Made by a program: the position numbers and the translations under genes. Of a DNA stretch of 64,000 nt, positions 1-64,000 are shown one piece after another. The stretch covers positions 1-64,000 of the forward strand of contig MEDY01000119.1 of NCBI GenBank assembly GCA_001724265.1. The letters are read 5' to 3'. A model generated the notes under the pieces. It saw only the letters and a program-made list of their open reading frames with translations, was not told where the DNA came from and did no database searches. How positions within the stretch are numbered: the first letter of the stretch is position 1; every line of letters starts with the position of its first letter. This DNA comes from Rhizaria sp. SCN 62-66. Lineage: Eukaryota.

Positions 1-1007
1 GGCCGCGGCGGCGACGTCGGCTGCGCTACCGGCGCCGGAGGCGACCGTGGCCGCCGCCGAGGCCGCCGCCGCGGTGGCCGCCGCTGCCGCGCGCGCCGCG
101 GCGGCCGTGGCGGCCGGTCCCGGGCCCTGCTCCGGCTCAGCGGGCGGATCCGCCGAAAGCAGGTGCGCCAAGAGTGCGCTGCGCTCGCCGCGGCCGGAGC
201 GGTCCCACAGCGGCACCAGCGCCGCGGGGCCCGCGCGCGCCAGCAGCGACGCGAATGACCGACCCTGCGCGGCGCCACCGCCGTTGCCGCTGCTGTTGCC
301 GGTGTTGCTGTTGTTGTTATTGTTATTCGCAGCTGCGCTTGCAGCGGCGGCGCTCGCGTTGCCTTTTCCGCTGCTCGCAACAGAAGCGTTACTGCTACTG
401 CTGTTCTTGCTACTACTCGCGTTGTTGCTGCTGCCGTTGCTGCCGTTGCGCGCGGCAGAAGCCCCCGCGAGCGCGTCGCGGCGCGCACGGCGGGCGCGCT
501 CTTCGCGCGTAAGCAGCAGCGCGGCCGCCAGAGACGACGTCGACGCCGACGGCGCCAGACCGCGCGGCGGCGGCAGCGCGGCGCCCGCACCTGCGATGTT
601 ACCCGCGCTGCTGCTGCTGCTCAGGCCGCCCAATAAGGCCGCCGAAGAGGACGGGGCGAGCGAGGGGTTGGGGCTTGGACTGGGGCCGCGCGCGCCGCCA
701 GCGCTCGCGCTGGCGCCGGCGCCGGCGCCGGCGCCGGCATTGGCGGTGTTGTTGTTGAGGTACGCTGATGAAGCGGAGGGGCGCAGCAGGCGTGCCGACG
801 GAGGAGCCGGCTGCATCTGCGGCTGCAAGTGTAGACTCGCGTGCGGCTGCGACAGGTGGTGCTGCTGCTGCGGCTTGAGACGGGGCGTGCGGGCGGCACT
901 CGCCCCGGCACCAGCGCCAGCGCCAGCGTTGGCGGCAAAGGGCGGGAAAAGCGAGTTGTTGTGTGGCGACGTAAACAGCGACAGCGCTGACGCAGACGGC
1001 GCTACCA

Positions 1008-1078
<71 letters not shown>

Positions 1079-1671
1079 AAGGAGGACGACGACGAGGACA
1101 GTAAAGCTGTCGCCGCCGCTGTAGATGCCGGCAGCAGCGCCATGCCGGAGGGCCCGAACACGGGCTGCGCGAACGACGGCTGTCCGCGGCCGCCATTGTT
1201 ATTGAAACTGCTGCTGTTGGTGTTGCGGGGGTGAAGCGGCGTCGGAGGCTCCGACTCGAGCCCCAGCGCGGCCCCGGCGCCTGGCGGCGCAGGCGGGAAG
1301 TGCATCGCCACCGCGTCGTCGTCCTCGTCACCGCCGCCAACGCCGCCGCCGCCGCCGTAGCTGAGGCCGGCGTCGAAGCCGAAGCTCGAGACGGGGGGGT
1401 TGGAGTCGGCCGCGGGCACCGCTGCGAAGGCCGAGGAAGATATGGACAGGAGCGCGGGCGGGGCGGCGCCAAAGGGCAGTGGCGCGGGGCCGTGCTGCTG
1501 TTGGAGCGGCTGTTGTGGGTGGTGAATCTGTCCGTGGAGCGGCTCGTGGGGGCGCGCGGGCGAGCGGGGCAGCGCCTGGACCGCAGGGTCTAGTCCGTCG
1601 AAGCTGTCGTCCAGCCCGGGCGCCGACAAGGGCGCAAGCGGCTGCAGCGCGGCGACACCAAACGGGTCCAT
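1..1671 (-). CDS. Low-complexity (Ala/Ser/Asn/Gln-rich) protein of unknown function, 5' part; runs off the left edge
   Basis: ATG at 1671 (MDPFGVAALQPLAP...) opens a frame with no stop down to position 1 (557 codons). It is absent from the ORF track because no stop lies in the window. It contains Q23 and Asn/Ser runs, and AT-richer DNA lies upstream. Confidence 0.75.
1009..1077 (-). repeat. Perfect (CAG)23 trinucleotide tract encoding polyglutamine
   Basis: 23 uninterrupted CTG units on the + strand, in frame as CAG (Gln) in the minus-strand gene. Confidence 0.95.
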
Positions 1672-2347
1672 CGCGCAGGGTCGGTGGGTGAGGACGGATA
1701 GAGTGGGAAGCGCGCGATGCGGGGCTGGGGAGTGCGAGAAGTGGAAGTTGGAGTTGAAGAGGGTAACTGACGGGGAGAAGATAGAAAAGTTAAGATATCT
1801 CTGTGAGAGTTCCGTTGTTAATAATTCACGCGACGAAAACAAATTTAAATGTATGCCTCTCATCAGCCATTCAAATAACACTTCAGTTCACTGACATTAT
1901 CTTGTCTGGGATCTCTTTCAAGATAATCCCTCTGTCCTGGCAGGACTGCCAGTCCCCCCTCTGCCGCCACCAGCGATGCACCACACCATCGTGACACAGA
2001 TCACTTTCTGGACTGACACAGAACAAAATGAAGGATTTGTACTGTAAACACGTGTTATTGTTATGTATCTAGTTAGAATATATATTATACTTAATAACAT
2101 CTTCGATTGAATAATATAAACCATGTGTATTCGTCATACAAAAGCAGGGACACACGGGCTCGTAATACCATATGGCTCGCCTGTCAAACGTGTCTACGTC
2201 CGCAAATTAACTTAAATAACATCACATTAACAACAACAGCAACCCATCACATCACAGCCCGATATCAGCTCATCGTCCCGGCCCTGTCGATGTATAAACG
2301 ATCGCCTGCCAGGTGGGGGCTTATGAGTACGCTCTCTGTCACAACAC

Positions 2348-4533
2348 TCACTTACTCTCCGCAGCAGCGCTGGGCTTGGCGGGCGCGGACCCGTCGCGGA
2401 GCACGTACGCGGGGCTGCCGTCGGCGGGGATGGCCTGGAGCGCGGGCACGAGCCCGTCCCAGTCCTCGAGCATCTTGCGCCCGAGCCGTACCTGCTCCTG
2501 CACCGCCGCGGGCACCTCGGCCGCCGAGGCCGCCACGGGGCTCTCGCGCGCGCCCGCCGCGAAGACGGCGCCGAAGCCGCGCTGCGCGGGCGTGCGCAGC
2601 GGCTGCAGCACGGCCTGCAGGTAGTGCCAATGCTCGCGGGGCGTCAGGTGCGCGCCCACGTCCTCGCAATACACAGCCCCAGCCTGCTCACTATGGACCC
2701 ACTTGGCCTCCTCGAGCGCCACGCGGCCGGGGCGCACGTAAGGCGTGAAGGACATGGCCGCGAACTGCTCCGGCTGCGAGTACTTGGTCTTGGCGTCGGA
2801 CAGCAACTGCCGCAGGCCGTAGTTCTTCGGGTCCGCCCACACGAGCTGAGGCGAGAAGCGCGCCTGCAAGAGCAAAAAAGCAAAAAGCAAGAGATAGGCA
2901 TTATCGAGTTACACATTGGTGAGCATCCAGATAAAATAATCAAACTAGTTTAAATCATGAATATACATGTTATTTTTCATTCAAATATCACAGTATCGTG
3001 TCATTCAATCATAGCACATTGCTTCACTCTGGACGCGGTACGCACCTGTTCGTTGCGGGTGAGGTCGCCCATTTTCTCGCCCGCGCTCAGCGGCTCAGGC
3101 GTGCCGCCCGCCGTGTAGCTGGCGGGCTCCGCGGCGGCCCGCGCGGCGGCCTCGGCGGCGGCCTTCGGCGTCAGCTTGGCCTTAGCCTTGCCGCTCTTGC
3201 GCTCCTCGGCGGCGCGGGCGGCGCGCGCGGCGGCGGCCAGCACGTCGTCGCTAGGCCCGGCCTGCGCGCCCAGTGCAGAGCCCGCGCGGCGGCCCATGGC
3301 GGGCAGCTCGGTCTGCCCCGTGGTGAAAAGGAAGAACTCAGCGGGCGAGACGTTAGCCAGCGTGTAGAGCGAGTCCATCACGTAGCTCGTCAGCCGGTTC
3401 AGGTACGCGAAGTCGAGCGGCTTCTCGAGGAACACGCGCTCCTTGGCCGCAGGCGCGGCGCGCACCGTCTTGATCCAGGGCTCCGGCGCGCGGTACGAGT
3501 AGCGGTACACGAAGCGGTAGAGTGCGCCGTACAGCAGGTCGTAGTCGCCCGTGAGCGCGGCGTACACGGCCTTGTCCATCGTCATGAAGAAGGTCAGCGC
3601 CATGTTCTGCACCTCGCGCATGTAGGCCTCCAGGTGGCGCTCGCGCTCGATGCCGCCGAGCTCGCGCAGCACCTGTCCCACCTTCCACATCATGTTCTCG
3701 TACAGCGGCTGCGTGAGCGCCTTGCCGTAGGCGAGCGGGCGGAACGTCGTCGCGTGCATCACGAGCCACGTGTGCAGCATCAGGCACGCCAGGTAGCCCT
3801 TGAGGTTGCGCTCCACGGCGAAGACCGAGTAGAAGACCTCGCTCTCACAGCGGTCGTAGATGAGCCCCGAGATGCGGAACGCAGAGAGGTTGTGCGACTG
3901 GCCCTCGCCGTAGTACCGCGCCCACGCGCGCAGCCCCGGCACGCGGTGGCGCATCTCGAAGTAGGCCTTGCCGAGGCGCTCAACGTCGCGGTTGAGCTCC
4001 ATGACGCTCGTCAGCGGCAGCTGGCCGGGCGGCGCGGCGTGGTCCAGAACCTCGCCCATACGCCGCGTCTCGCCGTCGTACAGGATGAACGGCGCGGGAT
4101 GCAGAAAGGGCGTCTCGTAGTCCAGCGGCGTGTGCGGGTTCACGCTGGGGTCCTTGTCGGCGCCCGCGGCCGCGACGGCGTTGCGCGTCTGCAGCGCGCC
4201 CGGCAGCGGGTTGGCCAGGGCCTTGGCGGCGGCCAGCTCGCGCTGCGCCTTGGTCGTCTGCAGCCCCAGCAGCGGGGGCAGCGCCAGCGCGGGCAGCACC
4301 GCCATGTCCACGCACGCAATGTCGTGGTAGTACTGCAGGAACGTGTCGCGCTTTGACTTGCCCGGCAGCTTGAACGGCGCGGAAGATGACGCGGCGGACG
4401 CCGACTCGGACGCACTGGTGGAGAAGAGGCAACGCGCCACCGAGGCGGACAACAGGGAGGACGGCGCGGAGGCGGCGGTGCGCAAAAGGCTGCGCTGGGC
4501 GGCGGCGACGCGGTGTGCGGCGGAGCGGAGCAT
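2348..4533 (-). CDS. CBP3: Ubiquinol-cytochrome c reductase (complex III) assembly chaperone Cbp3/UQCC1-like, 2 exons, ~667 aa
   Basis: Exons 4533-3046 and 2863-2348, phase-0 intron 2864-3045 (GTGCGT...TTGCAG), stop TGA. Arg/Ser/Ala-rich presequence-like N-terminus (MLRSAAHRV...). The core FYSVFAVERNLKGYLACLMLHTWLV...QPLYENMM...DKAV...LYGALYRFVY...LTSYV resembles the ubiquinol-cytochrome c chaperone family. Confidence 0.75.
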
Positions 4534-4941
4534 GCTGGGCGGCAGTGGCGGCGGTGGCGGCAACAACAGAGCTCAACGGCGCAGTGAGGACGGCAGCGGG
4601 TCGACCGGAGGCTTTGGGCGGGGCAAAGCGGGGTCAACGAAGAATAAAAAAAGCAAAACCGAAGAAACTATACTTTGTGTCTCTAGGGAGTACGCAAAAG
4701 TCGTTATCGACGATGTGGTTCAGTCGCTATGACAATTGCCCGATGCTCAACAGGCGCTGCCGGACTTGCGCAGGGGCGAAGTTGCAAGAGAGAGCCCACG
4801 GTCAGTGGCAAACCTGACTAAAAGTCGACTGCCGTGTGCATGATGCTGATCGTCACGAGACGTAGTACACAGAGTTATTGATTTTCCCTTAGCTTATCTT
4901 TTTTTTTCGCAAATCTTTTTCTGCCATGGACGCCGTGTAGC

Positions 4942-5468
4942 ATGAGTGCACCCCGCAGGAACATTCCGCTGGGCATGCTTGCCGCTCAGGCGGGCGTCCA
5001 CACTGCCCCGGGCCCTGCGCCCGCGCGCCCGCGCTCCCTGCCCACGCGCATTGCCTACGGTTGCGTTGGCGCTCTTGTTGTTGTTGCCACTGGCGTCTCG
5101 GTACGTTTCTCTCTTGTTCTCCCGCTCTCAGCTCAACTTGCTTTTCTCTTCCAGGTCGAACTCACCCAACGTCACTGTCTCTCTATTTGCTCATGTGCTT
5201 CCTCGTGCCTCAGATCGCGACGGTGCTGCTGCCCGCGTGGTTTGACCGCGGCACGCTGCCCGCCTCGCGCTTCGCGCTGGAGACGCCGCCCGAGTGCGAG
5301 CAGTGGCGCCGCCGCGTGGCCCAGTACGAGCAGCTGCGCCGCAGCGTCGACCAGCGCGCCGAGGCCTACCTCTGCCTCGCCAAGTGCCGCGCCGGGCTCG
5401 CCGTGCCGGAGACCAAGACGCACTTCGACAACGCCGTTGAGCGCCTCAAGAAGCCCTCGACGCAGTGA
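4942..5468 (+). CDS. Small single-pass membrane protein of unknown function, 2 exons, 137 aa
   Basis: Exons 4942-5100 and 5214-5468, intron 5101-5213 (GTACGT...CCTCAG), stop TGA. Splicing creates a continuous hydrophobic helix (IAYGCVGALVVVATGVS|IATVLLPAWF). Lies head-to-head with CBP3. Confidence 0.7.
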
Positions 5469-5950
5469 GCGCGCGCAAGTGGGTGGAGTTGCGAGGCCGC
5501 AATTGCTCTCTGAAAATGCTAGATTTGTACTAATTGGGAATATAAGCGCGGCTTTGCGACACACAGGTAGATTGTGGTGTGATACGATGTATTCTTGGGG
5601 GTAAATACCGGGCCAGGTGGATTTGTGCGCAGGCGCCCTCGTTGTGGCCCTGAAGCACCGAAAGAATACACCCCATATTTATGTTGCTCCGTATCTTTTT
5701 GCAAAAGCTATTTTCTGTACTACTGCGCGAAAAAGAAGTGATATCGCCCTGTAATTGAGTTTTAACGCAGGGTCTTAACTTGAAACTACGACAAATGTAT
5801 TTTTTTAGTCACAGAAAACAAGCTATGACAACCAAATCTTCAAGACAAGAAAATAAAAATTAGTAAAATTAAAGGTATTCATAGTATAAAATCTGCCCAA
5901 AAGCCGTAATATTCGACTGCGATGATGCTGACGGGTTTTCTCGGGAAAAA

Positions 5951-6032
5951 ATGGTAGTAGCAAAGTGGTTTACTGCGGGTGTCTTAAGAACATCTGTCCA
6001 TGACGTCGTGGGTTCGAACCCCACCTACCATA
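5951..6032 (+). tRNA. tRNA-Leu (anticodon UAA), intronless, long variable arm
   Basis: Acceptor stem ATGGTAG/CTACCAT with discriminator A; D arm containing AGTGG; anticodon stem GGTGT/ACATC with loop CT-TAA-GA; variable arm TGTC-CAT-GACG; T arm GTGGG-TTCGAAC-CCCAC. No encoded CCA. Confidence 0.93.
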
Positions 6033-6040
6033 TTTTTTTT
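6033..6040 (+). terminator. RNA polymerase III oligo-T terminator of the tRNA
   Basis: T8 run immediately after the discriminator base. Confidence 0.8.
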
Positions 6041-7248
6041 CTTTTCGTTGCCCGTCTACCACCGACCATATTTTTTTGTTTTCGTTGCCCACGTACAATT
6101 TTATGAATTTTTTTCGCTGTTGTTATATGCCCACGATCAGGCGCCTACCTGTTTGCTCTCACCCACTCCCCCACGCGCTTCCTGCTTGAGTAACGTTCAG
6201 TTTTCAGCGCCTTGCGTGGTGCACCATGTTGTGCGTGCCGATAGACGTCCCATGGGTCGTGGCTGGGCAACAATGTTTGACAATTATTCGCTTACCTTTC
6301 CTCCATGCAGTTTCCGTCTGTCTTCTAGTTTTATTAATACTACTAGTATTAAGCTTACTCGCAACACATCAGACAGCGATCACTTTCGTCACGCCGCCTT
6401 GCGTGTCGTTGCACGCAGCGCTGCAGTGTCGCTGACTATGAGAGACTGCACAACAATGGAGCAAAGGCGGACACGGTGGCGACGAGGCAAAAGTATTACT
6501 ATGAGGACTAAATTCGCTCTGAGAAAGAAGCAAGCACAACGTCCTGCAACGTGAATGTGCACGACCTTAAAAAGAGAAGTTGCAAGTGTCACATTCTGGG
6601 TGATATCAGCTGGAATGTGCTAAAAACGCAGCCTTAAGCTCGGACAAGGCGATGAGAAAGTTTGTCTCTAGACTTAGGAGACTGTCGAAAGCTGCTTGTA
6701 GTCGGCGAGTATTACGATCTAAGAGCTCGGAATCACTCCTTCCGATCTCGAGCTGGAAATATCAACGCGGTGAGCGTCTTAACGTTAGAGAACACGCGCA
6801 CAACGGCGGGGTGCAGGCGCGCGACCGCGTCCCTGACCTAGGGTGACCGTCAAAGATCTGGCAGCGCCGCAATGATGGCGACGTGACGCAGCTGGACCGT
6901 GATAGTGACGCGAATTTTTTGTTAACCAGGAGTACGCGGCATCCGCGAAAGTGATAAAAGTAAAAAATAACATCCGCAAATCAGACGAAATGACGGAATC
7001 TATCGCTGCGCTCAGGTCCCGATTGAGTCTGACGTGACCACTGGTGAGGGATGCGAACTCAGTGATCGAAAAACATATAGAAAAACATACAATGTCCGTT
7101 ACTCCGCGATGATATGTGGATATGTAATTTTCCCAACTTACATCTCATTATTTTTCTTTTTAGCACTCTAGAATCTGTTGTGAAGGGTTGCTTATTTTGA
7201 ATTCCCTCCATAGTCAACCCAACAGCTCTTTCTAACACAGCAGCAAGG

Positions 7249-8623
7249 ATGGACTTCTCCGACGCACTGCCCGGCTTGAGCCCCACGCTTTCCGGCGACG
7301 GGCTGTCGCTTGCCAGCGTCGAGTTTGGCGACATTTCTGTTCGCTCTGCAGACACACTGGTTCGTTTCCACTTCAATCTCAGCGCGAATTACACTACACA
7401 ACGCATCGTCCTCTTTGATCCTGCTCTGCTCCTCCGCTCGCTCGCCCCAACTTTGCTCATCTGCCCTCTATCCCTTATTCATCTTCCAAACACTCCATAT
7501 TGTTGCTCCTTGTTGCCTTTATACGCTCGCAGGAGGTGACGCACGTGTTCCCCGCGCTGGACCGTGTCTCGGCCCTGCTGTGGTCGCCCGACTCGACGCT
7601 GCTGCTCGCCGTCTACGCCGCGCGCGGCGCGCTCGTCGCGCACTCGCTTGCCGACCCCGACTGGACCGCTAAGATTGCCTTTGCGCCCCCGCAGTCCCCG
7701 GCGCCCACGCAGCCGCCGGCGTCGCCGTCGCTCTCGGCGCCCGCCGCGCTGTCCCCCGGCGGCGTCCTGGCCGCCTGGGCGCCCGACTCGCGCCACGTGC
7801 TGCTGCTCGCGGCGGAGGACGCGCCCGCGCCTGGCGCCGCGGGCGCGCGCCTTGGCGGCCAGCTCTCCGTTTTCTCGCTTGTGCGCGGCACCGCAGGCCG
7901 TGTCGGTGGCGCGCGCTTTGCAGACGCGCGCGCGCTCGCCTGGAGCCCCTGCGGACAGGTACGGCCCAGAAAAACAACTGTGTTGAGCACAAATTATTTT
8001 AATTTTGCGCAAATTCCCTGCATCACAAGTACATTATTAATATTGTTTTACTTTCACTGATTGTAGTTTTACCTCTATTTGTATATGCGTTATATCCCCT
8101 CGCCTTCAGTTCCTGGCGCTGCTGTGCCACAACCCGGCCCCGGCGGCCACGGCCACCGTCTCGGGCGCGCCCGCGCTCTTCACGGCCGCGGTCCTTGCCA
8201 CCGCGACCTGGGACATGGTTGCCGAGCTGCCCCTTGCCCTCCCCAGCCCCAGCGCAGCCACCGCGACTACGACGGCTGCAGCTGTGGCGGCTGAGTGCAG
8301 CCCGGACCCCGTGCAGCTGGCGTGGCTGCCGCCCGCGGCGCCCGCGCCCGCCGTGGCCGCCGCTGTGGCCGCCGCCGCGGGCACCACCGCTGCTGCGCCC
8401 GCGGGCGGACTGCTGGCTGCGCTCTTTGCGGCGCCCGCGGCGCCCGCGCGCTCGCCCGCGTCGCCCGCCGCCGCCGCTGCCGCCGCCGCTGCCGCCGCGG
8501 GCGCCGCGCCGCCGCTGTTGTTGTGCCTCTTCGGCGGCGCCGGGCCCGCCGCGCTGGCGTGCTTTGATCCCTGGGCGCGCCGCCTGCAGGGCCTCTGCCG
8601 CCTCCCCGTACTCTACAGCAGCC

Positions 8624-8669
<46 letters not shown>

Positions 8670-10180
8670 CACTGGCGGTGGCGGTGGCAGTGGCAGCGCG
8701 AACGCGACGATTGTCAGCGTGACGACTGCGGCGGTGGTGCCGGCGCCCGTGGCGATGCTGCCCGCGCCGGGCGGCGCATTTGTCGCCGTGCTGGCCGCCG
8801 CGGCGCCCGCGGGCGCGCCCCGCACCGTTGTCGTGCAGACGCTGACTTGGGAGGTACGTAATTGAATCAACATAAGACAAATCATCCGTCATTTCTTTTT
8901 TTCATGAAACAATAGCTCAATAGCTCAATGTTTTATAAAATCGATAACTTACTTATATTCACCTTAACTTTGACTAATCACTTCTTTTTTGCGTCTATCC
9001 TTACCTTTATCTCTCTCTACGCACACGCACGCGTGCATGCATGCACAGCCCATCATGACACTGCCCACCGTGCCCCCGCCCGGCTCCGACGCCGACGCCG
9101 ACGCGCACACCGCCATTACCGACGCCACTGGTGCAAGCGGCAATGCGGACGCGTCTTGGGTGACCGCGCGCGCGCTCTCGTACCAGCTCACCGCGACACA
9201 CGGCAGTGGCGCGGGCGCCGCCGCGGCCCCCAGCGCGTTCAGCGTCGCGCTGTGGGCCGACGCGCCGCCGCCGCTGCTGCCGCCCGCCGCCGCGGCCGCC
9301 GCGCGCACGCTCGCGCTCTACGGCGGCGGCGCTGGCGAGGGCCTCGGGGACGAGGACGACGACGACTGGGAGGGCACACAGGTACGGCGATAGAGATTGC
9401 GTGATTACGACCGACGATGAGAGTGAATTACTTAACCGGATTGAAACTATGACTCCTTGATTTTGTCTAAGATCCTTAAATTTAGTGTTCGCTCACAACT
9501 TCACCTTTCTCTTCCACTATCCGCCATTCGACGACACTGTATTGCACTGCACCGCGTCGCACCACTACGTGCCCGCCGCAGTTCCCCGCGCTGCCCCCGG
9601 CCTGGTCCCCGTGCGGCCGCTTCCTCGCCGTGCCGTCCCCCCGCCCCCGCTCGCAGTCGTCCCCGACAGCGCCGTTCGTGGACCTGTGGGACCTGCACCG
9701 CGCCGCCCTCGCCGCGCGACTGCACCTGCGCGCGCCCGCAACCGCGCTCGCCTGGCACCCGCCCGCCGCCGCCGCTGCCGCCGCGGGACAGCAGCAGCAG
9801 CAAGGGGCGAGGCTGGCGCTCGCGGCGGGCGAGGCCGAGATCTACTTCTGGTGCGTCGCCTTGCTGCATTGAATGACAATTGCGATAATTTCAATAGTTA
9901 ATCCAACAATAAGATGAGTCACACTCGATTGTGTTTATTTTTTAAATATCTCACAAGTTAAACTTTATTTGTTTGTATCTTCTCTTGCATATCTTCGCGC
10001 AGGTCTCCCGAGGCCGCCTCCGTCGTCGCGCTACCCCCCTCTGCCAGTCACGGCCACGGCCCCGGCGACGGCAGCGGGGGCGCGGTGTGTGCGCGCGCGC
10101 TGGCGTGGGGCCGTGCGGGCGCGCGGCTGCTCGTCGCGGACCCCGAGAGCCGGGCCTGTCTTCTGGGCTTCCTCGACTGA
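7249..10180 (+). CDS. WRAP73: WD40 protein WRAP73/WDR8 (centrosome/cilium), 6 exons, ~686 aa
   Basis: Exons 7249-7359, 7533-7958, 8110-8853, 9049-9381, 9582-9850 and 10003-10180; all introns GT...CAG with frame preserved; stop TGA. Motifs MDFSD, LWSPDSTLLL...SLADPDWTAKI, WAPDSRHVL, WSPCGRFLA, VDLWDL, LAWHP, IYFWSP and terminal CLLGFLD follow the order I recall for WRAP73. Confidence 0.85.
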
Positions 10181-10551
10181 GCGAGTAGTGACGGTGGCGA
10201 TGCTGCGAGCATGTGAGCTGTGACGAATTGAAACATATAAGTTACTGTAAGAGTGTAGAGTCGTGAATAACTAAGTATCATGTGTATTGCTTCTAAATAC
10301 TGTATGCACTTGCAGGTACACTTGCGCACTGTACACATCTCACTCAAAGCCAAATTGTGGCCGTAGAACGCCATGTTTGTGAGTCTCCCTGATTAAGTCA
10401 TCACACTGACTGCATTGGCACAACGATATATTAGCAACACCAAAAGTGACATTGATATTGTCATCAATAATCAGTACAAAATACAATTTTGAATCTTAGC
10501 ACTATAAATAACAATTGAATCGAAACATACTGTCACCAAGACATAGGGCTT

Positions 10552-13227
10552 TCACTCAATCGCAGCCTCGGCCGCAGTCGGCTCACAGCCCTCAGCGCCG
10601 TCTCCGTCGCAGTCCCCGTCACTGTGACTGTCGCCACCGGCGACAACCTCGATGACACGCACGGGCACGGCGGAGTGCGCGGCAGCGAGGTGCTGGCGCA
10701 TCGCGCGCAGGTCCGCGGGCGCGGCGCCGCAGCCCTTGACGGGGCACGCGGCGCGCAGACACAGCGGGCGCAGCGCAGCGCGATGCGCGGCGAGCGCGCG
10801 CGGGCCCGCGAACCAGGCGCCACAGGGCTCGCAGCGCGCCGCGCCCGGGAGCGACGCGGGCGCTGGCGCTGGGAACGGCGGCGGCACAGGCACGCGCACC
10901 GTCAGCACGGCGTCGGACGCACTCGCGCTCGCACTCGCCCTCTCCGTCGCGGTCGCAGTCGCGCTCTCAGCTGTAGAGTCCGCGTTGGTGGGGTGCGCGG
11001 AGCTGGCGTGCGCGTCGAGGGCGGCTGCGGACACGAAGCGGCGCCAGTAGCGCCTGCGCGCACCCACGCCCGCGCTCGCTGCGCCCGCGCTCGCCGCATC
11101 GCTGCCCACAGTAGCGCAGCTGCTCCTCGGCAGCAGCAGGGCGCGGTGGCAGTCGGGGCACAGCCCCAGCGCGCGCATCGCGCCCCGCCACTCGCTGCCG
11201 CCGCCGTGAGCGTCACTCGCACTATTAGTCACGCTGTTAGTGGCTTTCGCAACAGAACTAAGGTGGGCGCGCTCAGCGTCGCACAACGCCCTGCCCCTGG
11301 CCTCCGTGTCCGCCTCGCCCCTGGCCTCCGCGTCCGCGTCCGCCTCTGCCCCAGCTTTCGTGCTGGCCGCACTTGCATCTGCGGCAGCGGCCGGGTCAGC
11401 GACAGCTGCGGGGGCCGTGCGCTTGGCGTCGGCGGCGGCGCTGGCGAGGCGCGCGTGCGTCTCAGCCTGCCGCAGCACGCGCGTCGCCTTGCGCCACGCA
11501 CGCCACGCCGCCGTCCCCGCGGGCGGCTCCGCGGGCGCCGCCGCACGCAGAGCCGCCAGCGCCGCCGCGTCGCCCGCCGCGGGGACGCGGCCCAGCGCCA
11601 CAAGCGTCGCAGCGGCCGCCGCGGCGGACACGGCGGCCGCGGCGGCGCTCGGAACGCTCGCGGCGGCGGCGGTTGCGGTCTGGGTCGGGGCGATGACGCG
11701 GGTGAGGCTCGCAAACGCGGGCGCACCAGAGGCGGGAGCGGAGGCGGCTGCGTCAGAACTAGCACTGCTCGTCGCAGCGTCAGTTGCGGGGCTCGCGTTG
11801 CCATCGCTCTTGCTCTTCGCCACAGCGGCGGCGACAATGGCGTCGAGCGCCGCCACGTCGACCACCGGCACCGGCGCCGGCCGCCCCTGGCTGTCCGCGA
11901 CGCGCGCAAAGGGCAGGTCAGTGAGCTCGAGCAGCGGCAGCGCGGCGGCCGCGGCCTCGGCGGCGGCGCAGGCCGCGGCGGTGGCGGGGCACAGCGAGGG
12001 CCCCGGCGTGAAGAGTAGCGGCAGCGTCGCGGCCAGCGACGCAGCGGCCGCGGCCACCGCGGCGGCGTCGGGCGCGGGCACAGCAGCAGCCGCAGCAGCA
12101 ACAGGGCCGCCGGCAGTCGCACTGGCAGAGGCGCTGGCTCTCGCGGTGCGAGTCGCGAGGCGGGGCCGCTTGCAGACTGCGGCGCACTCAGCCTCACTCT
12201 CGCTCGCACACCCAGCACTGCTGCTGGCGCTGCAGTGATCACTGTGATTCTGGCCGCTACTGCAGTGCGGCGCGTTGGTCATGACGAGGTACTCGAGCCC
12301 CTGCGTGGGGAATGAGTGGTCGTTCTGCCCCCGCTTGTGCACCCACACCGCCCCGCCCGCCATCACGCCGACAGCAGCGCCCGCGGCGGCGCTCACGGCG
12401 GCGCCGTCGCCAGCAGCACTGGCAGCTGCTGCAGTAGTCGTGTCGGCGTCGACGATGCGAGCGTCGACGTCAGCGTTGGTAGCAGAGCGCAGGCGCACGA
12501 GCCCGAGTCCGTTGCTGCCGAGAGCGTCCACACGGCCGCTGGCGCTGGCACCGTCGCTGTCCGCGCCGTCCTGCCGCCGCAGCGGCGCGGGGACGCGGGC
12601 CCAGACGGCGGTGTCGGTGCAGCGCGCGCGCGCGGCGACGCGGAGCCCCACCTTTGCGGCAGCGGCGGCGAGTCCCCAGCGCCGCGCCTGCCCCGCCGCC
12701 AGGCACAGCAACACGCAGCCGCGGGGCGCCAGCGCCGCGGCGGCCGCGGACAGCGCGTGGCACAGCAGCGCGTGGTGCCGCACGCAGTCCTCCAGCCCCA
12801 GGTGCGGGTTGTTGAACACCACGGTGGCGAAGGGCGCGGCCGCGGCGACGGCGGGGGCCGCGAGCAGGGCCGTAGCGTCGACGCCGAAGACGGGCGTCGC
12901 GCCCGAGCGCGTCAGCAGCGCGATGTGCTTCCGCGCAACCGCAAAGCGCTGCACCAGGTCCGCGCGCAAGTCGAACGTCGTCGCCAGCAGCGAGTACGCG
13001 CGCGCAGCAGCTGACTCCGCTGCCGCAGCAGAAGCTGTCGCGGTCACAGCACCGGTCGGAGCAGCCGTGTGGACCGTGCCGGGGATGGGGGGGAAGCTCG
13101 AGGCGAGCGAGGCCGAGAACGACAGGTCGCCGTCGCCAAGTGTGATCACGCGGAACTCGTCCGCGCAGGGGGTCACAGCGGCGGCAGAGGCAACGGGGGC
13201 CGCTGCGGCGGGCGCGGCTGCGGACAT
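10552..13227 (-). CDS. DUF2431/BMT5-like SAM-dependent (rRNA uridine-N3) methyltransferase domain plus C-terminal C2H2-like zinc fingers, ~891 aa
   Basis: Signature motifs VITLGDGDLSFSASLA, LLATTFD, VFGVDATAL and FATVVFNNPHLG. C-terminal CPDC...H, CEPCGAWF...LAAH and CPVKGC...MRQHLAAAH. ATG at 13227, stop TGA. Confidence 0.8.
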   Translation of the reverse strand: MSAAAPAAAAPVASAAAVTPCADEFRVITLGDGDLSFSASLASSFPPIPGTVHTAAPTGAVTATASAAAAESAAARAYSLLATTFDLRADLVQRFAVARKHIALLTRSGATPVFGVDATALLAAPAVAAAAPFATVVFNNPHLGLEDCVRHHALLCHALSAAAAALAPRGCVLLCLAAGQARRWGLAAAAAKVGLRVAARARCTDTAVWARVPAPLRRQDGADSDGASASGRVDALGSNGLGLVRLRSATNADVDARIVDADTTTAAAASAAGDGAAVSAAAGAAVGVMAGGAVWVHKRGQNDHSFPTQGLEYLVMTNAPHCSSGQNHSDHCSASSSAGCASESEAECAAVCKRPRLATRTARASASASATAGGPVAAAAAAVPAPDAAAVAAAAASLAATLPLLFTPGPSLCPATAAACAAAEAAAAALPLLELTDLPFARVADSQGRPAPVPVVDVAALDAIVAAAVAKSKSDGNASPATDAATSSASSDAAASAPASGAPAFASLTRVIAPTQTATAAAASVPSAAAAAVSAAAAAATLVALGRVPAAGDAAALAALRAAAPAEPPAGTAAWRAWRKATRVLRQAETHARLASAAADAKRTAPAAVADPAAAADASAASTKAGAEADADAEARGEADTEARGRALCDAERAHLSSVAKATNSVTNSASDAHGGGSEWRGAMRALGLCPDCHRALLLPRSSCATVGSDAASAGAASAGVGARRRYWRRFVSAAALDAHASSAHPTNADSTAESATATATERASASASASDAVLTVRVPVPPPFPAPAPASLPGAARCEPCGAWFAGPRALAAHRAALRPLCLRAACPVKGCGAAPADLRAMRQHLAAAHSAVPVRVIEVVAGGDSHSDGDCDGDGAEGCEPTAAEAAIE

Positions 13228-13634
13228 GGCGACAGCGGAGATGTGCGTAACTGCAAGCGAGGAGAAAGAATAATAACGCGGTTGGGCAAAGCCTGTCAAA
13301 AAACTGTTTTAAATACGAATATATGCGCTCGTATTTGATACCAAAATGTGAGTGGCAGTTGCAATAACGGATGTTCCGCTGATATCCAGCTATCAATTAC
13401 AGTGCGTCGGTTGATCCATTCGGACAAGGCTCCTCGGAAATTTTTGTGGCGGTGCCAAATTCAAATCGATGTCCATCTTTGTTCATCGATATCTCGGTAG
13501 TTACATCGTGAATGTGTATAATTTCTTGATTTTCCGGCTGTGATATGAGTTTAATATTCTATTTTTTAATGGCAATTTAAAAAACCTACATCACATTCTA
13601 TCCCACCGCTTTTTGCTCCACCGCTCCGCAGCGC

Positions 13635-16600
13635 ATGAACCACCCCCCGCCCGCGGGCCCAAGCTCGGCGGCCGGCCTCGACATCCGCGCCATCGCGCTC
13701 CAGCACGCCTTCGAGATCGAGCGTGAGCGCGCCGCCAAGCTGCAGGCCCGTATGGCCGCCCTCAACATCGCTGCCGCCTCCGCCGGCACTGCCGCCCCTG
13801 CTGCCCCTGCTGCTGCTGTCCCTACTTACGCGCACGCGCGCCCCGGCTCAGCGGCTGCGCTGCCGAGCGCTGGCTCTGGCGCGGCGGCGGCTGTGGCAGA
13901 GGCCGACCCGGTGGAGCAGTGGCGCCGCGCGGTGCGGGAGGCCGCGCTCACGCCCATCAACCCTCTTGCCAACCACAACAACAACTACAGCAATCCGACT
14001 GCTGCTGCGGCTGCTGTGCCCGCTGTGGGCGGCGGCGCTGTCGGCGGCGGCGCCGTGCCGCCCACGGCAGACTGGCGCGCCGACTACGAGCGCCTTAAGC
14101 GTCTGCAGCAGCAGCGGCAGCAGCAGGAGCAACAGCAGCAGCAGCAGTTCGCTGGACCTGACTCTTATCACAACGCCAACGCCAACGCCGGCTTCAACCA
14201 CGCCCAGCCGATCACCGCCCTTGCCACCGCCTCGCCAGCCTCAACCTCAATACCCCAGCGCGCCCCCACTGTGCCGCCCGCCCAGTCCGCGGCCCCGGTT
14301 GGCGCGCTCGGCGGCGGCACCGCGGCCGACTCTAAGAGTGACAAGGCTGCGTACGCGGCGGAGCTGCGGGCGCAGATGGAGGCCGACAAGGCCCGCAAGG
14401 CGCAGCAGAAGCGCTGGCTGCAGTACAACGACGAGGACAACGTGCCGCAGCAACAGCAACAGCAGCAGCAGCAGCAGCAGGGACGGGACCGGCGGTCGGT
14501 CGGCTCTGTGGCCGAGACCGGGGCCGAAGCCGAGGCTGCGGACCCCGAGAGTCACGCTTTCGGCCAGAACCCTGGCTTCGGTGAGGGCCACGGGTTTGGC
14601 CAGAGCCAGCGCTTGAGCCAGGGGCAGGGACAGGGGCAGAGCTATAACAGTGACAGCGGCTACCAGCAGCAGCTGCAGCAGCCTCAGCCCCAGTCTCAGC
14701 ACTACCAGCAGCCGTACCCACCTCAGCCGCTACCGCAGCCGCTGCAGCAGTACGGTCCTGGCCCCGACTTTGCCCAGTTTCAGACCCAGTCTCAGCAGCA
14801 GTATCCTCAGCCGTACATGCAGCCGCAGATGCAGCAGTACGGGCCCCCTCAGGGCCAGTACGGACCCCCGCAGGCGCAGTATGGCCCGCCTGCCCACTAT
14901 GGCGCCCCGCCTGCCCACTATGGCGCCCCGCCTGCTCACTATGGCGGCTACCCTGCCTCAGCAGCTGCGCCCCAGCAGCAACAGCAGCAGCAGCCCCAGT
15001 ATCCTCCCCAGCAGCACCCCCCCTCGTCCTCCTCCTTCTCCTCCCCGGCCCCCGCCCCCCTCGCCCCCTCCGCCACTCCCGTCCCCGCGGCGCCCGCGGC
15101 CGCAGCCCCCGCGGCCTCTGCGGTGCCCGCCGAGGCGCTGGACGGCTTGGAGCGGCAGTCGGTGGCGGAGCGACTGCAGCGGCGGCAGCAGCGGCAAGAC
15201 GCCGCGGCCGCGGCCACGGTGGCCATGGCGGCGCAGGCGGCGCAGCGGCACGCGCGCAATGACCGCGCGCGAGAGGCCCGCGAGGCCGGCGAGCGCGCGC
15301 GCAGGCTCCAGGCCGACCAGGACGCACAAGACGCGCAGGCGCAAGCGCAGGCGCAGGCTGAGGCGGCGAGGGGGCGCGACGCCGGCCCTACCAGCGCTGG
15401 CCCTACTGGCGCAGAGATGGGGTCTCCGGCGCGGGGCTGCAACAACAACAACAGCAGCAGTGTCAGTGCAACTCCTGTTAGAGGCCCTCAGCAGCAGCCG
15501 TATCACGACTACCAGCATCAGCAGCAACAGCTCCAACAACAGTGGCAGAACCAGCAGCAGCAGCAGCGTCCGCCGTTCCAGCAGCAGCAACAGCAGCAAC
15601 GCGTCAGTCCGTCCCGCCCCCGCCCCGGCTCCGCCGTCTACGACCGCGGCAACAGCTACGGCGGCAACAACAATAATAACTACAACTATCCGCCTAATAA
15701 CAACAACGGGTATAATGACGGATACGGCTACAACAACTACAACACCAACGGCTACGGCAATGGCGGGCTAAACGGCAGCTTCGATGGGAATAACTACAAC
15801 AACTACAATGCACACAACAATGGCGGTGACGGCTACGGCAACGAGCACGGCTACAACAACAACCACCAGCAGCACCAACAGTGGCAGGGGCAGCAGCGGC
15901 CGCGCAGCAGCTATGGCAACAATGGCTACAACAAAAATAACAACAACTATGACCAGTATGACAACGGTAACGACTACCGCGGCCAAAACCAGGGATACAG
16001 CAACAACAACAACAACAACGGCTACGGTCATGGTGACGACCACCGCCCGCATCAGCTCCAGCAGCAGCAGCAACAGCAGCAGCAACATCATCACTACCCT
16101 CCTCAGCGTCAGCCTCAATACCAACAGCCTCAGCCTCAGCAGCAGCAGCCGTATCAGCCATACCAGCATCAGCCTCCTGCGCCGGCGCCGCTGCCGTCTG
16201 CGCTGCCGACGTACTCTGCGGCGGACGGCACGCAGCTGCTGTCTCTCTCTCGCGCGCTCTCGCCCGACGCCGACCAGTCCGCCCTCATCCGCGCCCCCGC
16301 CGCGCTGCAGACTTTGAGCACCGTCGTCCCTGTCCCCGTCTCTGGCCCTGGCACTGGCAGTGCGCGCGAGCTGCCGGGGCTGTCGGAGATGCTCTCGGTG
16401 GCCGAGCGCCCGCCCTCGACCGCGCGCATGCTCGCCGCAACCGCCACCGCCGCCGCGAACACCGCCTCTGCGTCGAGCGCTGGCTACGGCTACGATCAAG
16501 GCGATGATGACCAGTACGGTGCCTACGGGCGCGCGTATGGCAGCGGCTCTCACAATGCAGTTAGCGCTGCCGCTGCCAACGTTGCCCCTGGTCTGCGCGG

Positions 16601-17818
16601 GGCCGCCGCGGTGCCGCCCCTGTCGCTGCCCCTCGGGCTCGGCGCCGGCCCCGCGGCCCACGGTCACCCGGCCCACGGTCACCCGGCCCACGGTCACCCG
16701 GCCCACGGTCACCCGGCCCACGGCCACCCGGCCCACGGCCACCCGGCCCACGGCCACTATGACAACTACACTGCGGCCGCCGAGTCCGTTGATCTCGCCC
16801 AGTCCGCCGCAGCCGAGGCCGAGGCCGAGGCGGCGGCGGCGGCGTCGCTGGCCTCGCTGCCGGGGGACGTGGGCGCCGCCGCCGCCGCGCTGGCCCGCGC
16901 CGTCCGCACCCACCAGGCCGCCAGCGCGGCGGCGACAGCGGCGTTCAGCCATGGCCACAGCTACGTTGCGCCCGCTGCTGCGCCCGCGCCGCTTTCCGTG
17001 TCCTCCGCCCCCACCTCGGCCATGCCCGGGAGTGGCCCCGCGTCTGTCCCCACGCCGGTGAGCGGCGGGCGGGTGACCGTGGGCACGCGCGTGGCGCTTT
17101 TCCGCAGCGCGCTCGTCAAGGAGGCCGTCGCGCGCGGCGACGCCCCCGCCAGCGCCGGCGCCAGCGCCAGCAGCGGCAGCGGCAACGGCAACGGCAGCGG
17201 GGGGAACTACGACAGCGACAGCTACTACGGCTTTGACGCCGCAGCCGGCGCTAGCGCCGCCACTGGCGAGACCGCTGGCACTGGCAATGTGTCGGGCGCG
17301 GGCGCGGGCACGGGCGCGGGCGCTGGTTCGAGTGTGCGCACTGGAGGTGGCCAGCTCTCTGGCCGCGCCACCAAGTCGATGCTGCCTCCCACCAAGTCCC
17401 TGCTGCTGCAACAACAGCAGCTGCAGCAACAGCAGCTCGGCGCAGGGGCCGGCGCCGGCACTGCGGGCAGCCACTACCACTTCCATGACAGCAACAACTG
17501 CAGCTACAACGATGGCGCTGCCGCTGCCGCTGCCGCTGCCGCTGGCTACGGCTCTGCTGTCAACGGTTCGGCGGCCTATGAGAACGACACCTTTGACGAT
17601 AGCGTCCCCGCTGTCGCTGCCAACTTGACTCACGCGGGCCCTAGAGCGGACCCGCACGCCGCTGCGGGTCCGCACGCCGCGCATAGAGTGGGCCTGTCGC
17701 CGCCGCGGACGGCCGCGCAGCAGCGCGCCGAGTCCGAGGCGCAGGCGGCGCAGCGCGCGCGCTTTGCAGAGCTCGAGGCCGAATTCCGTCAGCAGCAGCT
17801 CCAGCACGAGCAACACAC

Positions 17819-17850
<32 letters not shown>

Positions 17851-18248
17851 GCAGTGTGTTCTCTGGCCCTGCGCGCGGCGGCCACGCGAACGGCAACGCA
17901 GTCGCGAATGCTGCCGCGAGCGAGCGCGACGCGGGGCCGCAGAGCAGCGGCACGGACTACAACAACGACGACTACGACGACGTGGACCTGGTCGAGAACG
18001 ACGACGACTACGCAGACAGCAGCAGCTTCACCCCCGTCGACGCTGGCAACAACGGGGGGAATGACGCGTACAACGGGTACAGGGCCGCCGAGAGGGGTGC
18101 GGTGGGCGAGGACATGGAGAGCTACGGTGGTGGCGGCAACGGCGCGGCGTACGCGCTTTATAACAACAATGGCAACACGTTTAGTAACGGCTACGGCGCC
18201 AGTGGTGGCGCTGCCGCCTTTTCGACCTCGGGACAGGCCTTACGGTAA
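13635..18248 (+). CDS. Large, mostly disordered Gln/Asn/Tyr/Gly/Ala-rich protein with short coiled coils, 1537 aa
   Basis: Single long ORF from ATG to TAA, flanked by AT-rich spacers. Short helical segments such as KAAYAAELRAQMEADKARK loosely recall CSPP1/CCDC66-type motifs, but not enough to name it. Confidence 0.8.
14838..14946 (+). repeat. Imperfect 18-21 nt tandem repeats encoding YGPP/YGAPPAH units
   Basis: tatggcgccccgcctgcccac and variants repeated in frame. Confidence 0.75.
16656..16757 (+). repeat. 15-nt minisatellite, ~6.8 copies, encoding (AHGHP)n
   Basis: gcccacggtcacccg x4, then gcccacggccacccg x2 plus a partial unit. Confidence 0.95.
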
Positions 18249-18460
18249 ACAACGGAGAAATTGATATTTAGTATGATGCGATCGTTGATTGCGCGAGAAA
18301 TTTAAAATTAATAGATTAACATTGATATTATTTTGTTTTCCTAATTTTTTATTTCTCTCTTTATTGATCCTCCTAGCCTTTCAGTCACTTCTTGATTCGA
18401 CCGAGAGACCGAGAGTTGAGAGTTCGAGACGAGAAAGCAAGACACAAAACACCACCATTG

Positions 18461-20974
18461 ATGACGGGAGCAGTCGCAGCGGCCGCCGCGCCCGCCGCGG
18501 GCGGCGCGAACAACGGGCAGCAGGGTGAGCAGGGTGGCAACGGCTTCTTGGCGGGCTTGATGCGCATGGCGCTGATGTACTTCGCCATCAACTACTTCGT
18601 CAAGGGCGCGGGCAAGTCCTCCGCCCCCGCGGCCGACGCCGAGAACGCCGACGCGCTCGCCGACGCTGACGCCTACAACGCCGCCACGGCCGCCAGCGCC
18701 GCCGCGGCGTACCCCGACTACACGGGCTCCCCGACCTCTGCGAGCAAGCAGCGCACTGCGGACACTGCGAGCGCCGCGGCCGCCGCGAGCGCCAAGACGG
18801 TGCCGCTGCAGGCGCTGGTGGCGCGCAACGCGTTCCCCGCGGGCGCGGACTTGGACGTAGCGCTGTACCTGTCCACGGCGGCGCCCGCCGCGGCGCCCGG
18901 CTCGTACGCGCGGCACGTGGTCTTCACGAGCGAGGCGGGCGGGCGCCCGCTCGCGGCGGGCACCGCGCTGCCGGACCTGCCGCTGCTCGAGGCGCGCCAT
19001 GCCCGCGAGCGGCCCCTACTTTCCATCGACCGCGACCCCGCCGCCGACGCCGGCTCTGCCTCTGCCTCGGACGCTGGCGCTGGCGGCGACTGCGGCGGCG
19101 ACTGCGGCGGCGCGGGCCGGCAGAGCTCGCTGCTGGTGTGGCGCGCGCGCGTGCCCTACGCGTGGCCCGCGCCGGCCGAGGGCGAGCAGCCGGGGCTGCT
19201 GAGCGCGCTGCTGCCCGCGGCCGTTGCGGCGGCGCTGCAGTCGGGCGCAGCGCTGCCCGGGCCTGGCGCAGACCGCGAGGTCCCCGTCACGCTCCCGCTC
19301 TCCGCGCTCCCCCTCTCTGCGCCAGAGAGCGACTCTGCTGCTGCGGCCGCCGAGGAGGGGAGCGACGAGCACGTGTACAGCGCGGGCGAGCGCGCGGTGG
19401 GCGCGGCGCTGGCGCGGAACGAGACTGTGTTTGCGGTACTGGTGGTGGCGCGCACAGACCGCACCTCAGACCGGCGCGAGCCCGCGGCGGCGGTGGTGCA
19501 CCGGTGGGACGCGTGGCGCGAGGTCAAGGTCTCGCAGCGCAAGAGCCTCCTCGCCGGCGACAACAAGCAAGACAAGAGCGGGGATCTTAAGGACGCCAAC
19601 GACGCGGGCTCTGTCACTGTCTCTGGCAAGGACGCGTCTGCGACAGTGAACGCGACGCGGATGGCGCGGTTTGTGGACACACACCTGCGCTTCCGCATGC
19701 TGCTGGACCATTCAGTGACGACACAGGCCGCGCTGCCACCGGAGGTCCGCGCGGCGTACCAGTTCTACTACCCCAGCCCGGTCGAGGCGCGCGCGCACGC
19801 GCCGGCGTACATGCCGCCTGTGTACCGTGACTCGTTCTGGGCGCTGCGCGACCGCGCGGCGGAGGTCAACACCTCGGCGCGCGCGCTGGCCGTGAACCTC
19901 ACCGTGGGGCTGGCGCCTATCTCGATGCTCGCCTGGCGGCTTCAGGTCGCCATGGAGGAGTCGTGGCGCCTGCAGGACTCGCTCGGCGTGGGCGCCAACG
20001 AGGACACGACTCAGGAGATCAAGCGCATGCTGGTCGAGACCAACCCGCTTCTGCTGGCCGTGACCGTTATCGTGTCGCTGCTGCACGCGCTGTTCGACTA
20101 CCTGGCCTTTAAGAACGACATCGCCTTCTGGCGCGAGAACAAGTCCCAGGAAGGGCTGTCGATGCGCTCCGTGCTCGTCTCGGCCGGCTCGCAGCTCGTC
20201 ATCTTTCTCTACCTCGTCGACAATGAGACGTCGTGGATGGTGCTCGTATCGGCCGGCATCGGGACCGTGATCGAGTTCTGGAAGGTCACCAAGGCCAGCG
20301 ACGTACGCGTCGACGGCGTGTTCCCCTTCGTGCACGTTGCGGACAAGGCCGAGGTGGCCGAGAGCGAGACGACGCGCTACGACAAGGAGGCCTTCCGCTA
20401 CCTGGGCTGGGCCATGCTGCCGCTTGTGCTGGGGTGCTCGGTCTACTCTCTTGTCTACGACACGCACCGCTCGTGGTACTCTTGGGTGCTGGGCTCGCTC
20501 GTGACGAGCGTCTACGCCTTCGGCTTCATCACCATGTGCCCGCAACTCTACCTCAACTACAAGCTTAAGTCCGTCGCGCACCTGCCGTGGCGCATGCTGA
20601 CGTACAAGGCACTCAACACGTTTGTCGACGACTTTTTCGCCTTTGTCATCAAGATGCCCACGCTGCACCGCCTCGCCTGCTTCCGCGACGACCTTATCTT
20701 CTTCGTCTACCTCTATCAGCGGTGGGCTTACCGGACCGACTACTCGCGCGCCAACGAGTTTGGCGTTGCGTTTGCCGCGCCGGAGGGCAGTGAGGGTGTG
20801 ACGGCTGATGCAGTCAAGGATGAGAGCGAAATCAAGACTACCGTCGAAGGCGAGATTAAGGATAAGAAGAGCGAGGATGCAATTGACGCGAAGGACAGCT
20901 CCAGTGAGGATGAGAATGACGACGATGTCCAAAATGATAAGTCTGTTGATAACAACGTTCGTGAGCGCAAGTAA
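18461..20974 (+). CDS. CLPTM1: CLPTM1-family ER membrane protein, ~837 aa
   Basis: EIKRMLVETNPLLLAVT, FDYLAFKNDIAFW, CPQLYLNYKLKSVAHLPWRMLTYKALNTFVDDFFAFVIKMPTLHRLACFRDD and YQRWAYRTDYSRANEFG are hallmark motifs; stop TAA. Confidence 0.95.
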   Translation: MTGAVAAAAAPAAGGANNGQQGEQGGNGFLAGLMRMALMYFAINYFVKGAGKSSAPAADAENADALADADAYNAATAASAAAAYPDYTGSPTSASKQRTADTASAAAAASAKTVPLQALVARNAFPAGADLDVALYLSTAAPAAAPGSYARHVVFTSEAGGRPLAAGTALPDLPLLEARHARERPLLSIDRDPAADAGSASASDAGAGGDCGGDCGGAGRQSSLLVWRARVPYAWPAPAEGEQPGLLSALLPAAVAAALQSGAALPGPGADREVPVTLPLSALPLSAPESDSAAAAAEEGSDEHVYSAGERAVGAALARNETVFAVLVVARTDRTSDRREPAAAVVHRWDAWREVKVSQRKSLLAGDNKQDKSGDLKDANDAGSVTVSGKDASATVNATRMARFVDTHLRFRMLLDHSVTTQAALPPEVRAAYQFYYPSPVEARAHAPAYMPPVYRDSFWALRDRAAEVNTSARALAVNLTVGLAPISMLAWRLQVAMEESWRLQDSLGVGANEDTTQEIKRMLVETNPLLLAVTVIVSLLHALFDYLAFKNDIAFWRENKSQEGLSMRSVLVSAGSQLVIFLYLVDNETSWMVLVSAGIGTVIEFWKVTKASDVRVDGVFPFVHVADKAEVAESETTRYDKEAFRYLGWAMLPLVLGCSVYSLVYDTHRSWYSWVLGSLVTSVYAFGFITMCPQLYLNYKLKSVAHLPWRMLTYKALNTFVDDFFAFVIKMPTLHRLACFRDDLIFFVYLYQRWAYRTDYSRANEFGVAFAAPEGSEGVTADAVKDESEIKTTVEGEIKDKKSEDAIDAKDSSSEDENDDDVQNDKSVDNNVRERK

Positions 20975-21114
20975 CGCGTTAAGCTTAAGCTTAAATACAC
21001 CATTTCTATTTCCTACAAATAAAGCCTACAAATAAAGACCAATGTGTGCATACCAAACCAAGACTTGGTGATCTGGACTGACAGATTTGAATTGAATTTA
21101 GCAGCGCTATGTGT

Positions 21115-21860
21115 TAATGCCCAGCTATAATGCCCAGCTATAAAAATATTTATGAACGTTTGATTTCGATAAAGTTTGGTCTTTTTGACTGATATCCTCG
21201 CCTTTCACGGGTATGCATTGTATTAATATGTCAGATAGAAGCACGTAAGTCTAAAATCACGTTTTATACTATCATAACATTTTTCTATCTCAATTAAAAA
21301 GATTATAAATTTTTAATAATATTTTATACCCAATATAATATATTTTTACTTAAACTAACATGTTTCAATAAAATATAAGTGTTTTGCAGCATTTAACAGG
21401 AATAATGTAATTAAAACTGCTGTAAAGATTTATTCTACAAAATGATTTTTTAAATCTTTGAAAGCTCTTTGATTGGTAATTAAGTTTGTCATAGTTTCAA
21501 AAACAGCTAAGAAACATTTATGACTTTAATAAAGATTTTTATAACTGTACATAATATCAAAATAAACATTTTAACAGCAAAAATATTTTTTTAATGTGTT
21601 TTACGCGAAAATATTTGTTGAATTTGTTTTTATTACATAAAAGTATTTATTTTTCATTATAATATGTAAAAATACATTATATTTATTTCACTATTACGCA
21701 TCTTGAAGCTTAGGCACATACTCGTATTTAATTTCTGGACAACAATTGGCATGATAGTTATACGATGATTGATGTTATCCTTGATGTTATCCATTGTCAT
21801 AATTTCAATGAATAATGATAGTAAGTAGCCATGGTGACTTAAAAGTAGCCATGGTGACTT
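21115..21860. repeat. Very AT-rich intergenic island carrying three short direct duplications
   Basis: taatgcccagcta x2 (21115-21140), ttgatgttatcc x2 (21769-21792) and aagtagccatggtgactt x2 (21823-21840, 21843-21860). Confidence 0.8.
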
Positions 21861-22225
21861 TATCGTCAACTCAGATTTGGGCGGCGTTCGCAGCCAAAAC
21901 GTCAAGCTGAGCACCGGCGAGGCGAGAGTGGCTAAAAACTTTGCTGTCTATCATTTTGCGACAACATACTAAATACCAGGTGAGCCATTGTTTTGATGCT
22001 AACGATGTTTTACGATGTAAATCCATGAACCAGCATGATCAGCAGCTGCACGTACTCGCTTTCAACAAATTTTCCCAGGACGCTCTTGCAACCCCTACAA
22101 ACGTGTTTGCTAGCGCAGTAAGATGTGAGAGCATGTACATATGAAGTGCGAAGTAACAAGTAAAGCTTAAATATGATAAGCACTTTACAGTGAAAATAAA
22201 CAGGAATTTGCCCAAAAAAAGGCAG

Positions 22226-25200
22226 TCAATTGAGGGGGAATGCGATCTTATAAAGCCTCCGTGCATGTGATAACAGCCACTGAACTCGAGACCTTCCACT
22301 GGCAGGCTCGCTTGGAGATGTCACGTAAAGCGACAGCGGGATGTTAATGCACATCATAATGAAGAGTGTAGAGACAGCAATTAAAGGTGACGGGTTAAGA
22401 ACGCTGTGTAACCACAACCGGGGACTCATATAAGACCATATAGCAGTCACGTGTTTGACGAACTCTTCAGCAGCGGTGCCCCGATCCCGCACAAATACAA
22501 GGTCAACAATATGATCGCGACTGGACGCCAACACCACCACCATGCCCGCCCAGTCGCCTCGCAGCAGATGGCCCAATAGCTTCAAGAAGAATAAAGCGAC
22601 GGATGCACCCAGATGTAGCGGCCACGCACACGGTTTGTAGATGGAACTGAGTTGGAGCAACTGAGGGATTGGCGCCGCGCCTTCAAGTGCAGTTGCAAGC
22701 GCGCCGCGCAGCGACAAAGTTGCGAGCAAGACCCAGACCGAAAGGACAAACGAGCCCACGTCGCGACACTCGGCGGCTCCTTGCATCGTGGCCCGGCGCA
22801 GCCACTGCCCCTGAGGCGTCTGCCCGACGAACATCAGCACGAACGCGATTAACGCCGTCGCCGCGCTCACGGCCAGCGTGGGCACCAGCGCGGCCGTGAC
22901 TGAGAGCGACGCCCAGCCCAACACCTTGGCGTGCAGGAGCAGCAGCGACGCGCCAATCGACACCAGCATAAACCACACGTTGTAGGCTTCTGTGACAAAG
23001 AGGCAGCTCGTGTCCGGTTCACCGACGCGCTTCCCAGGCGCCAGGGCTTCACGCCCGGCCAGCAGGCCCAGCGACATGTAGGCCACGGCGAAGACGCGCG
23101 CAGGCGTTGGGGTGAGGTGCCCCGACGCCAGCATGAGCTGCCCAAGCGCGACTGCACAGTATACCGTGGTCAGCAGCGATATGAGCAAGTGCCGCGCGTC
23201 AGGCTGCAGGTTGGCATAGAGTGTGAGTGTCAACGGCCCCATCAGCGGCCGCGCACGCTCGGTTGCCAGCGCGTGCAGAGCCGCCACGCGCACAGGCGCA
23301 AGTGCCGCCGCGAGTGTAGGCGTCCTCACGTGCGCAGTGTTGGCGTCCAGCGCGCTCGCCCCGGGCGGACCCAGGTGCGCGAGCAGCGCGGCCTCGTCCG
23401 CCGGCGCAACCATTGCGCGCCGCAGCGCGTAGACGCCTAAGTACATGGCGGGAGCCACGACGCCCACCACCGCCGCCGCGGCCGCAGCAGCCCACACGAG
23501 AGGCCACGGGAGAAAGTTCATAAGCGCACCTATGGCCGGAACAAAAACCATAAACTGAACGGGCCTCTCAAACGTATGCAGAAGCCATCGCTCGGGGTCA
23601 AAGCGCGGGTTGCTAAGCGCGTCACATGAGGTAAAAAGACTGGATACGCGCGAGAGCGCGCGCCGCGGGCCAAACACCGCCGCGCCAGGCATGACGTACG
23701 TGACCATGGCCTCCACGCCACCAGGCGCGAATTCAGCGCCGCCCGCGCCGGCGCGCGCCTGCACCTGCAGCTGCACCGCGCGGCGGGTCGCCTCGTCGGT
23801 CTCGGCGGCGCCTGTGACCGCGCGCGCAACGATGAACGGCGCGGCCGCACAAGCCAGCGGGCCACGTCCGCCGCCGCCGCCGCCGCGTGTGGTGCAGGGC
23901 ACGACCGTGGTCACGCGCGTCTCTAGGTGCGGCAGCCGGGGCACCCACAGCAGCGGCGCTGCGGCCGCGCCCACGCAGGCAGCGGACCTCAGCTCCAGCC
24001 CGCGCTGCGGCAACTGCGCCGCCGCCGCGCTGTTAGCCGCGCGGTCCGCGTCGTCACTGTGAGAGTCCAGCGCCGACGCCGACGCTGGCGCAGACACAGG
24101 CACAGGCGCAACCGCGCGCGCGTCAAGCGCGGCGTGCAGGCCGGACGGGCCCGCGCACGCGGCGAGCACCGGCCACGGCGCCGTACCCGGGCAGCCCAGC
24201 GGGCCCAGGCCCGGGCCCGCGGCCGCGGCGGCGGACGCTGCGGCGTCCTGAAGCGAGCGCGCAGCGGCCGCCACCGCCCGCGCGAGCGCAGCGCGGCGCC
24301 TCGCAGCAGCGCGGCGCGCGGCGGCTGGGGACAATGGGCGTCCCTTTGGCCTGGCGTAGGCAGCGTACACGTCATCGCTGTTGCTATCATCACTGCTGCT
24401 ATCATCGCTGCTGTTCGAGTCCGAGCCGTGGTCATCGCCGTCGCCGTCGCCGTCGCTGCCACGTTCGTCGTCGCTGGGGCCGTTGCGGTTGCTGCGACTG
24501 GGACTGTCGCTGCTGTCATTATCATCCCCGCTGCCGCTAGCGCCACTGCTTCCTCTGCTGGTGCTGTCGCCGCCGCTGCTGCTGGCCGCAAGCTCGTCGG
24601 CCTGCAGCAGCACGCCGCGCGTCTGGGCGGCGCGACCGAGCGTCACGCGCCCGTCCAGCACGCTCACCCAAGGCTGCCACAGCGCGGCCGCGGCGTCGCG
24701 CGCCGCCGCCCCGCGCAGCCGCTCCAGCGCGCACAACCGCTCCTGCGGCGGGCCTGCGCCCCACAGCCGCGCGGCCGCGCTGCTCGCGCCCGCGCCCGCG
24801 CCAGTGCCCGTGCCGGGGGTTGTCGCGGCGGCGACGGCTGCGCAGACCCAGGCCGGCAGCGCGACCTCCGCGCCATCATCACTGCTGCTGCTGCTGCTGC
24901 TGTCTTCGGAATCGTAGCCGTCGTCGTCGTCGTCGTCGTCGTCATCGTCGTCGTCGTCGTCATCATCATCGTCGTCGTCGTTTTCCGGCCGGGGCACAAG
25001 CCCCAGTCCCTCCTCCTCCTCACCCTGCAGGTTTGGCGGCGCCGGCCCCAGCTGCAAGTGCCGGCGCGCCGCGACGGCGGCCTCGCGCTGCGCCACGCGC
25101 CGCAGCGCCTCCCAGCGCCACTCTCGGAAGCGCACGATGGACCGCTCGCGCCGCAGCCGCGCAAGCCGCCGCTGCTGCGCGCACAGTAAAAGGGGAAGCA

Positions 25201-28200
25201 CTGCGAGCGCCGCGCTCACTTCCATGTCTTCGAGCTCGCTGCCGCTGCTGCTGGCGCGGCTGCAGTCTGAGTCGGCAGTCCTGCCACCAGGCCGGCTGCC
25301 GCTGAGGCGGGCGCCCCTCGCTCCGCCCGCTCGGGCCGCAGCTCCTGCGGCCTCGCCTTCGCTGCTCTCGCCGCTGCTGCTGCTGCTGCTGTTGCTGCTG
25401 CTACTGTTGCTGCTGCTGCTTCTGCTGTCCTCGTCACTGCCACCGCCACTGCCGCTGCCGCTATCGGCGCTGTCAGTGCTGCTGACGCGGGCGGGCCTGC
25501 GGGTCACCGCGCGCGCGAGGTAGTGGCGCGCCGTCGCCGGCCGCGGTGCCCTCACGAGCCCTGCGTCCACAGCGCGCGCCAGGAGCGGCGGCGCCGGCGC
25601 CGGCAAAGGAACACCTGCATGCGCGGGCGCAAGAGCCGGCGCGAGCGCGTGGGGCGCGACGTCGGCAAACAGCGTCTCCAGCACGCCGGGCAGCGACGGC
25701 GCGGCGTGGATGTAGCGCCGCTGGCCCGCGCGCGCGGCGCTGTGACGCAGCCCCCAACGGTCGTCGCCGCGCCGCGCCCGCCGCGCCGCGCGCGCCCGCC
25801 GCGCCGCAGCTCGCTGTCGCGCTGAGCCAATCAGAGCGCGACCGTGAGTGTCATCATCATCGTCGTCATCATCATCATCGTCGTCGTCGTCGTCGGTGCT
25901 TTCATCATCGTCGCTATTCTCCCCGTCGCTGCCACTGTCACGATCGATGCCATTGCCGACGTCATCGCCACTACCACTACTACTGCTGCTGCTGCTGCTG
26001 CTGTCAGTGTCGCTCGAATTTCCGGCAAGCCTTTGACCATCATCATCATCGTCATCGTCATCATCATCATCATCGTCATCGTCGTCGTCGTCGTCGTCGC
26101 CGCTCCCTCGCCTGGCGCCATTCGCAGCGTGCAGGTCGAGCGGGCTCTGCTCCTGCAGCAGCGCGCCCAGCGCCGCGGCGGGTGACAGCACCGCATCGCT
26201 CGCAGGCGCGGCCCGCAGGCGCGCCAGCGCGGCGGCCTCGCTCCGCGTCAGCAGCGACCGGCCCCGCGGCGCTGCCTTGCTGTCGCCGTCGCCGTCGCCG
26301 CCGTCGGCGTCAGCGTAAGGGTCCGCGTCCGCGTCTGCGTCACCATCGCGGGCGCTCTGGCTTCCATCTCGCTCAACGCGGCCAGCAGTCGCGTTGCGCG
26401 TGTCTCCAGTAGGTGCGTCTCCAGCAACGGAAGCAGCAGCAGCAGTCGCAGAAAAGAGAGGAAGGTAAAGCTCCGCCGCGCTCGCAGTGACGGTGACGCC
26501 GCCGCCCATCGCCTTCGCTCTCCGCGCGCGCGCTGGCGTCCTCCCTTCGGCGCAGCGCCGCAGCAGTGCGCGTTCAAAGTCCTCTTCCAGCGGCGCGCCG
26601 CGCGCAATGGTGGCGAGCTCGGCCGTAGTCATGGCACCGAACCGGATCAGCGGCAGCAGGTCGTGCAGCTCGAGGCGCACCAGCGCGGGGTCCGTGTCGT
26701 CGAGCCCGTACGCGCGTAGGCGGAAGCGGCCCCAGCGCACCACGGCCTGGAACAGCGCGAACTCGCTCCCGCAGTTGAGCTCGCTGGAGCGCAGGAAGCG
26801 CTTCAGCGCGGCGCGCGGCAGCGCCAGGAACAGCGGCTGCGCCATCGCCGTCCCGAAGCAAGCGAGCGCGAACGAGTGGTTGTTCTGCAGCGCAGCGCGG
26901 ACAGCAGCGGCCTCCGCAGCCGAGTGCGGGCACTCAAAAGCCAGCTCACAGGTCTCGTGCTGGGTCTCGCGCCAAGTGGCCCAGTCGAGCGCTCTCCGCA
27001 TAAGCCGCACTAGCCGCTTCAGGTGCCGGCCCCCACCTGGCGCGGCGCTAAAGTTACCGCCGTCGCCGTCGTCATCGTCGTCGTCGTCATCGTCGTCGTC
27101 GTCATCGTCATCGCTGTCGCTGACGAGTCGAGTGCGGGCGTCGCGGTGGATTTGGCGCGTGTAGGGACTGTGGCGCAGCGCGGGCAGCGTCAGCGCAGGG
27201 AACGACCGCGGTGGCCGCAGGGCTGCCAAGACGGCCCTCGTCGCGTCCGCCGCGGCGACAAGCGACTCTGCGGTCGCTAGCGCCTCTGCAGTCGACTGCA
27301 CCTCCGCGAGCTGCGTGTCTGGGGTCAACTGCGCGGCCCTGGCGCGCAACGCAGAGGCTCTTCTGATAAGGCTGGCAGGGGCGGCGACAGCTGTGTCATC
27401 GCCGCTTCCAGAGTCAGAGTTAGCTTCAGAGTCAGAGTCACCGTCGTCGCTGTCGTCGCCGTCGTCGCTGTCAGCGCGGCTGTCCGAGTCAGCGTCAGCG
27501 TCGACCTCGGTCACGGCGGCCACGGCCACGGCGGCCGCGGCGGCCGGATCCAGTGAGCCAACCAGCGCGGCCAACACGACGTCAGCCCCGCGGCCCACCG
27601 CCGTCGCCGCCGCGATCTCCGCTGCCGCCGAGGACGCGGCGGGCGCAGGGTCTCGCAGCGCGGGCGCGTACAGGTCCCGGTCGTAGTCGTCGCAGCGTGT
27701 ACAGACGCTGCAGCCCTTTTCGTTGTTGACATCGGCAACGCAAAAGCAGCCCTTGGCCGCGCCCACGCGCGCGCTGCACACGGGACACGAGCCGCACGCG
27801 TAGAGCCGCGCGCGGCGCGCCGGCGGCGGCTGCTCGCCTCGCGCGGCGGCCTCCGCAGCCGCGGCCGCCCATGTCACGGGCCGCCGCGCCGGGTTGGGGG
27901 CCATTGCCGGCGCGGGGCCGACAAACGCGGGGGCAATAAGCGCGGCGACCGGTACTGCGGCGGGACACGCGCTGCCGGCGTCGCTGCTGCAGCTGCAGCG
28001 ATGGAAACTGTCCGACGCAGCAGCAAGCGTGGAGTCGTCGTCGTCGCCGCTGTCCTCGTCACTGCCGCTGTCACTGTTGGCGTCGCTGTCGTCACTGTAG
28101 TCGTCGCTGTCGTCGTCGCCGTCAGTGTCGCTGTCGGAGACCAGGGCGAGCAGCAGCAGCGGGGCCGGGGGGCCCAGCGCCGGCGCCACGAGCGCGGCGA

Positions 28201-29449
28201 GAGGCGCCGCGGGGCCGGGCAACCCCAGCTGTGGCAGCCGCGCCTCCGCCTCTGCCTCAGCCTCAGCATACGCTGCAGTCGCACTTGGGTTTGCGTTCAT
28301 CTTGACGTTGGCATTGGCCGCAGAACCAAGACCGAGACCGAGCCTGAGCGCCAGCGCCGGCAAGAACCCCAGGCCGGAAGCCAGGGCGCTCGCTGCGCAC
28401 CGCACAATCCCCAGCGCGCCCCCGCCGTCGCCGTCTTTGACGACGCTGCCGTTGGAGCCGGGGCCAGGGCCGGGGCGGGGGCTCGCGAGAGCGCCGGCTG
28501 GGGCGCCGGCGGGAGCGACAAAATCGAGCAGCACGGTGTCGGGGTGCAGCGCCAGCAGCCGCAGCGCGCGGAGGGCCGCGGCAGGCAGCGCCGCATCGGT
28601 CAGCGCGCGCAGGTAGAGAGACAGCGCTAGCCCGCCGCGGGCGCTAGCGGCGCGCGCGGGCGCGAACGGCGCCGGCAGCAGCTGCGCGGGCAAAGGGGCG
28701 GGAGCTGTCGCCGGAGCGGGTCCGGCCGAGAGGAAGACGCGGGCGAGCTCGCTGTCGCTCATGTTGTCAACGATATTCGTGTTCGCCACAGCGCTTACGG
28801 TCGCAGCCGTATCGACCCGGTCCTGTCCTCGTCCCCATCTCTGTCCCCCGTGCGCCTGTCCTTTCTTCGGCTTTCGTCGCCACCCACGGCGACCCTGACT
28901 CAGACTCTGCTGCTGTCGCTGCCGCTACGCCGCGGCCGCGCGCGTCCAGCGGTAGAGCGTCTCGTATGCGTGGCTGCGCACGTGCGCGGGGTCCGTCAGC
29001 AGCGCGAGCCCCGGCGCGGCGCCCACAGCGGCGCCCGCCGCGCCGCTCTCCGCCCCCGTCGGTGCCGTCTCGGCGGCAAGCGCGCGCACCGTGTTGAGCG
29101 TGGGGCTTGTGGCCGCGCTGGGGAAGGAGAGCCGCATGCACACCTCGGCGGCGTCCGTGCGCCGGCCCGTCTTCGCGTCGCTGCATGACGAGGGCGCAAG
29201 GCCGGGGATGCTGTACAGCGAGTCGGGCTGTATCGTCGACGCCGCAGTGTAGAGCAGCGGCGCCGCAGGGACGAGGTCTGAGGACCAGGAGCCGCGCTCG
29301 GTGGAGGGTGGCGAGCGCGGGGAAGCCGGGAGTGCCACAGCGGCGGTGTCGAACAGTGACGGGGCATCTGACGTGTATGTTGGGTCAGAAGGCCACTCAA
29401 TAGCCTCTATAACCGTAATTTCAGGTTCAAGATGCAGGAGCTCGTCCAT
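22226..29449 (-). CDS. BACK-domain protein with Cys-rich segment, acidic tracts and multi-pass C-terminal membrane region, ~2407 aa if the in-frame TAG at 28925-28927 is read through
   Basis: Track ORFs 28925..29581 and 22226..28789 share a frame and are separated only by one TAG. BACK-like motif FLALPRAALKRFLRSSELNCGSEFALFQAVVRW...LLPLIRFGAMTTAEL (~26600-26860). Many hydrophobic helices at ~22290-23560. ATG at 29449, terminal TGA. Confidence 0.7.
26039..26098 (-). repeat. GAC/GAT trinucleotide tract encoding poly-Asp (similar tracts near 24920-24980, 25850-25890 and 27070-27110)
   Basis: Runs of tcg/tca units on the + strand, in frame as Asp in the minus-strand gene. Confidence 0.85.
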
Positions 29450-29929
29450 GCTGCGAGTTGGGGGTGAGGCAAGGAGGTGCCTGGTCGTCTGAAGATTTAG
29501 TTTTTCGCGATTGTCTGATGTGGAGGCAGAAGTAAGAACGTGAGGATCACAAATTGAGAAGAAAAATGACAAATATTTCATAAAAATTCGGCGTTAACAT
29601 CACTAACACGATTCTACGATCATTTCGGTGCAAGAAATGAACTTGAAAGTTGCGCGATTGATACGTCACCCTCCTGTCACTAGTCAACAAAAGCCATTTG
29701 TGGTGACACCGGGGTCTTTGGGTTATTTTCATTGATATAACGGACAGTTTGTATTTGTACAGCGGTTTAAGACGCATTTGAAAGTTTCATCAATAGATCT
29801 ATATAACTTCACACAATAGACACGAATCGCGCCTGTACACTGGCCCGCATCCCACAAACACTCCACACATCAATGTCACTCTCGACGATACGATATTCGT
29901 AACAACAGGGAGTCCAGACACAGTTGCCC

Positions 29930-31903
29930 TCATTTCCCCTCGCCCTCGGCCTTACCCCTACCCTTACCCTTGCCCACGTCCGTAGCCTGCTCGGCCGCGG
30001 CGGCGGCGTTGACGAGCGCGACGGCGCCGGGCGGAATGGACTGGAGCCTGCGCACGGCGCTCACCTGCTCGATCACGAACAGCGCCGTCACGAAGCTGAA
30101 GAGCACCGTCTGGAAGAAGAAGAAGTTGGCGTTGCCGGCCGCGCGCTCGGTCCAGAGCGACCACATAAAGGCGCCGACGCAGGCGCTTTGCGCGAGCGCG
30201 AAGAGCAGCGCGTGCGGGCGCCGCGCGCGGTGGGCGAGCAGCGGCAGATGCACCACCGCGCCGCAGAGCGCCACGGCCGTGTCCACCACCGTCGGGTACG
30301 GCTTGAACAGTGACGCCGCGGCGGCCGACGCCCAGAGCGCGAAGAGTGGCCAGCGTGGGAGGCGCGCGGCGAGCATGGCGGCGTAGACGGCAGCGTGGCC
30401 GTGGAACACGGCCGTAAAGAAGCCGCGGAAGCGCGGGAAGACCTGCAGTGCGAAGTACCACCACAGCCCAATCGAGGGCGTGGCGTCGCCAGCCACCAGC
30501 AGCGCGCCCCAGGCGCCGTCAGCCCAGCCCAGCCGCTGCAGCAGCCAGCGTGCGGCCGTCAGCCAGAGCGGCTCGCCGGGCGCGGGCGCGGGCAGCGCGG
30601 CCGCTGCGGCCGCCACGGGCGTCGTCAGTGCGCAGCACAACAGCGCACCCAGCGCGAGCGCGGCGCAGTAGACGGCCGCGAAAGCCAGGACCGCGGCGCG
30701 GGCGCGCGCGCGCGCGAGCGCGGCGGAGTCTGCGGCGGCGGCGCGGCGCAGCGGGGCGGCGGCGGCGAGCGCGCGGGCAACGAGCGCGAGCGCGGGCGCA
30801 GCGACCCACAGCGAGGGCTCCAGCAGCGTCGTGAGCGCGGCGAGCAGAGCGGCGACGCGCGGTCGCGCGCGTGAGGCGGCAAGCGCGGCGAGAGCGAGCA
30901 GCGCGTGGGGGACCACCGCCGTGGACACGGCCGCGGCGGCCAGCACCGAGAAGGGGTTCAGCAGCGGCAGCGCGAACACGAGCGAGGGCAGCCACGGCGG
31001 GGGCGCCACCAGACGCAGCTCCGACTCGGAGTCAACAGAGTCGGCGCCGACGCTCCGAGACTGCGCCGACGCCGCTAAATCGGCTGCAGCACTTGTGCCG
31101 GCCTTGGCGCAAATCGTAGTATCAGGAGCAGTATTGCGCTGGTTGTCGCCATCCCAGTCCTGCGCGCAGGCGGCGAAAGCCCGGACGGAGGCGGGCACCG
31201 GCACCGGCCGCGCGGCGTAGTAGCCCGTGAGCGCCGCCAGCGCGAGCGCGAGCGCCAGCTCGAAGGCGAACACGGTCGCCAGGTAGGGTAGCAGCGGCAG
31301 CGCGGCGCCGGGGCCCGCGAGCGGGACCGTGGGCAGCGTCGCGAGCGCGGGCGCGGGCGCGGCGGCGAGATGCGTGCTCGCGGCGTTGCCGGCCTCGAAG
31401 CGGCGCAGCAGCGTCGAGAGCGCGCGCGCGAAGTGGAAGGGCGCGGCGTACAGCGGTGAGTGGTGCAGCACGCCGCCCGCAAACGGCGAGCCTGCGGCGG
31501 CCGAGCCCGAGAGCGCGGCGGCCGAGGCCGCGTGGAAGCCCTCGTGGAGGCGCGCGACCGCGGTCGTGGGGCCCGCGAGCTCGACGCGGCCGCGCAGCGC
31601 GGCCGACAGCGGCGACAGCAGCAGCGCCACGCGCAGCGCGAGCGCCAGCAGTGACACCAGCAGCACGGTGCGCAGCGGCGGCAGGCTCGCAGTAAGCGGC
31701 GGCAGCGCGCGGAAGTGGGGCGGCGCCGCAGGCACGGGCACCGACACTGCAGCGGCGGGACGCTTCTGTTCAGCAGCGGACGCGGGCGCGGGCGCGGGCG
31801 TGGACGCAGAGACAGACTGTTGCGTAGCGGATGCAGCTGTGGCTGGAGTGGGGTCGACATTGCTGCGACGCATGCGTAGCGTCGCGGCCTCGTCAGAGCT
31901 CAT
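29930..31903 (-). CDS. PIGU: GPI transamidase subunit PIG-U/GAB1, 657 aa
   Basis: RVELAGPTT...RLHEG, SPFAGGVLHHSPL, LLNPFSVLA, TPSIGLWWYFALQVF, LFKPYPTVVD and AGNANFFF motifs; multi-pass hydrophobic; stop TGA. Confidence 0.92.
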   Translation of the reverse strand: MSSDEAATLRMRRSNVDPTPATAASATQQSVSASTPAPAPASAAEQKRPAAAVSVPVPAAPPHFRALPPLTASLPPLRTVLLVSLLALALRVALLLSPLSAALRGRVELAGPTTAVARLHEGFHAASAAALSGSAAAGSPFAGGVLHHSPLYAAPFHFARALSTLLRRFEAGNAASTHLAAAPAPALATLPTVPLAGPGAALPLLPYLATVFAFELALALALAALTGYYAARPVPVPASVRAFAACAQDWDGDNQRNTAPDTTICAKAGTSAAADLAASAQSRSVGADSVDSESELRLVAPPPWLPSLVFALPLLNPFSVLAAAAVSTAVVPHALLALAALAASRARPRVAALLAALTTLLEPSLWVAAPALALVARALAAAAPLRRAAAADSAALARARARAAVLAFAAVYCAALALGALLCCALTTPVAAAAAALPAPAPGEPLWLTAARWLLQRLGWADGAWGALLVAGDATPSIGLWWYFALQVFPRFRGFFTAVFHGHAAVYAAMLAARLPRWPLFALWASAAAASLFKPYPTVVDTAVALCGAVVHLPLLAHRARRPHALLFALAQSACVGAFMWSLWTERAAGNANFFFFQTVLFSFVTALFVIEQVSAVRRLQSIPPGAVALVNAAAAAEQATDVGKGKGRGKAEGEGK

Positions 31904-32393
31904 GGTCGCGGGAGCGAGAAGGCGCTTTGAAGAAGAATGGAATCGTCAGCTCCGAGTGCAAGCCAAGTACCTTCTGATGCCTACAGTGAGTGTTTTTGCA
32001 GGTTTTGAAAGTTTAATGGAGTAATTTAATATATAAAATTTCAGGTTAGCTCTATTTTTGCGGCAATACTAGTAAACAACGGATTCTGGAGTCTCAATTT
32101 CACTTGGGTCGTTCGAGTCACATCTTGCTGAAAGAGACCAACCACAACCAGTCGGGTGAGACTGACCGCGCCGCGGCTAGATTTGTGTGCTTTCAAGTTG
32201 GTTGCGAGAGAATAGAAGCACCCGTGTGTATTATGATGTTTGTTGGTCAATTTTCACACGCAAATAGATATATATTAATTCTCAAAGCAGTTAAGTACCA
32301 CAACGATACCCGCCTGCCAGGCCCCACTAAGTAGATACTCAAAACAACGACACTCGCACATATTGCTCTCAGCTCTCAGATCACGCATTGAGC

Positions 32394-34476
32394 TCAGAGC
32401 TTGGCGCCGAGCTTCTTCTTACTGGCAGCGGCGGCGGTGCGCTCCGCGATGACGGCGCGCGCGGCGGCGGTCTCCTGCGGCGTCTCGTAGGCCGCCCACG
32501 TGGGCTGCTGAGTGAGCGAGAGCACGCGCTCCCACGTCCGACCCTGCGGGTTGAGCGCAGAGGGTGAGGACGCCACGATGAGCTCCACAGGCGCCAGCAC
32601 CGAGCGGTTGTTCACGATTGCGGAGGAGAAGGCGGTGTAGCCGGCCATGACGGCGTGCACGGCGTTGTGCGCGATCGACAGGCAGTGGATCGAGTCCGCC
32701 GCCGAGGCCGGGATCGAGCGGATCATGTACGACGGGTCCACGACTGCAGACGGGAAAAGATGGTAGAAAAATGAGGATAGATTGAGATCATGTGAGCATA
32801 TATGAAGAAATTCATCCAAAAACAAATAACATTTCCCAAATACCAAACAAAAATAGAGACAACATATTGTTGTACGTACAGCGGATGGTGGACTCGATCT
32901 GGAAGGACTTAAAGTAGCTGGTGATGGCACTCTTGAGCAGCTCGCCGACCGAGTCGCCGGTCTGCGCCTCGACGGCGCCGTCGCCCGCGGCCGTGGCGGC
33001 CGTGTCGGCGCCGTCGCTGCCGCGCAGCGCCTCGGCGCTGGCCGCGGCGGCCTCCGCGGCGCCCGCGCGCAGAGGCAGCCCGGCGCCCTCCGCGACGACG
33101 ATGACGGCGTAGCCCTGGCGGCGCACGAGCTGGCGCACGTACTCGAGCACGCCCGTGCGGCCGTAGAGCCGGAAGGCCAGCTCGGGGATCAGACACAGAT
33201 CGGCGTCGCGCGCGGCCAGCACGGCGTGGGCTGCGATGTAGCCCGCGTGCTTGCCCATCAGCTGCACGATGCCGATGCCGTTGGGCGCGCACATCGACTC
33301 GACCTGGACAGACTCGATCGCGCGCGCGGCGACCTGCACCGCCGTCTCAAAGCCGAACGAGTTGTCGATAACGCCCACGTCGTTGTCGAGCGAGTTGGGG
33401 ATGCAGCACAGCGCGAGGCGCAGCGCCGGCCGGCGCGCGGCGGCGCGATGCAACTGCGCGGCCGCGCGGTGCGTGCCGTCGCCGCCGACGATATAGAGCT
33501 GCGTAACGCCGTAGACCTCGCAGGCGTTGAGGATGCGCTCGGGCTGGAAGCCGCCCTTGGCCGTGCCCAGGATGGAGCCGCCGCGGCCCGAGATGCCGCG
33601 CACCGAGTCGGGCGTGAGCGCTTCCCAGGGCTGCGACTCGCGCTCCCAGAAGCCGCGGAAGCCGTCGCGGATGCCGTACACGGTGTCAACGCCGTAGTTG
33701 TAGTACAGGCAGTTAAAGAGCTCCTCGACGACGTCGTTGTGACCCGGGCACAGCGAGCCGCACGTCACGATGGCCGCGCGCACCGTCGGCGCGTCGTACA
33801 CGATCTCCGCGCGCGGGCCCGCGCGCACGAAGCCCTTGGCGGCCTGGCTGCCGGCGCGCTGCGGGCCGGCGCCGGCGCCGCGGACAATGTCGAGCAGCAC
33901 GACCTCGTCGTCGCCGATAAACTGCGAGTACCGGATGCGCGATCCGCTCGCGGCCTCAGCGGCGGCGGCGGCGGCGGTGGCGGGCTCACTGTGTGCGGCC
34001 ACAGCAGCGGCAGCGGCAGTGCTGGCCGCGGCAGTGACGGCGGCGGCGGCCGCGGCGTCGCCGGCAATGATGGTGCCGGTGACGGGGTCGGCGGCGTCGC
34101 TGTTGTTGGTCAGCGCGCTGATGGCCTTGGCCATGGAGAGCGCGGAGCGCGCCTTCTTCGGGCTGCCCCCTGCGCCGCCCGCGGTGGCCGAGGCCGCGGC
34201 CGCGGCGGCGTCGGCGCCCGATGCGGCGTCGTCCACGGGCCCGCCGAAGGCGATCTTGGTGCGCGCAAAGACGTTGGGGTAGGTCTTGAGCGCCATGTCG
34301 GGGTAGAGATCTTGCATGCGCGGGACGTGGGCGACTGAGATCTCGGAGATGACGGCGCGCGTGGGCACGAACAGCCCGCTCTTGTCGCCGGACACGGCCG
34401 AGCGCTGGCGGGACGTAAACAGCGTCTCCGCGGCCTTCGGGTTCGCCTGGGAGCCCGGCACGGCGGTTGAATCCAT
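32394..34476 (-). CDS. PFK: 6-phosphofructokinase, plant/protist group X (ATP-type GGDG motif), 2 exons, ~648 aa, with divergent active-site motifs
   Basis: Exons 34476-32880 and 32743-32394; intron 32744-32879 (GTACGT...CTGCAG) restores STIR-F-VDPSYMIRS. Motifs FVRAGPR, AAIVTCGSLCPG, GGSILGT, VGGDGTHR, DNDV..ID.SFGFETAV, DLCLIPE and VVAEGAG; stop TGA. Confidence 0.92.
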
Positions 34477-35275
34477 CGCTGCGAGGCTGCGGATGGGAGC
34501 GGGGCGAGATAAGGCAATGATAGGGTGGAGCGTGAGAAGTCGTGTCTGGGGAGAGATTGAGGATACTGAGAAAGAAAACCCAGCTGCGCGTTGGAAAAAT
34601 AGGGATACATAACACATGGCGCTTATAGAGCACTAAGGGTGCGGTCTTAATTGAGTGTGGCGTGCATAGCGGCGAGAATAGATGATCAGAAACCTCGTGG
34701 GGCAAAACGGAACAGCTTTGGTTGATGCAAGCCATAATGATCGTCAGTGAAAAAATAAACACTGAAACCGATATCACCAAACAAAAATTCCTTCTACCTG
34801 TTGATACGATGCCATAAACTAACAGTTAAACCCCTCCTTGAACTGCGTTTTGATAGAAATCTTGGTCTCACTGTGTGTTGGGGGCTGGGCTCGATTGAGA
34901 TTTGTGGTGGCTTTGGGAGTTTGGGCTCAGTCAGGGCGCGACTGTGGGCGATTAATGTTAAGCCGCAAGAGGCGGTGCTGGGGCATTTTGGGCGATCAGA
35001 AATTCACCTCTAGCGGGACGTGCGAGTCGACATTTGCTTCCGTGCAATGCGGACATTATTTTAATCGCTTAGTTCTTTCATGCACAATTTATGTTGGCTT
35101 CTCTTGCGCTAGATTCATGCTGCTGTGGCCTCTGCAAGAAGGGTCCAGACTCACTCTCCACACCACCTTGTTCGATTATCTTATTCGCTTCCCACTCACC
35201 GATTCGTGTTTCCGCTCGTGTTATCTTGTCTCCTTTTGTTTTCCCCGTTGCGTTTCACTGTGTAGACCAGCCAGC

Positions 35276-35479
35276 ATGTCTGACACTGAGTTCATTGACC
35301 CCAAGAAGGTTGCCGAGGAGTCCTGCCGCGAGCCCTGCACCAAGCCCTTCACCATCTACCAGGAGTGCGCCAAGCGCATCGAGGGCAAGGAGGGCCAGCA
35401 CTGCACCGGCTTCGCCATGGACTACTGGAAGTGCGTCGACGCCTGCGCTACCCCCAAGTACTTCCACCTCCTCAAGTGA
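35276..35479 (+). CDS. QCR6: Cytochrome b-c1 complex subunit 6 (hinge protein), 67 aa
   Basis: MSDTEFIDPKKVAEESCREPC...YQECAKRI...HCTG...DYWKCVDACATPKYFHLLK shows the typical hinge Cys pattern; stop TGA. A pyrimidine-rich stretch ending TGTAG at 35265 may be the acceptor of a 5'UTR intron. Confidence 0.95.
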   Translation: MSDTEFIDPKKVAEESCREPCTKPFTIYQECAKRIEGKEGQHCTGFAMDYWKCVDACATPKYFHLLK

Positions 35480-36175
35480 GTGCCCCCAGGGTCGGGCGCC
35501 GGTCTCGCCGCCGCCCAACCTCGTCCCCGCGTTCGCGATCGCTCCAGTCTGACTGACTCTCCACACGACAGAGCACAGCAGATCAGAGCGATGGACGGAC
35601 AGGACCGGGCTGGACGGCGAGCGGCGTTGCCGGGTGGGCGGCGCCAGTCCTGCACACACGCGCGCGCGTCGCGGCGCTGTGTCACAACATCCCAGAGTGT
35701 CAACGAAGTGAACCCAACCGTTTCGTTGTCGATGCGTCACGAAAACATTTCTGGGCGACGACATAGTGACCGCACGTGCACGCGTGCTGTGTCTGTGCTG
35801 GTGCCTGCTGGCGGTGCCGTGCGAGCAGCCGGCGTTGAGGGCGCAAGCCTTATTTAAACGCCACGCTTTTTGTTTTTTTACTATCCACACATGCTTCTTT
35901 AGTTCGCGGCGCGTTGTTTCTGCCCTTTTGTCGGGACACCGCGCCTGCAGTGGGCGCGTTCTTAGCGGTGCGCTCTTCTGCGGCTATAAATACACATAAT
36001 ATTATTAATCAACACACTCCATTTAAGCAACTCCATGCGAGGACATCTAAATCATTGGTCTACTCTGTATTCGTTGTGCTACGTTATTCGTTAAGTTTCT
36101 CATTCTGTTCTCACGGCCCCTGCTGCTGTTGCTGCCCACATTCCCGGCCCAGGTCGTGATGACCGGCGACACCGG

Positions 36176-39100
36176 TCACCAGTTGGCCCCCGTGCGAGAG
36201 GCCACGAAGGCCCGCGCGCCCGCCCCCGGACTGGCCGGCCCGTCGCTCTGCTGCCACTGCTGCTGTTGCTGTTGCTGCGTCCCAGCTGCTCCGGGCGAGC
36301 CAGGGGCTGTGGCATCGCTAATAGATGCCAGCAACGCCTCTGCACCGGCACCGCTATTGTAGTTGTAGTTATTGTTGCTGCTGCTGTGGCCGCCCCAGGA
36401 GGGCCGGGTGGCCGCCGCGCGCGCGGACAGGAGCAGTGCAGCCGCGCCGCCCGCGCCGGGGCCCGCGCCTGGCAGCGGCGGCGGCGACGGGGAGCGGGAG
36501 TACGACGGTGCGGTGCTACTATAGGGCGCGGCGCTACTATAGGGCGCGGCGCCGCTATAGGGCGCAACGCTAGTGTAAGGCGCGGCGGGGGCGGCGAAAG
36601 GCGCCGCTGCGTAGCTGTGCGGGGGACTCGGCGCGGGCGACGAAGACTGCGGCGGCGACGGCGACTGAGGGGGCGAGTAGCTCTTCTGACGGCCCCAGTC
36701 CTGACGGCCCCAGTCGTTCGCTGCGCTGTGCCCGTGACTCGGCTTGGGCCGCTGCGGCTGCCACAGCTCATCCAGATTCGCAACAGGAGGCGGCGGCGAG
36801 TCATCGCGCTCACGCTCGCGGTCATGACCACGCTCACGATCACGGTCACGGTCATGCTCACGACCACCGCGCTGCTCCCGCTGGCGCAGGCCCTGGCCTT
36901 GGCGCTCGCGCTCGAAGTCGCGCTGCTCGCGGGCGCGCTGCTGCTGCTGAAGCTGCTCCCGGTAACTCATGCCCGCGCTGCCCTTGCCCAGCGAGCTCTT
37001 GTTGCCGTAGTAGCGCGCGCTATCGTCGGAGCCAGCGCCCGAGTCGGAGCCGGAGGGGCCGAGACTTGCGTCGGCGTCGCGCGCGCGGCTGCGAGCGCTG
37101 TAGATGCGGCCCGTCTCGTCCCCGCTGCCGTGGCTCTGCTCGGCAGGCTGGCTGGCGCCCTTGCTGTGGGCGGTGTTGTTGCTGTTGCTGTTGCTCTGTG
37201 GCGCGCGCCAGGAGAGGTCGCCCAGCCCCGGCAGCGCGCCGCCTGCGGCGTTGTTGCCGCGGTAGGTCGCGCGGGGGCCCGCGCCCAGCAGCATCTGCGG
37301 CAGCCGGCCCAGCTCCGGTCCCGGCGCGACCGTGGTATCCAGCCCCGCCGTCGCCGCCGTCGCGTCGTCGCCGAGGTCGTCGCCAAGGCCGTTGTCGACG
37401 TGGTAGCCGTTGTAGTCGTCGCCGTGACTCGTGGCGGCGGCCTGGTCGTCCTTGCTGACGTCCCAGCCCCAGCGCGGCACCGCGGGGCCCTCCGCGTTGC
37501 TCAGGTCGTGGCTCACGTAGGCGCTCGCGTTAGGGCCCGCAACCGCACCGGGGACCTGTACAGGGCTGCCGCGGCCGCCGACAGGGCCCGCGGCGGCCGC
37601 AGCGGGAGCCAGCCAGCGCGACAGCGCCGCGCGCGCGCTCTCGGGCAGCCCTGCGTCGAGAGCGGGGGCGACGTCGCCGAAGTGGCTCGCGCGCTGCGGG
37701 GTGCCGGCGCTGGAGAAGGCGCCCCCCGCGCTCGTGGCGGCGATGTAGGCCGCCGACGGCGAGTGCGGCTGCGGCTGCTGCGGGTAGAGCCGGCAGGGGC
37801 TGGGCTCGGCCGAGCCGTTGGCGTTGCGACCGTGGGCGTCGGGGAGGTCGGGCAGGCCGGAGGAGTCTTCGCCGTCGCTCCTGCTGCTGCTGATGTTGAC
37901 AGGCGCAAGAATAGCAGCGGCACTGCTTTTGTTGCTGTCGCCAACCGCGGCCGCAGCGGAGGCAGGTTGCGCGAAGCCGGCCTTGGCAGCGGCGAGCCTT
38001 CCCGCGGCGGCCTCGATCGCACGGACCAGCCGCCGCACCTCAGGGTCGGCCAGCTCGGCGGAAGTCAGGCGGCCCCACAGCGCACCCGACGCCACAGCCG
38101 CAGCCTCCGCGTCCGTGCCCGCGACGCCCCTGCCCTTGCCCTTGCCGTGGCCGTGGCCGCGACCGTGGGCGTGGGCGTAACCGTGGGTGCGAGCGGGCTG
38201 CGGCGAGGACGAAGGGGACTTGGACTCCTGCTCCTGCGCTTGCCCCGTCGCTCTCTGGCTCTGGCTCTGGCTCTGAGCAGCAGTGGCGCCGGCCGCGGCG
38301 GCGGTGACGGGCGTGGCGAGCACGGCCGCCGCGGGAGTGCTGAAAGGCGAGCCGCCCGTGGGGACCGTGCGGCGTTGCGGCGTCGTCGGCGCAGCGCCAG
38401 AGACGGGGCCCGGGGCCGGCGCGGACGCAGCGAGGCCCAGCTGCTGCTGCTGCTGCTGCTGTTGAGCCGAGTACTGGTACTGGTCGGGCTGCAGCGTCGC
38501 CCACAGGCGCGAGCCGCCGGGATTGAGGCCCTGTGCCTGCGCCTGCTGCTACTGCTGCTGCTGCTGACTGTCCGCGGCGTGGTCGTGGTCAGCGGGCAGT
38601 GCAAGCATGCCGGCGCGCCAGCCACTGGCGCTGGTGCCAGCGCCAGCGCTAGTGCCAACAGTCGTGGTCGCGGCGGCGTTGGCGTCACCAAGAGCTGCGG
38701 CCGCGGCGACGGGCAAGAGGGCAGCAGCGCCTGCAGCAGCAGCAGGTGAAGCGGTGGCGGGAGGCACGACTTCTTGCAGCGCCTGCAGCAGCGCGCGCAA
38801 CAGCGCCAGACTCTGTCCCTCAGCAGCAGCGCCAGCAGCAGCCGTGCCGCTAACAGTCGCAGGAGCCGCCGCCGCCGTCGCAGCGGACTCTGCCTCCGCC
38901 TCGGCCTCAGCAGCTTGCATCGAGCGCTCCAGGACCGCGGGCGGCACCGGTCCTGCCGTCGCGTTGAGGGCGGAGACGTCGTAATTGTTGGCATTGACGC
39001 TGTTGACGCTGACCGCGGAGATGTTAAGCTCTACAGGCGCTGCCGCTGCCGCAGGCGCAGCGCCAGCCGCGTCCGCCAGCGGCGCGTGCTCGGGCGGGGA

Positions 39101-41113
39101 GACCCCAACCGAGTGCGTGTGGTAGTAGTGGTGGAAGTGGTGATAGTGGTGCATGGCGGCTTTGCCGCCCGCCGTAGCCGCAGCAGCCGCCACAGGAGCA
39201 GTGCCATTGGCCGTCGCAGAGGGCGCAGGGCGATAAATGTGCGTCTGAATAAGGTTGCCTTGAGACTGCGCCTGCGTCTGTCCAAGTGCAGGCGCGCGCC
39301 CGCTCGCGCTCATGTTAGCGGCAGTGGGCGCGTTGTCGCCGTCGCCGTCGCCGCCCTCGGCGCCGCGGTCGCAGCGGGGCACCTTGCCGGGCGACGCGGC
39401 GGCGGAGGCAGGCCCGGAGTACGTCGAGGCGAGCGCGCCTGAGGAGGGCCCGGAGGAGACCGAGGTCGAGTGCTGCTGCGAGGGCGCCTGGGAGGGCGGC
39501 AGGTGCGAGTGCTGCTGTGAGGCCGGGAGCGAGGCTGGGAGCGAGGCCGGGAGAGACTGCGGCTGCGACCGCGGCTGCCGCGTCGCAGGGCCCGCCGCCG
39601 CCACGGCGGGCGGCCGCAGCGCCGCGGCCGACGCGGACGCCGCCACAGTCTGCTGTTGCTGTTGCTGTTGTGCTTGCGCTTGCGCGAGCGGGAGCGGGAG
39701 CGCGTGCCAGTGCGCGCGCGGCTGCTGCGAGCGGGGCTGGAACTGCGCAGCCTCGGCCGCCGCGCGCGCCGCCGCCGCTGACGGCAGGGGCTCATTCGCC
39801 TCAATCACAATGCCAACCTGCTGCTGCTGATGTTGCAGCGCGGGGTTGGAGCTGGAGAAGGCGGCCGAGCCCCCCGAGAGGAACAGCGCTTCCTCTTCGC
39901 CCAGCGCCAGCGCCGCGGCCTCGCCGGCGTTCGCGCGGCCGCTGCCGCTGCTGAGGCTCGCAGCGTCGGCGTCGGAGGCGGAGTCGGAGCTGGGGCTCTT
40001 ATCAGCCAAATTCTGCCGCTGCTGCTGATGCTGGTGGCGTTCAGGAGAGGGGGTCGGAGTCCAGGGCTCGTCTACCGGGGCCGGCAGCGGCTGTGGCTGC
40101 GGGCCAGTGCCAGTGTCAGTATCAAAGGCAGCGCCAGTGGCCGCGTCGGAGCCGAAGCCGAGTCCGGGGACTGAGCCTGGGACTGAGCCCAGGGCAAAGC
40201 CGGAGCCGGACACGGGGCCGGGCATCGACGCGCCGCCGGTGCTGGGGCTGGCAAAGCTGTGTGCGTTGCTGTTATGCGCGTTGAGGGCGGCGGCGGAGAA
40301 GGCCAGCGAACCCGAGGCCGCCGAGGCCAGCGCCAGCGCTGCGAAGCTGGGCTGCTGCGCCGCCGCGAAGCCGTCGCGCGAGGCGTTGTGGCTGTGCGCG
40401 CCGCCGCCGTACGCGTGGCCGAGGCCGTAGCCGCCGGCGTCGTCGAGGGCGTGCTCGGCCGACGACACGCGCAGGTAGCGAGGCTCCGGCGCCGGGACTA
40501 AGGCAGGGGCGGGGGCCGGCGCGGGCGCGGGCGCAGGACCGGCCAGGACCACGACGGCGGGGGCAGCGGCAACAGCAACGACAGGGGGAGTGCCAGGGGT
40601 AACAGCGACACGGCTGCCGCCCGCGCTAGGGCCCACCATCGCAGCAGCAGCAGCAGCAGCATCATCAGCATCGGCGTCAATGTCGGCTGCAGCGGCAACA
40701 GCGGCGGCGGCAGTCGTCGGGGAGTTGTCGTTCAGGTCTGCGGAGACGTTTTCGGGCGTGAGTTCGTCGCTGGCGTCGTCGAAGTCGAGGCGGTAGGCCG
40801 CCGTCTCGGTTGCGCCCAGCGCAGCAGGCAGAGGCGGCGGCGGCGGCGGCCCGTGCGCCGCGGCGTGCGCGGCCGCGGAGCGCGAGAAGCGCTCAATGGC
40901 AGACACGTCAACCACCGAGTCTAGCGGCCGCGGCGTCAGCGCGTGCAGCTCCATCACATGGTTGCGTGTCGAGCTCAGGTTCTGTGGGTGCTGTGCGCTA
41001 GGAGCGGCGACAGCTGAGGAGGAGTGTTGATAGTGTTGGTTTGGTAGTTGCTCAGAGATGTCAAAAGCATTGTTGTCGCCCCCAGTCAAGGCCAGATGCT
41101 CCGGCGCACTCAT
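36176..41113 (-). CDS. Large low-complexity (Ala/Gln/Pro/Ser) protein of unknown function, ~1645 aa if the in-frame TAG at 38549-38551 is read through
   Basis: Track ORFs 38549..41149 and 36176..38323 share a frame. The 225 nt between them are open, and the only interruption is one TAG inside a poly-CAG run. ATG at 41113, terminal TGA. Confidence 0.72.
36514..36566 (-). repeat. 18-nt tandem repeat (~3 copies) encoding APYS(S/G)A
   Basis: gctactatagggcgcggc-like units. Confidence 0.75.
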
Positions 41114-41917
41114 AAAAAGTACGTGGCAATGCGGTCGGTATGACAGCAAAGCGCCTGCCAGCTGGCTAGAAGCTGTTGGAGTTGGCGGGAGGGAAGAGAT
41201 ACCAGAGGGTTGCCAGCCGACTGACTGAGGTCACTGCACGAAAGATAAAGACGCACAGACAACTTTGTAAGATGCGTTATTAAAAATACTACAGGAATAC
41301 AAACAGTTTTACCCGAAACACACACTATCAGAACAAAGCACGAATAACTTTTTGAATTCTGAACGGTCCCAATTTGGCGCTCGAAACGAGACAACATCCA
41401 ATCTGGACGGGTTCGCAAAAAAGCTCGTCTCGAGAAGAAGAGGTTCGAAAAGTGCAACGACCATGTCGTCTGAAGCTGCTCGAAAATAGAGTTATTAAGA
41501 ACACACCATCGTCTGCTACGTGTATTTTAGTGCTCTTGAGTTTTTTTGTGTTATATTAAGTATTGCCCTTATTTAAGGCGGTATCACATTGCAACCATCG
41601 AGTCCAGGGCACGGGTTGTTGCACTGCCCATTCATGTTGCTAAACGGGATCAGGCCAGCGATGTTCGAGCGGTGCCGTGGGACTGTGTCCGCTCTATTTA
41701 CTCTGAACACGCCACGATACTGTTGACCATTTACTCTTTGAAACAAAACCCCTTGCTTTTCCTTCGAATCTCCGCTCACTTTGTCACGATCCACGCTCTT
41801 GTTCGCTCTGACCCCTCTCTGTCGTCACCTGCTTTCTCCTTGTGTCTGCTGCTGCAATTCTCCGCAGTTCATAGCTTTCACTTCGCGTGCTCCGCCGCTG
41901 TCCGTCGCCGCCGCTTG

Positions 41918-44900
41918 ATGTCTGACCCGTCTCGCGACCCGTTATCGGACGACAGCGCGTCCGCGCCGCCCTTCCTGCCTTTTACTTCGGACGAAGAGCC
42001 CTCCGACAGCAACAACAACAATGTGAGCCAGCAGCAGCAGCAGCAGCAGCCGCCGCAGCCGCCGCAGCGCCTGGCGTCGATGTCGCGCCCGCGGCGCATG
42101 TCGGTTATGCTCGTTGACGGCACAACTATTCACCCCGACGGGACCGACGGCGCCGACCTCGGCTCGCTGGCCGTGGCCTCGGCGGGCGGCTACGAGGACC
42201 TGCGGTCGCCCAGCTTCGACGAGTTCCTGCCGCCGCACCTGCAGTCGGGCTTCGCGGCCAGCCCCATGGGCCTGGACCTGGACCTGGACCTGGCTTCGGT
42301 CACGGCCGCGGGCGTCAGCGCCGTCGACGCGGGCCCTGACCCCTTCTCGCTGTTGCCCGGTCCCGCCGCCTTTGCTGCCGCCGCGGCTGCCGCCGCCGCC
42401 TCCGCCGCCGCGTTCCCCACGGCCGCCGGGTTCCCGCCCGGGCCCGGCTTCCCCTCACAGGCCGGGTTCCCGCCCGCCGCCGCGGCTGCCTTCCCCCCGA
42501 CCGTGCCTGCCTCCGACGCCGCCGCGACCGCTGCCACGGGCGCCGCGGGCTCTGGGCCCTTGTCCGCCGGCTCCGTGTCGGACGCCAGCGCCTTCTCCGC
42601 CGCCTACGCGGGCTCGGTCGCCAGCGCGGGCTCCGTGCTCAGCGCGGGCTCGGTGCCCATCGGCGTCGCGTTCCCTGCCGGCGTCGACATCTTCGCGCAG
42701 CCCCCGCTCGTCTCCGCGGGCGGCAGTCCCCTGCTGGCCGGCCTGAGCGGCGCTCCCGCCCCTGCGGCGGCCGCGGCGGCCGCGGCGGCCAGTCAGCCGG
42801 GCAGTCTGCAGGGCAGTCCGCTGGCGCCCGACGCCGCCGGCTTCCCGCCCACGGTCGCCCTGCCCCTGATGGCCGGCGTGCCCCTGGCCGGCGTGCCGCT
42901 GACCGGCGTGCCGCTGGGAGTGCCGATGTCGCTGTCGGCGACGCTGCCCGTGGGCGACATGGAGCTGGCCTACCCGGGAGTCGAGTTCCCCGAAACCGCG
43001 AACACGGTCGCCAACCTCGCCGCCGCCGCCGCTGCCGCTGCCGCCGCTTCCGAGGAGACCCACCCCGCGCTGGACCCCTACAGCCACCCCGAGGGCGCGC
43101 TGCTGCCGCCCGTGGCCCAGCCGCAGCCTGGCCCCTCGCCCAGCAGCATCACCGTCAGCCTCAGCAGCGCCGGCGGCGTCAGCTCCAGTTCCCACAGCTC
43201 CAGCGCCGCCGCCACTGCAGGCGGCGGCGGCGGCGGCGGCGGTTACGCCACCCGCCCCTCACGCGCGAGCTCCGTGGCGACTGCGCGCCCGGCCTCGCTG
43301 GCCGCGCATCCCGCCGCGCAGCCCGTGGACGACTTCGGCGACGGCGCCGCGGCCGGCGACGGCTACGGCGACGGCTACGGCGGCGGCTACGGCGATGCGG
43401 ACCCCTACGACGACGACGACTACGACGAGGAGGCCGCGGGACCCGACCCGCGCGCCGCGCTGGCCGCGGCGGCCGAGGCGGCGGACCTGGCCGCTGAGGC
43501 CGCGGCGGAGGAGGCGGAGGCCATCGCGGGCGGCGTGCGGCCGCGCGACCTGGACCCGGCGGCGCAGGTGGCCATCACCGAGGCTGTGGCCGCGGACCTG
43601 GCCGCCGCCAACATGGCACTGGCCGAAATGAAGAGCGCCGCGCAGGCCGCCGCGGCCGCAGCCGTGGCCGCGCAGGCCGCCCAGGCCGCGCAGGCGCAGG
43701 CGGAGGCGGAGGCCGCCGCCGAGGCCGCCGCTGCCGCCGCCGCGAAGGCCGAGGCGCAGGCGCAAGCCCTCGCCAACAGCAATACCGCCGCCGCGGCCTC
43801 AGTCGCCTCCGCGGCCGCCGCCGTGGCCTCCGCCGCGGCCGCGTCCGCCGCCGTGGCCGTGGCCGCGGTGTCGGGCTCCCCCGCGCGCGCCGCCTCGGCC
43901 GGCCTGCGGTCCGCCCTATCCAGCCCCAGCCCCGCCACCGCCACCGCGCCCGGCGCCGCACACACGCCCGCGGGCCGCGCCTCGGCCGGCGCGTCCCCCG
44001 CCGCGTCCGCCGCCGCCGGCGCGTCCCCGCCGCCTTCGTCCGCGGCGTCGACCGCGGCGTCGTCGTCGGCCCCCCCCGCTTTCCCGTTCGCGGTCCGCGG
44101 CGGCCCGTCGCGTGAACCCGAGGACGACTCGGTCGAGGCCATCGCCTTCCGCGCCGCGTACATGGCGCGTTCGCCGGAGGTGCTCCGCGCGGCGCACGCG
44201 CGCGCGGCGGCCCTGCGCGAGCAGCGCAAGGCGCAGCAGGCCAAGACCTTCGCGACTCTCGAAGAGGAGGCGCGGCGGCACTTCATTCAGCCGCTGGCGA
44301 CCAAGCCGCTGACGCTTGAGCGCTACAAGATGCTGCTGCGCGCCAAGAACAACTCGCTCGACTACTACCCCAGCTACAACTCGCTGTACCTCAAGGCGGC
44401 AGTGTCCGAGACGTGGGCCGCGAACCAGTGGCGCATCTTCTTTAAGTGGCTGCTCGCGTTGCTGGTTGGCGTCTGCGTCGGCTTCCTGGGTTTCGCGGCC
44501 ATCTTCGGCACGCGCGTGCTCAACGACATCAAGCTCGGCTGGGTGGGGTACTTCCTGCAGTCGGACAACTACTTCCTCGGCTGGCTCATCTTCACGGCCT
44601 GGAACGCGGCCTTCCTGTGCATCACGGCGGCCGTGATCAACTACCATTGCCCCATCTCGGCCTCGGGCTTGCCCGACGTGCGCGCCTTCCTCAACGGCGC
44701 CAATATCCCCACGCTCTTCACCTTCCGCGCGCTCTACTCCAAGGTCTTCATCACCGTGCTCTGCGTGGCGGCCTCGATGCCCATGGGCGTGCAGGGCCCG
44801 CTCATCCACACCGGCGCGCTCATCGGCGGCTGGCTCGCGCAGCACATGCGCACCGTAGTGCTGCGCCTGTGTTGCTGCGCGGGCCCGCGCGACGAGATCC

Positions 44901-44982
44901 GCGACGAGGAGGACCGACCCGTCTTCCCCTCGCACCACCCCTACTTGGACGAGCAGGACGTCCTCGCGCCGCGCTCCGCGCT

Positions 44983-45015
<33 letters not shown>

Positions 45016-48000
45016 CGCGCAGCAGCACCAGCAGCAGCGCATGGGCCGCCGCGTGCCGTCCCATCAAAACATGGCTGCCGCCGCGGGCGTCGGCGCCACC
45101 CAGGCCGCCGGCGCCGCTGCGGGCGCGCCGGGCTCTGCGCGCAAGCAGCGTCCGCGCGCGGCGGCGGCGCAGCGCGAGGGCGGCATCCAGATGAGCCTCC
45201 TGGGCGACACCGACAACGGCGACGGCGGCGACGGCGCGGGCGTCAGCAGTAGCGCCAGCGCGCGCGCGCCGCGGACCGGCGCCGTGGGCTACAGCGATGA
45301 CGGCGACGATGACGACGGCGCCGCGGCCGCGCGCCGCCGCGCCGGCGGCAAGGCCAAGGGCAAGGGCGGGCACGGCCGCGCGGCCGCGCTCATCGACGCC
45401 GACAGCACCGAGGCGCTTTCGCAGCTGCCCGCAGAGCCCGCGATGGGCTCGCGCCAGCGCCAGAGCGCCAACGCCGCGTACGGCCAGCGCCGCGGCGGCG
45501 CCGTGGCCTCGGTCTCGGGCTCCGCGCAGCGCGGCGGCCCCGGCGCCGCGGGCTCTGCGGCGGGCGCTGCGGGCTCGCTGGCGACTGCGCCGGTGCGGCG
45601 GCGCGTGTCGATGAACGAGTCCGCGATGCTGAACATCGACCGCGTGAACGAGAACATGGCCGAAGTGGATCCGCAGGCGTATGCCAACGTTGACAACAGC
45701 GCCGGCACGCGCTGGGGTCTCGAGTCGGTTGACATCACGTCCTACATCGCCTCCGGCAACGCCGACGACGACGCCGGCGCCGCGGGCGAGCGCGCGCTCT
45801 TCGATGCCTCGGGCCGGCCGATCCAGGACCCGCAGGACTCTGAGCCCTCGGGACGCGGCCGCAGCGACTCGTTTTCGCTCACGCGCCTCGGCCGCAGCGG
45901 CGGCGGCGGCGCGGGCGCGGGCGGCGCAGGCAACAGCTGTGACGAGGACGAGGACGACGACGAGGACGACCATGACGAGGATGAGGACGAGGACGGTGAC
46001 GAGGACGGTGACCACAGCGACTCCAAGTCCAAGCGCTCCAACAGCAAGGGCGGCCGCAGCAACAGCGTGTCCCGCTCCAAGACGCGCCCCGCGACGGCGG
46101 CGCAGCAGTCCCCCTCGCAGCAGCCGCAGGCGGCGTCGGTTGCCGGCGGGCGCGGCCAGACGCACGGCCACGGCCATGGGCACGAGGACAACGAGGAGGA
46201 GGAGGCGGGCGATCACTTCCCCGCGCTCTCGCCCGAGCCGCTGGGTTCGCGCGCCTTCTCCAGCAGCAGCGCGCCGCCCGCGCTGCCGCCGCCGCGCAAC
46301 CCCGCCGTGACCTTGTCCGCGCCGGTCGCCGCGGCGCCCCCGACCGTGGTGTCGCCCCGCGCCGCCGCTCTCGCGCAGCAGCAGGCCCTCCAGCAGCAGC
46401 AACAGCAGCAGCTAGCATTACAGCAGCAGCAGCAGCATCTGGCGGCGGGCCCCGCGCCGCGCATGGGTCGCATGCCCTCGGTATTGGACATGCGCGGGCT
46501 CACGGCCGCGATGCCCGCGCTGCCCAGCGCCGCGGGCATGGCCAACACGCTCCAGATCGGCGCGGGTCTCTACCAGCAGCAGCAGCAACAGCGCCAGTAC
46601 ATGCAGCAACAGCAGCTCCAACAGCAGCAGACGCAGCAGCCGCTGACGTACGCACAGCAACAGGCGCAGGCGCAGCAGGCGCAGGTGCTGGCACAGATCC
46701 AGTCGCACCAGCAGCGGCAGGCGCAGGCGCAGGCGCAGGCGCAGGGGCTGCCGGGCGCGCCCTACAGCGCGGCGCCGCGGCGCCGTATCCCGGCCCCGCC
46801 GCGCGTGGTGCAGCGCAAGGGCTGCGGGCCGCGCTGGTGGCGCCGCATCCCCGTCCCGTCCTTCGCCAACGACGTCGAACGCCGCGACTTCTCCTGCATC
46901 GGCGCCGCGTGCGGCGTGGCCTCGTCGGTGACGGCGCCGCTGGGCGGGACGCTTTTCGCGGCGCACGAGACGGGCACGACGTGGAACCTCGACCTGGGCC
47001 TGCGCGTGCTCTTCGCCGCTGTCGTCTCTGTGCTCACCATTGCCTTCTTCACCACCGGCCTGCTCGACTCGTGGGGCGACTTCAACCTGCGGCTCTACGG
47101 CACCATGTACGTCGGCTCCGCTGTCACGCAGTTCGTGTGGTGGGAGATCCCCGCCTTCGTCTTCGTCGGCGTCATCGGCGGCTCGCTGGGCGCGCTCTTT
47201 GCGCAGGCCATCGCGCGCGCGACGCTGTACCGCAACCAGCTCACGGCCAAGTACCCCAAGTGGGTCCGCGTCGCCGACACGGCGGCCGCGGCGGCCATCT
47301 GGTCCACCATCATCTACTTCGTGCCCTTCTTCTGGGACTGCGTCGACATCGACCCCGCGTTCCCGGCCACCGAGGCCGCCGAGACGGCCTCCGCGGGCAC
47401 CTTCAAGACGCAGCGCTACAACTGCCCCGAGGGCCAGCACAACACCATGGCGGACCTGTCGATGGTGCGCCAGAACGTGCTGCTCAAGCACATGCTCGTG
47501 CGCCAGATCCCGCACTGGTTCTCGCTCGGCCAGCTCGCCTTCTGGGGCATTCTGTACTCGCTGGGCGCGCTTATGGTCTGCATCACCTCGGTCGTCGCCG
47601 GCATCTTCCTGCCCAACCTCACCATCGGCGCCATCATCGGCCGCTTCATTGGCGTCATGCTCGCGCGCTGGAACAACCAGGGTGACTCGGGGCTCCCCAT
47701 CAACCCGGGCGCATACGCCGCCGTCGGCTGCGCGGCCTTTCTCGTCGGCTCCACCGACAACCCCATCGCGGACGCCATCCTCATCCTCGAGGTCATGTCC
47801 GACTACTCGTACTTCATGCCCGTCGTCATCGGCGCCATTGTCGCGCACCTGGTCGGCTCCTCCATCTCGGAGCCGCTGACGTCGCTGATCATCGGCAACA
47901 AGCTGCTGCCGGTGCTGCAGCGCGAGCCGCCTGCGCAGCTCAAGGTGCTCACCACGGCGCAGGTCATGACGCGCCACCCGGTGTGCCTGGGTATCAACGA

Positions 48001-48868
48001 GCCCGTGGCGCACCTCATCGAGGTGCTCGCCACGTGCACGCACAACGGCTTCCCCGTCGTCTACTCCTCCTGCGCGCGCAACCGGCACTCGGACGTATCG
48101 CACCAGCTGCACGTGTCGAACCACCAGGGCGTGGGCTGCAACCGCGCAGTGGTGGGCATGATCCTCCGCAAGCAGCTGCTCGTGGTGCTGCTGCGCCGCG
48201 TCTGGCGTAGCAACGCGCAGGAGTTCACGCCCGCAGAGTTCGACGAGGCCGTCAACTTCCCCATGCCAGCGCTCTCGGACGTCACGCGCGGGCTCACGCG
48301 CCGCGACTTGACCGCGCGCCTTGACCTGGGGCCCTATTGCAACCGCTCCTCACTGCCGGTGCACGAGCACGTGTCGGCCGACGTGACCTTCCGCCTCTTC
48401 TCCCAGTTCGCGCTGCGCCACCTGGCCGTGATCAACGAGCGCGGCGAGCTCACCGGCATCGTGACGCGCCTCGAGATGCTCGCGCCAGTTATCATGCACC
48501 GCTACGCGGCGCAGACGCTGCAGGAGCGCAGCAACGTCATGCGCGGCGACCTCACGCAGCTCGAGAAGGGCTGCGCCGCCAACACGGCCTACGAGCTGCG
48601 CAAGGCCTTCTACACGGAGCGCGACGGCGACGGCGACGACGCCGACGCCAACTACCACCAGCAGACGCACAACGCGTCGCAGTACAGCTACTCGCGCGAC
48701 CAGCTGCGCCGCCGCAACGAACGCGCGCGCTCCATTGCCAGCGCGCGCGCCAGCGCGGCTGAGTACCAGGCGCAGCTGCAGGTGCTGCAGTCATACCAGC
48801 AGCAACAGCAGCAAAAGTCGCCGCAGCAGCAGTCTCAGCAGCAGCAGGCGCCCACGACTCAGGCGTAA
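41918..48868 (+). CDS. CLC-family anion channel/transporter (CLC-6/7-like layout) with two CBS domains and very large disordered extensions, ~2316 aa
   Basis: NSLDY, ASGLPDVRAFLNG, GVQGPLIHTGA, FANDVERRDFSCIGAACGV...APLGGTLF, GIFLP, PGAYA, and CBS motifs HNGFPVV and LRHLAVINERGELTGIVTR. ATG at 41918, stop TAA, no introns evident. Confidence 0.93.
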
Positions 48869-50304
48869 GCAAGCAAGCAAGCAGGCAGGCAAGCACATGC
48901 GCACGCATGTGAGATGCGACCGGCAGTATGGCTGCTGGGACCATTGGCATTGCTGAGAGCTTACAACAACACACGTCGTCGACGGAATGGATGTTCACTC
49001 TACGTGAAACATTTTTGTTATTTCACTTCAATGCTCTTTGTGCTTTTACCCTCCTATCTAATGTTTTCAGTCATGACATGTGTGCCGAGATTGGCGCACA
49101 ACGTTTGCCGCAGTTACGGTAGATTTTGTTCTTCTTACTTTTTTCGTTTTCGTTGTCCGTTTTTGTTGTCCGTAAATAAGTTATTTTAGTCGTGACCGGC
49201 GAGTCGGAAAAGCATATAAGTTCGAGCTGTCTTTCGTCTTATTTATCTCTTTTTCCTTCGTTTTGTTTGTTCGCCTTTGAATTTGTCTTTCGTTTATTTT
49301 TTAAATGCGTGTGTGATCCGTTCTTGCATGCGTGTTTTGCTGCGTCGGTGTCTGTGCCTCTGCCTCTGTCTCTGTCACACCGCAAAGGACTCACTTCCCG
49401 ACCCCTCAGCGACGCAGCCAGCTCGTCGGTCACGCCACGCGCACTCAGCACTTGCACTCCGTCAGCCAGTTCGTTGTTGGCATCGCACGCCGCGCAAAAG
49501 CAGCAGCGCAGCGCTTGCGCTGCTGGGCGGCCTGCGCGGGACCCCGTGACCCCTGCCAGGCCCGTGCCCGCTTTCCCCCCGTTGCTTTCCCCCCCTTGCC
49601 TATCTCGCACTGCTCCGGTCTTGTTGCTGCGGCGACAGCCACCAGATAAACTTCTTGTTTGCATGTGTGCGAACACATGTGATCGGAGCGGAAGACGGGG
49701 GGTATAGACGGGCAATGTTTCTATTATTCAAATTTTAGCATTTAATTCATTTACATTATGTATAATACAACTCAAAATTACTATATAAACTTATTATCCG
49801 ACTGTACATGTCATCTTTCGTGGTGCTTTTGTTTGTGGTGCTCGTATTCCACTCTTTCCTGACGCCCCGCCGTTTCTGCCCGATGATGAGCATGCAGCTT
49901 GAAAGTGATATATCTTGCCGCTTTCATTTCCAGCTTAAATGTTAGTTTTTAATTAACACGAGACAGACAGTTTAGCATCTTGGCATAGCGTTAATTTTTA
50001 TGATGTCGGATTCCTGACACTTTTATTTTCAGTTAAAGCACCGACTGTCTGGGGTCACTGTGATTTTGCGTTGATTCTCTATTCTTGCCTCCGACTAAGG
50101 AGCCTTTAAGGATTTTTGAAACATGTTTGCCTTGATAACTTAGTAAACCTTTATTTGTATCGATTACACATGCTCACATTTCTGCTTACATCTTCCCACG
50201 CTCACAGGCTCGATTAGTAGCCAGGAAAATCGCATAAGACTTGAGAACACATTGAATTTGAACCAATCTCGACCCCCTAGTCCTTCGAACCCCGGCCAAG
50301 GTTC

Positions 50305-53300
50305 ATGCGCTCTACCGCGAAGCAGACTGCCCGCGTAAGTCAATCATTAAAACCACATCCCATTCTTCCTACTGCATTTCTTCATTTGCAGCAGCGTCTC
50401 ACAACTTGCTTTCCTCACCTCCCGTTCTCTATGTCTTTCCTACTTTCTTCCTCTCGTTCTCATCCCCGCGTTTATCCCTGCATTTGCAGCCATCGGCCAC
50501 GGGCGGCGGGCTCCACAGCTCGTCATCGGCGCTGCCATATGTTATCAAGGACATAAGCTTCGGCGCGCCCGACTCCCCCGCGCCCCCGCCGCCCGCGCCC
50601 CGCCGCGGCGGCCCCTCGTTCGCGCTCACAGCCCCCGCGGGCCCCGCCGGCCCCGCGGGCGCCTCTGCACTGCAGAAGCAGTCCTCGCGCATTGCGGAGC
50701 CGCCCAGCACGTACGTGGGCAGCGGGCCCGTGCGCCGCAAGCCCGCGCCACCGACAGTCCCGCTCCACGCCTGGGCCGCCACCGGCGCCGCCACGCCCCC
50801 CGCCGCCTCGGCCGCCGCCGCCGCCGCCGCCGCGGTGATGTCGGGCGCCACCTTTGTCCTCGTGCCGCCCCGCGCCGGGCAGCAGCAGCCTGACTCTGCT
50901 TCGGTGCCCTACGGCGCGCCCCGCTTCGGCAGCACCGGCCCACCGCCGCCGCTGCCGCCCGCGCAGCTGGCTCCGCTCGCGCGCACGCCTTCCCAACAGC
51001 AGCAGCAGCAGTACGCGGCGCGGCCGCCATCGCCGCGGCACACGCACCCCGCGACGGCGACGGAGCGCGCCGCGGGCGCAGGCGGGGCGCCGCTGCGCAT
51101 CCCGCTCTCGGCCGCGGCCTTCTTCTCGATGCAGTTCCCGTTTCCGTCCACCAGCAAGGCCGCCACCGCGGCGTCGCCCGCGGGCGGCGGCAGCGGTAGC
51201 GGCGGCGAGAGCCCCAGCGCGATCGACCTGCTGCTGCTGCAGACGGGCTCAGCGTCGTCCGTGTCGCAGCTCTCGCCCGTGGACGTGACCGTGCGTCTGC
51301 AGCAACTGCGTGAGGCCTACTTCCACCTCGCCAACCGGCACGCGCGCGGTCACCGCTGCTCGGGCTGCGAGAGCGGCGCGCACGGGCCTGGCGCGCACGG
51401 GCCCGGCGGCCGGCCCGCCTTCGACACGACTCCGCGAAAGTTTCGCTCCGACGGCGGCGAGCCCGACTCAACATCGAGCGTCGTGTCGGGCCCCTTGGGC
51501 GGCGGCCGCGGCGGGGCCAGCGCGGCAGCGAGCTCGCGCGCGCGCGACGCCGTGGGCGCGAGCGACATGAGCGCGCTTAAGTCGGGCATGGTGCTTTTCT
51601 TCACTCAGCAGCAGCAGCACCGCGCGGCCGCCCGCCGCGCTGCGGCGCGCGAGGCGCAGCGCGGCGGCGCAGGCGGGCCGCTGGGCCAGGGCCGCGCCAG
51701 CGAGACGCGTCTGCGGGCCCTCGAGGGCGGTGCGCTTGTCGAGGAGGTCCCCGACCAGCCCGCCGACGCGGGCAACATGCGCTTTACCTTCCAGATCAAG
51801 CCGCGCAAGCCTCTGGCCGCGGCCGCGACGGCGGCGACGACTGGCGTGACGCCGGCGCTGGGCGCGGGCCCCGGCAGCGCGGCGGCCACGAGCAGTACCG
51901 CGACGACGGCGGCGACGGCGGCGCAGGGGCTGCGCGCGGGCCCGGCGCGGCGCGTGATTCTGTCGCAGTCCGCGGCGTCCAAGGCGGAGACGGACGCGGC
52001 GATCCTGGAGAAGCAGGTCATCGCGCACCTCAACGCGCCGACGTGCTATCTCTTTGGCCCGCCCGGCATGCTTGACAGCAGGGACGTCGCCGCTTTTATG
52101 GCTGGCGTGCGCTCCGCGGCGCAGGCACTTGCGGGGAACCGGCAGTACCTCGCCATGGCGCAGCGGCGCGCGCGCGAGCAGGCGCGGCGCGACCGTATGC
52201 TCAAGCGCGGCAACGGCGAGGGCGACGGCGCCGACGACAGCGACTTTGGCGGCTTCGAGCGCGACCCCGATGACTCGCTATCGACCGCGGCGGGCGGCGG
52301 CGGCGGCAACAGCGCTGTGGACGTGAACAAGGTGCTGCGCGCCGTGTACGCCGACACGCTGCAGCACTTGCAGACCTTCGGCGCTGCGGGCCGCGTCTTC
52401 AAGTCGGTCCCCGAGGCCGTGCGCGCGCTGCGGGCGCTTCTGGTGGCGCCCGGCGCGGCGCGCATGCAGCTGCTGCAGGCGCTGGCGCCGATCCAAGCAC
52501 AGCTTGTGTACTCGCGGCGCAACCGGCCGCGGCCCGCGCAGATGGGCGGCGCGGCGGCCGCGCCCGTGGGCGAGATCGACCTTTACGCGCCGCGGCAGCT
52601 GCCGTCGCTCAGCGAGGTCGAGCGCGTGCTCGACGCCGCGCAGACGGGCGAGCAGACGTTGGACATCATGCGCAAGTTCGCCGCGCTGGGACGCCGCTTC
52701 CTGTCGCCCGAAGACCTCGTCCGTGCTGTGCGCGCTGAGGCCGAGACGACGGAGGAGATGAAGCGGCAGGTCTTCCTCTTCCTCAACAACCGCAAGTGCG
52801 AGCTGCTGGACGAGGCGGCCGTGCGCAAGGCGCGGCTGGCGGCGGTGCCGCACGTGGACGTGTACTACCGCCCCGCGGACCCGCTGTTGGCGGCGCGCAA
52901 CCCGCTGACGGCGGAGACGCTGCACCAGCCCGTGCTGGTGACGCGCGAGGAGGTCGATCTGGTCTTCGAGCGCGGCCAGGCCGGTGCGCACACGATCATC
53001 CACCTCGACCAACTGGCGCGCGAGCTGGCCGTGAGCATGATCGCGCGCGAGACGGGCAAGATCGTGCCCGCCGTCGCGCGCAAGACAAGCATCACGCTCA
53101 TGGGACGCCAGCTTGAGCTTGCCGCGCCCCTCAGCAACAGCAATAACGGCAGCAACAACTCTATCCCGGACGGCAGCAGCGGCGCCGTCCCTGGGACGGC
53201 TCGTCGCAGCAGCACCTCAGGCGCTTTGACCGACGAGGCTCAGTCGCAGCAGCCGCAATCGCCGGCCGAGCCGCCCGGCGCGTCGCCCGTGCGCCACTGG

Positions 53301-56300
53301 CGCCGCCGCAGCGCCATGTCCTCCGGCCTCGCGGAGATGCCCTTCACGTCGATCCCGGCGCTGGCTGACGCCGTGTACGCGCTGGAGCTGGCGCGCGCGG
53401 AGGAGTCTGTGCTGGGGACCTCACTGGCGCAGCAACGGCTCGACGACGCGACCGCGCTCACACACGACGGCGCCGTGCTGCTGGCGTACCTGCAGAGCAG
53501 CGAGTGCAGCGTCTTCGATACCGCATTCGCGGGCCCGCGCCAGATCGTGCGGGTGTCTTCGGCCAAGCGCCGCCGTAACAGTACCGCTACTGACGGCTCC
53601 GGCTCCGTCGCGGACGGCGCGGCGAACGGCGGCGCCAGCGCGGCGAGCAGCCAGATCGACATCACCAAGTCTGGCATCATGGAGCTGCTGCGCGCGGGCG
53701 GCGATGACCTCAACTCGACGCTGCGCCACCTGCAGGACATGTCGCGCGAAGGCGGCAAGCCCGTCAACGGGAATCTGGGCGTGCTGACGGACCGTTATGA
53801 CTCGGTTCCCGCGCTGGTGGCCGCCGTGCGGCGCCGCGAGCAGGACCGCGACGCGCAGGCGCGCGCGCTGTGGCGCTATCTAGGCTCCGAGGACAGCGAG
53901 GGCTCTGCGATGCTGCCCAGCATCGCGCCCATCAAGCCCGGGGACGTGCCCGAGGACGACGACAACGACATCGAGCGCGGCGACGGCGGCGACGGCGCGG
54001 GCGGTGAGACCTACAACATCAACCAGCAGAGCGAGCTGGACGCTGTGGTAACCATGGCCACGGGCCCGCGCGTGCCCCCGCTGCGCCTCGCCCTCATCCC
54101 CACGGCCACAGTGTCGAGCGCGACGACCGGCGCCATGCCCGAGGAGGGCGAGGGAGAAGCTGAGGGCGAGGAGGCCGCGGCCGCGCTGATGCCACAGCTC
54201 ACGCTGGCCGACATGCGCTACCTGCTGGCCGAGGGCCAGGCGGGCGTGCAGACGCTGCCGCTGGTGCAGTCATTCGCCGCGCTCGGCCGCTCCTTCGCGG
54301 ACGTCGAGGAGCTCGCGTTTGCCGTCAAGGCCGCCGCGCGCGGTGAGGCCGGCCGCCGCGCGCCCGCCGCTTCGGGGGACGCCGCGGCGCAGAAGCAGCA
54401 GCAGGCCGCGTCGGCCGGCGGGCCGCGGTCCCCGCACGGCCGGCGGCCCTCGATGCGGCCGGGGCATTCGCGCCACGGCTCGACGCTCAACGGCAACAAC
54501 AGCGGTGACCCCGCGAGCGTGCGCGCTGCCGCCGCGGCCGCGATGCCCTCGCTGTCGCGCACAAGCTCCACCGTCGCCGGCGGGGCGCCGCGCGCGGGTG
54601 CCGCTGCCGCTGCGACCGCCGCGGCCGCCGCGCGCGCCCGCGACGAGGCCCGCAGCGCGGTGCTGCAGTTCCTGACGACGTCGCCCGAGTCGCCGCTGCT
54701 GCCCTTCTTCCCGCAGGCGCGGCCCGAGCAGCAGACGCCCGCGGCCGTCGCCGTGCCGGGGCTCTCGGCCGTGTGCTCCACGACGGCGTACGTCGCCGAC
54801 GTCGAGGACATGCCGCCCTTCACCGTCCACCTCTCAGAGGCGGAACTGCAGGCGCTGCTGCGCGCGACCGACGGCGACGCCGCCATGGTCGTGCACTACA
54901 TGCGCGAGCTCAAGCGCGGCGGCCGCGCTGTGGAGCCGCGCATTGAGGCGGCCTCCGCAATGGCCGAGTTTGTTGCCGCGCGCCTGCGCCCGCCGCTGTC
55001 GACTAGCGCTGACGACGCGGACCCGAACCTGAACCCCGCGGCGTCGGCAGCGCTCGTTGCCGTCAACGCCAAGGACATGCACGACGCACTGGGCCGGCCC
55101 ACGCGCGGTGCCATCGCCCTCGCGCCGGATCTCGCGGCCATCGGCGAGGCCGTGCGCCGCGCGCACGCTGAGTGGCTTAAGCGCCGCCCCGAGGTGCAGT
55201 CCGCGTTGTTCCCCTACACCGACAAGCTCACCGAGCCCGAGGCGACAGCAGACTCTTCTTCGACCAAGACTGGCTCTGAGAGCGACGCTGCCGCGGCGGC
55301 TGCGCCCGCGGCCCCGCTGAGTCTGCTAGCGGTGCTGGACGACATCTACCGCGCGGGCGGCGCGGGCGACAACACGGACCTGTTCATCCGCGACCTCGTC
55401 GCCGAGGACCGCGCGCGCGCGCCCTCGCAGCGCCTACTCTCGGGCCCTGGCGTCACTGGCCCCGCCGCGCGTTCCTACCTGGTACGCCGGCTACGCGAGC
55501 TGCAGGGCGGCGTCGAGGCTGCCTATGCCGCGCAGCAGGCCGACCGCGCGCGCGCCGCGCTGGCCGACGCCGTGGGGCGCTCGGACCGCGCGCGCTGGCT
55601 GCAGGCCATGCAGGCGGCCCCGCGCAAGCTCTACGACCCCTACGACGGTCATCGCGTCGGCGCGGCGGTCTTCCCGGTCAACCCGAAGCTGGCCAGCGGC
55701 GAGCCCTTCACTCTGCGCCGCGACGCCAACGCCAGCGAAGAGGCCGCTGAGGCCGCCGCTGCTGAGGCCGCCGCCGCTGCTGCTGCTGCTGCTGCGGCGG
55801 CGGAGGACGACGGCGTTCTGGGCGGCGACAGCGACGGCGCGGTGGAGGACGTGGACCCGCTGTTTATGCGCGAAATGTACGTCTTCCTGTCCGGGCCCGA
55901 GTCGACGCTGCTGGTGCGCAAGGGTAAGGGCAAGGGCAAGGGCAAGGAGGGCGAGGATGAGAGCAAGGCCAGCGACGCTGGTGCGGACGGTAGCGGCAAG
56001 GCCGGCGACGGCGAGGAGAGCAAGGCGAGCGCTGACGCCGACGACACCGAGGCTGCGCCGGCATTTGCGCTGTCGGACATGCCGCGTCTGTACTACGGCA
56101 CCGGCGCGCGCCGCTTCGCCATGACGCACCTCACCGCGCTCGCCCGCGACGGCGCGCGCTTTGGCTCTCTCAAGGAGCTCGAGGCTGCCGTCGCGCAGCG
56201 CCACGCCACGTACGTTGCGGCCCGCGAGCGCGCGTTTTCGCTGCTCAATGCGCCGGACTGCGTCATCCTGCGACCCATCGACGCCGTCGCCGCCGCTGTT

Positions 56301-59300
56301 GCTGCCGCGCCGGCCGCTAAGCGCACCGATGAGGCCAAGGCGGCTGAGCATGCCTCTGGCGAGGCTGGCCACACCGACGAAAACGGGAGCGAGGAAGATG
56401 ACAAGCCTTACTCTCCTGGCACTGGACCTGTTATCTCACAGGCCCAACTTTATGACACTTTTCAGGCTGGCAAGTCCCCCGAACAGACTCTCGGTGCTAT
56501 CCACCACCTGCACATGTCGCGCCAGTCGCTGGTGCCAGCGGGCATGCACATGAGCTCCTTCGAGGCGCACTCGCGCGTGGCGGGCGAGCTTCTCTCCGCC
56601 GCCGTGAGCTCTATCTCGCGCCAGAGCGAGGCCGTCACGCTCAAGCTGCGCGCGCTGCTCTCGCACCAGCCGCCCGCGCGTCTGCTTGCGGCCGCCGAGC
56701 TGCCCCTGGACTGGACCGCGGCTCGCCTAGTCGGTCCCTCTGACAGCGGCGACGACAAGCAACATGACACTGGCGCTGCAGAGCACCCTGATGCCCCTAC
56801 TGACCCCCGCGACGGCCCCAGCGGCTCTGGTGCTGGCTCTGATGCCAACGCCGCTGGCGCTGATGCTGGCGCTGGCATTGGTGCTACGGCCGCTACTGGC
56901 GCCGGTGCCGGTACCCGCACTGCTGCTGATAGCAAGGCGCGGCGCAGCACTCTGTCCGAGGACACAATCCGCCGCCTTGTCTACGAGACTGGCGCGGGCC
57001 CCGACGCGCTAATGCACGTGCTGGCGATCGCGGCCGACCATCAGGCCGCTGCCGACGCGCGCGCGCTTGCCCGCGCGCGCTCGCGCACCAAGTCCCGCAC
57101 TGGGCGGCTGTCTTCGGACGCGCCGTTCAGCAACAAGGCTGTCGACGAGGGCGATGAGGCCGCGGGCGACGACGACGACGCCAAGTCGCGCGACCTGGGT
57201 GACGTCGCCGACGGGCGCCGCTCGCGCACGATGTTCAGTGCGCGCCGCCACGCGGTCTCCACGTCTGCGCTCGATAACAGCTCCGAGATGAACGAGAACG
57301 ATATGGACAGCTCGCGCACGTCGCCCGCTGCGTCCCCCGCCCCCGGCGCTATGTCGCGCGCAATGTCGTCGGCATCTTTTGCGGAAAGCGACGAGTCAGG
57401 CATGGTCTACTACCCGCCGCGCTTTTCCTCGGTTGACGAGCTCGTGCGCGCAGTGCGCAAGGAGCACCGCAGCTACGTTGCGGGCCGCCGTGGATCATCC
57501 CACATGGCTGCTGCTGCTGCCGCGCTGAGCCAGGCGGACGGCGACGGCGACGGTGACGCCGCCGGCGATGCTGACGTCCCTCCGGATGCGGCAGACGCCA
57601 AGGACCGCACGAGCTCCCGCGCGACGGCGACGAGCGCGCTCCTGATGGAGCCGCTGCCGCTGCCGCAGGTGGCTGCCGACGATGCTGAGTCAGAGTCGGA
57701 AGAAGCTGCCGCGGCTGCAGCCGCCGCAGCCGCTGCTGCTGCCGCTGCTGCGGAGGCTGCTGAGGCTGCCGAGGTCAAGGCAGGCTCAAACGAGGCTGTG
57801 TCTGTTGAGGCCGACGCGTGGACGTGCCCTTACCTTGTCAGTGCGCGCGACCGCGCGGAACTGGAGTCGTTCCTCAACTCGCCCGCCGACTGCCCGCTGC
57901 TCACGCTGCCCGCTGCGCCCGCCGGCGCCGCGCGCGTGTCTCCCGCGGCAGTCGCGGCGATCATCGGCGCTGCGGGCCCCGGCCGTTCCGCCATGCGGCT
58001 GCTGCGCGAGCTGCAGGACTCGGGCGCGACCTTCTTCGCGCTCGACGACCTCACGCGCGCAGTGGGCCACGCGCGGGAGCGCGCGCACGCGGGGCTCAAC
58101 GCCACGATGTCCGCGGCCGGCGTCACCACGGCCGCCGCCGCCACGGCCGACGCCAGCGCTGCGGAGGCCCAGGCCGGTGCCACGGCCGCAGGCTCTGGCG
58201 TCGGCGTGTTGCTCGACACCGTCGGCGTCGATGCCGATGCGCTGCTGCCCGCGGCGCTGGCGCGCGCGACGGCGGCGCAGGCTGCGGCCACGGGCAACAC
58301 CACGCTCACGGTTGCTGCCGCGGTTTCCGTGATGAGCCCTGCGGACGTGCGCGCCGCCACAGCCGTTGCTGCCGCCGACGCGGAGCTTCTTCGTGCAGTG
58401 CAGCGCGACCGCGCGCTTGCAATGCTGTCCGGCACCGCGAAGCCCAGCTTGACGACCGCTGCGACTGGGTCGACCGCAAAACAGTCCGAAAGCACTGTGG
58501 TACTTGCTGCGCTGCTGCGTTCGTCTTCCGACTCGGCCACACCGGCGCTCGAAGTCACAGAGCACCAGATCTCGCAGCTCATCGATGCCGGCGGCAGACT
58601 CGAGGAGACGCGTCTGGTCTCTGACATGACTCAGCGCCTCCAGGCCGCCGTTGCCACGCCGGGCGCCCTCCCCGGCGGTGTGGATCCCGACGCGGCGTTC
58701 GCGGTCGCCCTCGCCGCCGCGGCCGCGCTGCCTGACGCCGCGTCTGCTGGAGCCGCGCGCGAGGCTGTGCTGGCCGCACGGCGTGCCGCGCTTGAGGGCG
58801 TCGTTCTGGCGCCAGTTGCCGGCAAGACGTGGAGTCTGCGCCGTATGGAGGAGTTTGCGCGCGCGGGCCGCAGCTTCGACGACGTGGGCCAGCTCCTCGA
58901 CGCGCTGCACGAGGCCGCCGACGCTGCGGCCGCCGATATCGCCGCCGTCATGGCTGCTCTCGATGCGAGTGGCAAAAACAGCGGCCTCAACAAAGCTATT
59001 GACGAACACAAGGACGGCGATGGTGACGCTGACGCTGATGAGGAGACCAAGAAGGCGCGCACGCTGGGCAACATCGCCGTAGCGCCTCGCGCGCTGCTGC
59101 CTTTGCGCTGCCGCCGCTCGTCGGCCTTTTCCGATGCCGCGAGCCCGGCAGGAAAGCAGGCCGCGGACGCCGACGCTGCGCATGAGGGTGCGGATGTTGT
59201 TGGCGATGCAGAGGCTCTCTTGTTCTCACAGCAGGAACACGAAGACGCGATTGACTCTGCCGCGGCGGCCACGCTGGACCCTTTTCTGGCGGCTGAGCTG

Positions 59301-62300
59301 GTGGAGCTGTCTGGCGCTGGTTCTGAGACGCCTGCGCTGCTACGCGTGCTGGCAACAGGCGCGCACGACAACCCCCGCGTCTTTGCGCTCCAGCGCAAGA
59401 GCACAAGAAACAACAACAAGAAGAACAGCGACGATAATGTCGTTGCTTCTGCTAGTACTGCTTCTGCTGAAAGCGCTAGTGCGGCATCCCTTGATGACCA
59501 GGGGCCTCTGTTCGCGACCGTGGAGGATCTGGCCGCGGCCGTGCGCGAGCTGCACCAGGCCGCGCTGCGGCACGGCCCACGCGAGGAGGAGGTGGACGCG
59601 CTCGCGCTGTTCCTTAAATCGGCGCACTGCGAGCTCTTCCTACCCCGTTCGCTGGCACAGGCCCGCGAGGCAGAGCTGCGCGACAGCCACGGTTGCGCCT
59701 CCGTGAAGCGCCACGAGCCCGCAGGCGCCAGCGCGCAGCTGCGTCCCGCACGGCACCTCGGTTCGCTACTGCCTGCTTCCGATGCTGACGCAGAGGCCGA
59801 GGCCGCTGACGCCGCTGCCGAGGCCGCAGCTGAGAACGAGGCTGCTAGTCCAGGCAACATGGCCTCGATGCCGCGTCGCATGACTCCCTCCGTGACCACC
59901 CCGTCTGGGCGGTCCCGCTCGACTGCCATCATGCCGCAGTCCCCGCGCGAGCTCCTCGCCGCGAAGCGCCGCGGCGTCTTTTTTGCCCCCGACGCGATCG
60001 CGAGCGCCGCCGATGACGATGAGGGCGCTGGCGCTAGAAACGGCGACGACATCGAACTGGCACACTTGATGCAGCCCGCAGGACTCCAGCTTGTGCGCGC
60101 AATCACGCGCGACCGCGGGGCGCTGCGTGCACTGCTCAATGCCGCCAACCCAGTCCTTGCTGCACGCGCGCTGCGCCTGGCCGCCGGTGCCGAGACCGAG
60201 TCCGGCCCTAGCTCTGCCCTGAACAGCTTTCACAAGGCGGACTGGGTGCGCCCCGCGGTGATGCTGCTGTCCTTTCTCGATGGCTCCTGCGGACTGCGTC
60301 TTGACTCGACTCTGGGCTCTGGTGCTACGGCCGCCGCGCTGACCCGCGCTGCACAGGAAATGGCGCGCGTGCGCCGCCGCCTCTACAACTTCCTTGTTTC
60401 TCCGCGGTGCGTGCTGCTGCGGCGTGGACTGCCCAATGTCTCGTACGAGCTGTCTGAGTACGAGCTTCTGGCCGGCGTGCGCAACAACTCGCGCACCCCG
60501 CAGCCGCTGCACCGCTCGATGGCGCTGGAGGATATGACCCCCGCTTCCTTGCGTCAGCAGCGGCACGCGTCGCTCACCGGCGACGACTCACTGTTACCCT
60601 TGCGCTCCTCGCAGGCTGCGCAGTCGGCGACGGAGAGTATGCCTAATCGGCGCCTGCGCCCCCCTCGGCCAGGCTCCGCAGTTACAACCGCGCCCCCTTC
60701 CTCGGCCTCCGCGACTGCGGTAATTGGGACGGGTCTCGACTCGTCGAACTGCGACGCCGCTGCTGCTGCGGCCGCTGCGCCTCTACTTGGGCTCCCGTTT
60801 GAGGGTTTGAGCGCTGCCGAGGAGCAGATTCGCGCCTCCTCGCTGCGCGTGCTGCTGGCGCCCTCCGTCGCGGCCGTCGTGCCGGCTGATGTGAGCAATG
60901 TCTCGGCTGGCGCACAGTGGATGGCGCAGTCGCTCACGATGGGCGACATCGACTCATTGCTGCTGCACTCAGGCGCGGGCCCCGCCGCGCTGCCGATTGT
61001 GCTGCGCATGGCCGCCGAAGGTCGCTCATTCGCGTCGCTGCGTGCGCTGACGAACGCGGTTGCTGAGGAGCACGCGGCCGACGCCTTCATCCGCCGCGGC
61101 CTGCGCGCACAGCTTGTGGAGCGCCTTGTTGACACGCGCTTTGCTCCTTTCAGCGCGCTGCGTACGGCTTCCACGCCGATCATGCAAGCGCAGCTGCTGC
61201 AACTGTTTGCGCTTTTGCCAGTGCTTACCGGACTTACATTCGCGCCTCTCCCGCTTATCGTACTCACTGAGGGCTTTGACAACAGTGCCAGTAACAGCGC
61301 TGGCAATAGTGCTCCATTCACGTCGATTGACTATGCGTCGATGCCGATGGTGGGTACGACCTCGTGCAAGCACGCTGGCTCCGTCGCCGAGCATTTCTCG
61401 ACCCGCGGTGCGAAGCCTGTATCGTACGCGTCCGTTTCGCTCGAGGCGCGCGGTCGCTACGTGCAGCAGTCACGCGCGCTCCATGGTCTGCTGCGGCTGC
61501 TGCAGATGCAGGGGCAGACGCCGACCTCGTTCACCGAGCTGCTGCGCTGGGCGCGCGACACGACCGCGGAGCTGGTGCTGCGCGACGCGCTGTGCCACCC
61601 CGAGTCGCTGGTGCCCGACGCCGGACTGCGCTACCAAATCTCGCCCACGGGCGCGCTCGCCGTGCCCGCCACACTGCAACAGGCTGAGACGCTGCACAAG
61701 CACTCGGCGCTGTCGCGCCAGCTGACCGCCGCGCTGCTTCGCGCCGCGGGACCCGGCTCTGCACCCGCGTCCGAGTCTGTCGCTGCGCTGCCGCTGCCGC
61801 TGATTCGCGCGCTCGCTGCCGGCGCACAGCTTCAGCGCTCGCTGCTGCTGGCGCAGCGTGCGAAGGAGGCTGGCCGCCGTGAGCGCCACCGTGCGATGTT
61901 TGTGCTGCCGCGCCTTGCTAAGCGTCACCTGCGTCTTTCTAACGCTAATGGCACTGGCGCGAATGTTTCACTGGCTGATGGAGCCGAAAGCGCGGCGAAA
62001 CAGGCTGAGCGCGAGGCTGAGGCCGAGGCGGAGGACGACCTGCACACGATGGATCGTCTGCTCTCGGTGCGCGGCGTGCTGCCATTCTCGGCGCACCTGC
62101 TCGCGAAGCTGGGCAAAGCCGAAGACACTGCCGCGGCAATTGCGCGCGTGACTGCAGCCTCTGCGCCGGAGCAGACGCGTGCCGTGACCACGCAGGCTAT
62201 GATGGAGCAGCTTGAGGTCCAGCTCTCACCGCTGTCTGCTCTTGCTGCACCGCTCGCAATGACAGACACAGCTTTCTTCCGCGCGCTGACTGACCTTACG

Positions 62301-64000
62301 TTCTCGCCTACGTGGCCATACCCGGCATCGAATGAAGAGGAGGCTGTGCTCGGCGTCGCCCCGGCCGACTTTGCAGTCACCCCCGAGGTGTTCCGCACTT
62401 ATCATCGGTCTTTCTACTCGTCGCCGCATTTCTCACTCGACCACGTTGCGCTCTTTGCTCCACCTGAGACGCGCGCCGCCGCCACGGCAGCGGGTGTCTC
62501 GGGCTCTGGCACCAATCCTGGCCCCGACGCTGTCCCTGTAGCCCAGGCTGCTTTTTCGGCGGCCTCACGCAACTCTGCAGTTGTGGCTGCGAACATTGCC
62601 GTGGGCCGCGAAGAGGACTACCTCTGCCAGCTGCGCAGGCTCGCGCAGCGCGGCAAGGTGGCAGCGCTGCTGGTGACACCCGTGGAGTTGTCTTCAGCCG
62701 CTCGCGAGGCCGAACTTTACGTCGGCTACAACGACTTCTACGGCACGTACGCTCGCCAGGAGGGCGAGACGCTCGCGGCCGCCGCCGCGCTTGCTGCGGG
62801 CGCGCCGCTGGACACGCCACCGTCGCTGTCGGTTCCCACGGCTGAGGTCCAAGCCGCGCTCGGCTCGCTCGACGCGCCGCGCACCATGCTGTGCACGACT
62901 GCTGGCTCGCTGGGTTTCGAGGCGCTCTTTTCCCCACTTGCCGCAGGCCGCCGCACGCGCGCCGCGCTCAGCCGCCTGCGCGACCAGATCGCCGCGGTGC
63001 TGCGCGGCGAGCGGCGCTGGGGCATGGCGCAGCCCGGCGCAAACGGTGGCTCCGAGGCAGATGCGGAGGCTGACTCGTTGGTTGTGGTTGTGCGCTCGAG
63101 CGACGACCGCGACCTCATCGGCAACGGTCGAAACAACGCTGGTATGCTTGAGGTTAACCCTGCGCAGCCCATGACTGCATATGCGAATGAGACCCGCCGT
63201 CCGGCGCAGTTCTCGTTCCCGCTCTCCCGCTCGCTTGAGGGCGTGCTGGGCGAGGACTCAGCGATCGTGCGCGACATCGACCACCTGCTGCTCGCTGCGG
63301 GCGGCTCTGTCGAGGAGCTCGCGATGTATCTGACAGAGATCTCGCTGCGGCTTGTGCGTGCGCGCGCTGGCGAGGTCCCTGGCGAGCGCGCCGTGCTCGA
63401 TCGCATGGTTGACGTCTCTGTCGCTTCAGCTGCTGCGGACTCTGATTCTTCTGACCCCGCTAGCGCTGCTTCTGGCTCAGGCACAGGTCGCTTTGCGACG
63501 CATGCAGGTGGCGCGCCGACGGTGGCATCGCTTTCGCGCTCTGACTCTGCACAGAACCACGTTGGAGGTAGAGGCGCAGGCACTGAGTCCTTGGGCGCGG
63601 TGATTGCGGAGGGCGACGAAGATGCTGTTTCGAACGATGGTGACGCGATCGACACCGACAACGCACAACACCCACACAAGCATTCTAAGTCACCTCGGAC
63701 GGATGCCGAAGAGGAATTACCGATGCTGCCCGCGCCGGAGCTTCTGGCTCAGCTGTCGCTGTTTGGCTTCGACTCGCTGCCTCAACTCATCGTCGCCGTG
63801 TCTGCGCAGCGCGCCGCTGCTGAGGCTGCGCGCGCGGAGGCATACACGCAGCTGCACGACCCCACATGCTCGCTGCTCTCGATCCTCACTCCGCAGACCG
63901 CGCTCCCGCTTGACTCGCACGCCCAGCCCAGTGCTGCCCAACAAGAGAGCCCGTCTGCGCGTCTTCGCCCGACACCACCGCGTCCTTCGTCGGCTCCCGG
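50305..64000 (+). CDS. Giant (>4,500 aa) helical-repeat protein of unknown family, 3' end outside the window
   Basis: Inferred exon 1 at 50305-50334 and intron 50335-50489 (GTAAGT...TTGCAG). From 50490 the frame shows no stop to the window end (no track ORF ends in it). Protein-like translation with a recurring motif set. Confidence 0.85.

Follow-up and report, generated by a model that had tools for sequence, protein, structure and literature searches.

An in-frame TAG that may be read as glutamine joins a conserved N-terminal segment to a BACK-domain reading frame in a GC-rich eukaryotic contig

Very few lineages, namely Iotanema, a single rhizarian and certain phyllopharyngean ciliates, are reported to have nuclear codes in which UAG alone has been reassigned (PMC5304391, PMC11687900). 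In Iotanema spirale, UAG encodes glutamine while UAA and UGA are stops, and 204 in-frame UAG codons occur in 126 genes, none of them terminating (PMC5304391); two phyllopharyngean ciliates are described with the same assignment of UAG to glutamine and of UAA and UGA to termination (PMC11687900). Among the papers that our literature search covered, a case of the kind described below was met in known lineages only.

The window, by which we mean the whole 64,000-nucleotide stretch of DNA analysed here, is made up of GC-rich coding DNA (GC3 0.8-0.93) and AT-rich spacers, and its genes are eukaryotic, with PIG-U, CLPTM1, phosphofructokinase and a CLC channel among them. Its introns are AT-rich and about 135-200 nt long, with GTRCGK donors and YCAG acceptors (Table 1); the donor motif is depleted across the window (139 found, 210 expected). 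Twelve gene models totalling 16,605 codons contain 722 CAG, 82 CAA and two in-frame TAG codons, and at two TAGs in 16,605 codons UAG is not a widespread sense codon here. Among nine credible gene ends, a small sample, six are TGA, three are TAA and none is TAG; the TGAs at 3001 and 32812 lie in introns, and the phosphofructokinase gene ends at the TGA at 32394. Elsewhere, an ORF of over 4387 aa has 192 open, GC-rich codons (50262-50837, plus strand) ahead of its first ATG (50838), and probably starts in truth upstream of 50838 or at a start that is spliced on.

An earlier note had proposed that an in-frame TAG followed by a C, at 28925-28927 on the minus strand, joins a 174-aa segment to a large ORF with a BACK domain and a membrane region. 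Re-reading the minus strand bore out the letters, the position and the C directly 3′ of the codon, and the frame beyond the TAG does continue without a further stop into the 2178-codon ORF, which becomes 2187 aa when its start is taken at GTG 28789. With the TAG read as glutamine, 29449 to 22226 is a single ORF of 2407 sense codons containing one odd codon. From the sequence, we see an even chance that 29449-22226 is one gene whose TAG is translated, probably as glutamine; we infer translation of the TAG, glutamine as its residue and the behaviour of UAG across the organism alike.

Table 1 Features of the window discussed in the text; joined protein and joined reading refer to 29449-22226 with the TAG read as an amino acid.
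Feature	Position	Strand	Remarks
tRNA-Leu(TAA)	5951-6032	+	Sole RNA gene found in window
Introns	2866-3045 (-), 8854-9048 (+), 9382-9581 (+), 9851-10002 (+), ~32745-32879 (-)		AT-rich, GTRCGK donors, YCAG acceptors
N-terminal segment, 174 codons from ATG 29449	28928..29449	-	GC1/2/3 0.67/0.64/0.82, CAI 0.64
Conserved block, residues 97-173 (CMRLSFPSAA ... LLTDPAHVRSHAYETLY)	28931..29161	-	Common to P0004 and fused P0006
In-frame TAG	28925..28927	-	Codon 175 of joined reading; GCG GCC GCG GCG TAG CGG CAG CGA CAG CAG CAG
Linker, 54 stop-free codons	28763..28924	-	R/Q/G-rich, purine-rich, T-poor
2178-codon ORF, ATG 28762 to TGA 22226	22226..28762	-	Long Ala/Asp/Ser low-complexity stretches, BACK, hydrophobic C-terminal region
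HPDTVLLDFV motif, residues 303-311 of joined protein	28517..28543	-	Common to P0005, P0006, P0007
BACK domain (Pfam PF07707), residues 615-681 of 2178-aa ORF	26720..26920	-	28.5 bits, cut-off 20.9
Putative membrane domain, residues 1984-2368	22346..23500	-	About 7 hydrophobic segments, Kyte-Doolittle scan
Second in-frame TAG, within (CAG)5 TAG (CAG)2	38549..38551	-	One frame 41113 to 36176; low-complexity protein

The TAG at 28925-28927 is identical in four assemblies or contigs: the window, the X3 contig from a run of another study (no differences over 27800-31031), the X4 contig (no differences over 28675-29085) and metagenome contig L001 (0 mismatches in 3293 nt, 27269-30561). Its recurrence in X3, X4 and L001 led us to reject assembly error as its source. 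No alternative letter at this position was listed in the contigs of the four runs compared, contigs being a form of data that hides rare variants such as a minor CAG allele. X4 is probably a DNA run, because it also covers AT-rich spacers; in the poly(A) RNA run X5 no piece over 28673-30781 was among the contig pieces listed, and X5 is silent on one versus two transcripts. DNA of the window is found in bioreactor, wastewater and activated-sludge runs, 13 of the 15 listed holding part of it and 4 holding half or more. Over 33150-33661, in the phosphofructokinase gene, the X4 and X5 contigs show many differences from the window, mostly multiples of three apart, as if the samples contained a related strain or species.

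A search with residues 1-329 of the joined protein against 1.84 billion representative proteins found two: P0003, a gene call of 70 aa identical in sequence and terminating at the TAG, and P0004, a 193-aa relative with 49% identity over residues 97-173 (E 1e-15), whose ORF, on a 4.5-kb contig, extends 26 residues past the shared block through a Q-rich tail. The linker with the 787 N-terminal residues of the large ORF retrieved three proteins (P0005, P0006 and P0007) among 8000 scored candidates. P0006, of 985 aa and present on seven contigs of up to 165 kb, has all three elements, N-terminal block, HPDT and BACK, in a single ORF: its residues 35-138 match residues 60-166 of the window protein (E 4e-8), its HPDTALLPYV matches HPDTVLLDFV (E values for this motif run from 3e-5 to 0.03, in small two-sequence searches), and its BACK domain shows 78% identity across 106 residues, the range for P0006 and P0005 being 78-83%. 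The linker has no residue-by-residue alignment between P0006 and the window. As its ORF reads, at least one relative has the N-terminal block on the same polypeptide as the BACK protein; colinearity with P0006 thus upholds the proposal that the 174-aa segment forms a unit with the BACK/membrane ORF, and it excludes a chance juxtaposition of two unrelated genes. Because P0006 encodes the block, HPDT and BACK in one ORF, the two parts of the window locus were once one gene, and what lies past the TAG and its linker, which is not itself coding-like, is a conserved coding extension, a 2178-codon ORF with BACK that is colinear with P0006.

The gene calls of other relatives break near the site of the TAG, P0004 stopping at 193 aa, P0005 (689 aa) beginning 24 residues before HPDT and P0007 (1360 aa) beginning 47 residues before it. 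None of 6537 candidates was a homolog of the 174-aa segment at similar length, and P0004 searched back recovered itself alone (one of 3175). Scans for the relatives' DNA gave L001 alone among 595 metagenome stretches, identical to the window; one match among 60 in genome contigs, L002, an unrelated bacterial BACK-like sequence; and none among 31 in viral contigs. On contigs exceeding 160 kb, the gene calls of P0005 (689 aa) and P0006 (985 aa) end soon after BACK, yet the window protein and P0007 continue past BACK to the membrane domain; judged from these sequences, the P0005 and P0006 ORFs must be interrupted after BACK by an intron or an in-frame stop.

We found no Pfam family in the N-terminal segment or its conserved block. 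BTB and Kelch domains were absent from the whole ORF at E up to 0.01, and at E up to 1 from its first 100 and last 624 residues and from P0005, P0006 and P0007. P0007 has a hydrophobic C-terminus matching that of the window protein, and a comparison of the last 624 aa with the ESM Atlas pointed weakly to Tmemb_185A clusters (scores 0.81-0.82). An AlphaFold2 model of residues 1-329, built from five sequences, had a mean pLDDT of 46.5, its sole confident element being a helix at residues 154-188 that runs through the TAG position; it is too weak to use.

The other TAG, at 38549, joins an 854-codon part to a 790-codon part and is clearly an in-frame TAG in coding sequence. The sequence downstream of it is open and coding-like, with GC3 of 0.82-0.87; in the first 418 codons GC3 is 0.87 and CAI 0.72, and the antisense ORF has a CAI of 0.49. 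An X5 RNA contig covers 36905-37560, reaching 266 nt upstream of the first ATG of the 790-codon part. This TAG is read from the window assembly alone, no covering piece being among the contig pieces listed for the other runs. At position 39000, in the upstream part of the same gene, X4 and X5 carry a 3-nt insertion (TGT), an in-frame length variant.

Both TAGs stand where glutamine is common. At 28925-28927 there are at least four Gln codons within seven codons either side, which is true of 4.4% of coding positions; at 38549 there are nine, and at least seven is true of 1.8%. The Q-rich context and the second TAG inside a CAG run are compatible with the suggestion that the TAG encodes glutamine. 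Both sites lie in Q-rich, unconserved low-complexity tracts, so that neither the amino acid nor translation is put to the test by them.

The 2178-codon ORF is intact and conserved and must therefore be translated by some route. We favour translation through the TAG because two TAG-interrupted genes, otherwise intact and conserved or expressed, occur among about 11, and because there are no TAG terminators, the contexts are of CAG type and spacer signals are missing. The ribosome would read UAG as an amino acid, probably glutamine, and UAA and UGA would terminate; decoding could rely on a tRNA-Gln that recognises UAG or on UAG being a weak stop in general. The predicted product would begin with the conserved N-terminal block and continue through a disordered linker rich in R, Q and G, HPDT, BACK and long acidic low-complexity regions to a multi-pass membrane domain at its C-terminus. 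If UAG does encode glutamine, the scarce TAGs may first have arisen as C-to-T changes within CAG tracts of disordered regions. More tentatively, and at less than even chance, we propose that UAG means glutamine, with UAA and UGA as stops, in an uncultured, non-ciliate eukaryote that lives in activated sludge and bioreactors and has a GC-rich genome with introns, and that this meaning had an independent, apparently early-stage origin.

The earlier note had called the roughly 165 nt after the TAG coding-like, a description that codon usage does not support: the linker has an overall GC of 0.63 and a GC1/2/3 of 0.70/0.56/0.63, lacking the GC3 peak of coding sequence in this window, and the CAI of 0.337 is at the 0.3rd percentile of coding windows (below 99.7% of 1572) and at the 75th percentile of intergenic ones. 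Four CGA and four GGA codons, both rare here, are found in the linker. An open frame is by itself weak evidence for coding in a stretch so poor in T (17 T in 162 nt); a second frame contains one stop (28769) and the third two (28902 and 28797). Real coding sequence can have an equally low CAI, as do several 5′ ends and the last ~190 codons of the big ORF; the latter (22229-22795, minus strand) have GC of 0.46-0.6 and CAI of 0.30-0.42, yet are an open, hydrophobic coding region.

The companion claim, that the linker is unlike true spacers, held up. Its GC compares with 0.44 in the true spacer at 29450-29929 and 0.37 in the 150 nt before ATG 18461, part of a genuine tandem spacer (18249-18460, 212 nt, AT-rich), and all other spacers in the window are AT-rich and at least 212 nt long. 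The 150 nt after the TAG have a GC of 0.65, and those after TAG 38549 of 0.73, against 0.29-0.53 at ten other ORF ends examined, two of which (3001 and 32812) turned out to be intronic. Of the 5-mers typical of genuine 3′ flanks, the linker has one among the 25 most frequent.

These properties bear on what we see as the best-surviving alternative, unlikely but carrying appreciable weight, in which the TAG is a working stop. What was ancestrally one gene would then have been divided, through a CAG-to-TAG change or a fission, so that it now yields a protein of 174 aa and another of 2178 aa with a start of its own. The larger protein would be made from ATG 28762, which has an A at position -3, through an internal transcription start or reinitiation, and the linker, with its non-coding look in CAI and GC3, would be untranslated. 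The ORF of P0004 likewise ends in the linker zone, the starts of P0005 and P0007 shortly before HPDT suit a separate second protein, and a Q-rich context is likewise where a CAG-to-TAG nonsense change would arise; because TAG is very rare, the codon usage of the linker poor and the relatives' calls broken nearby, a split gene stays alive as an explanation. It has to contend with a linker that, at 162 nt, is too short to hold a promoter and contains neither an AT-rich spacer nor 3′-flank-type sequence. In eukaryotes, ribosomes reinitiate inefficiently once they have translated an ORF of 174 codons, which is at odds with an intact, conserved ORF downstream. A split would also require a second nonsense-carrying gene, that of TAG 38549, among about 11, and the same TAG in the window, X3, X4 and L001 speaks against it.

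We give distinctly less credence to site-specific programmed readthrough under the standard code, whereby the TAG would end a short 174-aa isoform and some ribosomes would go on to make the long fusion. A C at +4 makes termination less efficient, near-cognate tRNA-Gln is able to decode UAG, and the short product would match P0004 in length. That a C follows both TAGs, as the earlier note had remarked, is true, but with only two sites the coincidence carries no evidential weight. RNA structure after either TAG was no better than in shuffled sequence (z -0.08 and +1.11), the CARYYA-type context of readthrough is absent from both sites, and two unrelated genes within 64 kb would each need a signal of their own. 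If readthrough were partial, moreover, the conserved 2178-aa part would be poorly expressed.

An intron across the TAG was rejected, the site having no GTRCGK donor, YCAG acceptor or pyrimidine tract. No GTRCGK donor occurs on the minus strand between 28406 and 32873, and the sole GT upstream of the TAG that would spare the conserved block is GCG|TAG itself, a poor donor with poor acceptors. Removal or change of the TAG in RNA, by an unusual intron or by editing, or its being an assembly or allele artefact, is very improbable: introns of ~135-200 nt are common in the window and the GT of GCG|TAG has AGs at frame-keeping distances of 90, 135 and 171 nt (by eye), but GTAGCG is unlike GTRCGK, the candidate acceptors lack a pyrimidine tract or YCAG, the linker is not AT-rich, the only GT...AG pairs near TAG 38549 (20, 23 or 26 nt) break the frame, and X3, X4 and L001 carry the same TAG with no other letter listed there.

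Were the TAG a true stop, the locus would be an ordinary gene split of little wider interest. Translation of the TAG, the reading that we prefer, would add a further UAG-only case, unusual in that the genome is GC-rich and not ciliate-like and in that TAG is extremely rare in it. It would capture an early stage of a stop-to-sense change, with polyQ tracts as tolerant entry points and the loss of TAG terminators coming first. Gene callers cut such long genes at TAG, as in the 70-aa fragment P0003, so proteins of this clade would be mis-annotated in metagenome catalogues.

The window protein shares with BTB/BACK-domain proteins a BACK domain above the Pfam cut-off, as do P0005 and P0006, and differs from them in that BACK is joined to a multi-pass hydrophobic C-terminus and very long low-complexity inserts, without BTB or Kelch. 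With programmed readthrough in eukaryotes and their viruses, it has in common that a C follows the UAG, that the frame continues open and conserved past the codon and that glutamine is the expected near-cognate insertion; unlike cases of that kind, it lacks downstream RNA structure and the hexanucleotide context, and its extension is of 2233 codons with the main conserved domains instead of a short C-terminal add-on. Ciliates and fornicates differ from the present genome, which is GC-rich, intron-bearing and in long contigs, and is neither ciliate-like nor fornicate-like. Compared with the count given for Iotanema, TAG here is about 100-fold sparser (2 in 16,605 codons versus 204 in 126 genes), and both TAGs lie in low-complexity tracts, not at conserved glutamine positions. 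The likeness to the code of Iotanema is that TAG here stands in-frame where glutamine would fit, serves as terminator in none of the nine gene ends, and leaves TAA and TGA to end the genes.

Follow-up and report, generated by a model that had tools for sequence, protein, structure and literature searches.

An in-frame TAG within a glutamine tract and a second internal TAG in a rhizarian-like genome: leaky stop codons as one possible reading

Introduction

Does a TAG in the middle of a glutamine-coding tract end the gene, or is the tract translated across it? The question is raised by a long frame on the minus strand of the window, by which we mean the whole 64,000-nucleotide stretch of DNA analyzed in this study. 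The initial annotation of this site had put forward three readings, namely synonymy of TAG with CAG, a nonsense mutation, and leaky UAG-C readthrough, and all three still compete after the present analysis. The likelihoods attached below to each reading are judged odds, none of them computed.

Origin of the window

The window is eukaryotic and encodes Cbp3-like, BMT5-like, CLPTM1, PIG-U, PFK and CLC proteins. In a quick CLPTM1 tree, made from 83 of 123 proteins with SH-aLRT as the only support measure and with the window row flagged for unusual composition, the window protein falls into a 22-row group (support 100) together with Chlorarachnion, Lapot, Plasmodiophora and Ammonia. We read this one-gene tree as grouping the uncultured host with Rhizaria. 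The stretch was found, whole or in part, in 10 of the 12 runs listed, which are labeled as bioreactor, wastewater, sludge and microbial fuel cell metagenomes, and run X1 may be the source of the window.

A metagenome scan with PFK gave 23 loci, one of them identical to the window and reaching neither of the TAG codons described below. Apart from locus L001, tetranucleotide likeness did not exceed 0.86 (145 and 120 loci), compared with 0.94-0.98 among 10-kb pieces of the window, and no further DNA of the organism was present in the viral contigs or prokaryote genomes scanned. No dispersed repeat that could serve to probe the whole genome is among the 20 repeat families listed. PFK and QCR6 sequence of a more distant relative is also present in runs X4 and X5, as seen at 33119-33640 and 35319-35340 (e.g., 13 differences in 305 nt).

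The focal TAG lies within a continuous coding frame

The minus strand at the focal site reads AGT (CAG)5 TAG CAG CAG GCG CAG GCA CAG, with the glutamine tract at 38531..38566 and the TAG at 38549..38551. Re-reading the strand gave the same letters as the initial annotation, with TAG at 38551-38549 inside a polyglutamine tract. The TAG is codon 855 of an intronless frame (36176..41113, minus strand) of 1,645 codons including it, which starts at the ATG at 41113 and ends at the TGA at 36178-36176. Its immediate context is CAG TAG CAG, a Q-X-Q arrangement with C at position +4. The upstream part (38552..41113, minus strand) has 854 codons and equals the product if TAG terminates, and the downstream part (36176..38548, minus strand) has 790 codons plus the TGA. 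The first in-frame ATG 3' of the TAG is at 37294, 1,255 nt away. Both the open length and this distance agree with the earlier estimates of about 790 codons and about 1.25 kb.

The encoded protein is of low complexity and rich in Ala, Gln, Pro and Ser, with a Gln content of 7.0%. The frame matches no Pfam family at E values up to 10. No homologues were found for the read-through frame among proteins of 904-2,879 residues, nor for residues 700-1100 among shorter proteins; these searches are weak because scoring in each was restricted to the 8,000 candidates best in shared words and the query is of low complexity. The ESM Atlas gave no usable match to the downstream part, and an exact look-up of the two halves in the protein collection returned none of seven upstream and none of three downstream start variants.

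Based upon a codon model trained on the other genes of the window, the focal minus frame ranks first of the six frames in each 300-nt bin between 36301 and 41100. Its GC3 is 0.77 before the TAG, 0.87 over the 418 codons from the TAG to the ATG at 37294, and 0.82 thereafter. Eight 55-codon blocks 3' of the TAG have synonymous codon-choice scores of 0.07-0.54, compared with -0.19 to -0.91 for the 165 nt beyond the 12 modeled gene ends. The sequence 3' of the focal TAG is still, or was until very recently, a coding part of the same gene. An antisense frame of 884 codons (36095-38749, plus strand) was rejected as a real gene, as its codon score is below that of the minus frame throughout.

Contig pieces of the polyA run X5 lie on either side of the focal TAG, at 36905-37560 on the 3' side and at 39594-39872 and 40741-41102 on the 5' side; they can show neither one continuous transcript nor a transcript level. 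The first of these pieces includes 266 nt 5' of the first downstream ATG. X5 has zero depth over two intergenic bins and one of its pieces ends at the PFK splice donor, which suggests mRNA rather than DNA. At least two RNA variants are listed in the focal frame, both of them amino-acid changing, a number that does not allow selection to be tested.

A second internal TAG in a BACK-domain gene

A second in-frame TAG, new relative to the initial annotation, was found at 28925..28927 on the minus strand. It is codon 175 of a BACK-domain gene (22226..29449, minus strand; PF07707) of 2,407 codons with this one internal TAG, in the context GCG GCG TAG CGG CAG CGA CAG CAG CAG, again with C at +4. It divides a frame of 174 codons from one of 2,232 codons that holds the BACK domain match (26720..26920, minus strand; residues 844-910, E 2.3e-7). 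If it terminated translation, nine tenths of a conserved-domain protein would be removed.

The second TAG is genuine. It is spanned without a single differing letter by contigs of X3 (28600-31031) and X4 (28675-29085), from two different studies with runs dated 2017 and 2025; a contig of X8 starts 18 nt from the TAG and was excluded as bridging. Moreover, the database proteins P0126 and P0145, found on three and four contigs, terminate exactly at this codon.

The read-through N-terminal 1,100 residues gave 21 matches, of which the best nine were examined. In one relative, P0125, the upstream motif, an HPDT motif and the BACK domain are contained within one 985-residue frame, and its upstream motif is matched by the 174-residue part alone at E 4e-8. 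Another, P0132, aligns with the upstream part, is Gln-rich over a tract at the place of the second TAG and ends shortly afterwards. The linker at this place is variable, Gln-rich in P0132 and not in P0125. Judged by the continuous frame of P0125, the second TAG is internal to one gene. The two closest relatives share about 82% identity with the BACK region, and the Gln content of the whole gene is 2.2%. The 55 codons after the TAG show poor codon use, within the lowest 0.3% of 1,532 coding windows, and resemble an insertion relative to P0125; worse stretches exist elsewhere in the same gene. The poorest coding codon use of the window is in the transmembrane C-terminal part of this gene (22226-22760, minus strand). 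Relatives P0124, P0125, P0128 and P0132 are shortened at various places, perhaps by introns or by more in-frame stops; the contigs of three of them are 147-165 kb long.

Stop and glutamine codons across the window

Fourteen genes with a total of 17,543 codons were modeled, covering about 82% of the window. They contain 747 CAG, 81 CAA and the two internal TAG codons, so that TAG makes up 2 of 830 Gln-type codons (0.24%) and occurs in two of the 14 genes. No internal TAA or TGA and no frameshift was found in the 17,543 codons of these gene models. About 66 TAG would be expected from the TTG/CTG ratio of the window if TAG were an ordinary synonym of CAG; with only two beside 747 CAG and 81 CAA, ordinary full synonymy is unlikely. 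The synonymy proposed earlier gains from the second internal TAG and the lack of any clear terminal TAG, and loses by this shortfall.

The 12 complete gene models end in TGA (nine) or TAA (three). None of the 11 clear ends is TAG (nine TGA and two TAA), and one further end is ambiguous. The chance of such an absence is 0.04-0.09 at 20-25% TAG usage, a baseline that is assumed and is close to what TAG contributes, 19.6%, to the stop triplets of the window's non-coding DNA. The TAA of the CLC gene sits in a donor-like GTAAGC, and splicing of a 206-nt intron-like stretch may shift the stop to the TAG at 49120-49122 (48865-49122, plus strand).

The sole tRNA in the 64-kb window is a tRNA-Leu(TAA), and no suppressor tRNA was found there. 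This tRNA (5951-6032, plus strand) has an unusual sequence, its codon is used 16 times in 17,543, and its 3' end is partly duplicated just downstream, at about 6045-6090.

Leaky stop codons in a glutamine context

The reading that we favor, as a possible one that falls short of being probable, is that both TAGs are CAG-to-TAG changes tolerated through partial readthrough as glutamine under the standard code. The focal frame would be one gene, not two, in which a CAG within the glutamine tract mutated to TAG. The code would otherwise be standard, and UAG between Gln codons and followed by C would be a weak stop, at which a glutamine tRNA mispairing at the first codon position would insert Gln some of the time. 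The gene would then yield the truncated 854-residue product and a lesser amount of the 1,645-residue product, the latter sufficient for the allele to be tolerated, and the same leaky decoding would apply to the second TAG. That the codon was once CAG, that readthrough takes place at all and that Gln is the residue inserted are inferences.

This proposal has a precedent in Saccharomyces cerevisiae, where according to a preprint (PMC13192750) UAG or UAA between Gln codons of a Gln-rich mRNA allows 2-8% full-length protein; readthrough in the Q-X-Q context inserts Gln, one allele gave normal growth, and the mRNAs tested ranged from 7 to 20% Gln. The focal UAG resembles these cases in being flanked by CAG, with C at +4, and one change from a Gln codon, and its frame, with 7.0% Gln, stands at the low end of that range (PMC13192750). 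The second site shares the C at +4 and lacks the 5' Gln codon, in a gene of 2.2% Gln. The yeast alleles, as described there, are laboratory mutants with measured readthrough, whereas those of the window are natural alleles in a rhizarian, with readthrough proposed.

Both TAGs have C at +4 and Gln codons just 3', and a Gln-rich setting of this kind is less expected under random nonsense. Among the possible single-base nonsense changes in these genes, only 7-18% fall in a Gln-rich context and 4-9% in Q-X-Q. Note that context was the criterion by which the focal site was picked, which leaves the second site as the one independent test of it. The coding-like codon use 3' of the focal TAG, the polyA contig at 36905-37560, the BACK region with its approximately 82% identity to relatives, and a TAG count well short of that of a normal synonym also speak for leaky decoding. 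On the other side, readthrough of a few per cent may be insufficient for function. The second site is not Q-X-Q (GCG before, CGG after), lies in a gene poor in Gln and is followed by poor codon use. Leaky decoding leaves the absence of TAG from all 11 clear gene ends unexplained. Moreover, the focal codon was seen in one assembly, and readthrough is proposed here from the DNA letters.

Two other mechanisms were also considered. Programmed readthrough depends on a 3' signal, either the hexamer CARYYA or a stable structure close behind the stop, and was rejected. The hexamer after the focal TAG is CAGCAG, and no stable structure follows it (folding z +1.72 and -0.04); the values 3' of the second TAG are -0.60 and -1.76. 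Editing of A to I turns UAG into a Trp codon in filamentous fungi, and the Gln context of the two TAGs does not favor such editing.

If leaky decoding is right, the two genes would be natural cases of a Gln-context readthrough for which laboratory mutants have so far been the evidence, and could plausibly mark a first step to the commonest code change of eukaryotes.

Plain nonsense alleles or an incipient UAG-to-glutamine code

Two other readings, plain nonsense and a rare or incipient use of UAG as glutamine, are close rivals of leaky decoding. Under the first, which we hold to be rather unlikely, both TAGs terminate translation, and the genes were recently truncated or are dying in a near-clonal lineage with the downstream sequence undecayed. 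Possible single-base nonsense changes in these genes yield TAG in 70-75% of cases and come from CAG in 20-51%, and therefore both the identity of the codon and its Gln origin are expected under plain nonsense. Since contigs from different strains show 0-2 differing letters each, a young allele can be common to them. Moreover, the searches gave no homologue of the focal gene, which may be dispensable, codon use is poor in several stretches of the BACK gene, and the CLC gene may end in TAG if its intron-like stretch is spliced. In a more distant eukaryote (locus L003) the PFK orthologue (47% identity) ends in TAG. Plain nonsense fits poorly, however, with the pattern of lesions, in which two of 14 gene models are affected, both by TAG and both in Gln-rich surroundings, with no other lesion in 17,543 codons. 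It also has to account for a second TAG that persists unbroken in runs of 2017 and 2025 at the cost of nine tenths of a conserved-domain protein. Should these be plain nonsense alleles, or should one of the TAGs be an error, the finding would be ordinary.

The second rival holds that the lineage has given up UAG as a regular stop and reads it as Gln, with UAA and UGA still serving as stops, a proposal that we consider doubtful. It could come about through a tRNA-Gln(CUA) or a release factor that sees UAG poorly, and the codon would be very rare because the change is recent or the decoding poor. In such a case, which seems unlikely, the host would be a rhizarian early in UAG-to-glutamine reassignment, with UAG gone from gene ends and rare internally. 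The two internal TAGs without any internal TAA or TGA agree with this, as does the lack of TAG from the 11 clear ends although 19.6% of non-coding stop triplets are TAG. The relative P0125 is continuous across the second site and P0132 is Gln-rich at the aligned place. Across eukaryotes, TAG use rises with GC (PMC9348620). Reassignment confined to UAG has a precedent in a different rhizarian and in Iotanema (PMC5304391). On the other hand, neither TAG is in an alignable conserved column, the window is without a suppressor tRNA, one gene end may be TAG, and eleven ends are too few.

UAG codes for Gln, with UAA and UGA as stops, in Iotanema spirale, Hartmannula sinica and Trochilia petrani (PMC5304391, PMC11687900). 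Iotanema has 204 UAG in 126 genes (PMC5304391), and in two UAG=Gln ciliates UAG makes up 18.5% and 31.8% of Gln codons and occurs in about four fifths (78-84%) of genes (PMC11687900). The window resembles these ciliates in that only TAG is internal, the clear gene ends are TAA or TGA and the surroundings are rich in glutamine (PMC5304391, PMC11687900). UAA and UGA remain stops here as in the described codes, with none internal and both found at gene ends. The wide use of UAG as a Gln codon in those codes is absent from the window. There it is common and stands at conserved Gln columns, whereas here it occurs in two of 14 genes, in unalignable linkers, with TAG at 0.24% of Gln-type codons and two copies found against about 66 expected. 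An established UAG-to-glutamine reassignment does not fit.

A rhizarian with altered UAG, exLh, has UAG as Leu, with 384 UAG in 71 genes at conserved Leu positions (PMC5304391). It belongs to the same supergroup as the host, as far as the one-gene tree places the latter, and also has UAG uncoupled from UAA. In the window, unlike exLh, UAG is rare and both TAGs stand among Gln codons rather than at Leu positions; a UAG=Leu code was rejected on these grounds. The case of exLh was the sole code change in Rhizaria found in a literature coverage without most subscription journals. If UAG is truly read as Gln, this would be the first such code reported for Rhizaria in the literature found, and a living intermediate of codon capture. 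If UAG is gone from gene ends genome-wide, a common wastewater protist would allow a test of stop-codon capture, asking whether release-factor weakening or a new tRNA came first.

Assembly error and intron readings

The true focal codon could also be CAG, if the low-depth metagenome assembly introduced a consensus error or picked up a minor allele; we consider this improbable. The contigs of X3, X4, X5 and X8 were compared over 28600-41400, and none of the 32 pieces listed from these four runs spans the focal codon, so that the focal T lacks independent confirmation. In X3 the codon falls in a gap (38398-38767), where repeats cut contigs. The contigs of the organism in these runs have a depth of about 2-8, and neither half of the focal frame was returned from the protein collection with any of the seven upstream or three downstream start variants. 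However, the eight listed pieces of X3 (11,002 nt) have no letter differing from the window, and, provided that X3 is independent, the window thus looks to have a low error rate. The 40 variant rows listed include none at 38551. The second TAG, being confirmed, is untouched by this argument.

The remaining reading is that TAG is intronic, or that it ends one gene that is followed by a second in the same frame. Nine introns were modeled in the window, 113-200 nt long with GC 0.33-0.50; each has G at +5 and a CAG acceptor, and eight have at least 0.28 T in the last 40 nt. Frame-keeping GT..AG pairs (40-300 nt) that could remove the focal TAG number 47, of which 15 have G at +5, and 37 such candidates exist at the second TAG. 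The earlier statement that all nine local donors have G at +5 is right, while its use against an intron missed the upstream GT sites that share this feature. The conclusion that two genes or an intron are unlikely nevertheless stands, because GC is never below 0.70 in the 47 focal candidates and T never exceeds 0.15 over their final 40 nt, and candidates at both sites (GC of at least 0.62 at the second) have at most 0.17 T there. With candidates so unlike the local introns, a best second-site donor (28981) that would delete a motif kept by the relatives, and GC3 of 0.87 over the 418 codons from the focal TAG to the ATG at 37294, this reading is very improbable.

Other features of the window

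A frame of more than 4,500 codons (50305-64000, plus strand), with a 10-codon first exon and without a Pfam match, is still open at the end of the window and contains internal repeats of a short helical-looking motif. The Cbp3-like gene (2348-4533, minus strand) runs beyond its apparent stop, via an intron, into a second exon of 172 codons. In the CLC gene (41918-48868, plus strand) a low-complexity insertion several hundred residues long interrupts the membrane domain of the channel, and similar Ala/Gln-rich insertions mark most genes of the window.
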